Shown piece after piece: positions 1-64,000 of a stretch of 64,000 bases of DNA. The position numbers and the translations under genes are program-made. The number at the start of each line of letters is the position of its first letter. Position 1 is the first letter of the stretch. This DNA comes from an uncultured Planctomycetota bacterium (GTDB lineage: Bacteria > Planctomycetota > Planctomycetia > Gemmatales > Gemmataceae): the NCBI GenBank assembly GCA_963849325.1, contig CAWKHF010000002.1, forward strand, positions 704,001 through 768,000, given 5' to 3'. The notes under the pieces are model-generated. The model did no database searches. It was not told the DNA's origin and saw only the letters and a list, made by a program, of their open reading frames with translations.

Positions 1-3126
<3,126 letters not shown>

Positions 3127-3135
3127 CAAGGAAAT

Positions 3136-3189
3136 CCGAGCCGCGAGCGTTAGCGAGCGGGAGCAACACCGCTCGCTAACGCTCGCGGC
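3136..3189. repeat. REP-like palindrome, family B (GCCGCGAGCGTTAGCGAGCGG-loop-inverse); may act as terminator
   Basis: 21-bp perfect inverted arms just after the stop at 3126. Confidence 0.85.
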
Positions 3190-3376
3190 CCTGTCTCGTT
3201 CGCCCAGGCGCGACGGCTGCGGATTTGCCCTTGACTTTCCCTCGCTGCGCGACTAGGTTTCGCCCGCTTTTGTCGGCGAAGAGAGCGCTGCCGGAGCAGG
3301 CGCTCCGGCCGAAGACGCCCGCCACGCAGGGGTTGGGGCGTGGAGTGAACGGACTCACACGGGGGAGGAGAATCCT

Positions 3377-4228
3377 ATGGGCAAGAGGCCCCTGGCTGGT
3401 TTCATCGGCCTATTCGGCGTCGGCATCCTTCTGTCCGCGGGATGCAACACCACCAAATCCAACAACAAACAATCGTTCATGAACGATCGGGCGGACAGCA
3501 GCCTGGGGCTGACCAACAAGGCGATGACCCCGTCGGGCTGGAATAACAAGACGCAGAGCAGCGCCGTCAACAACAGCGGCGGCGCCGGCACTTTCTCGAA
3601 CTCGTCGTCGGCAGGCTCGGCTGGACACGGCTTCGATTCGTCGGCCGGCAGCAGCGATCCGAGCGCCGGGATGAGCGGCCGTACGTCCGGCGCGAGCGGC
3701 TCGGCGGTGCCTCCAGGCAGTCCGATGTCGTCGTCAATGGATGGCGTCAGCGGCCTGCCGAACACCAGTATGAACAACCCAGTCGGCGCGACCCCTGCCA
3801 GTCTGACGAATGGTGCTCCGACGCCTTCCATGCAGATGGCGGGTTCCGACGGCGGCGACGCGAGTTCGTCCGGTATCAAGCGGACCAGCAGCAACCACAT
3901 GACGGACGCGACCGCCGTCACGAACGCGGATTTGCATTCGGTCGCCGATCCCGCTTCCCCCGCAATGGGGATGACCACCTCGACGCGCGCGATGTCCGTG
4001 CCGCCTCCGCCTCCGCTGCCCTCGCCGCCCGCTCCTTCGAGCGGCCCGAGCAGCAAATCGATCGTCCCGTATCCATCGCCGGCCACGTCGTCGTCTGACC
4101 CATCCTCCAGTGCTGCGGATGGCAGCGGCAGTACGCCTCCCGCGCCGACAAGTCCGACGCCCCCCCCGAGCATGACCGGCACGGGCGCGACGAAGCCGTC
4201 GGCGTCTTACCCTCCCTATGTGCAGTAA
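3377..4228 (+). CDS. Ser/Pro-rich low-complexity lipoprotein
   Basis: GGAGGAG RBS; signal peptide with lipobox LSAGC; disordered S/P/G-rich body. Confidence 0.75.
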   Translation: MGKRPLAGFIGLFGVGILLSAGCNTTKSNNKQSFMNDRADSSLGLTNKAMTPSGWNNKTQSSAVNNSGGAGTFSNSSSAGSAGHGFDSSAGSSDPSAGMSGRTSGASGSAVPPGSPMSSSMDGVSGLPNTSMNNPVGATPASLTNGAPTPSMQMAGSDGGDASSSGIKRTSSNHMTDATAVTNADLHSVADPASPAMGMTTSTRAMSVPPPPPLPSPPAPSSGPSSKSIVPYPSPATSSSDPSSSAADGSGSTPPAPTSPTPPPSMTGTGATKPSASYPPYVQ

Positions 4229-4257
4229 TGGAGTGGGAGCCAGCGGGACAAACGCAT

Positions 4258-4310
4258 CCGAGCCTGAAGCGTTAGCGAAGTTGTCGTTCCTTCGCTAACG
4301 CTTCAGGCTC
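4258..4310. repeat. REP-like palindrome, family B variant (GAGCCTGAAGCGTTAGCGAAG)
   Basis: 21-bp inverted arms between convergent genes; near-identical copy at 38114. Confidence 0.85.
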
Positions 4311-4340
4311 AGATAAATACGTTTGGACTATTCCGGCAGT

Positions 4341-5729
4341 TCAAGAATGGTCCGCGTTGCTCGGGCTGCGCATGAGTCCATACTTCTTCATCTTCTTGTA
4401 CAGCGTGACGCGACTGATGCCCAGGGCGTTGGCGGTGTGAACGCGGCTGTAGCCGTGGTTGACCAGGGTGCGCTGAATGATGTTGCGCTCCACCTGTTCG
4501 CGGTTGCGCGACAGCGACTCCGGCCGACCGTGGTCGGCGACGGCGTAGCAGATCGGCCGATGCTCGCGCACCTGCTGCGGCAGATGTTCCATCAGCAATT
4601 CGGGACCGCTGCTGACCAGGACTGCCTGCTGAATGAAGTTCTCCATCTGCCGAATGTTGCCCGGCCAGGGGAACGCCTCCAGGGCGTCCAGCGCCGGTGT
4701 ACTGATGTCGAACAATTCCTTGTGAAACTTGGTGTTGAAGCGCGCCACCAGGGCGCGGACCAGCGGGGCGATGTCCTGCACGCGCTCGCGCAGCGGCGGC
4801 AGATGGAACGACATGACATTGAGGCGGTAGTACAGGTCTTGGCGGAACTTGCCGGCGGAGACGGCCTCCTCCAAGTCCCAGTTGCTGGCCACGATGATGC
4901 GCGCGGTGCAGTGCCGCGTCTCGTTGCTGCCGACCGGCTCGAACTCGCCGGTCTCGATGACGCGCAGCAGTCCGGCCTGCTGCTCCAGGCCGAGCGTGTC
5001 GATCTCGTCGAGCAGAATGGTGCCGTTGCCGGCCGCCTCGAACTTGCCGATCTTGGCGCGATCGGCCCCGGTGAACGCCCCTTTGGCGTGGCCGAAGAAG
5101 GCGCTTTCGACCAGGTTGGCCGGCTGGGCGCCGCAGGGCACGGTCAGAAACGGCTCGGCGTGGCGCGGCGAACAGTCGTGCATCAGGCGAGCCAGGTGCG
5201 TCTTGCCGGTGCCGGTCTCTCCGGTCAACAATACGGTGACATCGTGGGCCGAGGCCAGGGCCAGGCGCTCGACCAACGGCATCAGCGACGGCGTTTGCGT
5301 CAGCAAGCGCCGGCTGATGACCTGCTCTACCGTCTCGACGCCGTCGGCGGCCAGGAAATCATGGACCCGACCGATACGCTCGCGGACCAGCTGCGTCAGG
5401 CGAGCGGCATCATCGGGCCAACGCACACACTGGGCCACGTACTGTTCGAGATCGTCCAGGTCGTCGCCGTCCTCGCCGGCGACGATCATGATGATGGGCG
5501 GCAGCTTGCGGATGTATATTTCGCGCACCAGGCGCAGCACCTGCTCCGACTCGGCGGTGGAAGCCGTGGCCAACAACAACAAACCATCGGTCTCCTGGCC
5601 GATGTGCGTGCGAATGGAAGCGAAAGTACACTGAAAAACGTGCTGTCCGAAGGCTTTCTTCAGGTGGGTCTGAATGCTGCCGGCCAGACGGGGATCGTCG
5701 CTGACCAGGGCGACGCGACTACTGCTCAT
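4341..5729 (-). CDS. Sigma-54-dependent transcriptional activator (NtrC/Fis family) with atypical receiver-like N-terminus
   Basis: Walker A GETGTGKT, GAFTGA, LLDEID, FRQDLYYRLNV, WPGNIRQ, C-terminal HTH ALGISRVTLYKKMKKYG. Confidence 0.93.
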   Translation of the reverse strand: MSSSRVALVSDDPRLAGSIQTHLKKAFGQHVFQCTFASIRTHIGQETDGLLLLATASTAESEQVLRLVREIYIRKLPPIIMIVAGEDGDDLDDLEQYVAQCVRWPDDAARLTQLVRERIGRVHDFLAADGVETVEQVISRRLLTQTPSLMPLVERLALASAHDVTVLLTGETGTGKTHLARLMHDCSPRHAEPFLTVPCGAQPANLVESAFFGHAKGAFTGADRAKIGKFEAAGNGTILLDEIDTLGLEQQAGLLRVIETGEFEPVGSNETRHCTARIIVASNWDLEEAVSAGKFRQDLYYRLNVMSFHLPPLRERVQDIAPLVRALVARFNTKFHKELFDISTPALDALEAFPWPGNIRQMENFIQQAVLVSSGPELLMEHLPQQVREHRPICYAVADHGRPESLSRNREQVERNIIQRTLVNHGYSRVHTANALGISRVTLYKKMKKYGLMRSPSNADHS

Positions 5730-6145
5730 CGGCGTATCTCCCTACCGCCTGCTTCCGGGCGAGGCTAGGGAGCCTCCGGGCCAGGGAGATGGCGGTGGTG
5801 TTTCCGTGGTGTAATCGGAGGGCCGCCATCCTCAAACGGCCCCGAGCAATCCACACAGGGAGGGAGGCGAGCGAAGGCAGACGTGGCTTCGCGCCGGGGA
5901 TGCCCGTCCGGTGAGACATCCCGCTATCCAGGCGTGTGCTTCCTTCACGGTCCCGTAGGCCAGCAAAACGCGGCTGGCCCCTCGTCGAGAGCTTTAATGT
6001 AGGTTCCTTCGCTGTGTCTGTCAAGAAAAACTTTCTGGAGACTTTGGGTTATCTGGGCAATTTGTCTCGTGATGGCCCTGTATCGGGTTGCAGCGTCTAA
6101 ACTAGCATTGGTCCAATTGCGGCCCTTGTCAAGAATGCGGCGATT

Positions 6146-6206
6146 CGTTTAGCCGCGACGCGCAGCGGAGCGCGTGCCGCGCTCCGCTGCGCGTCGCGGC
6201 TAAACG
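6146..6206. repeat. REP-like palindrome, family A (GTTTAGCCGCGACGCGCAGCGGAGCGCG-loop-inverse)
   Basis: Near-perfect hairpin; 5 copies in the window. Confidence 0.9.
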
Positions 6207-6241
6207 GAGAGGAAAGGCGATACCGTCATCGAGCACATAGT

Positions 6242-7828
6242 TTAGCGGGCGGACTTGACCGTTTTCGGCCTCGTGACCATGGGGAAGTCATCGGTGCGGA
6301 ACGGCGAGGCGGGCAGGCCGTCCTTGTTCCACAGGTTGACGACCGGACAGTTGGCCCAGCCGTAGCGCACCGCGACCGGCTGCGTCACCTGGTCACTCCA
6401 GACGAGGACCATATCGCCCTGGATCTCGGCCTTGGCGTTGTAAAACTTCTTGTCCTCGCCGGCGATCGTGAAGCCTTGCAGCGATCCGTCCTTCGCTTCC
6501 AGCCCCTTGCCGACGTGCTTAAAGTGCAGCACCGCCTTGCCGTCCTTGACCGTCATCTTGTCGTAGACCGGGCCGGAATACTCGATCTTCTCGCCGTAGG
6601 CGATGCCGCGCGCGGCCAGGGCCAACCGAGCGCCGACCGGCTCCTTCTTGCGCGGATGGATGTCCTTGGGATCGCCCACGTCGGTGATGACGGCCATGCC
6701 GGTGTTCTTCAGATGCTGGCTCGTCAGCAGCTGCGCCTCGCGCAGCTCGGCCCAGGCGCTCTCCTGCGGCTCGGAGACGATGGGCATGAACGGCGCCAGC
6801 TGCACGAACAGAAAGGGGAAGTCGCCCTCTTTCCAGCTGTCGCGCCAGCTTTGGATCATGGTGGGAAACAGCTTGCGGTACTGGTACGCTTGGCCGGCGT
6901 TGGACTCGCCCTGATACCAGATGGCGCCCTTGATGGCGTAGGGTTGCAGCGGGTGAATCATGGCGTTGTAGAGGGTCGCGGGGGCGTCTTGAGGCCGGGG
7001 ACCGGGGGTCCGGGCGCGGGCGGCGGCTTTCTTGCCTTCTTCCTTGGCCTTCTTCATGGCCTGTTTGTACTTTTCCAGATCGTCCTTGTACTTTTCCAGC
7101 GCCTTGCCGGAGTTGGCCTTGGCCTTTTCGTAGTTGGCGATTTCATCCCGCAATTCCGCGTCCGCTTCGAGGGCGGGCCGAGTGGTCCACGCCTCGGCGC
7201 GGGTGCCGCCCCACGAGGTGTGAATCAAGCCCACGGGTACGTCGAGGGCCTTTTGCAGATCGCGGCCGAAGTAATAGCCGACCGCGGTGAAGCCGGCCAC
7301 CGTCTCCGGTTTGCACTCCTGCCATTCGGCCTTCACCTCCGTCAGCGGCTTGTCCGACGTCTTCTTCGGCACCGTGAACAGCCGGATCTTGGGGTTGGCG
7401 GATTTTTCGATGGCCTCCTTGCCGTTATGGGCGGCGCGGAGCGACCACTCCATGTTGGACTGGCCGCTGCAAACCCACACCTCGCCGACGTAGACGTCCT
7501 TGAGGGTGATGGTGTTCTTGCCCTGGATGGTCAGCGTGTACGGCCCGCCGGCCATTTCCGAACCGACCTGGACCGTCACGCGCCACTTGCCATCCTGGTC
7601 GGCCGTGGCGGACGCGCTGGCACTGGCACTCGCATTCCTCTTCACGACCGCGAACGTCACGGAGACCTGCTCTCCCGGATCGGCCGTGCCCCAGATGGGG
7701 CATTTCATGCCTCGTTGCAGGACCAGGCCGTCGGTGAAAAGTGCATGGGGTTTCACGTCAGCGCGGGCGGGCTGGCCCGCCAAACAGACGGCAATCAATG
7801 CTCCAGCGCTCCAGAGGCGTTGCTTCAT
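6242..7828 (-). CDS. Sialate O-acetylesterase (SASA/SGNH family), secreted
   Basis: GEVWVCSGQSNM, IWYQGESN, DIHP and VRYGW motifs; signal peptide. Confidence 0.92.
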   Translation of the reverse strand: MKQRLWSAGALIAVCLAGQPARADVKPHALFTDGLVLQRGMKCPIWGTADPGEQVSVTFAVVKRNASASASASATADQDGKWRVTVQVGSEMAGGPYTLTIQGKNTITLKDVYVGEVWVCSGQSNMEWSLRAAHNGKEAIEKSANPKIRLFTVPKKTSDKPLTEVKAEWQECKPETVAGFTAVGYYFGRDLQKALDVPVGLIHTSWGGTRAEAWTTRPALEADAELRDEIANYEKAKANSGKALEKYKDDLEKYKQAMKKAKEEGKKAAARARTPGPRPQDAPATLYNAMIHPLQPYAIKGAIWYQGESNAGQAYQYRKLFPTMIQSWRDSWKEGDFPFLFVQLAPFMPIVSEPQESAWAELREAQLLTSQHLKNTGMAVITDVGDPKDIHPRKKEPVGARLALAARGIAYGEKIEYSGPVYDKMTVKDGKAVLHFKHVGKGLEAKDGSLQGFTIAGEDKKFYNAKAEIQGDMVLVWSDQVTQPVAVRYGWANCPVVNLWNKDGLPASPFRTDDFPMVTRPKTVKSAR

Positions 7829-7930
7829 GATGAGTCTCCTTGTGGTTGGCTACCCCTTTGACGAACAGGATCGTACCATGACAGGAGGACGCTTGCATTG
7901 GTTTTTCGCGGATCATTTCCGGAGGCTGCC

Positions 7931-9148
7931 GTGACCTCAATACGCTGCTGCACCGTGCTGGCGGGGACCGGGATTCTCTTCGTCGGACTGCTGAGCCTGG
8001 CGACCGCGCCCGCCGAGACCTGCCTGTCGCCGTTCGTCAAACGCCTGGACCGGCCGGAGAAATACCTGTACGTCTTCTGCGTCGATGCCGACGCCAAGGA
8101 CAACGACTTTCTCGCCGTCCTCGACGTGGACGCCAAATCGCCGAGCTATGGCCGCATCCTGCACCAGCTCGACCTCGGCTCGGCGGGCAACGAAACGCAC
8201 CACTTCGGTTTCACCGACGACCGCACGCATATTTGGGGTTGCAGTCTGTTTTCCAACCGCGTTTTTGTCATCGACGTGTCCGCCGACCCGGCCCGGCCGA
8301 AATTGGTCAAGACGTTCGATTCCTCGGAGAAAACCGGCCTGACCGGCCCGCACTCGCCGTACGCCCTGCCCGGCCGCATGCTGGTGAGCTACCTCGGCGG
8401 CAAGGACGGCGGCCTGCCGGCGGGACTGGCCGAGTTCGACAACGACGGCACCTTCATCCGCAAATTGCCCTTCCCCAAGGATGCGCCGTATGGCTACGAC
8501 GTGGCCATCCAGCCCGACCACAATCGCATGGTCACGTCCAGCTTCACGCCGCCGGAGAACTATCGCAAGCCGATGGCGAAGATGGATCTCAAGCACTTCG
8601 GCGACAAGCTCCTGGTCTGGGACTTCCGCGCCCGCAAGGTACTGGCCTCCCTGAAGACCGGCCTGGCGCCGCTCGAATGCCGCTGGTCGCTGAAGGAGGG
8701 CGCCAATCACGGCTACTGCAACTGTGCGCTGGATAACTCGCTGTGGGTCTGGGAGGGCGGGGACGGGAATCGGTACACGGCGCGCAAGCTGTGCGACACC
8801 GGCAAACTGCCGGCCGACCTCAGTCAGTCGCCCGATGGTCGTTTCCTGTTCGTCAGCTGTTTCCTATCCGACGAGGTCCAGCAGTGGGACGTTAGCGATC
8901 TTAAAAAGCCTCATCTGGTCAGCACGGTCAAGCCCGGCGTGCAGCCGAACATGCTGCATCTGACCGGCGATGGCCGCCGCATGTACGTCACCAACTCGCT
9001 CCTGAGCACGATGGACCGTTCCGAGGATTTCTGGGTGCGTCTCATCCGCATCGGCCCCGACGGCATGACGATGGACCCGAAGTTCCGGGTCGATCTGGCG
9101 AAGTTCCAGACGGGACCGGCGCGCGGTCACGACATGCTGCTGTATTGA
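7931..9148 (+). CDS. Selenium-binding protein (SBP56) / methanethiol oxidase family beta-propeller, exported
   Basis: GTG start after GGAGG; ETCLSPF, DFLAVLDVD..SPSYGRI, GNETHHFG, GPHS, YGYD and YVTNSLLS motifs. Confidence 0.85.
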   Translation: MTSIRCCTVLAGTGILFVGLLSLATAPAETCLSPFVKRLDRPEKYLYVFCVDADAKDNDFLAVLDVDAKSPSYGRILHQLDLGSAGNETHHFGFTDDRTHIWGCSLFSNRVFVIDVSADPARPKLVKTFDSSEKTGLTGPHSPYALPGRMLVSYLGGKDGGLPAGLAEFDNDGTFIRKLPFPKDAPYGYDVAIQPDHNRMVTSSFTPPENYRKPMAKMDLKHFGDKLLVWDFRARKVLASLKTGLAPLECRWSLKEGANHGYCNCALDNSLWVWEGGDGNRYTARKLCDTGKLPADLSQSPDGRFLFVSCFLSDEVQQWDVSDLKKPHLVSTVKPGVQPNMLHLTGDGRRMYVTNSLLSTMDRSEDFWVRLIRIGPDGMTMDPKFRVDLAKFQTGPARGHDMLLY

Positions 9149-9172
9149 TATTCGCGCCCGTTGACGGTGAAT

Positions 9173-9239
9173 CGTTTAGCCGCGACGCGCAGCGGAGCGC
9201 GGGAGTCTCCCGCGCTCCGCTGCGCGTCGCGGCTAAACG
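9173..9239. repeat. REP-like palindrome, family A
   Basis: Same arms as the 6146 copy with a different loop; lies between SBP56 and SCO genes. Confidence 0.9.
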
Positions 9240-9249
9240 GAGAGGAACC

Positions 9250-9837
9250 ATGATCTCCTTCACCTGGGTCTTTCTCGCCGCGATGTTGCCCGTCGGTTCG
9301 GGAGCCGACGATTCGCGCCTGGCTGTCATCCGCACGCCTGCCGACTTCACCCTGACGAACCAGGACGGCAAGCCGTTCCGCCTTGCCGACCTGCGCGGCA
9401 AGGTGGTGCTGGTCAGCTTCATCTTCACCACCTGCAACGGCACCTGCCCCGCCACGACACATCGCATGGCCCAGGCGGCTCAGGCGCTGGCCGGAGATCG
9501 GCTCACGGACAAGGTACACCTGTTGTCGATCACGCTCGATCCGGCCCGCGATCAGCCCGCGGCGCTGCGTTGTTACATGCGCCTGTACGACGTGAATGCG
9601 AAACACTGGACGTTCCTGACCGGCTCCCCAAAGCAAATCGCCAAGGTGCTGTCCGACTGGGGCATGTGGGTCCGCCCGGGGACGGCCGGTCAGCTCGATC
9701 ATCCCTCGCGGGTCTTCCTGCTCGACAAGCGCGGGCGCGTCCGTGAAATATACAATCTCGAATATTTCCGCCCCGCCTGGGTGCGCGAGGACGTGCGGTC
9801 CTTGCTGTCGGAAGTCGGCGAACGGACCCAACCATGA
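9250..9837 (+). CDS. SCO1/SenC family copper chaperone
   Basis: [14 protein letters not shown] (CxxxC), ITLDPARD, conserved His in [14 protein letters not shown] at 9250 after GAGGA. Confidence 0.9.
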
Positions 9838-10310
9838 CGGAACTCTCGCACTTTGACGAGCACGGCGCCTCGCGCATGGTGGACACCAGCGCCAAGCCGG
9901 AGACGCTGCGCCAGGCCAGGGCCAGCGGCCTGGTGCGCATGGCGCCAGCCACCCTCGCCCTCATCCGTGACCGCGGCATGGCCAAGGGCGACGTCCTCGA
10001 AGTCGCTCGCCTGGCCGGCATCATGGCCGCCAAACGTACCGGCGATCTCATCCCCCTGTGCCATCCTCTCCCCATCACCAGCGCCACGGTCGATTTCACC
10101 TTCGCCGGCGACGACTTGCTGCACATCGAGGCGACGGTGCGCGTCTTCGGCCGTACCGGCGTCGAGATGGAGGCGCTGACCGCCGTCAGTGCCGCCGCCC
10201 TCACCGTCTACGACATGTGCAAGGCCGTCGATCGTGTTATGACCATCGAGCGCATCCGGTTGGAAGAGAAGAGCGGCGGCCGCAGCGGCACCTTCCGGCG
10301 CGACGATTGA
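9834..10310 (+). CDS. moaC: Cyclic pyranopterin monophosphate synthase MoaC
   Basis: [49 protein letters not shown]. Confidence 0.97.
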
Positions 10311-10368
10311 CGCTGCCCCGGCCGGCGCATAAGTATTCAACGGGGATTGAACGTTCTGAAACCTCTCG

Positions 10369-10418
10369 CCGAGCCGCGAGCGAGCCAATTGCGCGTTTCG
10401 CTCGCGCTCGCGGCTCGG
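10369..10418. repeat. Degenerate REP-like palindrome, family B
   Basis: CCGAGCCGCGAGCG...CGCTCGCGGCTCGG arms. Confidence 0.6.
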
Positions 10419-10431
10419 TGGTGGACCTGTC

Positions 10432-11436
10432 ATGAATCCCGTCACGCTGGCCGTACCGCCGTTGGCCGCCTCGGAGCTGGACCCGTTCGCTCCGATTGCG
10501 GCCGATCTGGAAGAAGTCGAGCACATCCTGGCCCTCGTCCTGAAGAACAAGCATCCCCGCGTCGCCGAGGTTGTCGATCACGTCCACCACTATCGCGGCA
10601 AACGGCTGCGGCCGATGCTGCTGCTCTTGACGGCCCGCGCCTGCGGTCGGGTCACTCCGGCCCATCACGTCCTCGGCGCCGTGGTCGAGATGATCCACAC
10701 GGCCACACTGGTCCATGACGACGTGCTCGACGGTGCTCGCGTCCGCCGCCGCGTGGCGACGGTCAACGCCGTTTGGGGCGTGCAGACGAGCGTCCTGCTC
10801 GGCGATTACCTGTTCACGCACGCCTTCCACCTGGCCAGCACGCTCGACGACGTTCGCGCCTGCCGGCTGATCGGCGCCGCCACCGATCGCGTCTGCGAGG
10901 GCGAACTGTGTCAGGTGCTGCAGCGCGGCAACCTGGAGCTGAGCGAGGCGGAATACTTCGACATCATCGACGGCAAGACGGCGGAGTTGACCGCGTGCTG
11001 CTGTCACCTGGGCGCACTGTACAGCGGCGCCGCGCCGGACGTCGTGCAGGCGTTGTCTCGTTATGGGCGCTGCGTGGGACTGGCGTTCCAGATCGCCGAC
11101 GATCTGCTCGACCTGGTCGGCGAGGAGAAGACGACCGGCAAATCGCTGGGCACCGACGTGGAGCAGCAGAAGTTGACACTGCCGCTGATTCACCTGCTCC
11201 GCCACGGTGGCGATGGGTTGGCCGCGCGGGTGCGTCAGATATTGGGCAGTCCCGGCAACCACAAGCGCGAGGCGCTGCGGCCGTATCTCGTCGAAGGCGG
11301 CGCCGTGGCGTATGCTCGCCAACGAGCCGAGGAACTGGCCGCGCAGGCCCGCGCCGAGCTGGTTGGTCTGCCGCCGTCGCTGTGTCGCTCCGTGCTCGAA
11401 GCCGTGACGGAGCGCGTCGTCCACCGCAATGCCTGA
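10432..11436 (+). CDS. ispB: Trans-polyprenyl diphosphate synthase (IspB/HepT-like)
   Basis: GKRLRP, HDDVLD (FARM), GKTA, FQIADDLLD (SARM), GKSLGTD. Confidence 0.85.
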   Translation: MNPVTLAVPPLAASELDPFAPIAADLEEVEHILALVLKNKHPRVAEVVDHVHHYRGKRLRPMLLLLTARACGRVTPAHHVLGAVVEMIHTATLVHDDVLDGARVRRRVATVNAVWGVQTSVLLGDYLFTHAFHLASTLDDVRACRLIGAATDRVCEGELCQVLQRGNLELSEAEYFDIIDGKTAELTACCCHLGALYSGAAPDVVQALSRYGRCVGLAFQIADDLLDLVGEEKTTGKSLGTDVEQQKLTLPLIHLLRHGGDGLAARVRQILGSPGNHKREALRPYLVEGGAVAYARQRAEELAAQARAELVGLPPSLCRSVLEAVTERVVHRNA

Positions 11437-11480
11437 CGTGCTGCTCGCCCGAGTCCAGAGCACGAGACATTGGAGTCCGT

Positions 11481-13070
11481 TCAGGGGGCGGCTGCGGGTC
11501 GCTTGTTTAGACGGGCGAGAGACGCCTTGGCATCCTGCGTCAGTCGCGCCTCCGGGAAACCCTTGGTCAGTTCCGCCAGCAGTCGGCGAGCCTCGGCGTT
11601 GCCAATGTGTTCGAGCACTTCCAGAGCACGCAGTTGCTGCAAGTCTCGGGATGGCAAGGTCGTTTTCCGGCGCTCGATTTCTTCCAGGATGGAGGACACT
11701 CGTTGGCGCACCTCCGCCGTTGGCCGTGCGGCTAGCACGCGCCGCAGCGCACCCTCTGCCAGTACGCCGCACTTCGTTAACTCTGCGCTCGCCGTCTGCC
11801 GCGTGGCGAAGGCGTCGCTGTCCAGGTCGGCCAGCCAGCCCTCGATCTTGTGGCTCAGGGATTCGGAGAGGACGACAGGTTGCAGATGCTGACGCAGCAA
11901 TGGCAGCGTTTGCGGCGGCGAGGCAATCAAGGTGCGGATGGCGCGGTAAGCAACGACCGCATCTTCTCCTGCCAGCATGGACCATAGGCGGGCCAATTCC
12001 GCCGTGTCTGGCGGCTTCGTCTTGATGGCAATCACGTCCCAGAAGTTGATGATGTCGCCGTCCGTTGTGACGAGAGTGTGGCCGTCTGGGCTAAAGGCCA
12101 ATCCCCCCCAGACGATCCCATAATCCGTGTCAGGGGCCATTCGCTCCCGGCCGGTAGCGGTCTCCCATAGATGGACCTCGCGATGTCGAGCCGAGGTCAC
12201 CAAGGTTCGGCCATCGGGACTGAATGCGATGGAGGTGCGGCGGACCCTTCTGTTGTCAGGCTTCTGAAGAATACCTTTCGCACTCCTCGTTTTCACATCC
12301 CATAGCTTTACAGCTGCGCTTAATGACACGGCTGCCAACGTCCGTCCATCCGGGGAGAAGGTGATATTCCAGTAAGAACCCGCTGGCCCCTCATCCTTGA
12401 GCGTGTCGATTGTTGCGCCGGTTTCAGCGTCGCAGAGAAAAATATCCGAACGGAATCCAGCACTTACCGCCAGCGTCTTGCCATCCGGAGAAGAGGCTAC
12501 GTGGTACGGGTCGGGGTGACGGATCGGAAGTTTCACGCGGACTGTGCGCGCTAGCGGTTTCCAAACGATCAACCCTCCAAGTCTATCGCTGGGATCGCAA
12601 GTCGCAATCGCCAGCGACTTGCCGTCCGGGATAAAAGCCAGGGAGACTAACAGCGCGTAGGGAGCGGGTTCACCAACCCTGGCAAGCTCCTTGCCATTGG
12701 CGGCATTCAGGAGCCGGACGACGCCATCCGCGCTTCCCAGCGCGATCGTCTTGCCATCTGGAGCGAAGGCAACACAAATCACGCTATCCTTCGGTCCTCT
12801 TGTGTTCAAGGTCCGCCGTTCCTCTCCGTTAACCACGTCCCATAATCTGACCGGCCGGTGCCCGTCCGTGACGGCGAGGAGCTTCCCGTCGGGGCTGAAT
12901 GCCAGTTCATGAGAATAACGGCGGTATTCGTTCAAAGTGAGCCGCAGCTTTATCTCCTCAGCAAACCCATACGGCGCACCACCCCGATGGAGCAGAGCAA
13001 CCACCCCAAGCATCGACAGTCCGAGGATGCTTCGCCATCGCCGGATATGTGTCGGTAGATTGTGAATCAT
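11481..13070 (-). CDS. WD40-repeat protein with planctomycete-type helical C-terminus
   Basis: Repeated AFSPDGK/R...LWD units; C-terminal RALEVLEHIG...LTQDAKASLARL. Confidence 0.85.
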   Translation of the reverse strand: MIHNLPTHIRRWRSILGLSMLGVVALLHRGGAPYGFAEEIKLRLTLNEYRRYSHELAFSPDGKLLAVTDGHRPVRLWDVVNGEERRTLNTRGPKDSVICVAFAPDGKTIALGSADGVVRLLNAANGKELARVGEPAPYALLVSLAFIPDGKSLAIATCDPSDRLGGLIVWKPLARTVRVKLPIRHPDPYHVASSPDGKTLAVSAGFRSDIFLCDAETGATIDTLKDEGPAGSYWNITFSPDGRTLAAVSLSAAVKLWDVKTRSAKGILQKPDNRRVRRTSIAFSPDGRTLVTSARHREVHLWETATGRERMAPDTDYGIVWGGLAFSPDGHTLVTTDGDIINFWDVIAIKTKPPDTAELARLWSMLAGEDAVVAYRAIRTLIASPPQTLPLLRQHLQPVVLSESLSHKIEGWLADLDSDAFATRQTASAELTKCGVLAEGALRRVLAARPTAEVRQRVSSILEEIERRKTTLPSRDLQQLRALEVLEHIGNAEARRLLAELTKGFPEARLTQDAKASLARLNKRPAAAP

Positions 13071-13131
13071 GACGCCACGGACCTCCCAAGCCGAACAAAA
13101 CCCTACTCATTCAACGCCCCGGTAGTCTTCC

Positions 13132-16100
13132 CTAGGGTCCGTCGATCGTGAAGTCCGCGTCCGAGAGCTTCAAGACCCTCCTGTCCAGACCAAACTTTCC
13201 AGTAGCCAACTTGGTGAACAGCGCATCGATCGTCGTCGTGATACCGGCGGGGGCGTTGGGATCCTTCTTGACGGTCCAGTCGGTCCTCTGGTTATTGTTC
13301 TGGTAGAGGGAGAATAAGATATCGCCATCTTTGAAGTTCGGGGCTCCGTACTTGTTAGGGGCCAAATGCACCGTCCCCAGGAAGGTTCCCTTGCCCACGT
13401 TGATTATCAACGTGGAACCGAACCCGCCTTCCTGGGCATGGACTTTGAACTTTTCGACCACCGCATCCGGGTTGGCCACGATGATTTGCGAGATGTAAGA
13501 ATCGGCTTTGATCGTCACGTTGTCCGGGATCGCATCCGTGGAACGAACTTGCCAGATACTGCCCTGCAACGCGGAAGTGCCGTCCGTCACCCGCGCAGTG
13601 AGGTTGCCAGCGACCTTTTTCGCGTTCACCTCATCGATATTGCCTCCCTCCGCCTCCACCGCGGCGGTCAGCACGCCGTTGGTTGCGCTGATCGGCTTGA
13701 TGCCGCCGTTGGTGCTGTGGATCGTCTGCAGGAAGATTGACTTCCCGCTCGTGATCGTAGCGATGGATTTTCCTTCGATCTTGCCTGCCACCTTCTGCGT
13801 CGGGCTCCCGCCGATGTCGCCGTCCACGTTGATGGTCTGAATGTCCCCCCCGGTCGTCCTCACCAGGCTGGTCACGTTCCCCCCTGGCAGCGTGAAATTG
13901 CCGTGGACCGTGATCGGGCCGCTTGGTCCCTTCCCGACGGTCACGTAACCGACGAAGTTCCCCGCCACCGTGATCGGTGTGCCGCTGCTGTTGCCTATCT
14001 GGACGCCGCTTGTCAGGTTTCCTCCCACGTTGATTAACTTGATGTCGCCGTCCGGGGTCTTAATCCCCCCAGCCAGGTCGCCCTTGAGGTCGATCTTGCC
14101 AATCCCCTCTGACGCGATGATATTATTCGCACTCAACGAGCCGGAACCCGTGAGGTTGCCGATCGACATTGCCTGGATGTTGCCGTCCTGCCCCCCATCC
14201 GGCGTAGCGACCACCGACAGCTTGTTATCGATCGTGAGTTGCTTGATGGTTCCGTCGGCGTGAAGCTGGCCCATCTTCCCCGGACTGTTGCCGGCGAACA
14301 CAATGGCATTCGCGAACCCGACGTGGATGAGCGATTGCGAGTTCTCCTTATTCACTACCAGCGTGCCGCGAATGTTGGGCGGATCGAACGCTCCTTCCAG
14401 GGTGAGGATGTCAAACGTACCGACATCACCCGCAATCGCTGCGCTGCTGAGGTTCCCGGCCACGAAGGTGCCGGGAATACCCCCAGCGCCTACCGACAGC
14501 ATCATCCCCGGACTGTTCATGTCCTGCAGCTCATCCGCATTGACCGTCGCCCAGATGCCGTCGCTCGCTGTCATGTACTGGATGCCGGTCAGCGAATCCA
14601 CCACTTGCGCGGCGCATCGCGCCCAGCGAACCCAAGGCCACCACGCTATTGATCGAATCCAGGCCCGTAATCGAACCCGTCAGGTTGTTAAAGGAAAGCT
14701 CGATCGCCTTGGTGCCCGTCAGCGCTCCGTTGACCGACGGACCCGTCACGCTGCCCAGGTCGCCCCTCGCCTCCGCCGAGACGGTGCTGCCCACGGGCAC
14801 GTCCACCTCGTCAATGTCGCCGCTGCCCACCGCCGCCGGCAACCCGTAGAGTTGCGTCGTCACCGTGAAGGTGACGTTCTGCACTCCCTCCGCCGCCCCC
14901 ACCGAGGCAATGGTGCCATTCGTGCTGATGACGTAGCTAACTCCCGAGGTATCCAGCGTGAACGTCAAGTTCGGCGCCGAGCCGTCGATGTAGTAGACGG
15001 GTTGGTTGGGGCTGAGCGTCGTCGAACCGCCGCCCCACGTCGCCGTCACCGAGCCGGGTCCCTGATTCTCAATCTCGACGGTCTCGTCCGTGGATGACTC
15101 CACATCGAAGCTGTAGCTGGACACCGAACTGGTCTGTCCCTGGCTGTCCTCGACGTAGCCCGTCAGGGTGTGCGAACCCGTGCTGATGTTGCTGGGAAGA
15201 TAGTAGACCGGCGACGAGCTGCTGGTATAGGGAGCGCCGTCGAGGCTGACGTAGTAGGCGAAGCCGGCCTGCGTGTCGGCCACGGACGGATCGCCGACGC
15301 CGGTGAACAGGATCGGCGCGCTGGCGTCGATTTGCGTGGCGCCGCCGGCGGCGCCGAAGGTAGTGACCGACGGCGGCACCGCCGTCACCGTCACGCTGGA
15401 CGTGGAATCCGTATAGCCGCCGCTGCCGTCCATGATGCGAATGACGGCGTTGTAGCTGCCATTCTGATCGTAGACGTGCGTGAAGCTGAGCGAACCATCC
15501 GGGTTGGTGGTCAGCTCGTCGGACGTGATCTCCTCGAACTGGCCGCTGCCATCCCAGTCGGCCAGGATGGTCGGCGTGTCGCCCGGCGTCTGATCGGTCA
15601 GGTTGGAAACCGTGAAGGTCACCGCCGAGCCTACCGGCGTCGAGCCGGAGTTGGTCACTGTGGCTGTCGGCGGCACGTCGGTCACCGTCACTGTCGTCGT
15701 CGCCAGGCTGGTCGCGCCCTCGGCGTCCGTCACCTGCAACGCTACCTCGTAGGTGCCCGGCGTGGTAAAGACGTGCGTCGGCGTCAACGTGCCGCCGGCG
15801 CTGCCGTCGGCGACGAAGTTCTGGCCGTCGTAGTCGAAGTCCCAATCGTAGCTGAGCGCGTCGCTGGCGCCGGCGGGCTTGCTGGCCGTGCCGCTGAACG
15901 AGACGGTGCTGCCCTGGGCCACTGTCTGGTCCGGCCCGGCATCGACCTGCGGCGCCACGTCGGCGACCGACACGTACAGCGTGCCGATGCTGGTGACGTT
16001 GTTGCTATCGGTCAGTTGCAGCGCCACCAGGTAGGTGCCCGGTGTCGTGAACACGTGCGCCGGCGTCAGCGTGCCCGCCGCCGACGGATCAGCGTTGAAA

Positions 16101-17753
16101 GTGCTGCCGTCGTAGTTGAAGTCCCATTGTGCCGTGCTCGGATCGACGGTGATGCCGGTGGCGTCCGTCCAGTTGCCCGAGAATGAAGCCGTGTCGCCCT
16201 CAGCCAATGCCTGATCCGGGCCGGCGTTGACCACCAGCGAATTCGACGGGTTGACCGTGACGTTGATCGTGCTCAGGCCGCTGACGCCGGCGCTGTCCGT
16301 CGCCTGCAACGCCACCACATAGGTGCCCGGCGTAGTGAAGACGTAATACGGATTGAGCGAGTTGGCCGAGCCGGGGTTGAAGTTCTGACCGTCGTAGTTG
16401 AAGTCCCAGGCGTAGGACAGTGGATCATCGGAGCCGCCCGGATCGCTGGCCGAGCCGTTGAACGACACCAGTTGGCCGGCCGTAACCGTCATGTCCGAGC
16501 CGGCACTGACCGTCGGCGTCACGGCATTGACCGTGAGGTTCATGGTGCTCAGGTTGGTCACGCCGTTGCTGTCGGTGACTTGCAGGGCCACCGTGTAGGT
16601 GCCCGGCGCGGTGAACTGCCAACTGGGTGTCAGCGTGCCCGTCACTTGCGAATTGAAGGTAACGCCGTCGTAGTTGAAGTCCCAGGCGATGCCGCTGCTG
16701 GGATCGACCGTGCCGTCCGGGTCGGTGTACGAGCCGCCGAACGTGTAGGTGTCGCCCTCGTTGACGGCCGCATCGGTCCCCGCGTTCGCCGTGGGACCGA
16801 CGTAGGGCGTCACCGTTACGTTGAGGACCGAGAGGTCGCTGGCCCCCGTACTGTCGGTGATTTGCAGGGCGACCTGGTAGCTGCCCGGCGTGCTGAACGA
16901 GACGGTCGGCGTCAAGGTGCCGGTGACGACGGGGTTGAAGGTGTCGCCGTCGTAGTTGGTGTCCCAGGCAATGTTGCTGGGATCGACCGTACCGCCGGGG
17001 TCGCTGTAACTGCCGGATAGGGTGACGCTCTGTCCGGGGGCGAGGGTCAGGTCGGGCCCGGCGTTGACGATGAGGGCGTCGCTGGGCTTGACGGTGACGG
17101 TGGTGACGTCCTGGCTGACGTTGCCGCCCTGGTCGGTCGCTTGCAGGGCCACCAAGTAGGTGCCGGCGGTGGCGTAAGTATGCGTCGGCGTCAGGTTGCC
17201 GTTGGCGGACGGGTCGGCCACGAAGTTCTGTCCGTCGTAGTTGAAGTCCCACTGGATGGAGGCGATGTCGGCGGTGCCGCCGGGATCGCTGACGCTGCCG
17301 TTGAAGGAGGCGGTATCGCCGGCGTGGATGGTCTGGCTCGGCCCGGCGTTGACGGTCGGCGGCACGTCGGTGATGTTGATGGTAGACGTGTCCGTGGCCG
17401 AGTCGGTGCCGTTGCTGACGATGAGGGTGACGGTGTAGGGAGTGCCGGGATTCGCTGGGGCGGCGTAGGCGTGGCTGACATCGGTGAGATCGACGCCGCT
17501 CTGGCTGGAGCCGTCGCCGAAGTTCCACTGGTAAGTCAGCAACGCGCCGGGGACATCGGTGCTGGCTTGCGCTGACAGGGCCATGGTCTGTCCTTCCAGG
17601 CCGGTGCTGGGTACCACGAAGGCATCGATGTTGACGGCCAGCAACTCACGCGATTCCAACTCTTCGAGGAACAAAAGAGTTGGAGGGGGGGGTAATGTGT
17701 CTTTTTTGTGGCTTTGCGGGCGGCGTGATGCGAGTCTTCAGCCAGGCAAACAT
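13132..17753 (-). CDS. Large exported PKD-repeat protein (frameshifts at about 17690 and 14600)
   Basis: AAGGAGG RBS and ATG at 17753; LFLEELESRELLA export motif; about 6 PKD repeats (VNAGPDQ...WDFNYDG...GTY.VALQ.TD); ORFs 14531-17674 and 13132-14604 overlap as one gene. Confidence 0.8.
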
Positions 17754-18117
17754 GGATGCCTCCTTGAGGTGACTCCGAGAGTCGGCCACGCCACGGCGTT
17801 GAGACGTGAGGTTGATTCTGTCAACGGCTGCGAGAAGGAGAACTCCTCCTGAATTCGCCCTCTTGTAGCATCTCGTTGACCTGGCTGCAACTAAAAAATG
17901 AAAAAATGTGAGATCGGCCCCCGGTCGTTCCGAACGCCTCCACGTGCTCGTCTAAGGCCAGAGTAAGCGGACCGGCGGCTCACCAGCGATAGCCGTACAT
18001 GAAACACAGGTCATCCGGCGATGCCACCGTTCCTGCTTTGCGGATAAAACCACCCGCGTAAAGGTGTGAATACGGCACGAACACGTTCTGGTGAAAGTCG
18101 AGAGGGAAGTGAACGAT

Positions 18118-18414
18118 CTAGCCGCCGGCAATGGCCCCGACGACGAAAAACGGCTCCGCCCCCGAGGCGACCGCGTCGGGCAGCGGGGCGTCCGGCCGTT
18201 CGTGGGATAGATCCTGCTCGCAGGCAAAGAACCGCACGAACGGTCGGCGCTGCCGTGTGACGCGATCGCGGATCGTCCCGCGCAGCATCGGATAACAGGC
18301 TTCCAGCGCGTCGAGGATCGAGCGCTGGGTGGCCGGCCCCTCGACGGCGAGTTTCACCTCGCCGTTGATGTGGGCCAGCGTCCGCAGATGGTGCGGGAGT
18401 TCGATTCGGATCAT
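18118..18414 (-). CDS. MoaD/ThiS family ubiquitin-like sulfur carrier
   Basis: 98 aa, ends AIAGG; overlaps the stop of the upstream gene. Confidence 0.88.
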
Positions 18415-19526
18415 GGCAGGGTCTGGACCTCAACGGACACCACGGCGGGAAGATCGCGGACAATCGGTGCCCAGCTGTCCCCGGCATCGGCCGAGGCATA
18501 CACCTGCCCGCCGGTGGTGCCGAAATACACGCCGCACGAATCGAGCGAATCCACGGCCATCGCGTCGCGCAACACGTTGACGTAGCAGTCGCGTTGCGGC
18601 AGACCTTTGGCGAGCGGCTCCCACTCGTGTCCGCCCGTGCGGCTGCGGTAGACGCGCAGCTTGCCCTCCGGCGGATAGTGCTCCGAGTCGCTCTTGATCG
18701 GCACGACGTAGAGGGTGTCCGGTTCGTGCGCGTGAACGTCGATGGTGAACCCGAAGTCGGTCGGCAAATTCCCGCTGACCTCGTGCCACGAATCGCCGGC
18801 GTCGTCGCTGCGCATGACGTCCCAGTGCTTCTGCATGAACAACACACCCGGACGCGAACGGTGCTTGGCGATGCGGTGAACGCAGTGGCCGACCTCGGCG
18901 TTGGGATCGGGGATGTACTGAGACTTCAGTCCCCGGTTGATTGGCCGCCACGTCTGGCCAGCGTCGTCAGTCCGAAAGGCGCCCGCCGCCGAAATGGCGA
19001 TGAAGATCCGCCCCGGATCGCTCGGATCGAGAAGGATCGTGTGCAGGCACATCCCACCGGCTCCGGGCTGCCAGCGCGGCCCGGAGCCGTGGCCGCGCAG
19101 GCCCGGTAGCTCCTGCCACGTCTGTCCGCCGTCGCGGGAGCGGAACAAGGCGGCATCTTCAACCCCGGCGTAGACGAGATCCGGATCGGTCAGCGACGGT
19201 TCCAAATGCCAAACTCGTTTGAACTCCCAGGGATGCGGTGTCCCATCGTACCATTGGTGCGTGCCGGGGACTCCGTCGTAGACGAACTGGTTGCCCACCG
19301 GCTCCCACGTCTTGCCGCCGTCGTTGGAGCGCTGAATCAGCTGCCCGAACCAGCCGCTGGACTGCGAAGCATACAGACGGTTGGGATCGACGGGTGAGCC
19401 TTTCAGATGATAGATCTCCCAGCCCCCGAAGTGGGGGCCGTTGACCTCCCAGCGTTCGCGCTGACCATCCGATGTCAGGATGAACGCACCCTTGCGTGTA
19501 CCCACCAGGACCCGAACTCCACTCAT
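18411..19526 (-). CDS. BNR/Asp-box (sialidase-like) beta-propeller protein
   Basis: [10 protein letters not shown] start; repeated S.DGG.TW Asp boxes. Confidence 0.88.
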
Positions 19527-19710
19527 CCTTTCCTCCTTTCTGAGTTACCGGAGATGTTCACCGTCGAACATCTCGCTCCCTTTCGCACGGATGGGGAAGG
19601 ATGTTACCGCAGACGGGTCGTCCGGTCGAGGTCGGTAGTTTCGCAGCCGTTCGCGGGACCGTCGCGGCTCGAAGGGCCGCGGCGAAACGGAAGGTGTCCG
19701 GGGCGCGTCG

Positions 19711-21000
19711 TTAGTAACGATACATGAGGCTGACACTCAACCAATGTGCCTGCGCTCCCACCTGGCTATTATTAAAGTCTCCCCCCACGAGGGCGCTCTG
19801 TCCAACCGCCTGTTCATTGCCGAACGAGTATTGGTAGGCGAGGTTGACGGCCCAATTATTCCACTGCTTGCCATAACCTGCCGAAACGGCTTGATTCAAG
19901 ATCGCTGGAATGTAGGGAGTTAGCGTCTGGTTGGGGACCGGCTGAGGATGATAAATATAACCGAGACGTACAACCTGAGTCTGACCAAAATAGTATTCGT
20001 AGCCCAGACGAACCGAGACGCTGCTATACCAGTTCAGGGGAAAGTTGTCCCGAATCGTGGGTCCGGCCAGCATGGGGATAAGGGGGTTGCTGCTGTCGCT
20101 CAGCCGCAGGCCGACATTATTGAAGGCGTCCGACCAGTCAAACCACATGACTTGGAGCATGGCGCGGTGCTGCCCCTCCTCGCCGAAGGCGTGGACGAAC
20201 CCTCCCGACAACGAACGAGGCAAGGTGATATCGACATCGGCGTCGAAACGACTGGAAATCGTTACGGGCAGGACCTTCTCGACATCGACCGAGGCGTTGC
20301 CATGCAAATTATAGCGCGTCTGGGCGATGTAAGACAGGCCGAGCATCGTCCGTTCGCCAAGAAGATATTGCAGACCCACCGACCAGGCGGGGGTGACACC
20401 GGTGGCATGGAGGTCGAGCAGGGTCGAGACCCCGCGCAAGGTGCCGCTCTGGACAACAAAAGGACCATCGAGCTGGGCGTAGGTCACTCCCAGCCCACAG
20501 GTCCCACCCACCGAAAGCCGATCCGTGACTCGATATGCGAACCCCGGGAGGATGTCGGTAACGGCGGCAAACGACTTGTACTGCTGCGCTCCCAGAAGCG
20601 GGCTATTGATTTGCCAGTCGGTGCCGAAGCCCGCCGGGGCGAACACCCCTATGCCGTAGGCGAAATCGCCGCCCTCACTCCGTTGAATGAGCGAGAAAAA
20701 CGGCAGGGCCAACGGCGTCTCGCCGCTGTGGACGTGACTATTCTGCGGACTGCTGTAATCCAGATCGGTGAACAGTCCGTCCACGCCCACTTCGTAGAGA
20801 CCCTTGCCCTCGACATTGGCCATGCCGGCGGGGTTGTCGTAGAGGATGACGCCGTTGTCGAAGCTGGCCACGTTGTTGCCGCCGCGACCGATGGGGACCG
20901 CGCCGATGCCATCGCGCTCGACGCCATCGGCCCACGCCGGCCTGACGCTGAGAGCGAGCAGGCATCCGAGGCCCAAGCATAGACCGATCCTGGATTTCAT
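19711..21000 (-). CDS. OmpP1/FadL family outer-membrane channel for hydrophobic compounds
   Basis: Signal peptide MKSRIG...AWA; IGRGG..A; YDNPAGM (NPA hatch motif); YGIGVFAPAGFGTDW; C-terminal aromatic YRY. Confidence 0.87.
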   Translation of the reverse strand: MKSRIGLCLGLGCLLALSVRPAWADGVERDGIGAVPIGRGGNNVASFDNGVILYDNPAGMANVEGKGLYEVGVDGLFTDLDYSSPQNSHVHSGETPLALPFFSLIQRSEGGDFAYGIGVFAPAGFGTDWQINSPLLGAQQYKSFAAVTDILPGFAYRVTDRLSVGGTCGLGVTYAQLDGPFVVQSGTLRGVSTLLDLHATGVTPAWSVGLQYLLGERTMLGLSYIAQTRYNLHGNASVDVEKVLPVTISSRFDADVDITLPRSLSGGFVHAFGEEGQHRAMLQVMWFDWSDAFNNVGLRLSDSSNPLIPMLAGPTIRDNFPLNWYSSVSVRLGYEYYFGQTQVVRLGYIYHPQPVPNQTLTPYIPAILNQAVSAGYGKQWNNWAVNLAYQYSFGNEQAVGQSALVGGDFNNSQVGAQAHWLSVSLMYRY

Positions 21001-21256
21001 GGCTGGATCCCTGACGTCCTTGTCCCGTGGAGCCATTGCACTGCGAACCATCCTCCGCCAACGAGTTCGTCCTTTTCCGATTGTACCGTCTCTACCTCAC
21101 GTATCGAATGGAGGACCGCGCCGCTGGATTTCTCTCATCTCCTAATCGTCATTCCTCCTACATCCGGCCCAGCAGAAACGGAGAAGTCGATGGAATCGGT
21201 AAGGTCATCCCATGCGTAGGTTGCCCAAGATACCCAGTTGATTTCGGACGAGGAGG

Positions 21257-22177
21257 TCAGCGCAGGACATGCGGCAAAGGGAAATGGACTTCTTCCCGGC
21301 GCAGGGTGCGTTCCTCGACCTCGGCATCGAATCGCGCACGCAGCCAGTCCAGACATTGCGTCACCAGGAATTCGGGCGCGCTGGCCCCTGCCGTAAGCAC
21401 CACGGTCTCTGCCCCGTCGAACCAGGCCGGGTCGATGTCGCGGACGTCGTCGATCAGGTAGGAGGACGCTCCATATTCGCGGGCCACCTCCGTCAGACGG
21501 AGAGAATTGGAGCTATTGCGGCTGCCGACCACCAGGACGAGGTCGGCCTCGCGGGCCAGCGTTCGCAACACTTCTTGGCGGTTCTGGGTGGCGTAGCAAA
21601 TGTCTTCGTTGGCCGGAGCGACGATGTGGGGGAATCGGCGCCGCAGGGCCTCGATCACGCGGTTGGCGTCATCGACGCTCAGGGTGGTCTGGGTGAGATA
21701 AGCGACCGGGGTCGTCTCGGAGAGGGGCAGACTCCTCACGTCCTCCGGCGTTTCCACCAGATGAATACGGCCGGGAGCTTCGCCAAGTACGCCAACAATC
21801 TCGTCGTGCCCGGCGTGACCGATGAGAACGAGAGTGTAGCCCTGCTGCGCCAGGCGCACGGCCTGAAGATGGACCTTCGCCACCAGGGGGCAAGTGGCAT
21901 CGATGGCTCGCAGTTGTCTCCGCCGGGCCGCGTCGCGGACCTCCGGCGCGACGCCATGCGCGCTGTACAACAGGGTGGCCCCCGATGGCACGTCCTCGAC
22001 GGAATCGACGAAGACCACTCCGCGCCGGCGGAACCCTTCGACCAAATGCCGATTGTGGACGATCTCGTGAAAGACGTACAACGGCGGCCCGAACAGCTCG
22101 AGCGCTCGTTCCAGACTTTTCACCGCCATCACCACGCCGGCACAGAAGCCGTGAGGGTTGGCCAAGAGGATCTTCAT
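21257..22177 (-). CDS. ispH: 4-hydroxy-3-methylbut-2-enyl diphosphate reductase
   Basis: GFCAGV, HEIVHN, SAHGV, DATCPLV, TQTTLS, ICYATQNRQ, SSNS, TAGASAP; AAGGAG RBS. Confidence 0.97.
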   Translation of the reverse strand: MKILLANPHGFCAGVVMAVKSLERALELFGPPLYVFHEIVHNRHLVEGFRRRGVVFVDSVEDVPSGATLLYSAHGVAPEVRDAARRRQLRAIDATCPLVAKVHLQAVRLAQQGYTLVLIGHAGHDEIVGVLGEAPGRIHLVETPEDVRSLPLSETTPVAYLTQTTLSVDDANRVIEALRRRFPHIVAPANEDICYATQNRQEVLRTLAREADLVLVVGSRNSSNSLRLTEVAREYGASSYLIDDVRDIDPAWFDGAETVVLTAGASAPEFLVTQCLDWLRARFDAEVEERTLRREEVHFPLPHVLR

Positions 22178-22204
22178 CGCTCGCGTCTCCTTCAGCAAGA
22201 AATC

Positions 22205-22322
22205 AACCACGGATGAACACAGATAAACACAGATAAGAGAAAAAACAAAAAGACTTGGATTGGCTTTTTCTCTTATACTTCTTCTCTTTCTTATCCGTGT
22301 TTATCTGCGTTCATCCGTGGTT
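22205..22322. mobile_element. MITE-like element, family C (inverted ends made of CAC(G/A)GAT(G/A)AA subrepeats)
   Basis: AACCACGGATGAACACAGATAAACACAGATAAGA...TCTTATCCGTGTTTATCTGCGTTCATCCGTGGTT around an AT-rich core. Confidence 0.7.
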
Positions 22323-23357
22323 CATTTTTCCGGCAAGTTGCTTGGACGGTTCCACTGCCTGTTGGGCCAGTCCTTTCCGCAGGGCCAGGAAGCGCTCTTC
22401 GCAACGGCAGAACGCCGCGACGACGGCCGGGTCGAAATGACCGCCGGACTCTCGGATGATAATGGAGCGGGCCACCTCATGGCTGAACGCCTCTTTGTAG
22501 ACCCGTTTGGACGTGAGAGCGTCGTAGACATCGGCCAGGGCGGCAATCCGTCCACAGAGGGGGATCTCCAGACCGGACTTGCCGCGCGGATAGCCCGTCC
22601 CATCGAAGTGTTCGTGATGCGTCAGGGCGATGTCGCGCGCCATGCGCAGGAACTTGCGCGCGGATGTTGGCGCAACGCGGCGTGGAGGGTACGGGCCCCG
22701 ATCAGCGTATGCTTTTTCATGATGGCGAATTCGCTGTCACTGAGTTGGCCCGGCTTGAGCAAGATGTTATCGGGGATGCCAACCTTGCCGATGTCGTGCA
22801 GGGGGCTGACCTGGTAGATCAGGCGGATGAACTCGGGAGTAATCTGGCCGGCGAAGTCCGGTTGCCCGGACAGATCCTGGGCGAGGATGCGGCAGTAGTT
22901 GCGCATGCGCTCCAGATGTGCCCCGGTCTCCCAATCGCGCGACTCGGCCAATTTGGCCAGGGCGAACAGGGCCAGATCGCGCGTCTCCAGCGACAGGATG
23001 CGCTCGCCGGCGCCGATGCGCACACGCAGCTCGGCGGGGTTGAACGGCTTGATGATGAAGTCGTCGGCTCCGGCCGACAATCCTTCGAACGATGTCCGTA
23101 TCCTGATCGCGGGCCGTCAAGAGGATGAAATAGATGTAGGAGGGAAAGTCGCCGGCGCGAATCTCGCGGCACAGTTGCAAACCGTCCATCTCCGGCATGC
23201 TCCAGTCGGAGATGACCATCTGGTACGTCCCGCCGCGCAAGATCTCCAGGGCCTCGCGTCCGTCACAAGCGAGCCGGACTTTATACCCGCTCTCCTTGAG
23301 CAGGTAGCTCAGCAGTCCGCGAATAATGTCATCATCATCGACAACCAGGATGCGCAT
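22311..23357 (-). CDS. Response regulator with REC and HD-GYP domains (RpfG-like cyclic-dinucleotide phosphodiesterase); frameshifts at about 23085 and 22655
   Basis: MRILVVDDD, DWSMPEMDG, GADDFIIKPF, ETGAHLER, LHDIGKVGIPD, HHEHFDGTGYP, ADVYDAL. Confidence 0.88.
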
Positions 23358-23390
23358 GGTGCCCTCGTGTTGATCAGGTCTGTGCTTCGT

Positions 23391-26091
23391 TTAGCCTACC
23401 GGGGCCGGCGTTACGGCCCGCGGATCGAACTGGAGAATCCGCTGGCATTCCTCGCGCACGGCCGAGAGGCCGTGCCGGGCTCCGACCAGATCGGAAGCCT
23501 TGGCGAGCATCTCCAATCGGGCCGCCGCGGCCTGGAGACCCTCGGCCGAAAGGCTGGCCGCCGCCCCTTTGAGGCTGTGCGCCAGCAGGGCGAGCTTGCT
23601 GCTTTCTCCCAGAGCGAGGCTCTGCTCAATCTGCCGCAGGTCTTCCGGCAGCCGTTTCTGGAACTTGGCCACCGTCCGTTCCAGCACGTTGGGGTTGCCC
23701 AGGCAGCGCCGGAGCAGATCCTTCAGGTTTAACGGTACGCTGCTCAACGTCCTCGTTTCGCCGCCGGAATGGGCCGGCTGCCCGGTCGCCGTGGTCGTCT
23801 CGGTGGCGGACAGATGGACCTCCACCGCCTGGATCACCTGCTCCGGATAGAACGGCTTACTCAAGTAACCCGTCATCCCGGCGCGCAGACAGGCTTCCCG
23901 ATCGCCGGTCAGGGCGTTGGCCGTCAGGGCGATGATGGGCAGCGGGCTAGTCCTCCGCCCAGCCAGAAGCCCGGCCTGTTCCTTCTCCCGGATTAACTGG
24001 GTCGCTTGCAATCCGTCCATCTCCGGCATATGGCAATCCATGAGCACCAGGTCGTAGGCTTGTTCCAGCAGCGCCTGCACGGCGAGCTTGCCGTTGCCGA
24101 CGATTTCGCAATCGAAGTGGGCATCGCGGAGGATCTCCGCCACCAGATCCTGGTTGACCTCGTTGTCCTCGGCCAGGAGAATGCGTGCCCGCTTTCGACC
24201 GGCTTCGGCCAACGGCCGGCGTATGCCAGTTGATGGACTCTCCGCCAGCCGGCTGACGCCGACGGTTCCCCCTCCGCCCTCCACTCGATCGCCGTTGGCG
24301 GTCAGACCCTTGAGAACAACCTCCAGCAGATGCGATTGCTGGACCGGCTTGGTGAGGCAATCGGCGAAGCCGGCCGCCTCCAGGCGGCCCTCATCGAGCG
24401 GTTCGCCCAGATAGCTCAGCAATAACAGCGTCGTTCGAGCCAGGGCGGCATCGGCCTTGATGGCCCGAGCCAGCTGTTCGCCATCCATCCCCGGCATCTG
24501 GAAGTCGAGAATGGCCAGCCGGAACGGCTCGCCGGCACGGACGGCCTCCCGCAAGGCCGACAGGGCACTGGACCCGTCGGCCACGGTTTGCACCTTGAAG
24601 CCCCAAGCCCGCAGCTGCTGCTCCACGATCTCGCGGCAGGTCGCATTGTCGTCCACGACCAGGATGCGCAGTGCCGCGCACGTTCGAGGCGAGGATACGA
24701 GCTTCCTTGGTCCCGCGCGGCGGCTTTTCCAGGACCATGGTGCACCAGAAGGTCGAACCTCGTCCGGGTACGCTCTCCACCCCGATTTGCCCACCCATCA
24801 GGGTGCAGAGGTGCTTGGAGATGGCCAGGCCCAGGCCGGTGCCCCCGTAACGCCGTGTCGTCGAGGAATCCACCTGCGAGAAGGAATGGAAGAGCCGATC
24901 CATCCGCTCGGGAGCGATGCCGATGCCGGTATCGGTGACGCGGAACCGCACTGTCAGATTTCGCTCGCTCTGCTGCTCCAGCGTCGCGCGGATGACGACC
25001 TCGCCCCGCTCCGTGAATTTGACGGCGTTGCTGGCCAGGTTCGCCAGGACCTGCTGGAGCCGGTTGGGATCGCCGCGCAGCCGCGGCGGGATGTCCATCT
25101 GGACCGAACAGGCCAGTTCCAACCCTTTGCGGCGCGCCTGGGGAGTGACCAGCTCCGCCACGCTACCGACGACGTGGCGAAAGTCGAAGTCGATGGTTTC
25201 CAGTTCCAGTTTGCCCGCTTCGATCTTGGAGAAGTCGAGGATGTCGTTGATCAGACGCAACAGAACCTCGGCGGAGCTGTGGGCGGTGCGGGCGTAGCGC
25301 CGCTGCTGGCCATCCAGGTTGGTGTTCAAGAGCAGATGGGTCATTCCCAGCACGCCGTTGAGCGGCGTGCGCAGCTCGTGGGACATGGTGGCCAGGAACT
25401 GGCTCTTGGCCTGGTTGGCCGACTCGGCGCTCTCGCGGGCCGACTCCAGCAGCGACGACTTGCGGGCCAGTTCCGCCGCCTGCGCTTCCAGGGCGTTCTT
25501 GGCCTGCAACAACTCGACGTTATAGCGCTGCAATTCCTCCTCGGCCCGCGTCAGCTCCAGTACCTTCCGCTCCAGCATTTCCAGCGAGTGCTGAACCGAC
25601 TTGCCCAGCTCGACCTTTTCGGCCATCGATTGGGCCAACTGCAAGACCTCGATGGCGTCGAACGGCTTTTTCAGGATCAAGAGGTTGCCGGTCTTGCCCA
25701 GCTGGATGGCGATCTCTTTCCAGTCGTAATCGGAGAAGGCGGTGCAGACGACGCAGGGCAATCCCGGCAGGTGCTTCCACAGTCGCTTGATGGTCTGGAT
25801 GCCGTCGATGCCGGGCGGCATGCGGACGTCCACGAAGGCCATGTAATAGGGTTGGCCCTGGCGAGCGGCCTCCACGGCCAGGGCGATGCCCTCCTCGCCC
25901 TGGTACGCCGAGTCGATCTGGACTTGCAGCTGGACATCCGGCTTGAGGGCCGTCCCGTTGTGCGAGCCGAACAGGTCCGCCTCCAGGTCGTCCAGCTCGG
26001 CCTTGCGGCCGGCGGAATCGAACACCTTGCGGAAGTCCGCATGGATGTCCTTGTTATCGTCAATGATCAGGATTCGGTTGACACAGGTCAT
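23391..26091 (-). CDS. Cytoplasmic hybrid histidine kinase REC-HisKA-HATPase-REC-REC-HPt; frameshift at about 24700
   Basis: [60 protein letters not shown]. Confidence 0.9.
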
Positions 26092-26117
26092 CGTCTAGCT
26101 CCGTTGCTCAAAAAGAC

Positions 26118-26240
26118 AAACCACGGATGACACGGATAAAAGAGACAAAGAAATAATCAATTATGTCAGTGTGACTGGCCAACCCCTTCTTTCACGTCTT
26201 TTATCCGTGTCATCCGTATTATCCGTGTCATCCGTGGTTT
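26118..26240. mobile_element. MITE-like element, family C
   Basis: AAACCACGGATGACACGGATAA...TTATCCGTGTCATCCGTGGTTT; the upstream kinase reads into it. Confidence 0.7.
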
Positions 26241-29200
26241 GTATTTCCTTCTCGGCCGTTTCTTCCAGGAGCGGGAACTCAATGGCGAAGGTGGCGCCGG
26301 TGCCGGGTCCGTCGCTGTGTACCTGGATGGTCCCGCCCATCTCGGTCATGGCGTTGGCGGCCGAGTGCAGGCCGAAGCCATTGCCGTAGCGCTTGGTGGT
26401 AAAGCCGTAGTTGAAAATCTTCTGCAGGTTCTCGCGCTCGATACCTCGGCCGCTGTCGCCGACGGAGATGCGGGCGCGCGACCGGCCGACGCCCCGAATC
26501 CGAACCGTCAAAGCCCGGTGGCCCACTCTCTGCGACTTGATCGACTCGACCGCGTTCTTGACCAGGTTATCGAGTACCTGCACCAGCTTTAACCGCTCCA
26601 GCTTGGCCTCCGGCAGCGACTCGAAATCGCGGACGACCTGGATGTCATGCTTGGCGAACGAATGCGTGTGCATGACCAGAACGTCGCCGACCAGCCCCTG
26701 AAGATCGACCGCTTCGCGGATGGAAACTTTGCGGGCATAGTTCTGCTGCGCGCTGATGATGTTGCGGATGTCTTGCAGTTTCTCGCGCAAGAAGTCCATC
26801 TCGGTGAGCATCTGGCGCTGCTCGGTCAAGAGGGTGTCGGAGAGCTTGGTCAAGTACTCCGGTAACTTCTTGCCGCGCGGATCGGTCTGGAGGAAGGACG
26901 CCAGGTTGTCGCCCTGGGCCTGGAGCAGGGCGGCGGCCTTGGCCGGGCCTCGGAAGTTCCATCCCTGCAGCTGACTGTTGACGGTGGTCACCGAGATGTT
27001 GACGCTGTTGAGGACGTTGCCGACGTTGTGCAAAACGCCGGTGGCGATCTCGGTCATGCCGGCGCGGTGGGCGATGTCCACCATGCGGGTCTGCGTCGTC
27101 TGCAGGTCGCGGACGGCGCTTTCCAGTTCGGCATTGCGCTGATCCAGCTCCTGGTGCAGGCGACGCAGCTTGAGCAGCGAGCGGACCCGCGCCCGCAGCT
27201 CTTCGGCGTCGAACGGCTTGACCAGGTAATCGTCGGCGCCGCCGTCGAGTCCCTCGATCTTCATGGCGCGCTCGGCCTTGGCCGTGAGCATGACGAAGGG
27301 GATGTGAGCGGTCGCCGGCTCGGCCCTCATGCGCCGGCAGAAGGCGTAGCCGTCCACGCGCGGCATCATCACGTCGGAGATGATGAGCGCCGGCAGTTCA
27401 CGCAGGGCCACGTCGATGCCCTCGGCCCCATCGCAGGCGACCACGGTGCGGTACTGCGACGCGAGGATGCTGCACACCATGGTCCGCAGCTCCGGCGTGT
27501 CGTCCACAACCAGAATCATGGGGGCATCCACGGGGGCCGTCGAAGGAGCATTCACCAGGGCCGGTGGGGGTTCGCAGGCGATCAGGTCGGCAAAGCGCGT
27601 GCGGAAGATATTGAACTCCATCTTGGAGTCGCCCCCCGAGAAGGGCCGCGCCATCGCCGGCGCGACGCCGGTCCCCCTCGGCTCGGCCAGGACCGGGACC
27701 GAGTTCATCGGAATGCGGAACCAGAAATGCGACCCTCCGCCCGCCTCGCTCTCGACCTGAATTCGTCCGCCGTGCAACTCGATCAGTTCTTTCGCCAGGG
27801 CCAACCCCAGGCCGGTGCCGGGGAACTCGCGCGAGGAGGAGCCGTCGATCTGCACGAAGCGCTCGAAGATGCGAGCCTGATCGGCCTTGGCGATGCCGAT
27901 GCCGGTGTCGCGCACCGAGACCCGCACCTCGTCGTCTTCCCGAGCCGTCTCCAGGGTGATCGTTCCCCCCTCGGGGGTAAATTTGATGGCGTTGGACAGC
28001 AGGTTGCTGATGACGGTATCTAGCTTTTCCTCATCCGCCCGGATTTCCGTCGTCGAGGCGTCGGCGAGGACGCGCAGCTGCACCTTCCGCCGCGTCGCCA
28101 GGGGCTGGGCCGCGAGCGTCAGCTTGTGGATCAACTGATTCAGGTCCATCGCCGCCGGAAGCAGCTTCAGACGCCCGGCCTCCAGCTTGGAGAACTCCAG
28201 GAGGCGATTGATTAGCTCCAGCAGGCGCCGGCCGTTGATGTTCACCACGTTGAGCATGTACGAGAACGTCAGCCGGCAGCTGCGGTCCATACTGCTCCAG
28301 GGTCTGCTCCACCGGCGACAGGATCATCGTCAGCGGCGTGCGCAGCTCGTGGCTGACATTGGAGAAAAACTCGGTTTTCAGGCGATCGTGCTCGCGCAGC
28401 TGGCGCAAGGAGTGCTGAAGCTTGCGCCGGCTGCGGGACAGTTGGCGAGTTCGGCGGCGTACTTTCTTCTCCAGGTTGGTGTTCAGATCGCGGATGGTCT
28501 GGGCATTTTGATCGAGCTTCTCCACCATGGCGTTGAACTGACGGGCGAGGATGTCAATCTCGTCATTGCCCGTGGGCTGGACGCGCTCCGTCAGGCAACC
28601 CTGCTCGACGCGCTGCATCCCTTGCAGCAACCGGCCGACGCGCGCGGCCACCGACCGGGCCAGGACGGTGGCGAAGACGATGCCCACGCTGACGGCCGCG
28701 ATCGTGATGAAGGTGGTGTGATTGCGCAGGCTGGCGACGGCCTCGGCCTGGTTTTCCGGGTACTCAACGAGGTCCGCCGCCCGCTGCCGGGCCATGGTGC
28801 CGATCATCAGGGCGGTGGTCAGGATGATGAGGGCGAAGCAAAGGTTCAGCCGCCCGCGCAGACGACTCTGCGGCAGGGCCGGGTAATCGATGGCGATGCC
28901 GCTGTCCAGAAGGTGATGGATGACCGGCTGAAGGCACAGTTCGATGACGAAGAAGGTGGTCATCAGGGCCATGGTGATGCCCATGAAGACCGCCAGGGTG
29001 ATGTTGGTCATGACGGTCCACGAGGCGCCGTCCATCAGTCGGAGGGCGATCAGCACCGGCACCAGGGTGACACTGGGCACCAGCCAGGCCTCGTTTTTGT
29101 GATGGCGCGCGGGAAATACCACCGCCTCGCGGCCGGCCCGGGCGGCCAGGACCACCTCCACCGGCTCGTCGCCCTGGAGGTGGGCCAGGACGCGCCGGAG

Positions 29201-29482
29201 GTGCCGCGTCTCCCACATCGAGGCCAGCACCGACGACAGTACGGCCACGACCACCACGATCCCCGCCAGGACGTAGAAATGGTGGCGGACCTGGTCGGGC
29301 ATGCGCAGCGTCAGGTTGACGTAGTAGACCACCAGCAAGCCGCCGACCGAACCGGACAGGCGGGTGGCAATCATCATCAGAAGGATGTAGTGCGGACCCA
29401 ACCACCGCACCAGGCGGAGCAAAGGACCGTGCGCCATGCGGCGGGAGTCGGCGCTCAGAGATGCGGCAACGCGGTCGCCCAT
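26161..29482 (-). CDS. Membrane hybrid sensor kinase: about 6 TM-HAMP-HisKA-HATPase-REC-second kinase module; frameshift at about 28275
   Basis: Six hydrophobic segments; [68 protein letters not shown]. Confidence 0.9.
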
Positions 29483-29528
29483 GTAACTCGCCAATGAATC
29501 CGTGCTCAGGCCAAGGGATGACGCTATT

Positions 29529-29582
29529 CGAGCCGCGACCGTCAGGGAGCGGGAACAACCGCTCCCTGACGGTCGCGGCTCG
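29529..29582. repeat. REP-like palindrome, family B (CGAGCCGCGACCGTCAGGGAGCGG)
   Basis: Perfect arms; second copy at 49876. Confidence 0.88.
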
Positions 29583-29599
29583 GTTGGGTTCGCCGGCCC

Positions 29600-30682
29600 T
29601 TATTTGTAGCCCCGGCTGCCCAGGTGCAGGCAAATCAGCCGTTGCAGTCCGAGGACGAATGGACCCAGGTCGAGGGATTTCACCCGCGGCCTCTTGGCGA
29701 GAATCGCTCGACGATGTTCTTGCCACTGGCGCAGGAAATGGGCCTCGTGTTGTCCCGCAACGATGACCGACCGGATCTCTTCCCGATCACCTTGCCGGAG
29801 TTGTCCCAGGCTAAGGCTCCCTTCCATCAGGGCGCGCGCATACACCCCGCTGGTGAAATCGCCCTCGCCGAGTTCGCGTTCCCACGTGGTCGTCAGGTTG
29901 CCGATCCGCCCCATGCACTGCCCATGCCAGGCCGCTTCCCGCAGGTGTCCGACCTCGGCGGGATCCAAATCGGGCGAACACGTGAGGTCCAGGGTGGCCG
30001 AGACCATCATGTGCATGTTGTGGGGCAAGTAAAGGTCGTGCTCCGTCACGTTGAGCAGCGCGGGATTGCTATTAAGCAGGTGCGAATAGCGCATCGTGTT
30101 GAACAGCTGCAAGTAATCGTAACGGAGCAACGAGGCATAGGCGCCGTAGCACGGAAAACGCCGCGCACGGGCGTGAATCTCGTGCCATAGCTCGAAAGTG
30201 AACTGCGCGTAGTCCTGTTCCTCTTGGGAGAATCGGCGCAGGTCGGGGGTGGGGTCTCCCAGAGGGAGGCGGAGATAGCATTCCAGCAGCTCTTCATCGC
30301 CTTTCTGGTCGGCCACGTCATCCACCAGCACGTCCAGCATGATGCCGAGGACTTTCGTATCGCACACCTCGTCGCGCCATTCCGGAGCGACGCTGGGGAG
30401 CATGGTGACTTCGACGCCCTGGCGGGCCCAACGCCATAAATAATGATTTCGCCGGCCGACCCGAGCGTAGCCATCGGCCCAGTGCTCTAGGGCCGGGCTG
30501 AGGCGCTTGGTCAGGACCGGCGCGATCTCGCGCTGGATGTCTTCGGGAGACGGGAAAAAGGTCTCCGGCACCGAGACTCGGCCTTCCCCGACCCACTCGG
30601 GAGGACCGAACCTGTCATCGACCGGAGCAGCCGGTCGCACGGCCGGATTGTGCTGCTCCTCGCGAGCCAGGGCAATGGACAT
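29600..30682 (-). CDS. Class I terpene synthase / isoprenoid-synthase-fold protein (putative)
   Basis: DDVAD (DDxxD) at residues 121-125; NSE-like N262-LTT-T266-WER-E270 followed by GEGD, about 140 aa downstream; 360 aa, helical character. Confidence 0.68.
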   Translation of the reverse strand: MSIALAREEQHNPAVRPAAPVDDRFGPPEWVGEGRVSVPETFFPSPEDIQREIAPVLTKRLSPALEHWADGYARVGRRNHYLWRWARQGVEVTMLPSVAPEWRDEVCDTKVLGIMLDVLVDDVADQKGDEELLECYLRLPLGDPTPDLRRFSQEEQDYAQFTFELWHEIHARARRFPCYGAYASLLRYDYLQLFNTMRYSHLLNSNPALLNVTEHDLYLPHNMHMMVSATLDLTCSPDLDPAEVGHLREAAWHGQCMGRIGNLTTTWERELGEGDFTSGVYARALMEGSLSLGQLRQGDREEIRSVIVAGQHEAHFLRQWQEHRRAILAKRPRVKSLDLGPFVLGLQRLICLHLGSRGYK

Positions 30683-30775
30683 GGTTGCTTCACCTTAAAA
30701 GGTAGTTTTTGTCTCTCTATAGAATGTCCCAGAGTACAGGCGAGACGCCTGCGCTCCGGGACACGACACCATCCG

Positions 30776-31309
30776 TCACACGGATATAGCGGTGAAATGT
30801 ACCTGCGTATCCGATGCGAATTGCGGGCCAAGGGCGAGGAGACTCGAGCTGGCGAACCCGCCCATCGGGTTTCCAATGCTGCCGGTGGACCCGGAAATCG
30901 CTCCGTTGCTGCCCACGAGGAGAGCACCACTGGGAGGGACGATCCCCTGGATGAACGAGAAATCCAAGGTGGTCACCGTCGCCAGCGGCTGCTGCCCGAG
31001 CGCTCCGGGGAAGAAGGTGAAGGTCGCCCGCCCCATCGTCCCGACCATCATTCCATCCAGGAGCAACGGCGTCAGCGCTTCCTGATACTGGCCGATGACC
31101 GGACCCAGGGGTTGTGTTCCTAAATAGATGTTCCCACCCAGGGACGACGGCTGACCTCGTTGGTCAAATGTTATCCCTGTGCCGACGATGTTGATGTCGA
31201 AGGGGACCGACAGGGGTTGCCCCGAAGGGAGATCGCGCGCCTCCAGGGCTTCGAGTCCCAGACGAACACTCCGCCGATTGTGGTCTTGACGCCGGGGACT
31301 GAGAGTCAT
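30776..31309 (-). CDS. Small exported beta-rich protein (177 aa) with planctomycete export motif; possible dirigent/AOC-like barrel
   Basis: GGAG RBS and ATG at 31309; RRSVRLGLEALEARDLPS; alternating beta-strand pattern; AISGSTG motif. Confidence 0.6.
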   Translation of the reverse strand: MTLSPRRQDHNRRSVRLGLEALEARDLPSGQPLSVPFDINIVGTGITFDQRGQPSSLGGNIYLGTQPLGPVIGQYQEALTPLLLDGMMVGTMGRATFTFFPGALGQQPLATVTTLDFSFIQGIVPPSGALLVGSNGAISGSTGSIGNPMGGFASSSLLALGPQFASDTQVHFTAISV

Positions 31310-31643
31310 GATACACTCCAACAAGTTGGCGAGTTGCGTCGCATGAGCGCCCCGAGGGCAGTCACGGGAGAGAAAGCTCGCCGGTTTGGAAGCCGCTTCT
31401 TGGCTGGTTCGCAAGAAGTCTAGTTTGCAAGATCCGAAAAGGCAAATAGCGCCGTCTCCCGCGCGATGGCTGTCAAGGTTCTCTTCGTCGAAGCACGCGA
31501 GAAGAAGGTCGGGAAGGAATTCTTGTAGGGAATTTGCTTTATTGACCGGGCAGACCTACATTTCCTTGACTCCTATCCCTTTAGAGATGGCTCAGCTCCC
31601 TTATGGAGAGCGATCCGAACAACCCCATAGCGAGAACCTGCTC

Positions 31644-32315
31644 ATGATCCGTCGCTTTTCGTCCGTGGAAGAGGTGGTCCTGGCCTTAACGGCTGGCCGT
31701 GCCGCCATCGTGCTCGATTCGGAAGAACGCGAGAACGAAGGGGATTTCCTCGCCGCCGCGGAAAAAGTCACTCCCGAGCTGATTCATTTCATGCTTCGCC
31801 GGGGGTGCGGCCAGCTGTGTGTTCCCGTCGCCCGCGAGATCGCTTCGCGGCTGGAACTGGAACCGATCGGCACCAACATCAACTCGGCCGGCACGGCGTT
31901 CGCGGTGCCCCTGGACCATCGCGGCTGCCGGACGGGCATCAGCCCCGCCGAGCGCGTGCTTACCATTCAAGAGATGCTCAATCCCTTCAGCCGTGCGGCC
32001 GATTTCCAGCGACCCGGACACGTGTTCCCCCTGATCGCACGGGAAGGCGGCGTTCTGCGCCGGCCGGGGCACACCGAAGCGGCGGTGGATCTGACCCGGC
32101 TTGCCGGGCTGGCGCCGGCCGGCGTCTTGTGTGAGATCTGCAGCCGAGATGGATGTCACATGGCCGACCGGGCCGAACTGTGGGAGATCGCCGAAGAGTT
32201 TGATCTGCCCGTCTTCGCCATCGACGATCTCATCCGCTTCCGTTTACTTCACACCGACGAACCCATAACATTGGTTCGTCCGTCCGAACAACTGCGTTCG
32301 GTCGCCGTCGTTTAG
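31644..32315 (+). CDS. ribB: 3,4-dihydroxy-2-butanone-4-phosphate synthase family, stand-alone and divergent
   Basis: DSEERENEGD, RPGHVFPL, GGVLRRPGHTEAAVDL, GVLCEI. Confidence 0.85.
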   Translation: MIRRFSSVEEVVLALTAGRAAIVLDSEERENEGDFLAAAEKVTPELIHFMLRRGCGQLCVPVAREIASRLELEPIGTNINSAGTAFAVPLDHRGCRTGISPAERVLTIQEMLNPFSRAADFQRPGHVFPLIAREGGVLRRPGHTEAAVDLTRLAGLAPAGVLCEICSRDGCHMADRAELWEIAEEFDLPVFAIDDLIRFRLLHTDEPITLVRPSEQLRSVAVV

Positions 32316-32345
32316 AGTACCGCAGGCGCGAGGAACGAAGCGGGC

Positions 32346-33873
32346 ATGTCAAGTAATTGCTCCCTGATCGATTCGCGGAGGCATCGATCCATCGGACTGC
32401 GGCTGCCGCTGTCCTACGCGCTCATGATGGCCGCGAGTATCGGTCTTTTCCTCCTCATACGCAGCCACGGCAACACCCTCGCCGGCGTGGCGAATGCGGA
32501 GGCCGCGATCCCGGCGGCGCCGGCATCGAGCTCCCCGGATACGGCCCTGCCCCACGTGTTGCTGGCGCTGACGGCGGTCCTCCTCGTCGGCCGGTTGGTC
32601 GGCCGACTGTTTCAATGGGTGGGACAACCGGCGATCGTCGGCGAGGTCGTCGTCGGCATCCTGCTCGGCCCTTCCCTGCTCGGCCGTCTTGTCCCGGGCG
32701 CCTCGACGTTTTTGCTGCCCGCCTCAGCGGCGCCGGCCCTAAGTGCGATTGCGCAGCTGGGAGTGATCCTGTACATGTTCCTGGTGGGTCTGGAGTTTAA
32801 CCCGGCGGTCCTCCGCAATCGGACCCATACCATCGTGGCCATCTCCCACGCCAGCATTCTCGTTCCTTTCCTGCTCGGCGCCCTCCTGGCCCTCGGCCTC
32901 TACCCTCGGCTCTCGCCTGGCACCGTTCCCTTTACCGATTTCGCCCTCTTCCTGGGCGTGGCCATGTCCATCACGGCGTTCCCCGTGCTGGCCCGCATCT
33001 TGACGGATCGGGGGATCAGCCGGAGTCGGCTTGGGATCATGGCCTTGACCTGCGCGGCCAGCGATGACGTGACGGCCTGGTGCCTGCTGGCCTTTGTCAT
33101 CGGCGTGGCCCGGGCCGACCTCCGAAACGCCCTGGTCGCTACCGGCCTGATGGCCGGCTATGTCGGCTTCATCTTCCTGATCGTCCGTCCTCTCCTGGCC
33201 CGCCTGACCGATCGCGTGTCCCGGAAGGGGTTCACTTCGGATTCGCTGGCGGCCATCCTCGTCTGTCTGCTCCTGTCGGCGCTGACCACGGAATGGATTG
33301 GCGTTCATGCCCTCTTTGGCGCCTTTCTCTTTGGCGCCGTGATCCCTTCCGAGAGCGCGATGGCGCGGCAGCTCGTTCACAAGCTGGAGGGTCTGGTGAC
33401 GACCCTGCTGCTGCCGGCCTTTTTCGCCTTGACCGGCATGCGGACGCAAATCGGGCTGATCTCCGGGCCGGAGAACCTGCTGCTGTGCGGCGTCCTCATC
33501 TTCCTCGCCACCGCCGGCAAATTCGGGGGCACCGTGGCGGCCTCGCGCCTCACCGGGCTGGCTTGGCCGCCGTCCCTGGCCCTGGGAGCCCCTCATGAAT
33601 ACGAGAGGACTGATGGAGCTGATTGTGCTGAACATCGGCCTCGATATGAAGGTGATCCCACCCACGCTTTTTGCGATGATGGTGCTGATGGCTGTGGCGA
33701 CCACCTTGATGACCGCGCCGTTGCTCCATCTGCTCACGCCGAGATTAGGGGACGACCTCACCCCGACATCGGACTCCGCCAAAGTCCTCCATCCTCCATC
33801 GGCCCTCTTGCCCGCCCATCGTGCGGACATCGCCATGCTGCCGCAACCTGCGGCCATGTCCCAGCTTTCTTGA
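32346..33873 (+). CDS. Cation:proton antiporter (CPA2/Kef-type); frameshift at about 33590
   Basis: [42 protein letters not shown], then [15 protein letters not shown]. Confidence 0.9.
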
Positions 33874-34031
33874 CCGAATCACAAGTCTTGCAAGGACTTC
33901 GGATGAAGAGATTCCGAATGAGGAGCCGATAATCCTTTTCAGGCGACAGCGGCGCTCGCGTGTGGAGTCCGGGGACTCGTAGGGTGGGCGCCGCGGCGAG
34001 AGGCGGCGGCAGGGTAGGAGGCGACCCAAAT

Positions 34032-34781
34032 ATGATCGGCGAGGACGTAATGGTTTCCAGTACCGAAGCAGATCAGCTCCGCCAGCAGCTGCTTCAGGCG
34101 CAAAAGCTCAGCAGCGTGGGAGCGCTGGCCAGCAGCGTGGCCCACGAGTTCAACAACATCTTGACGACGATCATCAATTACGCTCGCCTGGCCCTGCGCC
34201 AGCAGGACGAGGCGGCGCGAACGCAGGCGCTGGAGAAGATCCTCAAGGGCAGTCAGCGGGCGGCCACCATTATCAACAGCATGCTCGGCTTCGCCCGCAA
34301 CACTTCGACGCAGCGGGAGATGACCGACCTTGCTGCCCTGGTCGAGGAGACGCTGGTCCTGACCGACAAGGACCTGAGCAAGCACCGCATCCACGTCGAG
34401 AAGAAGTACCACGGCCGGCCGCGCGCTTCGGTGGTGCCGGCCCAGATCGAGCAGGTGTTGCTCAATCTGATTATCAACGCTCGCCAGGCGATGCCGCGCG
34501 GCGGCCATCTGCGCATCGAGGTGCGCGAGAACGCGCGCACACGCATGGTTGAAATGAGCATCGCCGACTCCGGCGTCGGCATCCCGCCGGATCGACTGCG
34601 GCTGATCTTCGAGGCGTTCTACACGACCAAGGAACCGGACGCCAACGGCCACGGTGGCACCGGCCTGGGTTTGAGTGTGTGCCGCCAAATCGTCGAGCAG
34701 CACCAGGGACGCATCCGCGTCGAGAGCCTCGTCGGCAAGGGGTCCACCTTCACCATCAAGCTGCCGATCCACGCCGAATAA
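34032..34781 (+). CDS. Sensorless histidine kinase (HisKA-HATPase only)
   Basis: QAQKLSSVGALASSVAHEFNN, LNLIINARQAM, FYTTK, GTGLGLS. Confidence 0.88.
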   Translation: MIGEDVMVSSTEADQLRQQLLQAQKLSSVGALASSVAHEFNNILTTIINYARLALRQQDEAARTQALEKILKGSQRAATIINSMLGFARNTSTQREMTDLAALVEETLVLTDKDLSKHRIHVEKKYHGRPRASVVPAQIEQVLLNLIINARQAMPRGGHLRIEVRENARTRMVEMSIADSGVGIPPDRLRLIFEAFYTTKEPDANGHGGTGLGLSVCRQIVEQHQGRIRVESLVGKGSTFTIKLPIHAE

Positions 34782-34787
34782 TTCCGT

Positions 34788-34862
34788 TTTTCGTTTCGCC
34801 GCGACGCGCAGCGGAGCGCGGGATTGTCCCGCGCTCCGCTGCGCGTCGCGGCGAAACGAAAA
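34788..34862. repeat. REP-like palindrome, family A, with compensatory TTCG/CGAA ends
   Basis: Long perfect hairpin between convergent genes. Confidence 0.9.
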
Positions 34863-34881
34863 CCTTCAACAGGTACACGTA

Positions 34882-37339
34882 TCAGAACTTACTTTCGAGG
34901 GCGATGCCGACCTGACCGACGCGCGGCAACAAGGAACGGCGACACTCGGGACAGGAGACCGCGCCCAGGCGCGGAGGACGGCGGTGTGGTCGGGCGCCTT
35001 CCATTTCTCGACTTGCGGCAGAGTGGGCAAGAACTCGCTGAAGGCGTAGCGAAACCAGCGCTCCATTCGCAGGGTCAGCGCGTCGAGTTGGCCGGGGGAA
35101 CGGAAGCGCTGTTCGCCGAGCACCAACTCGCTGGAGCGCCAGCGGGCGTTGACCTCGACGACGCGCGGCCCTTCCCTGAACAGGACGCCTTGCAGGACGA
35201 CGCCACGGACACAGAGGAAAATCTGCGCCGGCCGCGGCTCGGTCACACCCGGGGAGGCCACAAGCCAGTCCGGCTCCTCCTGCCACAGCAGAAGGTCGGG
35301 GGAGCGTCCCAGCAGATCCGCACGCGCGGGGTCGGCGGCCAGGTCGAAGACGGTCAGCGGGTCGCCACAGCGGTCCCAGGGCGCGTCGCTCGCAGCGACC
35401 AGAGCAGGCGCAGGGCGTTGAGGCCCGGCACGTCGGCCGTGGCGAGCACGGCGCCCAGCGCCGGGGCCGTCTGCCCGGCGTCGAGCAGATTGCGCACCTC
35501 GAAGCCGGCCTCGAAGGCGCGATCGCACAGCAGCACGCGCAGCCGCGCCAGGTTGCCGGGAGTCCACCAGCGGGTGCGCCACCCGGCCAGCAGGTGCTCG
35601 ACGAATCGCAACGACAGACGTCCCTCGAAACAGCGCCCTAGCAGGTCAACGACCAGCGGCACCGGATCGGCGCCGCGCCCGACGGCGTCCTCGATCAGCA
35701 GACGGCGCAGGGCGGCCAGGTGGCCCGGAGGGGCGCTGCCCGCGAACAGGGCGTTCTCGGTGCGCTTGACCAGGTCGGACAGGAGCGCGGTGCGCAGGGG
35801 AGCATAGCTGTCTTCGCCGCTGACCAGCGCCAGGCCGGCCAGGAAGGCCGAGTCCTCGACACGATAGCCGTCCGCGTGCAATCGGGGGGCCAGCAACGTC
35901 CAGGCGTAGTTGCGTGCCCGGTCTCCGGCCGGTATGCGCGGCCGCCAGCGCCAGAGGGCCAGCAGATGCACCACGAGCGCCGCCAGCAGAATGCCGAGGA
36001 CCGGCGGCAACGGCCGGATGCCGCGACCCACCAGTCCAAACGCCCAGGCCAGGGCAAACAGCACGAGCGGCCCGGCGAAGACGATCAGGACGCCGCGCGG
36101 CGTCCAGAATTGTCCCGGCTCGCGGCCCTGGTATACGAGGGCGTCCGGCGTAACAATCTCCAGTTCGGTGCGTAGGCGGCGCTCGGACACTTCGACGCGG
36201 TAGCCGCCGGCGGAGAGCCGGCCGCGATAGCGATTGAGGACCAGCGGCGGCATCTCGGGCGGCACCGGCACCAGGGCGTAACACCACGGACAGCAGGCGG
36301 CGTGTTGTTCGACGGCCTCCTCGGTCAGGCTCCGTCGTGCCTCGTCATCGACGATGCCGTGCGCCAACAGCAGACGGTGAAAACGCCGCGTCCCGTCCTC
36401 GCTGTCCAGTCGCTGCACCAGCGTCCGGCAGTGGTCGAGCCATTGTGGTTCTCGCCGTTCGCGGTACAACTCGATCCACTCCTCGATCAGGGACCACGGT
36501 TCGCGGACGCGGCGGCCGTCGAGGAGCAGCCGGTGCTCGTTCCACAGGTGCCCGATCATCTCTGGGCGGCGCAGTTCGACCGAGCAGCGCGGACAGCTCA
36601 TCCGCAACTGGTCTTCCAACTTCGCGCGCAGGGCGTCGAGGACTGGGCTGTTGCCGGTGCGCAACTCGAAGCGACGCAGCCGTTCGATCGACCGCGTTTT
36701 ACTCAGGCCGCTGATGAGCGTTTGCAGGAATTCCTCGGCCAACGGTCCCTCCGCGCCGACGGTTCGCAGGGCGGCGGCGAGGGCGCCGAACTGGGCCTCG
36801 ACCGGCAGACGGCGGTCCAGCAGCAGACCGCGCAGCGGCGGCAACAGGGCAGCATCCAGCGGCTGCGGCAGGTTGGCCAGGGCGACGAGGGCGAGATGGC
36901 GAGCGAGCAATTCGCCGTCGGAGGCCAAGGCCGCCGCCAGACTGCTCGCCCCGCTTCGACCGATCACCGCCCCGAGCGAATCGATCACCGCGACGCGGCG
37001 CTCGGCCGGGACGCGCGTGAGAAGTTGACTAATTGTCGTTGCGAGGAACAAGTCGGCGCGCGGACCATGCTGCTCCACGGCGATGTCCGCCAGGGTGCGC
37101 CACGCCTCGGCGTCGCTGTGGTCGGCGATCAGGGCATCGAGCAGGGCGGCGAAGGTGTCGTTGAAGGAGCGGCGCACGCCGCGGAAGTGATAGAGGTGGT
37201 GGGCCTGGCGCAGGTGACTCTCGAAGGTGCTGGACGGCAGCGAGGCGCGGCACTCGGGGCAAACGAGCAGTGCCTCGGGTGGGACCGCGGCCAGCATCGG
37301 CCCGGGGAGGCGAGATTGCGACTTGTCGCCATCGGGCAT
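34882..37339 (-). CDS. Hypothetical membrane protein with several Zn-binding motifs; frameshifts at about 35380 and 34960
   Basis: CPEC-x10-HLRQAH, CPRC..HLWNEH, CPWC, terminal CPEC; two TM helices; consecutive overlapping ORFs. Confidence 0.6.
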
Positions 37340-37445
37340 AATCGCCACCGCCAAGGAGCGAAACAGACGTCCCCGCGACCTCTGCTCCCCCCGTTGCAGC
37401 ATAGCCGTCCGGCGTTCCGCGTGCAATCGCGCCGCACGCGGCCCT

Positions 37446-38097
37446 CTACAGGATGCGATACTCGCCGAACACCTCGCGGATGCTGCGGCCGCGAGCCAAT
37501 TCCTCGCGGACGCGGTTCTCGCCTGTCACCTTTTCCAGGGCGCGCACGAACGCCGTCTCGGCCGCCTCGATTGGCACCACAACGACGCCGTCGATGTCGC
37601 CGAAGACCCAGTCGCCCGGCCGGACCAGGCAATCGCCGACGCGGATCGGCCGGCCGTGGCTGACGCCGTTGAGCCGGCCCTTCGAGTCCAGCGGGCTGAA
37701 ACCGGCGGCGAACACGGGGAAATCCATGGCTGAGAATGCGCGCCGCGTCGCGGGTCAGACCGTCGAGGACGACGCCGACCGCTCCGTGGGCGCGGGCCGC
37801 CGTCGAGAGCAGTTCGCCCCACAGGGCGCTGCTGCGATCGCCATGGGTCGTGGCCACCAGCACCTCTCCCGGCCGCAGTGCGTCGAGGCACTCCAGTTCG
37901 ACGGCGTAGGGATGCAACGGCTCGGCCGCGACCGACATGGCGCTGAGCGTCGCGGCCCGGCCGAACACCTTCCAGGTCGGACGCAGCGGCCGCACACTCG
38001 GCGGTAGAGCACTGTGGCGATGGCCGAGACCGTCGAGGACGTTGGCGAGGACGGCGCTGGAGAGCAGATCGCGGGTCTCGTCCGGCGGAGATGGCAT
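37446..38097 (-). CDS. RraA / HMG aldolase family protein; frameshift at about 37730
   Basis: VFGRAAT, ALWGELLSTAA, GVVLDGLTRD, VRPGDWVFGDIDGVVVVP. Confidence 0.85.
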
Positions 38098-38113
38098 GAG
38101 ACGCTCCAAACGC

Positions 38114-38170
38114 CTCCGAGCCTGAAGCGTTAGCGAAGAGATATTCTTCGCTGACGCTTCAGGCTCGGAG
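38114..38170. repeat. REP-like palindrome, family B variant
   Basis: CTCCGAGCCTGAAGCGTTAGCGAAG...CTTCGCTGACGCTTCAGGCTCGGAG. Confidence 0.85.
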
Positions 38171-38189
38171 TTGCCGCGTCTTGCGGCGG

Positions 38190-38777
38190 TCATTCGCGGA
38201 AGTCGCTGTGACAGTTGGTGCAGCTGGCGCTGAGGTTGTTGGCCGCCGCCTTGATCTTGTTGACATCGTTGCCCTTGGCGGCCTTGATTAATTCGTCGGC
38301 GCCCTTGCGCATGTCCTGATCGTATTCCTTCCACTTGGCCGGGTTCTTCTTGGCGTACTGGTTGGCGTACAGATCGGCCACCTCGGCGATGGCCCGGCTC
38401 ATTTCGCCGGCCTTGACGAGGTCATCCTTCATCTCCAGGATCTTTTTGGGACTCGTCTTGCCGGTACGGCTGCCGACTTTGCCAATCTCGCGCTCGATGT
38501 CGCCGCCGTCCTTGCCCATGCCGATACCGCCCTTGTTGCGCGGTTTGTACACCCACATGATGGGCTTCAGCTCCTCAAACTTTTTCTTCATCGCCTGGGC
38601 CTGGCTTTTGACGTCGCCCTTGTTACTCTTCATCGAGTCCATCAGCTTGAGGACGGCTTCCTGAGCCTCCTTGATGGCTTTCTTGTCCTCGTCGTCGTCC
38701 GCGCTGTAGCCGGTCAGCGACCACAGACTCAGGGCCAGCAAGGCTCCGGCGAACGTGATACCTGCGCGCCGTTTCAT
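38190..38777 (-). CDS. Exported cytochrome c'-like four-helix cytochrome c
   Basis: Signal peptide; C-terminal SCTNCHSDFR. Confidence 0.85.
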   Translation of the reverse strand: MKRRAGITFAGALLALSLWSLTGYSADDDEDKKAIKEAQEAVLKLMDSMKSNKGDVKSQAQAMKKKFEELKPIMWVYKPRNKGGIGMGKDGGDIEREIGKVGSRTGKTSPKKILEMKDDLVKAGEMSRAIAEVADLYANQYAKKNPAKWKEYDQDMRKGADELIKAAKGNDVNKIKAAANNLSASCTNCHSDFRE

Positions 38778-38847
38778 CGGGGTTACTCCGTGGATCAGGG
38801 GTTCGGAGAGGCGGCGAAACGAAGTTCGTTGTGGACAAGCCCTCAAG

Positions 38848-39452
38848 TCATTCGTTGCGGAAGACGCCGTGACATTCGGTGCAGCTGGCGCTGAGGTTGC
38901 CGGCGGCCTTCTGGATCGCCGCGCCGCTATTGCCCTTGGCCGCCTTGCTCAACTCGTCGGCGCCCTTGCGCATCTTCTCCGTGAATTCCTTCCACTTGGC
39001 GGGGTTCTTCTTGCCGTTGTCATCTTTGTATTGATTGGCATAGAGTTCCGTCACTTCGGCGACGGCTCGGCTGATTTCGGCGGCCTTGGCGAGGTCCATT
39101 TTCATGTCGAGTCTCTTTTTCTCCGTCATCCCCTTGGCGCTGCGCGTTGCCGACCTTGCCGATCGTCAGCTCAATGTCGTCGCCGTCCTTGCCCAGGCCG
39201 ATGCCGTCTTTCTTGCGCGACTTGTACACCCACATGATGGGCTTCAATTCCTCGAACTTCTTCTTCATGGCCTGGGCCTGCGCCTTGACATCGCCCTTGT
39301 TGCCGTTCATCGCGTCCACCAGCTTGAGGACGGCTTGCTGGGCATCCTTGATGGCCTTCTTGTCTTCGTCGTCGTCCGCGCTGTAGCCGGTCAGCGACCA
39401 CAGACTCAGGGCCAGCAAGGCCCCGGCGAACGTGATACCTGCGCCGTTTCAT
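38848..39452 (-). CDS. Tandem paralog cytochrome c'-like protein; frameshifts at about 39445 and 39140
   Basis: N-terminus nearly identical to the 38777 gene; C-terminal SCTECHGVFR. Confidence 0.8.
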
Positions 39453-39705
39453 GGGGTTACTCCGTAGATCAGGGGTCCGGAGAGAAGGTTATTCCTCGCG
39501 CCCGTGGACGACAAGTCCGCCCGGCGAATGACCCACGCCGCATTCTCCTCTCCGGCGGAAATGTCATCATAAAGTGCGCGCGCGACATTGCAAGAGGCGG
39601 CCCCTTCTTTCCTCGCGAACTTTTGCCACGGCCGGCATTGCAATCTATGCTTGAAGGCGGCGTCTTCCACGGCGGCAGCCCGCTCCGGTCCCTGGGAAAC
39701 GAAAC

Positions 39706-42102
39706 ATGCAACCGCTTGCGTCCGAGATCGTAGACGGACAGACCCGAGTCTATTCCCCGGCCAGCCCGGCCGACGCGCCCTCACGCTCGAAGCGCGAAGT
39801 CATCGTCGGCGTCTTGCGGCATGGCGAGCCGGAGAGCAAGCCAGGAAGTCAGCCGGCGAGAGAACCGGAGCTGCCCCGCGCCTCCGCCAGCCTGCACGCC
39901 GATGCGCGCTCTTTCCTCAACAAGCTCGTTCGCCTGTCGCTGGTGACTCCCGATGGTGTCGATCTTTTCCTCAGCGAGCGCGAGGACCGGCTGGCGGAGT
40001 ATCCGACGGGGGTACACATCGGTCAGGCGCTGGTGCAGGCCGGCATCTTGACGAACTACCAGCTCGACCGCGTCCTGGCGGGGACGACGCACGGTCTGGT
40101 GTTGGGCAACTATCGCGTTTTGGATACGCTGGGCAGCGGCGGCATGGGCGTGGTCTTCCTCGCCGAGCACAGCCTGATGAAGCGGCGCGTGGCCGTCAAG
40201 GTGCTGCCGGTGGACGAGGACTGTGCGCCTTCGGTGCGGCAGCGCTTCTACGCCGAAATGCGCGTCCTGGCCGAGTTGTGCCACACGCACATCGTCCTGG
40301 CCTACGACGCCGGCGAGGTGGTGCCCGACGACGAGACCTTGCCGGAGCTGATCTACCTGGTCATGGAGCAGGTCGAGGGCGGCGACCTGGAGCGGCACGT
40401 CCTGGACAAAGGGCCGTGTGACGCGGCGACGGCATGTCACTTCATCCACCAGGCGGCCAGTGGTTTGCAGGCGGCCCACGATCGCCACCTGGTCCACCGC
40501 GACATCAAGCCGTCCAACATTCTGCTGTCCTCGACCGGCCAGATCAAGCTCGTCGATTTCGGTTTGGCCCGGCAATTTTGCAGTCGGCTGACCGACCCGC
40601 GTGCGCTGCTGGGCAGCCTGGAGTTCATGCCGCCGGAGCAGAGCCACGACCCGTCGGCGGTCGGCAAGGAGGCGGACATCTACGGCCTGGGCGCGACACT
40701 GTTCTGGCTGCTGACCGGCGAACCGCCTTACCCGGTGGAGCGGCACGTCGGCGCCGCCCTGCGGAAGTTGCAGCAACAGGAGCCGCGACGGCTGCGCGAC
40801 CTGCGGCCGGACGCCCCGGAAGCGCTGGACCATCTCATCGCGCAGATGCTGGACCGTAATCCACTGCGACGGCCGGCGACGCCGTTGGCCGTCATGAACG
40901 CCTTGACGCCCTTCCTGGTCCAGGAGCCGGGGTTGCGTCTGCAAACCGGCGGCGATCGCCGGACAGAGGCCGCGTCTCCATCCGCCGGCGCCCGCCGCCG
41001 CCGCGTCCTGATCGTGGACGACGAGCAGCACATCCGCTTGCTGCACCGCGTCATCCTGCAATCGCTCGACTGCGACTGCATCGATGCGGTGGACGGCACC
41101 TCGGCCCTGGCCGCGGCGATGTCCAGCGGACCCAACGGCGGACCCTTCGACCTCATCCTGCTCGACCTGAACCTGCCGGACATGGACGGCTACGAGGTGT
41201 GCCGCCACCTGCGCGAGCGCTCGGCCAACGCGCACTTGAAGATCATCGTCGTCTCCGGCCGCGGCGATCAGAACGACCTGGCCGAATCGCTGCCGCGCGG
41301 CGCCGACGATTACATTCCCAAGCCGTTCGAGCCGCGCCAGCTGATGGCCAAGGTCGGCCACGCCCTGCGTCTGAAGGAGACGCAGGAGCGCGTTCACCTG
41401 CTGACCGAGCAGCTGATGCTGACCAATCAGCAGTTGCAGCAGAGCCTGGAATCGCGCGGCGAGGACGTGCGCCAGGCCCACGATGCGCTGTTGTTCACGA
41501 TGGCCAAGATGGTCGAGTCCCGCGATGGCGAAACGCCCGGCCACCAACGCCGCTTGCAACTGTACGCGCGCGTCCTGGCCCAACAGGCGGCCCGCCGAGC
41601 GCCGTGGCAGGGACTGGTGGACGACCGCTTCCTCGAACAGATGCAGCGCTGCATCCCGCTGCACGACATCGGCAAGATCGGCTTGCCCGACGAGGTGCTG
41701 TTCAAGCCGGGCCAACTGACGGCCTCGGAGCGTGCCCTGGTGGAGTCGCACGCGCTGATCGGCGACCGCATGTTGGAAGGGCTGGGCAAGGCCCACGGTC
41801 ATTCGCTGGAGTTTTTGGGCCTGGCGCGGGCGATCGTGCGGCACCATCACGAGCACTGGGATGGTCGAGGCTATCCCGACCGTCTGTCCGGCGACGCCAT
41901 TCCGGCCGCGGCACGCCTGGTCGCCGTCGCAGACGCCTACGACGCCCTGCGCCGGAAACGGCCTTACAAGGACGCCATGTCCCACCAGCAGGCCATCGAG
42001 GTCCTGCATGATTCCGAGGGGCACTTCGATCCGGCGCTGCTGACGGCGCTGACGGCGTGCGCCGATGAGTTCGAGCGCATCTACCGCGACATCTGCGAAT
42101 AA
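39706..42102 (+). CDS. Ser/Thr protein kinase-REC-HD-GYP fusion protein
   Basis: [31 protein letters not shown] and [28 protein letters not shown]. Confidence 0.92.
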
Positions 42103-42105
42103 GGG

Positions 42106-42170
42106 TTCGTTTAGCCGCGACGCGCAGCGGAGCGCGTTGCGCGCTCCGCTGCGCGTCGCGGCTAAACGAA
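42106..42170. repeat. REP-like palindrome, family A (possible bidirectional terminator)
   Basis: Fills the gap between convergent stops at 42102 and 42174. Confidence 0.9.
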
Positions 42171-42173
42171 TCC

Positions 42174-43343
42174 TTATTCCAGCCAACTATACGGATAATT
42201 CGGGTCGTCGATATCCATCGCCGCTCGCGTCAGTCGCAAGGGCTGCACGGTATCGATCATGACGGCCAGTTCGTCCGTGCGCGTCAGGGCTCGGCTGGCG
42301 ACGATGGTGCCGGGGTGCGGCCCGTGTGGGATGCCGCGCGGGTGCAGCGTGAACGACCCCTCTTCGACGCCGCGACGACTGCCGAACTGGCCGCGCACGT
42401 AGTACAGAACTTCGTCGGCCTGTACGTTGGAATGCGCGTAGGGAACCTTGATCGCTTCGGGGTGCGTGTCCAGCAGGCGCGGCGCGAAGGTACACAGCAC
42501 GAAGCCGGTCGCCTCGAACGTCTGCTGCACCGGCGGCGGCTGATGCACTGTGCCGGTGATCGGCTCGAAATCGTCGGCGTTGAACGTGAACGGATAGACA
42601 AAGCCGTCCCAGCCGACCACATCGAAGGGGTGCTGCGCCAACGTGTAGCGTGTCAGACGGCAGCCATCCTTGATGAGGACCGTCGTGTCCTCCTCGCGGT
42701 CGATCACCAGCGGTTCGCGTGGACCGTGCAGATCGCGCTCGGCGAACGGTGCCCCCAGCCGCAGCTGGCCATCAGGGTTGAGGTAGCGCGGCGGGATGAC
42801 CACGTTGTTCGCCGCCTCGACGATGAGCAGGTCCGGCTGGATGCCGGCATCGAAATCGAGGCGATACGTCGTGCAGTGGGGGATGACGATGTAATCGAAG
42901 GGCTTGAACGACAGCACGCCGAACAGGCTCGACAGGGTGCCGTGCCCCTTGTGGATGAACAGCACTTCATCGGCGGTGGCGTTGCGATACAGTTCCGCCT
43001 GCGGCTGCGCCGGCCGGCAGAGGGCGATGGTCACGTCGGCGTTGACCAGCAGCGGCACGCGGCCGGTGATCGGATCGCCGGCCGGTTTCATGTTCCCGGA
43101 CTTCAGATGATGATGGCGCAGCGCCGATTCCTCGGCGAATTCCAGATCCAAGCGGCCGGCGGCTTCGATCTTGCGGACGCGCGTCGGCGGCCGGAGGTGG
43201 TAGGCGATGCTGTAGGCGCGGCCGAAGCCGGCCGTGGTGACGACTTCTTCGTAGTAGATGCCCTCGTTGCGATAGCCCGGCTCATGCCGGTGGGCGATGT
43301 GCCGCTTGCGCGGCAGCGATCCCATCTGACGATACGGCGGCAT
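42174..43343 (-). CDS. hmgA: Homogentisate 1,2-dioxygenase
   Basis: HPFDVVGWDG, HQPPP, PYAHSNV..DEVLYY, LHPRGIPHGPHP, ELAVMIDT; next to hppD. Confidence 0.92.
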   Translation of the reverse strand: MPPYRQMGSLPRKRHIAHRHEPGYRNEGIYYEEVVTTAGFGRAYSIAYHLRPPTRVRKIEAAGRLDLEFAEESALRHHHLKSGNMKPAGDPITGRVPLLVNADVTIALCRPAQPQAELYRNATADEVLFIHKGHGTLSSLFGVLSFKPFDYIVIPHCTTYRLDFDAGIQPDLLIVEAANNVVIPPRYLNPDGQLRLGAPFAERDLHGPREPLVIDREEDTTVLIKDGCRLTRYTLAQHPFDVVGWDGFVYPFTFNADDFEPITGTVHQPPPVQQTFEATGFVLCTFAPRLLDTHPEAIKVPYAHSNVQADEVLYYVRGQFGSRRGVEEGSFTLHPRGIPHGPHPGTIVASRALTRTDELAVMIDTVQPLRLTRAAMDIDDPNYPYSWLE

Positions 43344-43368
43344 GAAGCACCTCCGGAAGAAGAAGAAG

Positions 43369-43488
43369 AATTAACCACAGATGAACACAGATAAACACGG
43401 ATAAAAAAAGAGAGAAGAGAAGGTTCAAGGGACGTGCTCATTGGTTCTTTGATTATCCGTGTTCATCTGTGTTCATCTGTGGTTAATT
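43369..43488. mobile_element. MITE-like element, family C
   Basis: AATTAACCACAGATGAACACAGATAAACACGGAT...ATCCGTGTTCATCTGTGTTCATCTGTGGTTAATT. Confidence 0.7.
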
Positions 43489-43492
43489 GATT

Positions 43493-44599
43493 TTAGAGGG
43501 TGCCGCGGCGGGCCTGTTCGCGCTCGATGGCCTCGAACAGCGCCTTGAAGTTGCCCTTGCCGAAACTCTTCGAGCCGTGCCGCTCGATGATCTCGAAGAA
43601 CACCGTCGGCCGATCCTCGACCGGCTTGGTGAAGATTTGCAGCATGTAGCCCTCGTCGTCGCGGTCCACGAGGATGCCCAGTTCGGCCAACTCCGCCATG
43701 TCCTCGTCGATGGCGCCGACGCGCTCCGGCAGCATGTCGTAGTAGGCGCGCGGCACGCGCAGGAAGGAGACGTCGTTGTGCCGCAGTGCCCGCACCGTCT
43801 CGACGATGTTGTCGGTCGCCAGGGCGATGTGCTGCACGCCGGGGCCGTGGTAGAAGTTCAGGTACTCCTCGATCTGCGAACGGCGACGACTTTGGGCCGG
43901 CTCGTTGATCGGGAACTTGATGCGGCCGCCGCCGCCCTGCACCACCTTCGACATCAGCGCCGAGTATTCCGTGCTGATGTCCTTGTCGTCGAAGCTGACC
44001 AGCTGCGAGAAGCCGAGCACGCGCTCGTAGAAGCGCACCCACTCGTCCATCTTGCCTTCCTCGACGTTGCCGACGATGTGGTCGATCGCCTTGAGGCCGA
44101 CCGGATGGAACGTGCGCGGGCTGTAGCGGTCGGCGTCGAGCGGCTTGTAGCCGGGTGCGAAGACGCCGCGGTAGCGGTCGCGGTTGACGAAGCTGTGCGT
44201 CGTGTCGCCGTAGGCGCGGATGACGGCATATTCGTAAACGCCGTTCTCGTCTTCGAGCAGCGTCGGCGGCGTGACGCCGACGGCGCCGCGCTCCGTGGCG
44301 ATGCGGTAGGCGGCGGCCACGTCCTCGACTTCCAGGGCGATGTCCTGCACGCCGTCGCCGTGCTCGATGATGCGATAACTGTCCGGGTGCTGCGGCCCGA
44401 GCGGCGAGGCGAGGACGAAGGTGATGTCGCCCTGGCGCAGGACGTAGCCGGCTTCGTGACGGGTCTTGGTCTCCAGGCCGGCGTAGGCGATCACATCGAA
44501 GCCGAAGGCGTTGCGGTAGAAGTAGGCCGACTGCCGGGCGTTGCCGACGAAGAAGCGAACGTGATCGATACCGCGGAGGGGGATGTCGGAATCGCTCAT
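43493..44599 (-). CDS. hppD: 4-hydroxyphenylpyruvate dioxygenase
   Basis: IDHIVGNV, SALMSKVV, GPGVQHIAL, LQIFTKP, FFEIIER, FGKGNFKALFEAIEREQ. Confidence 0.96.
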   Translation of the reverse strand: MSDSDIPLRGIDHVRFFVGNARQSAYFYRNAFGFDVIAYAGLETKTRHEAGYVLRQGDITFVLASPLGPQHPDSYRIIEHGDGVQDIALEVEDVAAAYRIATERGAVGVTPPTLLEDENGVYEYAVIRAYGDTTHSFVNRDRYRGVFAPGYKPLDADRYSPRTFHPVGLKAIDHIVGNVEEGKMDEWVRFYERVLGFSQLVSFDDKDISTEYSALMSKVVQGGGGRIKFPINEPAQSRRRSQIEEYLNFYHGPGVQHIALATDNIVETVRALRHNDVSFLRVPRAYYDMLPERVGAIDEDMAELAELGILVDRDDEGYMLQIFTKPVEDRPTVFFEIIERHGSKSFGKGNFKALFEAIEREQARRGTL

Positions 44600-44614
44600 G
44601 GCATAATCCTTTTC

Positions 44615-44679
44615 GTTTAGCCGCGACGCGCAGCGGAGCGCGGGATGCTCCCGCGCTCCGCTGCGCGTCGCGGCTAAAC
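44615..44679. repeat. REP-like palindrome, family A, containing the phhA stop codon
   Basis: The TAG of GTTTAG (44674-44676, minus strand) ends phhA. Confidence 0.9.
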
Positions 44680-45580
44680 CTGCGCGAGTACGGGAATCCC
44701 GAAGCGACGGACCAGCGCCTCCAGCTCGCGGCGCAGGAACGGCAGCGACGGGGCGATGAACAGCTGGTCCTGCATCCGCGACGGATCGTAGTCCGTCTCG
44801 ATGACCACGTCGGTCACGAACGGCCGCCGCGTCACCTCCGCCGACAGCAGCGAATAAGGGATCTCGCCGGTCGAAGAAAGGATGCCGGCCCCGAACACCT
44901 TGGTTTCGTCGCCCTCCTCGATCAGACCGAACTCGATGCTGAACCAGCTGAACCGCTTCAGGGCCAGCACCTGATCGCCGTGGGTCGTGGTCGCCACGGC
45001 CTTGCCGATGAGGGTGAGCAGCTCGGCGTAATCGCGGTTCATCAGCGGCGGGACGTGGCCGAGGCAGTCGTGGATCATGTCCGGCTCGGGCGTGAACTCC
45101 GGGTGCGAGCCGTGGCGGAGGAACTGCGTCACCGGAAAGCCGCGGTCGCCGATGTACTGGTAAAAGGTCCGGTACGGCAGAGCGCCCTCGGCCGGGACGA
45201 GGTGCATGTTCGTCTCGCGCCGCAGCCGGTCGCTCAGGTGCCGCAGCTGCGGGATCTCGCTCGCGGGTGATGGCGAGTTCGCGCTTGGCGTCGAGGTAAA
45301 TCCGGCTCGCGTGCTTCTGGTGCAGCTCGTCCAGCTTCGGGCTGACCTCGCGCCAGATCCGCGTTTCTTCCGGGGTGTAGTGGATGATCGGCGGGCCGAG
45401 ACCGCCCAGGCGGTGACGCCGGCACAGGGCGAACAGTTCCTTCCGCCGTGCGATGTACTCCGCATCGCCCAGGCCGGGGTGTCCCGGCTCCAGTTCCAGT
45501 TCGGTCACGTCCGGCGGCGTCACCATCATGCCGGCATCGATGGGCGCCCCATATTCGACAAGCGTAGCGGCTTTTTTCAT
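44674..45580 (-). CDS. phhA: Phenylalanine 4-hydroxylase; frameshift at about 45260
   Basis: HPG..D..Y..RR, FPVTQFLR, TPEPDMIHDCLGHVPPL, WFSIEFGLI, GAGILSS.GE. Confidence 0.9.
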
Positions 45581-45779
45581 GACGATTGCCTCTGACGTGT
45601 GCTCCGGGACGGGCCTGTCTGATCGGCGAAGGGTCTCCTTAGATATTTTACCCCTGCTTCGGGGCCGGAACAACGGCGGAGGGGTGGCCGGTATGGGCGG
45701 ACCCTTGCGGGCGCCGCGCTCGCCTGCTATCTTGCGGGTCGCCCGGAAAAGCCGTTACACCCTTGGGAACATTCCAGCC

Positions 45780-46780
45780 GTGAAAGCCGCTTACATCGAA
45801 ACGACCGGCAGTCCCGATGCGATCCGTTACGGCGATCTGCCCAAGCCGGCGCCGCAGTCCGGCGAGGTACTGGTCCGCGTCGGCGCCGTGGCCGTCAACC
45901 CCATCGACTTGTACATCCGCGCCGGCACGGTGGCGATGCCGCTGCCCAAACCGTTCATCGTCGGCTGCGACCTGGCCGGCACCGTCGAGGCGGTCGGAGC
46001 ACAGGCGAGTCGCTTCAAGGTCGGCGACCGCGTCTGGGGTTCCAATCAGGGACTGCTCGGCCGGCAGGGCACGTTCGCGGAGTACGCCGCCGTGCAGGAG
46101 GAATGGCTGTATCCGACGCCGGCCGGCGTGGACGATCCGACGGCGGCGGCGACCGCCCTCGTCGGCATCACGGCCCACCTCGGACTGTTCCGCGATGCTC
46201 AGCTCGAAGGCCGGCGAAATCGTCTTCGTCAACGGCGGCACCGGCGGCGTCGGCTCGATGGTCGTGCAGATGGCCAAGGCGGTCGGGGCGAAGGTCGTCA
46301 CCACGGTCGGCTCGGCCGCCAAGGCCGAGCTGTGCCGGCAGTGGGGCGCCGACGCTGTGCTCAACTACAAGAGCGACGACATCCCTGCCCGCGTGCGCGA
46401 ATTCACGCGCGGTCAGGGCGTCAACGTCTGGTACGAGACGCAGCGCGAGCCGGACTTCCTGCGCACCGTGGACCTGATGGCCCAGCGCGGCCGTATTATC
46501 ATCATGGCGGGGCGGCAGGCACAGCCGGTCTTTCCGGTGGGTCCGTTCTATGTCAAGGGCTTGTCGCTGCACGGCTTCGCCATGTTCAACGCCACCGCCG
46601 CCGAGCAGCGCCGACTGCGCCGAGGACATCAACCGCTGGCTCGCCGACGGACGCCTCAAGCCGCTCATCGGTCGCACCTTCCCGCTGGCGCAGACCGCCG
46701 CCGCCCATCAGCTGCTCGAAGAGAACACGCTGGGCAAGGCCGGCACCTTGACGGGCAAGGTGGTGCTGACCGTGCCGTGA
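45780..46780 (+). CDS. NADPH:quinone oxidoreductase (zeta-crystallin/MDR family); frameshifts at about 46205 and 46610
   Basis: VNPIDLYIRAG, GCDLAG, FKVGDRV, GGTGGVGS, AAAHQLLE...GKVVL. Confidence 0.88.
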
Positions 46781-46996
46781 CGAAAAAAACATCAACCAGC
46801 CGCGAGGGGACGCTCGTGGCTTGTGTCGCATTCCTGCCGCATCATAATCCTCTTGCCTCATCCGAGCGGCCTTCGTCGTTTTCCCTTTCTTCTCCGCCTC
46901 TTTCGCCAACTGCGAGCTATAGTTGAATGGACTCATTTCGGACTGACAGATAGCTGTCACCGAGGGTCCGGACAGCGGAACGTCGGGGAGGGGAGA

Positions 46997-48569
46997 ATGA
47001 AGCGAAGCATTCGCTTACGCGGACTGAACGGGCCGTTCAAGGGCCAGGCGTGGGAGTCGATGGAACTTCTGCGCGTCGGCCGGCTGGGACCGCTCGAAGT
47101 CGTGCTCGACGACACCTCGGTCAGCCGCAATCATGCCGAGATCCGCCATACCGACCGCGGCTGGCGACTGCGCGACCTGGGCAGCACCAACGGCACGCGC
47201 CTCAACGGTGTCCGCCTCAGTGCCGGTCAGTGGCCCCTGCGCGTCCGCGACCTCATCCAGTTCGGCGAGGTGGCCATCGTCGTCGAGGCGCTGCACCACA
47301 CGGAGGCGGAAGGCGACCCCGAGTCGAATGAGGAGATGCGCGTCGAGGCGACGGCCAACTCGTCGTGGGACCAGGCGCTGGAAGGGCTGGCCTTCGACAG
47401 CAAGCGCTGCCCGCGCCGGCGAACAACTGCTGGCCCTGTTCCGCGCCGGCCATCACCTCGTCCACATCGAAAAGGAAGAAGACCTCCTCAACTCGATCCT
47501 CAACGATGCCGTGGCCGTGCTCGACGCCCAGCGCGGCGCCATCGTGCTGGCGGAAGGGTCGGACGACAAGCTGAAGCTCAAGGCGCTGGTCACCGGCCGC
47601 GGCGAGCCGCGCGCCATCGTCGCCGGACGCGGCGAGGCCAGCGGCCGCTTCCAGTTTAGCCAGAGCCTGGCCAACCGCTGCGTCAGCCGCGGCGAATCGA
47701 TCCTGTGTCACAAGGTCGATGAAGACCCCGAGTTGGCGATGGCCAAGAGCATCGCCGAGGGCACGATGGCCTCGGTACTGTGCGTCCTGCTGCGCACGCC
47801 GCGCAAACGCCTGGGCGTCCTGCATCTGGACCGCAGCCCCTGGCAGAAGCCGTTCACCATGGACGACCTGCACCTGGCCGACGCCCTCGCCGCCAACGTG
47901 TCGGCCGGCATCGAGTGCGCCGAACTCGTCCGCAAACAGCGCGACCTGTTCCTCGACACCATCACCATCCTCGCCCAGGCCGTCGAGATGCGCGACGAGT
48001 ACACCGGCGGCCACACCCTGCGCGTCAGCACCTACTCCATTCTGCTGGCGCAGGAGCTGAACCTGGCGCCCGGCGACATCGAGTTGATCCGCATCGGCAC
48101 ACCGTTGCACGACATCGGCAAGATCGGCATCGACGATGCCATCCTGCGCAAGCCTGATCGGCTGACGCCCGAAGAGTTCGAGGTCATGAAAACGCACACG
48201 GTCAAGGGCGCCGACATCGTGGCGACCGTGCCGGACCTGCGGCCGATCATTCCCATCGTGCGCAGCCACCACGAGCGCTGGGACGGTCGCGGCTACCCCG
48301 ATGGACTGGGCGGCGAGGCCATCTCGCCGCTGGCGCGCGTGGTGGCGCTGGCCGACGCCTTCGACGCCATGACCTCCGACCGCCCCTACCGCAAGGGCAT
48401 GGCGCCGGCCATCGCCTTCGCCGAGATCGAAAAACAGATCGGCCGGCAGTTCGACCCCACCTTTGCCCATGCCTTCCTGGGCATGCAAGAGACCATTCTC
48501 AAGGAGATGAACGTCCAGGCGTCGGTCCTCACGCCCTCCAAGCGCGTGCGCGTCCTGTCCATGGGATGA
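46997..48569 (+). CDS. FHA-GAF-HD-GYP protein; frameshift at about 47415
   Basis: VGR..SVSRNHA..DLGSTNGT (FHA); SVLCVLL..LGVLHLD (GAF); [22 protein letters not shown]. Confidence 0.88.
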
Positions 48570-48772
48570 GCCGGATGAAGAAATGCCGTCATGCGGTCGC
48601 CAATGTCCGGACGAGAGAAAAGCGTTGCATCTCCGTTACGGTGGTGTAAGATTAATCCGCAGCTGTAACGCTCGAGGTCAAGAACGCCGGCATCGATCCC
48701 GCCACCGTCGGCGAGAGGCTCCGTTAAGTCGTCAAAGTTCAGGCCGGTGGCGCCAATCGCGCAGGGAGCCTT

Positions 48773-49669
48773 ATGAGACGCAACAACGACCGAGCCTCCG
48801 GCTTCACGCTGATCGAATTGCTGGTGGTGATCGCCATCATCGCCGTGCTCATTGGCCTGCTGCTGCCCGCGGTGCAGAAGGTCCGCGGTGCCGCCGCCCG
48901 CCTCCGCTGCCAGAATAACCTCAAGCAGGTCGGCCTGGCCCTGGCCAACTACCACAACGCCTACGAAGCGTTCCCCACGGGACTGTCCGACAATACCAGC
49001 AACTATTATTATCTGAGCTGGATGTCTCGGCTTTTGCCGTTCATCGAGCAGGACAATCTTTGGCGGCTGACCCAGGCCGCCTATCAGGCGGACGGCAACA
49101 ATCCGTATCCCTGGAACAACCCGCCGCACGTCGGTCTGTCGATGGTGATGCCCGCCTACAACTGCGCCGCCGACGGCCGCGAGCTGACGGCGGCTTTCTC
49201 GCAGGGGATCCTCGTCGCCTTCACGGCGTACCTCGGCGTCAGCGGCACCAACCTGAACACCAACGATGGACTGCTGTATCTCGATTCGGCGACGCGCTAC
49301 GCCAGCATTGTCGATGGCACCAGCAACACGCTCGCCGCCGGCGAGCGGCCTCCCAGCGCCGACCTGTGGTACGGCTGGTGGTATGCCGGCGCCGGCCAGC
49401 CATCCAGTTACACCGGCTCCTGCGACGTGGTCATGGGCGTCCGCGAGATCAACATTTCGATCGGCGCTTGCCCGTCCGGCCCGTATCAATACGGACCCGG
49501 CAACCTGACGAACCAATGCGATCAATTCCACTTCTGGAGTTTGCATGAGGGCGGCTCCAACTTCCTCTTCGCCGACGGCTCGGTGCATTTTCTGGGATAC
49601 GGCTCGGCCTCCTCGGTCCTGCCGTCCCTGGCAACCATCGCCGGCAGCGAGACGGTGGGCAATTATTGA
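48773..49669 (+). CDS. DUF1559 prepilin-type N-terminal methylation protein
   Basis: GFTLIELLVVIAIIAVLIGLLLPAVQKVR, CQNNLKQ, DGTSNT, HEGGSNFLFADGSVHF. Confidence 0.95.
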   Translation: MRRNNDRASGFTLIELLVVIAIIAVLIGLLLPAVQKVRGAAARLRCQNNLKQVGLALANYHNAYEAFPTGLSDNTSNYYYLSWMSRLLPFIEQDNLWRLTQAAYQADGNNPYPWNNPPHVGLSMVMPAYNCAADGRELTAAFSQGILVAFTAYLGVSGTNLNTNDGLLYLDSATRYASIVDGTSNTLAAGERPPSADLWYGWWYAGAGQPSSYTGSCDVVMGVREINISIGACPSGPYQYGPGNLTNQCDQFHFWSLHEGGSNFLFADGSVHFLGYGSASSVLPSLATIAGSETVGNY

Positions 49670-49696
49670 GCGAACGCGCCAAGGAGAACAACGCGG

Positions 49697-49843
49697 ATGA
49701 ACCGGCGTGCCTGGTTGATCGCCCTGGCCTTGTGGTGCGGCAGCGCCCTGGCCGGCTGTGCCAAAAAGGACGAAACTTCCACGAGCAGCCGTCTGCCCAC
49801 CGACCGCTTGCCTCCCGCCTCCAGGGGCCGCATAACGAAGTGA
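49697..49843 (+). CDS. Small lipoprotein (48 aa), not in the ORF track
   Basis: AAGGAG RBS; MNRRAWLIALALWCGSALAG-CAKKDETSTSSRLPTDRLPPASRGRITK* with lipobox LAGC. Confidence 0.7.
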   Translation: MNRRAWLIALALWCGSALAGCAKKDETSTSSRLPTDRLPPASRGRITK

Positions 49844-49875
49844 CGAGGCCTTGTCATCGCCCCATCGTCCCGCAT

Positions 49876-49942
49876 CCGAGCCGCGACCGTCAGGGAGCGG
49901 GGCGCTTGAACCTCCCCCCGCTCCCTGACGGTCGCGGCTCGG
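49876..49942. repeat. REP-like palindrome, family B
   Basis: Same arms as the 29529 copy with a longer loop. Confidence 0.88.
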
Positions 49943-49994
49943 TTGGGTGCGCCCGCATCGTCCGCTCGCGCTCGTCTGTCCGAAGGATGGGACC

Positions 49995-51949
49995 ATGATG
50001 TACCGACACCTGATCCTCGGCCTGCCGGCGAACCTCCTCGCCATCGGACTGTGGCTTGCACTGTCGAATGGGGTCCACGCCGGACCATCGCTCGCCGAGC
50101 GCGGCAAGGACCACTGGGCATTTCAACCCGTCCGCGTGCCGGCGGTGCCGTCCGTTCACGATTGCGGCTGGGTGCGCTTGCCGGTCGATGCCTTCGTGCT
50201 GGCCCGTCTGGAAGCGGCAGGGCTGCGCCCCGCTCCTCCGGCCGACAAGCGCACTCTGCTGCGCCGCGTCACTTTCGACCTCATCGGCCTGCCGCCGACG
50301 CCGGCCGAGCAGCGCGCCTTTCTCGCCGACGATTCGCCGGAGGCTTTCGCCAAGGTCGTCGATCGGCTGCTGGCTCGCCCGGAGTATGGCGAACGCTGGG
50401 GCCGTCACTGGCTCGATGTGGTTCGCTATGCCGAGAGCAACGGCTACGAGCGCGATGGGACCAAGCCCAGCGCCTGGCGTTACCGCGATTATGTCCTCGA
50501 CGCCTTCAACAACGACAAGCCCTACGACCATTTCGTCCGCGAGCAGATCGCCGGCGACGAGCTGCCGGGCTGGAACGCCCAGATGCAAATCGCCACGACG
50601 TTTCTGCGCCTGGGCACCTGGGACGATGAACCGGCCAACCCGACCGTCGATCGTTACGACCAACTCGACGATGTGCTCGGCGTCACCGCGACGGCGTTCC
50701 TCGGCTTGACGCTCCGCTGCGCCCGCTGTCACCATCACAAGTTCGAGCCGTTCAGCCAGGCCGACTATTACCGGATGCTCGCTGTCTTCCAGCCGCTGCG
50801 GCGTCCGCGCATCGGTCGCAAGGAACTGGATCACCCCGTCGGCAACGACGACGAACGGGTCGGTTGGAAGGAGCGTTCGCAGGAGCCGCCCCGAGCGTAC
50901 GTCTGGTTCGAGGAGGGTCCGAAGGCCCCCGCGACGCACATCCTGAAGCGCGGCAATCCGAACATGGAGGCGGAGGAAGTGGGGCCGGGCCTGCCAGCCG
51001 TGCTGGTCCACACTCGACCGCCGCCGCCCGTGCCGCTCCCGACCTCGACCGGACGCCGGCTGTGGCTGGCTCGCTGGCTAGCCGACGAGAACAATCCCCT
51101 GACGGCGCGCGTGATGGTCAACCGCGTGTGGATGCACCATTTCGGCAAGGGGTTGGTGGCCACGCCCAACGACTTCGGCCTCATGGGCGAGCCGCCCTCG
51201 CATCCCGAGCTGCTCGACTGGCTGGCGGCGCGCTTCGTCGCCGACGGCTGGCGACTGAAGCCGATCCACCGTCTGCTGGTGCTGTCGAGCACATATCAGA
51301 CGTCGGCCGCTGCGCGGCCTCCGATGAGGATGCCGCTCGGCGACTGGCGCTGTTCGGGCGCTGGCGGCAGCGCCGGCTGGAGGCGGAGGCGGTGCGCGAC
51401 GCGGTGCTGTCGATCAGCGGCGAACTCAACGCCCAGATGCACGGGCCGAGCGTCTATCCGCCTCTGCTGCGGGCCGTGCTCGAAGGCCAGTCGCGTCCTG
51501 GTGACGGCTGGGGCAAGTCCGACGCCCGCCAGTCGGCCCGCCGCAGCATCTACGTCTTCGCCAAGCGCTCACTGGCCCTGCCGGAATTGGAACTGCTCGA
51601 TGCGCCGGATACCACTTCTTCCTGCGAGCAGCGTCTGCCTTCAACGACGGCGCCGCAGGCGCTGACGTTCCTCAATGGCGCCTTCATGCACGAGCAGGCG
51701 GCGTATCTGGCCGCGCGTTTGCGGCGCGAGGCCGGCGCGGAAGACAGCGCTCGGCTTCGGTTGGCCTTCGAGTTGGTCCTTTGCCGGCCGCCTTCCGCCG
51801 AGGAACTGCAATTAGCCGAGACGTTCCTGGCGCGGCAACAACGCCAGATCGAATCCGAGGAGAAGCCAGCGGGTGACAGTCGGCAGCGTGCGTTGGCGGC
51901 GTTCTGTCTTGTGCTGTTGAACACGAATGAATTCGTTTATCCGGGCTGA
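49995..51949 (+). CDS. DUF1549/DUF1553 (PSD1) protein; frameshift at about 51320
   Basis: HWAFQP, LLRRVTFDLIGLPPT, YGERWGRHWLDVVRYAES, CARCHHHK, NPLTARVMVNRVW, RRLEAEAVRD, LLNTNEF. Confidence 0.92.
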
Positions 51950-51988
51950 TCTCGGCTCCTGCCTGCTTTCGGGGAGCGCGGAGGCTCG

Positions 51989-52432
51989 TTATGCCTGCAT
52001 ACGCCCTAACGCCGCGGTGCAAGGGTAGCGATTCATTCCCTGGAGCGTTTGTCGTTCCAGTAGCCGCTCATTGCTGTTGAATGCCAGGATCCCAGCGGTG
52101 ACGGCACCGATCATCGTCCTCCCCTCGATCCGGCTCCCCGCCAAGACAAAATGATCGGACCAACGATCCGTGCGGGGGTTGAAGAAGCGGACGAAATCTC
52201 CACTCTCCCAGTGGATCGATCCGACATCACTGCCCTTCGCTTGGTTGCAGAAAACGCAGGCGTAAGCCAAGTTGTCCGCCGCTGTCGGCCCGCCGTGCTT
52301 CTCACTGATAATGTGATCGACTTCACAGCCGTAGAAGGTGTCTTCCTCGGCGATCAGACAATACTCGCAGAGACCTTCGGAGCGTGCCATCACCAGGCGG
52401 CGCAACTCCGCGTTGATATAGGTGGCGGACAT
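51989..52432 (-). CDS. HNH endonuclease
   Basis: CEYC...EVDHIISEKHGG....NLAYACVFCNQAKG, FNPRTDRWSDHF. Confidence 0.9.
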   Translation of the reverse strand: MSATYINAELRRLVMARSEGLCEYCLIAEEDTFYGCEVDHIISEKHGGPTAADNLAYACVFCNQAKGSDVGSIHWESGDFVRFFNPRTDRWSDHFVLAGSRIEGRTMIGAVTAGILAFNSNERLLERQTLQGMNRYPCTAALGRMQA

Positions 52433-52437
52433 ACCGG

Positions 52438-52674
52438 CTACCCTGGGGCGAGACGCTGGCGGGCACGGGCCTTGGCCAAGCGCATCAGGTGCTCCATCTG
52501 GAGATATTGACTCAGCTCCGCCGTCTCGTCCGAGGACAAGGAGGTGGCCTTCTGACGGCGAATCAATTCCGCGACTCGTGCCTTGACAGCATCCGAGGGA
52601 CGGAAGTCGATGACGCCTTGGGGTGTCGTGCCCCCGGCGATGAAATCCACGAACTCTTCGTAGGCGAGAATCAT
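52438..52674 (-). CDS. Small helical protein upstream of HNH (antitoxin-like)
   Basis: 78 aa, MILAYEEFVDFIAGG...MRLAKARAR; 5 nt from the HNH start; GGAG RBS. Confidence 0.7.
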   Translation of the reverse strand: MILAYEEFVDFIAGGTTPQGVIDFRPSDAVKARVAELIRRQKATSLSSDETAELSQYLQMEHLMRLAKARARQRLAPG

Positions 52675-52705
52675 GGTACTCACTCCGTTTGCCGGCAACG
52701 CGGCG

Positions 52706-53056
52706 TCAATCCTCGGACCCGACGCGGCGAGCATACAGCCAACTCTCGATGGCCGGAACCAGCACGACGAGCGGAGCCAAGGCGATGAGGACGATGGCCC
52801 AGACGTGGGTGTTCAGGGGTAAGAAGAAAGTCACGACACCGATCCCGATCAGGGGCATGGACCACACGATTAGCCGCTTGGCTCCATAGCGATTGATATC
52901 GAGCCAGGCCTCTTCGGATCGGAACGCCTCGGGGAAGCGGACGCCGTAGAAGATGTTCCGCTTCACTTTGCCCTGGAGGAGAGGCAGAGCGAGGAGGACG
53001 GACACCAGGCCGCAGATGAGGTTGCTGATCCCGAGAATGACAGCGATGAGATCCAT
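52706..53056 (-). CDS. SdpI family membrane immunity-like protein
   Basis: KVKRNIFYGVRFPEAFRSEEAWLDINRYGAK between TM helices. Confidence 0.8.
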   Translation of the reverse strand: MDLIAVILGISNLICGLVSVLLALPLLQGKVKRNIFYGVRFPEAFRSEEAWLDINRYGAKRLIVWSMPLIGIGVVTFFLPLNTHVWAIVLIALAPLVVLVPAIESWLYARRVGSED

Positions 53057-53066
53057 GACGACCTCC

Positions 53067-53166
53067 ACCGAACAACCAGCTCAGCAGCCGGGGCCGCCCG
53101 CAAGACCGTGGCGCTACACAGAATGCCGTTCTGCGGCCGCGGTCAGGCGCAGCGGCTTGTTTCGGC
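53067..53166 (-). other. Integron attC-like recombination site
   Basis: Minus strand GCCGAAAC-AAGCCGCTGCGCCTGACCGCGGCCGC...GCGGCCCCGGCTGCTGAGCTGGTT-GTTCGGT: imperfect hairpin, R''/R'-like ends, 5 nt after a stop and directly before an RBS. Confidence 0.65.
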
Positions 53167-53171
53167 GGGCC

Positions 53172-53590
53172 TTACTTCGCCGCCGCCCGCCACCGCCCAA
53201 TCAATTCCGCTGGCGGCTCGCCGCCTTCCGCCATCCTCCAGTAGGCCGCCGCCCACTGGAGGACCGCCGCCCGCTGGGCCGGGGTGAATTGGTCCGGGCA
53301 CAGCCCCCGTCCGCCAGAGCCGACTGCACCGAGACGCCCTGGCTCCCCGACGACGAAGTGAGGGCCACGATCATGTACGCGGGCAGGTAGTACGCCTGGG
53401 CGGCCTCCGTCAAGAGCGGGTAGGTGTCGTGACAGTACGCCGGGAAGTCCTCGGCCACATCCTCCCACGCCCGGCCGCCGAGGACGGCATCGACCTTATC
53501 GCACTCGTGACAACGGTGGCCGGTCAACGGCCGCGCCGGTGGGCGCCCACCGGAGAAGGCGCCGTGGATCAATCGACGTAACTCGTCCAT
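53172..53590 (-). CDS. Hypothetical protein (DUF6714-like); frameshift at about 53290
   Basis: LIHGAF...CHEC...W...LLTEAAQAYYLPAYM; continues FTPAQRAAVLQW in another frame. Confidence 0.55.
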
Positions 53591-53844
53591 CCTTGATCCC
53601 CTTCGCCGAACCTCTGTTTCTACTGCTTCCGACAGTATATCATCGGTGATCCGGTTCCTTCCATCAAGCATCTCCGACGCACATACTTCCACCCGAGCAG
53701 AATGCGGGACTGGCGGAATGGCTCTTCATCGACGTAACCGCTTGCACGGGGGCATGGCCGCTTCCATAATGGGCGGAAGACTCTGGGGAGCAATCTTCTC
53801 GCCCTCAAGGCCGGACGTCGGCGTCCCGACAGGAGAGAAAGTCC

Positions 53845-55332
53845 ATGTTGCCGCATCTCCATCATGAGGAGGCATTCGCACCAGCGACGACGCCCTGTGG
53901 GCGGACGCGGCGCGAATTCCTCTGGGAAACCGGCGGCGGCTTCACCGGGCTGGCGCTGACGGCGCTCCTCAGCGCGGACGGCTTCTTCAACCGCAGGTCT
54001 TTCGCGGCCGAGACCACGGCGACGAGTGACAATTCATTGACACCACGCAGGCCGCATCACGCCGCGCGGGCGAAAGCGGTCATCTGTCTGTTCATGTACG
54101 GCGGAGTCAGCCAGGTCGATACCTGGGATCCCAAGCCGGAGTTGAGCCGGCATAGCGGCCAGCCCATGCCGAACCTCGACCGCGATCCGTTGTTCAAGGT
54201 CCGCAAGCCGGGCACTCTCCTCGGCTCCTCGCGCACCTTCCGCAAACACGGCCAGTCCGGCATCGAGGTATCTGATTTTTTTCCGCACCTCGCTCGCCGC
54301 GTCGATGACCTCGCCGTTATCCGCGGCACCTACGCGGACAGTTTCGCCCACGGCTCCGGCCTGTTGCAGATGAACACCGGCTATCTGCAACAGGGTTATC
54401 CGTGCCTCGGCTCGTGGGTCAGCTACGGCCTGGGCACGTTCAATCAGAACCTGCCGGCGTTCGTCGTCCTGCTCGACGCGCGCGGCGGACCCATCTCCGG
54501 CCCGCCCAACTGGGGCGCCGGTTTCATGCCGGCCGCCCACCAGGGCACGCAGCTGCGCGTCAACGGCGACCCCATCCTCAACCTGTCGCCGCCGGCCGGC
54601 GTCAGCCCGGCCCAGCAGCGCAACCAGCTCGATTTACTCACCCAGCTCAATCGCCAACATCAGCGCGCCACGCCGGACAACAGCGAACTGGCGGCCCGCA
54701 TCGCTGCTTATGAGTTGGCCTTCCGCATGCAGGCCAGCGCCACCGAGGCGGTGGACCTGTCCCGAGAGACGGAGACGACCAAGCGACTCTACGGCCTGGA
54801 CCAACCGTTGACCGAAAAGTTTGGCCGGCGCTGTCTGCTGGCGCGGAGACTGGTCGAGCGCGGTGTGCGCTTCGTCCAGGTCTACTCCGGCGGCGGCCAC
54901 AGTGACGAGACCTGGGACGCTCACGGCGACGTGGTCAAGAACCATACCCTGCACTGCGGCGAGACCGATCAACCCATCGCTGCCCTGCTCACTGATCTCA
55001 AGCAGCGCGGCCTGCTCGATGACACCCTGGTCGTCTGGACCAGCGAGTTTGGCCGCACGCCGACCGGGCAGAACGGCAAGGGCCGCGACCACAGCCCGCG
55101 CGGCTTCACGACCTGGCTGGCCGGCGGCGGTATCAAAGGCGGCCAGGTCTACGGCGCCACTGACGAGTTTGGCTATGCCGCTGTCGAGAACAAGGTCCAC
55201 GTCCACGATCTGCACGCGACCATCCTGCACCTGCTCGGCTTCGACCACGAGCGCCTGACGTATTTCCACGGCGGACGCCAACATCGCCTCACCGACGTTT
55301 CCGGGCAGGTGGTGGAAGACCTTCTCACCTGA
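53845..55332 (+). CDS. DUF1501 family protein with Tat-like leader
   Basis: TRREFL, VICLFMYGGVSQVDTWDPKP, CLLARRLVERGVRFVQV, SEFGRTP, VHDLHATILHLLG. Confidence 0.93.
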   Translation: MLPHLHHEEAFAPATTPCGRTRREFLWETGGGFTGLALTALLSADGFFNRRSFAAETTATSDNSLTPRRPHHAARAKAVICLFMYGGVSQVDTWDPKPELSRHSGQPMPNLDRDPLFKVRKPGTLLGSSRTFRKHGQSGIEVSDFFPHLARRVDDLAVIRGTYADSFAHGSGLLQMNTGYLQQGYPCLGSWVSYGLGTFNQNLPAFVVLLDARGGPISGPPNWGAGFMPAAHQGTQLRVNGDPILNLSPPAGVSPAQQRNQLDLLTQLNRQHQRATPDNSELAARIAAYELAFRMQASATEAVDLSRETETTKRLYGLDQPLTEKFGRRCLLARRLVERGVRFVQVYSGGGHSDETWDAHGDVVKNHTLHCGETDQPIAALLTDLKQRGLLDDTLVVWTSEFGRTPTGQNGKGRDHSPRGFTTWLAGGGIKGGQVYGATDEFGYAAVENKVHVHDLHATILHLLGFDHERLTYFHGGRQHRLTDVSGQVVEDLLT

Positions 55333-55378
55333 GCCGCTTGCGACTTGGCGTAACCCTGTTCGATTCAAGGAGAACATC

Positions 55379-56313
55379 ATGCGAAGCCAACAGCTCCTCC
55401 TGCGAGGAGCACTCCTCGCCACCGTGCTCGGCCTGGCCGGCTCCGGCTGGCTGCTGCAGGCGGCGGACGTCGATCCCTACGACCAGTCCGGCGTACCGCT
55501 GGAGAAGCAGCCGAGCGACCCGACGCAAACGAAGATCGTCCTCGTGGCCGGTCGCCAGAGCCACGGACCCGGCGAACACGAGTTCTTCGCCGGCTGCGCC
55601 TGCTCATGAAGATGCTTCAGCAGACCTCGGGCATCGCTCCGGTGATGGCCCGCGACGGCTGGCCGAAGGACCCCAAGACCTTCGAGGGCGCCAAGTCAGT
55701 CGTCTTCTACATGGACGGCGGCGGCGGTCATCCGATCATCCAGAAGGACCACCGCGACGTGGTGCAAAAGTTGATGGATCAGGGCGTCGGCTTCGTCAAC
55801 CTGCACTACGCCGTCGAGTATCCCAAGAGCCAGAGCAATCACGTCCTCCAGTGGCTGGGCGGTTACTACGAAACCGGCTACTCGACCAATCCGCACTGGA
55901 AGGCCGACATCGAGAAGTTGCCCGAACACCCGATCACGCGCGGCGTCAAGCCGTTTAGCCTCAACGACGAGTGGTACTTCAACATCCGCTTCAAGCCCGA
56001 ACTGAACGGCGTGACGCCGATCCTCAAGGCGGCGCCGCCCGACAACAAGCGCGGGACCGCGGCGGCCAAGGAGCACAAGGGCCGCGAGGAGATCCTCGCC
56101 TGGGCGTTCGATCGCGCCAACGGCGGCCGTTCGTTCGGCTTCACCGGCGGCCACTTCCACAAAAACTGGGGCGATGAAAACTTCCGCCGTCTCGTCGTCA
56201 ACGCCATCTTGTGGACGGCCAAGATCGAAGTTCCCAGGGACGGCGCCAAGGTCGAGATGAGTGCGGACGAGCTGAACCGCAACCTCGATCGCAAACCCGG
56301 CAAGCGGAAGTGA
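55379..56313 (+). CDS. ThuA-domain (class I glutamine amidotransferase-like) exported protein; frameshift at about 55600
   Basis: KIVLVAG..SHGPGEHEF, HPITRGV, DEWYF, GRSFGFTGGHFH. Confidence 0.85.
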
Positions 56314-56326
56314 AGACCTCATCAAT

Positions 56327-56469
56327 CACCACGGAAAACACGGAAAAAAGACAATAGACAAAAGACAAAAGGGAGAGAAGAGAGAACTGACGCCATGAAC
56401 AAACTTTCCTCTAGCCATCCGATATGGTTTTTTTGTCTTTTTTCCGTGTTTTCCGTGTTTTCCGTGGTG
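56327..56469. mobile_element. MITE-like element, family C variant (CACGGAAAA subrepeats), overlapping a gene start
   Basis: CACCACGGAAAACACGGAAAAAAGACAA...TTGTCTTTTTTCCGTGTTTTCCGTGTTTTCCGTGGTG. Confidence 0.65.
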
Positions 56470-59403
56470 GTGAATGCTGCTTCTGGGGTGCCGCACGGGC
56501 AGGACGCCATGCCGGGTCCGGCCCTGTCGCCGGCCGAGGCCATCAAGAAGATGACCGTGCCGCCGGGCTTCACCGTCGAGCTGGTCGCCGCCGAGCCGGA
56601 CATCGTCAACCCGGTGGCCATGACCTTCGACGAGCGCGGCCGCATCTGGATCACCGAGAGCCTGGAGTATCCGCGCCGCACCGCCGGCCCTGGCCGCGAC
56701 CGCATCAAGGTGCTGGAAGACACCGACGGCGACGGCAAGGCCGACAAGTTCACGATCTTCGCCGAGGGCCTGAACATCCCTTCCGGCATCGCCGTCGGCC
56801 ACGGCGGCGTCTGGGTCGCCAATTCACCGGACATCCTCTTTTACAAGATCGGTCCCGACGGCAAGGCGGCCGGCAAGCCGGAGGTCGTCGTCACCGGCTT
56901 CGGCCGCAGCGACACGCACGAACTGCCCAACTCGCTGACGTGGGGACCGGACGGCTGGTTGTACGGACTCAACGGCGTCTTCAACCCCAGCCACGTCAAG
57001 CAGCACGGCAAGGATTTCGTCTTCACCTGCGCCCTGTTCCGCATTCATCCCCGGACGCGCGAATTTCAGCTTTTCTGCGAGGGCACGAGCAACCCGTGGG
57101 GCGTCGCCTGGGACCAGGAGGGCAGCGCCTTCGTCAGTGCCTGCGTTATCGATCACTTGTGGCACCTGACCGAAACGGGCTACTACCATCGCCAGGGCGG
57201 GCCGTATCCGCCGTTCACCTGGCCGCTCGGCTCCATCGTCAAGCACCGCCATCAGAAGGCGGCGTACTGCGGCCTCCACTTCTTCGACAGCGACGCCTAT
57301 CCGCCGGAGTATCGCGAGAAACTGTACATGGGCAACATTCACGGCAATTGTGTCAACTGCGACGAGCTGAGCCGCGACGGCTCGACATACTTCGCCCGTC
57401 CACGGCCGGACTTCCTGTCCGCTCACGATGCCTGGTTCATGCCGGTGGCGCAGAAGACCGGGCCGGACGGATGCCTGTACGTCCTCGACTGGTACGACCG
57501 CTACCACTGCTATCAGGACGCCAACCGCGATCCGGCCGGCATCGACCGCCTGCGCGGCCGACTCTATCGCGTCCGCTACAAGGACACGCCGCGGGCGCCG
57601 AAGTTTGATTTGTCGAAAGAAACAGATGAACAATTGATCCGACGTTTGCACAGTCCCAATGGGTTCTTCCGCGACGTGGCTCAGCGGCTCCTGGGTGAAC
57701 GGAACGAGCCGGTGACGCGGGCAAAGTTGGAGAAGCTAGTCCTGGACAAAGGCGTCCCGCGCAAGGCTCGTATGCACGCTCTCTGGGCGCGGATCGGCAA
57801 TGGGCCGCTCGGTGCCGAGTTTCACGATCGACTGTTGCGCCACGAGGATGCGGGCTACCGGGCCTGGGGCGTGCGCGCCGCGGGCAACATGGGCAAGGTG
57901 GAAACAGCGATCCGCTCCAGGGTGCTCGCGCTGACGCACGATCCCGCGCCGGACGTGCAACTGCAGGTGGCCATCGCCGCCCGCAAGATCGAAGGCGTGG
58001 ACACGGTCCCGGTGCTGCTCGAGCTGCTGTCGGCGTGCGGCGACGACAAGCTGATCCCCGTCATCGTCTGGCAGAACTTGCATCCGCTGCTGGAGGACCA
58101 GGCCGAGCACTTCCTGCAAATCACCGCGAAAATGGACCTGACCAAAACTCCACGCCTGGCCGACCTGATGCCGCGTGTCGTCGAGCGCATTCTCGGGCGT
58201 CGCCAAACCGAGCCGAAACTGCTGGTGACTCTCTTGGGATTGCTGACGGAGGGGAAGTCGGCCAATCCGAAGGCGGCGGGGCGATGCCTGGCCGTTCTCG
58301 CCGGCAAAGTGCAGACCGGCGAGATCAACGGCGAGCAGGCGCGCTCGCTGCGCGATTGGCTCGGATCTCGACCTGCGCGAGCTGCTCGGGCAAGCCCCGT
58401 CCAACACCCTGCGGATTGACGCCGCTCTGCTGGCTGCCTCGCTCCGGGAACCGCTCGGCCTGGAGGTCGCTCGTCAGGGCTGCCAATCGAAGGACCAGCC
58501 CGAGGGAGTTCGCCTGCGGGCATTGGACGCTCTTATCGCCTCCAGGGATGACGGTGTCCTCGATGCGGCGGCCGTCATGCTCGCCGGCACGAACGGTTCC
58601 TCGCCCTCGTTCCGCGGCCAGGTGCTCGCCGCCCTGGGCAAGCTCGATGACAATCGCGTGTCATCGATCGTGCTGGCCGAATACGGCCGCATGGAGCCGG
58701 ACCTGCAGCCGCGCGCCGTCGAACTGCTGACCCAACGGACGGCCTGGGGCAAGCAGCTGGTGCGCGCCATCGCCGACAAGAAGATCCGGGCCGGAGCACT
58801 GAACGTCAACCAAGTGCGCAAGCTGCTGGCGAGCAAGGATCCCGAGTTGGTCAAGCAGGTCAAGTCGATCTGGGGCACCGTGCGCGAGGGACGCAACCCG
58901 GAACGCGAGAAGGTCGTCAAGGAGATGAACATGTTCCTGCGCAAGAATCGCGGCGATGCCAGGGCCGGCGCGGTCGTGTTCAAGAACCTGTGCGGCCAGT
59001 GTCACAAGATCCACGGGCAAGGCTTCGATGTCGGGCCTGACCTCACGGGCAACGGCCGCGCTTCTTCGAGCAGCTGCTGTCGAACGTCTTCGATCCGAGC
59101 CTGGTCATCGGCACGGCATACCAGGCGACGACGGTGCAAACCACCAGGGGCCGCACGTTGACCGGACTCGTCGTTGAGGACAATGCCCAGCGCGTCGTAC
59201 TCAAATTGCAGGGCGGTAAGCTGGAAACCATCCCGCGCGGCGATGTCGAGGAGATGAGTGTCAGCCAGGTGTCCTTGATGCCGGAAGGCATTGAAAAACA
59301 ATTGAAGCCAAAAGAGATCGCGGACCTGTTCGCCTTCCTGACGCTCGACAGACCACCGGACGATCCGACCGCCCGCCGCATCCCCGGCACCCCGTGGAAG
59401 TGA
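56395..59403 (+). CDS. PVC-type heme-binding (CxxCH) dehydrogenase-like protein: propeller, HEAT repeats, cytochrome c; frameshifts at about 58365 and 59060
   Basis: GFTVELVAAEP..VNPVAM.FDERGR.W, LEDTDGDGKAD, GPDGCLYVLDWY, CGQCH..GPDL, SLMPEG. Confidence 0.9.
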
Positions 59404-59411
59404 AGAGTGAA

Positions 59412-59531
59412 AAACCACGAATGACACGAATAACACGAATAAAGAAGCAAGACAGGCCGCTGCCATGAGTGCATTTCCCTACCGCAATGTTTTCCGTTGG
59501 TCATTCGTGTTATTCGTGTCATTCGTGGTTT
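59412..59531. mobile_element. MITE-like element, family C variant (CACGAAT subrepeats)
   Basis: AAACCACGAATGACACGAATAACACGAAT...ATTCGTGTTATTCGTGTCATTCGTGGTTT. Confidence 0.7.
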
Positions 59532-59561
59532 GTACTTCTTCTCCGGAATGTGGTCCTGGCA

Positions 59562-59588
59562 GGTAATTCTCCCCTCGCCGGCTCGACT
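59562..59588 (+). promoter_or_regulatory. Putative ECF sigma promoter, copy 1 (GGTAA-N17-CGACT)
   Basis: AGGTAATTCTCCCCTCGCCGGCTCGACT; same boxes and spacing as the copy at 59881. Confidence 0.6.
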
Positions 59589-59606
59589 TGGGAGGTAGGA
59601 GATGTC

Positions 59607-59830
59607 ATGGCTTCCAGGAGCACAGCAATGGATGCCGGATCGCGGGGACGTGCCGGGCATCGCGGAGAGCATGAGTTAAACGAGCTTCTACGCCGAGCCG
59701 TGGAACAGGCGCGTACAGCACCCATGCCGTCGCCTGCGCTGTTCGCGCCCTGGACCAATCGCGGCACATCCTGACTCCGTCGTCTCTGTGGCGGCGCTGG
59801 CTCGTGCGCGGCTCGGTTGGCCGTAACTGA
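59607..59830 (+). CDS. Small soluble protein (about 74 aa) resembling the anti-sigma N-terminus; one frameshift at about 59735
   Basis: AGGAG RBS; ELNELLRRAVEQARTAPMPS/AVRALDQSRHILTPSSLWRRWL resembles the N-terminus of the 60447 gene. Confidence 0.55.
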
Positions 59831-59880
59831 TTCCTCCGAGCGCGGCGTGGAAAAAAATCGTCCTGGATGTCGGCGGATGA

Positions 59881-59907
59881 GGTAACATTCTCCCGCGCCG
59901 TTCGACT
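59881..59907 (+). promoter_or_regulatory. Putative ECF sigma autoregulatory promoter, copy 2
   Basis: GGTAACATTCTCCCGCGCCGTTCGACT, about 45 nt upstream of the sigma start. Confidence 0.6.
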
Positions 59908-59951
59908 GGTAGGCAGGGAGTCCCATCCCGGACGCTCAGGAGATCCAAGCA

Positions 59952-60443
59952 GTGACCGACTGGGATCGCATTGTGCGCGAGTACGGTCCTTTGGTGTTCG
60001 CCACGGCCTGGAGGATCCTGGGCCACGCCGCGGACACCGAGGATGTGGTGCAGGAAGTTTTCTTGCAGGTCCACCAGTTGTCGCGGACGCATCCGGTGCG
60101 GCACTGGGGCGGCCTGCTGCGCCGCCTCGCCGCCTGCCGGGCGCTGGACCGCCTACGGCAGCGGCGCGGCACCGTCTCGCTCAACGGCCTGTCGCTCGTC
60201 GGACCCGGCGAGGGGCCGGAGGCGGCGGCCGTGGAGCACGAACTGGCCGAGCGGCTGCGCCTTGCCATCGCCCAGCTACCCGAGCGCGAGGCCGCGGTCT
60301 TCTGTCTTCGTTACTTCGACGATCTTTCCTACCAGGACATTGCGGACGCCTTGCACATCCGGATCGGCGCCGTGGCGTCGGCCTTGCACAAGGCCCGTCT
60401 CAAGTTGGAAACCTTTCTGCTGGAGACGGTGCCGGGAGAATAA
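59952..60443 (+). CDS. ECF RNA polymerase sigma-70 factor
   Basis: AGGAG RBS and GTG; DTEDVVQEVFL (region 2); LPEREAAVFCLRYFDDLSYQDIA...LHKARLKL (region 4). Confidence 0.93.
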   Translation: MTDWDRIVREYGPLVFATAWRILGHAADTEDVVQEVFLQVHQLSRTHPVRHWGGLLRRLAACRALDRLRQRRGTVSLNGLSLVGPGEGPEAAAVEHELAERLRLAIAQLPEREAAVFCLRYFDDLSYQDIADALHIRIGAVASALHKARLKLETFLLETVPGE

Positions 60444-60446
60444 CGA

Positions 60447-63400
60447 ATGGACGAGAAAACGCCTCCTGTGAATGAGTCAAACCCCATGCAGGAGTTGGGC
60501 GACGCCTTGCGTCCTGCTGTGGAGCAGGTGCGCGCTGCCGTGCCGTCAGCCGAAGCGGTGGCGCGTTCCGTCGATCGTGCGGAGAAACTTGGCCCGCCGC
60601 CGCGCCGACGTTCGCGCCGCTGGCTGGCCTGGGGCGCTGCCGCAGCCGCTGTCGCCGCCGTGGTTATCCTCGGTTATCAACTGTGGCCTCATCCGGTCCA
60701 GGCACCGCCGGAGCAAGTCGCTTTACATGAGTCGCAGTCGGCGCTGTCTACCTTCATGGCACAGGACAAGGACAAAGCCCCTAACAGCACAAGCAATACG
60801 ACTAGGACTGAGACGAAGAAGGACGCTACAACGAACCACTACCTGGATAGTACCACGGCAAACCAGTTCTTTGCCGAGTCGGGTGATCGCGTCGCCCCCA
60901 CCGGCGCCGCGGGGCCTCCAACATCTTCCGGTGCGAGCGGCGGCCGGGGCGGAGTTCCACTCGGAGAAAATCGAGCGAAGGGGGCGCCGGCAAGTTCAAC
61001 CCCGGCGGCGAACAAGTCCGTCTCTGGCCGAAGTTCCATCACAAGGGACGACAGTGGACGGACAAATCGGAGAGATATAGATGGAAAAGTTGCCGCCGAC
61101 GGGAAGAAAGCGAAGTACGCCCCCCAGGCCGAGGGGGAGCGGCTGTCGGAAGGAGATCGGGCGAAAGCCGTGGACGAACTGAAACAAGCCCAGGAGTTAT
61201 TTGAGTTCCGTAGGAAAGAGACGGTTCGTTTTCGGGAACTGGCCGAGAAGAAGGCCATTGATGTGCCGCGTGGTCGATGATATGGAGGAGAAGCTCCGCG
61301 AGGCGGAGCAGCGAGTGAAGGCGCTGGCGAAGCGGCTTCCGGCCGAAATAAGACCGACGGGCCAGAAGCCCGAAGAGAAGAGTCCGCAAGTCTGGCACCG
61401 CGACCGCAGCCGTCCGACCTTCGCCCGCGTCTACGTCGGCGACGGCAACGCCCTGGAGTTGGTCAGCCTGCACGTCAGCGTCACCATCGAGGGGCCGCGC
61501 GCGCGCACCGTGGTCGATCACGTCTTCCGCAACCCGCACGACCGGCAGCTGGAAGGCACGTTCGAATACCCGCTGCCGTCGGGGGCCAGCCCCTCCTACT
61601 TCGCCATGTTCCTCGGTCAGACGCGCGACACTGCCCCGGCGCGCTTCAACCGACGCGGAGATCAGCAACCATTGCCGGCTGATGCCCTGGCCCGGCTGAC
61701 GCCGGCGGAGCTGGTCAAGCAGGTGGACACGACCGACTGGGGCCGCTTGCAGGAAGCTCGCATCGTCTCGAAGGAGAAGGCACTGGAGACGTACGAGGAG
61801 GTGGTGCGCGGCCGCATCGATCCGGCGCTTCTGGAGTACGCCGGCGGCAACACCTTCAGCGGCCGCGTCTTCCCCATCCCGCCGAAGGGCTACAACCGCG
61901 TCATCCTCGCCTACGAGGAGTTGCTGCCCTTCGCTCAGGAACACATGATCTATCGCTTCCCACTGCCCGACCGCAAGCTGAACGAACTGCAGTTCACACT
62001 CCAGGCCCGAGCCGACGAGTGTCTGAAACCGTCGTTCCTGCCCAAGGACGCCGGCAAGGACGAGAGCAACGGCCGCGTCACGTTTTCGCGGACCTGGAAG
62101 GACAGCAAGCCGGAGGGAGAGGTCGTGTTCGCCTGCACGCCGGCGGACCCGCAGGTGCAGGCCGTCAGCGGCCGGCAGGGCGACAACGGCCCGCGCTACC
62201 TCTACGCCCGCCTGCGGCCGCAGCTCAAGACGGTGGCCAAGGACAACGCCTTCGCATCGCACGCCGTCTTCCTGCTCGACACGTCGCTGAGCGAGCATCC
62301 CGAGCGCTTCGACGTCAACGTCCGACTGCTCCGGAAAATCCTGGAGACCGACCCCGACATCAAGCACTTCAACGTCCTGACCTTCAACGTCGGCGCCGCC
62401 TGGCTTGATCCCAACGACTGGATGGACAACAGTCCCGCCGGCCGCGAGAAGGCGCTGAAGAAGCTCGACGGCCTGGTGCTGGAAGGCGCCACCGACATCT
62501 CGTGCGCCCTGGAAAAGCTCGTCCGGCCGGGTTTCGATGTCGCCGCCGGGACGAACCTGGACGTGTTCCTGCTGTCCGACGGCCACATCACCTGGGGCGA
62601 GCCGGACGTGGCGGCGCTGGTGGCGCGCTTCGAGCAGCGCTGCCCGTATGCGACGCGCTTCCACTGCTACCGCACCGGCCTGGGCGAAGAGAACGGCGAA
62701 CTGTTCGAGGCGCTGACGCGCAAGGGCGGCGGCGTCTTTCAGTGCTTCGGCGAAGCCGAACTGGAGGCAGCGGCGCGAGCGCACCGCAGCCAATGCCTGC
62801 AGCGTCGAGCGCGTCCGCTTCGTCGGCGGGCCGGAAGCGAGGGACGTCCTGGTAGCGGGGCGTCGCGCCGCCGTCTACCCCGGCGGCGAGCTGGTCGTGG
62901 CCGCTCGCTTCAACGGGACGGGCCGAAGTACCATTGTGGTGGAAGGCGACTTCGCCGGCCAGAAAATGGTGCAGGAGTTTCCCGTCGAGATCCAGAGCGG
63001 CGGCGAGCTGGCCCCTCGCGCCTGGGCCGAGGTGGCCGTGGCGTCGCTGCTGGCCCTGCACGACAGCAACCTCGATCCGTTGGTGACAGCCTATTGTCAG
63101 CAGTTCGGCATCGTCAGTCGGGCCGCCTCCTTCCTCGTGCTGGAGAACGAGGCCGACTACAAGCGCTTCAACCTGGAGGCGGAGCGCGGCAAAACGCTGG
63201 CCGGCGACCTCGGCGTTTTCCTCGCCGACGTGTGGGCGCGGCTGGGCAAGGCCGTCCCCGCCGGCAAGGAGTTCGAGCGCTTTCTGACGCAGGTGGACAA
63301 GCGCGTCAACCTGCTCAACGGACCCGGCGGCGCCCACGTCAAGCAGATGCTTACCTTGCTCAAGGAAGGCGACTTCGAGCTTCCGGCCGGCTCGGTCCAG

Positions 63401-64000
63401 GGCGGACTCGTCCACCGCACGGACAAGGGCGTGGGCGACTATCTCGGCGAGCGCGAGCGCGACCGCCGCAACGTAGCCGTGTATCTGAAGGAAGCGCGGC
63501 GCCGCGCCGAGGCGGGCGACGTGGACGGCGCCGTCCGCGTGCTGTCCAGCATCATCGAGGAGTATCCGACTCGCGGCGACGCCCTGCGCCTGGTCGGCTA
63601 TCGACTGGTCGATCTGGGGCAGGCGGCGCAGGCGGCGCGGCTGTTCAGCCAGGTGCAGAAGCAGCGGCCGTTCGAGCCGCACAGCTACCGCGACCTGGCC
63701 CACGCCCTGGAGGAGAGCGGCAAGTTCGGCCTGGCCGCGATCAACTACGAGATCGTCCTGGCCGGCACCTGGCACAACCGTTTTCGCGCACGAACTGAAG
63801 CTCGTGGCCCAGGAGGAATACGCTCACATGATGCAGGAAGCCATTCGCCGCAAGGCGATCAGCCCGAGCCTGGCCAACCACTTCGGCGAGCGGCTGGAGC
63901 AGATGGCCCGGCCGCAGCCCAGGAGCGACCTGCGCGTCACCATCTCGTGGAACACGGACGCGACCGACGTGGATCTGTGGGTGATCGAGCCGGACGGGAC
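60447..64000 (+). CDS. Anti-sigma-like TM protein fused to VIT, vWA, TPR and DUF2135-like domains, 3'-truncated; frameshifts at about 61260, 62800 and 63790
   Basis: TM WLAWGAAAAAVAAVVILGY; VIT RARTVVDHVFRNPHDRQLEGTFEYPLP; vWA VFLLDTSLS and LLSDG; DLRVTISWNTDATDVDLWVIEPDG at the window end. Confidence 0.8.

Follow-up and report, generated by a model that had tools for sequence, protein, structure and literature searches.

Gene content of the TSL locus

The window considered here, a stretch of 64,000 nucleotides from an uncultured planctomycete of the family Gemmataceae, contains on one strand a cluster of genes coding for a terpene-synthase-like protein (hereinafter TSL), histidine kinases and further phosphorelay components, the MEP-pathway enzyme IspH and a FadL-type channel, with the gene for a RibB paralog transcribed divergently (Table 1). 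The TSL gene is a minus-strand ORF with an ATG start in the ORF list, coding for a protein of 360 amino acids, whose residues 1-31 are predicted to be disordered and in which a scan for hydrophobic segments found none.

Table 1. Genes and motifs of the TSL locus, with positions in the window
Feature	Positions	Strand	Basis and remarks
Terpene-synthase-like protein (TSL)	29600..30682	-	Predicted soluble; class I alpha fold over residues ~40-360 (AF2, Foldseek, VIA-align)
DDVAD (D121-D125), putative Asp-rich metal-binding motif	30308..30322	-	At the end (C-terminal) of helix 100-125; matched to the DDxxD of 7bzb in the family profile
NLTTTWERE (N262, T266, E270), putative NSE/DTE-type triad with Leu at the second Asp position	29873..29899	-	Conservation; aligned to ND..T...E of 7bzb
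SRGYK C-terminal tail, candidate stand-in for the RY pair	29603..29617	-	R357 and K360 invariant
Hybrid histidine kinase (HAMP, HisKA, HATPase, REC, second kinase-like part)	26161..29494	-	Pfam; TM scan
REC-HisKA-HATPase phosphorelay kinase	24391..26091	-	Pfam; in 38/52 loci
REC-REC-Hpt phosphotransfer protein	23391..24794	-	Pfam; in 31/52 loci
Response-regulator receiver protein	22767..23357	-	Pfam; in 25/52 loci
IspH/LytB (HMBPP reductase), second copy in the genome	21257..22210	-	PF02401 6e-89; TIGR00216 299 bits against a cut-off of 188
FadL/TodX-family outer-membrane channel for hydrophobic compounds	19711..21051	-	PF03349 7e-36; in 26/52 loci
Diverged RibB (DHBP synthase) paralog, divergently transcribed	31386..32315	+	PF00926 4e-69; TIGR00506 196 bits against a cut-off of 177

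Searches with the TSL protein against Pfam (E<=10), NCBIfam and the sequences of the PDB recovered no match, and neither did a profile of 33 homologs against the PDB sequences. A profile of the wider family recovered from the PDB an unrelated kinase as its best match (E 0.07), followed by the plant terpene synthase AtTPS18 (7bzb; E 0.18). Of 36 wider relatives, 17 weakly match PF19086 at E<=1 (best 2.6e-7) and four match PF03936; two fused relatives score 18.4 and 16.4 bits, below the Pfam cut-off of 23.7, and the TSL of the window likewise falls short of the Pfam gathering threshold. The homologs are all named 'hypothetical protein' at the source, and fused versions are labeled 'DXP synthase' or 'transketolase C-terminal domain protein' in the databases. 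The suggestion of the first-pass annotation that this might be an unannotated subfamily is borne out by these searches and names. No canonical terpene synthase was found with PF19086 in this genome, the assembly of which is 84.7% complete.

The hybrid kinase encoded downstream of TSL has 6-7 predicted TM segments between residues 37 and 279. Its gene is split over two frames by one frameshift between 28197 and 28265, as judged from an intact ortholog of 1113 residues (locus L006). The ORF for the REC-HisKA-HATPase kinase overlaps the next ORF by ~400 nt, and a single ORF of 898 residues takes their place in L006, which suggests a second frameshift. Hence, the circuit may be broken in the window, or the assembly may carry indel errors. 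The 105-nt gap between the TSL and kinase genes shows no terminator-like site on the minus strand, and Pfam recognized no output domain in the response regulators of the window. The domain of the RibB paralog spans about 31668-32240; the second RibB and the other IspH copy of the genome both lie on contig C12. No prenyltransferase was found within the window.

Predicted fold and putative active-site motifs of TSL

The AF2 model of TSL (pLDDT 87.3, pTM 0.85) recovered 25 matches at E<=1e-3 in Foldseek, and all the matches listed are class I terpene synthases, with 9kgb as the best (E 6e-5) and TM values of 0.43-0.59. Likewise, the 50 best entries in VIA-align are all terpene synthases (Z 19.3-21.1, rmsd 2.9-4.3 A over 249-298 residues). 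Both comparisons of the predicted structure support a class I terpene synthase fold for TSL, in agreement with the first-pass annotation, which had proposed an atypical class I terpene synthase and which any other than the alpha-helical terpenoid synthase fold would have contradicted. TSL does not qualify as a trans-isoprenyl diphosphate synthase: it has no match to PF00348, its second motif is N..T...E and not DDxxD, and polyprenyl synthases (3oyr, 5h9d; E ~1e-3) rank lower in Foldseek.

The putative active-site motifs reported in that annotation are present in the translation of the minus strand, with DVLVDDVAD read from 30308-30334, RIGNLTTTWERE from 29873-29908, and HLGSRGYK followed by the stop codon from 29600-29626. 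D121 and N262 are 141 residues apart, and a spacing of ~140 residues between the Asp-rich and NSE motifs is usual in bacterial type I terpene synthases. In the model each motif is found where a long helix reaches its C-terminal end (DDVAD on helix 100-125, the N/T/E triad on helix 241-272), as is the case across the terpene synthase family. The replacement of the second Asp of the NSE motif by Leu is seen in the translation as L263; this residue is present in at least 90% of the set of 33 homologs, and the position is variable in the wider set of 36 proteins. In terpene synthases, the Asp that usually occupies it is not known to act as a metal ligand. The statement that there is no RY pair holds for Y359, which varies among Y, F, K, N, R, S and Q, but overlooks that R357 and K360 are invariant; this tail may be the equivalent of the RY pair.

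Across the 33 homologs, with 52-78% identity, D121, D122, A124, D125, N262, T265, T266, W267, R269, E270, R357 and K360 are invariant. In the wider set, with 29-52% identity, D121, D122, D125, R269 and E270 remain invariant, and N262 and T266 are conserved in at least 90% of the proteins. Judged from these alignments, the conservation of the motifs is beyond what chance would produce. The weak profile match to AtTPS18 noted above aligns the DDxxD of TSL with that of the plant enzyme and GN..T...E with its ND..T...E. The 33 homologs also share a set of further invariant polar residues, namely D189, Q192, N195, E214, H215, H221, N222, H224, R248 and Q255.

Phyletic distribution and domain fusions

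TSL was detected in five of 301 sampled Planctomycetota genomes, a distribution typifying a rare, accessory family. The TSL domain ends at most 10 residues from the C-terminus in 345 of 346 family proteins. Among the 120 longer homologs listed, 107 carry N-terminal DXS or transketolase domains, and in many of these DXS parts neither the GDG...N thiamine-diphosphate motif nor the IAEQH motif is left. Other architectures include RibB::TSL (P0121) and PilZ::TSL (P0265), the latter of which fits an enzyme under c-di-GMP control, to go by its domains. No fusion of TSL to a kinase was seen among the 346 proteins; kinase domains do occur in P0353, but this seems to be a gene model in which separate genes were merged. 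One genome (G008) codes for four distant TSL paralogs (24-30% identity) without any of the neighbors queried. A tree of the family from a fast search, midpoint-rooted and with no branch support other than SH-aLRT, was used for grouping by architecture and not for the order of events.

Gene neighborhoods in two distant lineages

We assessed the planctomycete neighborhoods over 52 TSL loci, many of which end early at contig ends. In 45 of them the sensor part of a 6-TM HAMP hybrid kinase directly adjoins TSL on its downstream side, i.e., the putative synthase gene lies beside a polytopic sensor kinase, as is to be expected of a signal pair. No other part of the neighborhood is as constant as the TSL-kinase pair. 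When the kinase sensor was used as a query, two of the 301 sampled Planctomycetota genomes gave a match; both carry TSL, and in one of them (G285) the matching kinase is adjacent to it.

IspH is encoded in 29 of the 52 loci. The TSL-bearing genomes have two IspH copies (G000, G128), one (G285) or none (G008, G176), and five genomes without TSL have one copy each; the counts of zero or one rule out that an extra IspH always accompanies TSL. The RibB paralog lies upstream of TSL in 21 of the 52 loci, and elsewhere DXS is fused or adjacent to TSL. To our knowledge, a bypass of DXS by conversion of Ru5P to DXP has so far been described for E. coli ribB mutants obtained in the laboratory and for no other case. 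The RibB paralog does not use the known change for such an activity, as all eight aligned paralogs retain G108 (E. coli numbering), and the D113 position alone differs (D to E); a role for it as a DXP synthase is hypothetical. A gene of the geranylgeranyl-reductase family is also present in the TSL cluster of three loci (L036, L040, L047).

A metagenome scan with an alignment of six sequences as the query recovered TSL relatives with ~30% identity in a low-GC, Patescibacteria-like branch. Here a kinase match is present in 30 of 57 loci, again giving the arrangement of a putative synthase gene beside a sensor kinase, and it is always downstream and on the same strand. Among low-GC loci that include the 3' end of TSL and at least 400 nt beyond it, the kinase match starts within 900 nt in 22 of 30. 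Six of ten low-GC partner kinases scanned possess a HisKA_7TM sensor. Homology between this sensor and that of the planctomycete kinases was considered and rejected, as hhalign detected none (probability 0.2%); both types are polytopic, with 6-7 TM segments in the TM scan. Two unrelated polytopic sensors of this kind suit a membrane-resident ligand. In four low-GC loci (L069, L075, L081, L100) the gene directly upstream of TSL codes for a short-chain prenyl-diphosphate synthase, which in L075 is fused to a type-1 IPP isomerase, and in two others (L085, L086) a geranylgeranyl reductase is encoded upstream. The neighborhood of TSL is conserved in these two distant lineages, and it is the part of the present findings that is new with respect to the first-pass annotation, which had not seen it.

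Functional inferences and alternatives

The combination of TSL with a sensor kinase and genes for isoprenoid supply suggests a previously undescribed terpenoid-based signaling circuit. We infer metal binding and catalysis by TSL, and further a substrate chain length, a product and the binding of that product by the kinase, along the following lines. A Mg2+ cluster, coordinated by D121 and D125 from one helix and by N262, T266 and E270 from the helix facing it, would allow TSL to bind an isoprenoid substrate by its diphosphate. Further contacts to the diphosphate would come from R269, R357 and K360, with the free C-terminal tail closing off the site. Ionization of the substrate would yield a lipophilic terpenoid, which might enter the membrane and serve there as a ligand for the polytopic histidine kinase whose gene follows that of TSL. 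TSL and the kinase would then constitute a signal-synthase/receptor pair feeding a multi-step phosphorelay, with precursors supplied by the extra IspH together with DXS or the RibB paralog and with the FadL-type channel allowing the compound to pass the outer membrane. We regard it as probable that TSL acts catalytically on an isoprenoid diphosphate; the whole reading, in which the lipophilic product of a catalytic terpene synthase is the ligand of the partner kinase, is put forward more tentatively, as a plausible proposal that may well need revision. A still larger proposal, speculative and doubtful when taken as a whole, is that the TSL-kinase pair is an ancient isoprenoid system for cell-to-cell or self-sensing common to Planctomycetota and Patescibacteria-like bacteria, with a terpenoid autoinducer, passage through FadL and readout by the kinase, and that the RibB paralog replacing DXS is a natural Ru5P-to-DXP enzyme. 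As to the product, a hemiterpene (isoprene-type) synthase was favored at first, given the IspH and the lack of a prenyltransferase in the window; we have dropped it as a firm claim, since distant relatives lie behind genes for short-chain prenyl-diphosphate synthases and geranylgeranyl reductases.

Several observations weigh against TSL and the kinase being a synthase and its receptor. On the side of the protein, these are the Leu at the second Asp of the NSE motif together with the non-canonical RY pair, the failure of the window TSL to match any Pfam or NCBIfam model, and the many invariant polar residues, in contrast to typical cyclases, the contour of which is hydrophobic and variable. DXS, as the commonest and often degenerate fusion partner, reads equally well as a regulatory architecture. 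On the side of the neighborhood, kinases beside biosynthetic genes can be plain regulators, two kinase genes of the window appear frameshifted, and a response regulator with a recognizable output domain is wanting. Moreover, the extra IspH is not general among TSL genomes, FadL occurs in just half of the loci (with contig ends truncating many of them), and the paralogs of G008 stand without the queried neighbors.

These points bear differently on the alternatives. TSL could be an ordinary biosynthetic terpene synthase with a non-signal product, such as a membrane-modifying terpenoid or a volatile, the kinase sensing something else, for instance membrane state or stress, and merely regulating the cluster. 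It would draw on the same evidence from fold and motifs, account for the genes for precursor supply and tailoring in the cluster, and agree with the rare, accessory occurrence of the family; furthermore, polytopic kinases that sense membrane state exist, DesK being one. We nevertheless hold it to be somewhat unlikely: the kinase pairing is kept at ~30% identity with a different sensor while the biosynthetic neighbors change, the planctomycete sensor domain was found in two of the 301 sampled genomes, both of them TSL-carrying, and a phosphorelay with several steps and four genes would be an elaborate means of turning on a single enzyme. The family would also be explained if TSL were mainly a sensor of isoprenoid diphosphates that binds, together with Mg2+, IPP, DMAPP or a prenyl diphosphate of greater length and reports the pool size by protein contact, in the stand-alone form to the histidine kinase and as a C-terminal domain to the fused DXS or pseudo-DXS for homeostasis of the MEP pathway. 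The 107 DXS(-like)::TSL fusions are arranged like a catalytic domain with a regulatory one behind it, their DXS parts without cofactor motifs could serve as regulatory subunits, and the genes under control could be the neighboring ones for IspH, DXS, IDI and prenyl-diphosphate synthase. The very high conservation (52-78% identity across orders) points the same way, as does the feedback inhibition of DXS by prenyl phosphates, which is described in PMC8227265. A complete set of trinuclear-metal motifs in a terpene synthase fold would, we infer, be expected to ionize allylic diphosphates in any case. A cytoplasmic co-sensor needs no polytopic sensor in its kinase, let alone two unrelated ones, and such a role leaves FadL and the geranylgeranyl-reductase-family gene unexplained. 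As, in addition, no fusion of TSL to a kinase was seen among the 346 family proteins and the IspH of this cluster is an extra copy and not the sole one, we consider a primary role in sensing unlikely.

The first-pass annotation had also offered a prenyl-diphosphate hydrolase or a prenyltransferase acting on a polar acceptor. The wealth of invariant polar residues, His among them (E214, H215, H221, N222, H224, R248, Q255), would be at home in such an enzyme, as would an extra Asp of the planctomycete clade, D117, one helical turn before D121; the link to RibB could point to a small phosphorylated acceptor, and PMC7414894 reports terpene cyclases that can act as aromatic prenyltransferases. However, conservation of D117 does not extend to the wider family of 36 proteins, no acceptor-supplying gene is conserved in both lineages and nothing singles out hydrolysis, making either activity very unlikely. 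Returning to TSL as the synthase of a ligand for its partner kinase, a search of the openly accessible literature found nothing on the TSL family, nor on fusions of DXS with terpene synthases or pairings of a terpene synthase with a kinase, and no bacterial quorum-sensing or two-component system with a signal made by a terpene synthase. We likewise know of no such system, and the TSL family provides a directly testable candidate for one. It also adds a branch of terpene synthases that current Pfam and NCBIfam models miss; because its members carry 'hypothetical protein' or DXP synthase labels and have no models, genome mining for terpenoids overlooks them. Counts of DXS in Planctomycetota are inflated by the degenerate DXS::TSL fusions.

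Comparison with known systems

In joining isoprenoid enzymes in one chain, the TSL fusions resemble the prenyltransferase-cyclase bifunctional synthases, described in PMC11474042 as fused enzymes of terpene pathways, and IspDF, which, according to PMC10663253, is a precedent for the fusion of MEP steps that do not follow one another. They differ from both, as described there, in that the partner is DXS, the first enzyme of the MEP pathway, six steps upstream and often degenerate, with RibB and PilZ as further partners.

With the bacterial class I terpene synthases (PF19086, Terpene_syn_C_2), TSL shares, in its predicted structure, the single alpha-domain fold and, in sequence, a DDxxD motif and an N..(S/T)...E triad ~140 residues apart. 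Examples of these are the pimarane-type diterpene synthase Sat1646 (7e4n), tolypothrichol synthase (9kgb) and selinadiene synthase (4okm), with Z 20.0-20.8 and rmsd 2.9-3.7 A over 251-284 residues. TSL departs from them in the Leu at the second Asp of the NSE motif, in ending with R-G-x-K at the very C-terminus instead of having an internal RY pair, in its many invariant polar residues and very strong conservation, and in its fixed partnership with a polytopic histidine kinase and MEP-pathway genes. The alpha-domains of plant enzymes, namely bornyl diphosphate synthase (1n20), isoprene synthase (3n0g) and limonene synthase (2ong), have the top VIA-align scores (Z 20.6-21.1) and the same metal-binding logic as that proposed for TSL, but these enzymes are multi-domain proteins with 10-12% identity to it; as all the VIA-align entries are tied within Z 19-21, their ranking gives neither a chain length nor a product for TSL.

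CqsA/CqsS and LuxM/LuxN are gene pairs of an autoinducer synthase and its receptor, the latter being a polytopic hybrid kinase. These synthases have no kinship in sequence or fold to TSL, which has a predicted terpene synthase fold and the putative signal of which would be an isoprenoid. Nevertheless, the layout is alike: the gene for a cytoplasmic synthase lies beside that for a multi-TM hybrid kinase suited to a hydrophobic signal, and is followed by an Hpt/REC phosphorelay.

The TSL family and its relationship to class I terpene synthases

The terpene-synthase-like protein (TSL) of the window has no match in sequence searches of Pfam, NCBIfam or the PDB. It belongs to a family of 514 proteins at E<=1e-3 in a 90%-clustered collection, where every source name is 'hypothetical protein' and the bins are Planctomycetes, Pirellulales or Gemmataceae, and of 653 representatives in a 50%-clustered library (283 at E<=1e-30). 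From 33 aligned sequences, AlphaFold2 gave a confident model (mean pLDDT 87.3, pTM 0.85), with residues 1-31 disordered and an all-helical structure from residue 46 onward. A Foldseek search of the PDB with this model gave 25 matches at E<=1e-3 (TM-scores 0.43-0.59); those listed are class I terpene synthases throughout, among them tolypothrichol synthase (9kgb, 6e-5) and aristolochene, abietadiene, T-muurolol and pentalenene synthases. With VIA-align applied to the Foldseek list, the best 50 entries are terpene synthases without exception (Z 19.3-21.1, rmsd 2.9-4.3 A, 249-298 aligned residues), and these rows are tied, so that their ranking says nothing on the chain length of the TSL substrate. 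The fold proposed in the first-pass annotation is thus supported by the model.

Direct translation bears out the DDVAD motif and the N262/T266/E270 triad within RIGNLTTTWERE that had been noticed earlier, and the spacing put at about 140 residues measures 141. In the model, a long helix carries each motif at its C-terminal end (helices 100-125 and 241-272), which is where class I terpene synthases have their two metal motifs. D121, D122, A124, D125, N262, T265, T266, W267, R269, E270, R357 and K360 are invariant in 33 homologues of 52-78% identity; D121, D122, D125, R269 and E270 remain so in 36 wider relatives of 29-52% identity, at least 90% of which keep N262 and T266. Hence, these motifs are no chance strings. 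The TSL departs from the consensus in lacking the second Asp in its NSE motif and a canonical RY pair; the reported lack of the latter holds in that Y359 varies, but R357 and K360 of the same tail never do. PF19086 was matched at E<=1 by 17 of the 36 wider relatives (best 2.6e-7) and PF03936 by four. A weak alignment of the family profile with AtTPS18 (E 0.18) sets DDxxD on DDxxD and the GN..T...E of the TSL on ND..T...E, and the ESM Atlas cluster holding the TSL is automatically named 'Terpene synthase family protein', with PF19086 in 10% of its members. By predicted fold and motifs, then, the TSL is a relative of the class I terpene synthases.

The gene cluster in the window

Downstream of the TSL, on the same strand, lie genes for a hybrid kinase, a REC-kinase, a REC-REC-Hpt protein, a REC protein, IspH and FadL, in that order, and RibB is encoded divergently upstream. 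No terminator-like site was found on the minus strand of the 105-nt gap between the TSL and the kinase, nor any prenyltransferase or other terpenoid gene elsewhere in the 64-kb window. Further copies of IspH and RibB are encoded on contig C12 of the same genome, so those beside the TSL are extra copies.

Features of the TSL and its cluster, with the number of 52 planctomycete TSL loci matched by each queried neighbor (tblastn; many loci end early at contig boundaries)
Feature	Coordinates	Strand	Basis	Loci matched (of 52)
TSL	29600-30682	-	360-aa ORF	
DDVAD motif, residues 121-125	30308-30322	-	direct translation	
RIGNLTTTWERE with N262, T266, E270	29873-29908	-	direct translation	
C-terminus HLGSRGYK	end of 29600-30682 ORF	-	direct translation	
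Hybrid histidine kinase (6-7 predicted TM, HAMP, HisKA, HATPase, REC)	29494-26161	-	domain search, TM scan	45 (sensor)
REC-HisKA-HATPase kinase	26091-24391	-	domain search	38
REC-REC-Hpt protein	24794-23391	-	domain search	31
REC protein	23357-22767	-	domain search	25
IspH/LytB	22210-21257	-	domain search	29
FadL/TodX outer-membrane channel	21051-19711	-	domain search	26
RibB (DHBP synthase)	31386-32315	+	domain search	21

The hybrid kinase aligns in two frames to an intact 1113-aa orthologue at locus L006, with the break between 28197 and 28265, and where the next two ORFs overlap by ~400 nt (24391-24794) the same locus has a single 898-aa ORF. As the assembly (completeness 84.7%) likewise splits DXS (C2:61.7 kb) and its other RibB gene across frames, these frameshifts are likely to be assembly indel errors.

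Other genes of the window merit mention in their own right. A 212-aa ORF between the TSL and RibB (30776-31414, minus strand) lacks a Pfam match and is conserved in just 4 of the 52 loci; its copy at locus L002 is 30% identical to the first 310 residues of P0123, a fused relative. A Na+/H+ exchanger gene (32346-33932, plus strand) follows RibB, and its relatives occur within 8 kb of the TSL in 11 of the 52 loci. A 726-aa ORF (43493-45673, minus strand) joins part of a biopterin-dependent aromatic amino acid hydroxylase to a pair of glyoxalase/HPPD-type domains, and is either a fusion of an uncommon kind or the product of an assembly error that merged two genes. On the plus strand, a PSCyt2/PSD1 (DUF1549/DUF1553) protein (49947-51665) is encoded near a DUF1501 protein (53845-55332), a pairing common in planctomycete genomes.

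Linkage and rarity in Planctomycetota

The 52 loci were obtained by taking one genome per species, and their titles are all of Planctomycetota lineages. A Rubripirellula locus (L017) shows the gapless order TSL-IspH-FadL. DXS is fused to the TSL or immediately upstream of it in about 10 loci, and a DXS-like sequence of ~25% identity in four more. A locus from Phycisphaerae (L040) encodes, in this order, DXS::TSL, a geranylgeranyl-reductase-family flavoprotein, IspH, a HAMP kinase, a REC-kinase and FadL; locus L036 has such a flavoprotein followed by pseudo-DXS::TSL, the kinase, the REC-kinase and IspH.

The family is rare in Planctomycetota: a profile search recovered it in 5 of 301 evenly drawn genomes, the window's own counted. 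The 275-aa kinase sensor was matched in two of the 301, both TSL carriers, and in one of the sampled genomes (G285) the sensor kinase adjoins the TSL. IspH copies number 2, 2, 1, 0 and 0 in the five TSL genomes versus one each in five others. Two genomes of genus g19 (G008 and G176, 9.3-9.5 Mb) each encode four distant paralogues, 24-30% identical to the window TSL, two of them in tandem (e.g., G008:C1:6748570-6750668); among the neighbors queried, no kinase, IspH, FadL, DXS or RibB was found beside them. PF02401 (IspH) was not found in either genome, which may use another isoprenoid pathway.

Domain fusions and the RibB paralogue

Among 120 longer TSL homologues listed, 107 contain DXS-type Pfam domains. 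In 20 long representatives scanned, DXS or transketolase domains precede the TSL in 11, RibB in one (P0121) and PilZ in one (P0265); one further protein has a weak terpene synthase match alone and six have nothing. Some fusions, such as P0124, carry full DXS. Eight others (P0128, P0129, P0130, P0132, P0134, P0137, P0140 and P0170), as well as the fusions at loci L036 and L047, have lost the GDG...N thiamine-diphosphate and IAEQH motifs, and their DXS-like domain is therefore very probably an inactive pseudo-enzyme; databases label these proteins DXP synthase or transketolase C-terminal domain protein. In 345 of 346 family proteins, the TSL domain stops within 10 residues of the chain's end, as would suit a C-terminal tail that is free and functional. 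In a tree from a quick search (midpoint root only), the proteins cluster according to architecture. The clade of DXS fusions is the sister (SH-aLRT 97) of a pair of clades, one of stand-alone TSLs, including the window protein and with the RibB-fused P0121 at its base, and one of pseudo-DXS fusions. A 1920-aa 'eukaryotic' gene model (P0353, eukprot) joins GcpE/IspG, TSL, HD, histidine kinase and REC domains; it probably reflects a bacterial cluster that was merged on a contaminating contig, and adds IspG to the MEP genes seen beside the TSL.

RibB is absent from every one of the 52 loci with a DXS or DXS-like partner, the two being mutually exclusive beside the TSL. In one study, the E. coli ribB mutants G108S and D113G make DXP and rescue a dxs deletion (PMC3424233); another has G108S in use as an engineered enzyme converting ribulose-5-phosphate to DXP (PMC8227265). 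The paralogue beside the TSL retains G108 and has the motif TGISPxER, in which Glu stands where E. coli has D113, in all 20 readable instances from the 21 RibB-bearing loci (the exception being L032), versus Asp in 29 and Glu in one of the canonical RibBs of 30 other Planctomycetota genomes; the C12 copy also has Asp. It further shows F-x-x-P-x-D-H versus the canonical F-T-V-S-x-D/E-A, and a Cys two residues ahead of TG, and still scores above the RibB equivalog-domain cut-off (196 bits versus 177). We hypothesize that this paralogue may supply DXP as a natural DXS bypass. Alternatively, it could be an ordinary extra source of flavin precursor.

A distant branch in low-GC genomes

Low-GC DNA is the source of members of ~30-35% identity. 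Six of these served as queries in a metagenome scan, which gave 57 loci of 30-40% GC, and the named best matches of a MetRS on one such contig are in Patescibacteria-type bins (Jorgensenbacteria, WWE3, Paceibacterota). A kinase match was present in 30 of the 57 loci, always downstream of the TSL on the same strand; of the 30 loci that contain the 3' end of the TSL gene and extend 400 nt or more past it, 22 have a match starting within 900 nt. Ten of the 12 longest loci have an ORF for a ~540-aa kinase that starts directly after the TSL, and six of these ten kinases match the HisKA_7TM sensor model. Directly upstream of the TSL, four loci (L069, L075, L081 and L100) encode a short-chain prenyl-diphosphate synthase, whose best NCBIfam matches are IdsA or GGPP synthase, below cut-offs; that of L075 forms a fusion with a type-1 IPP isomerase (TIGR02150, 130 bits versus a cut-off of 106), and in L100 a UbiA prenyltransferase follows. 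Two others (L085 and L086) encode a geranylgeranyl reductase in that position (TIGR02032, 164 bits versus 159). No homology of the low-GC 7-TM sensor to the planctomycete 6-TM/HAMP sensor was detectable (hhalign probability 0.2%). Two very distant lineages therefore pair the TSL with a polytopic kinase, of a different kind in each, and both have isoprenoid genes around it.

Functional interpretation

The analysis establishes the modeled fold, the conservation of the acidic motif and the N/T/E triad, an Arg that never varies ahead of E270, an Arg and a Lys that are likewise constant in the free C-terminal tail, and a conserved association with genes of isoprenoid supply and with a polytopic kinase. 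Catalysis on an isoprenoid diphosphate appears fairly probable: the TSL would bind the substrate via Mg2+ and then ionize it. The adjacency of IspH first suggested a C5 substrate, but the prenyl-diphosphate synthases and geranylgeranyl reductases next to the distant members may point to C15-C20. The lipophilic product would pass into the membrane, where the partner kinase would read it; precursor supply would be raised by IspH together with either DXS or the RibB paralogue, and FadL would offer the compound passage across the outer membrane.

That the TSL might be a signal synthase and the kinase its putative receptor is the reading we favor, albeit tentatively, given that unrelated kinds of polytopic sensor recur beside it, that FadL, a tailoring reductase and a PilZ fusion accompany it, and that its IspH and RibB are extra copies. 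Weighing against this are the many invariant polar residues of the TSL, the fact that fusions are predominantly to DXS or pseudo-DXS, an IspH copy number that varies irregularly across TSL genomes, and the four distant G008 paralogues without any queried neighbor. It is rather unlikely, though worth considering, that the TSL is a synthase and that its kinase only acts in regulation or belongs to a membrane-homeostasis loop. We regard as unlikely, too, that it is a prenyl-diphosphate sensor reporting to the kinase or to DXS, and as quite improbable that it is a hydrolase or a prenyltransferase.

Comparison with known systems

A search of the full-text literature, with subscription journals outside its coverage, found no paper on the TSL family, DXS-terpene synthase fusions or terpene synthase-kinase pairs. 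The TSL resembles class I terpene synthases in predicted fold and motifs, but the sequence models of those families fail on it. Pairs of an autoinducer synthase and its receptor are exemplified by CqsA/CqsS, and the TSL and its kinase would resemble such pairs functionally, without any homology to them.
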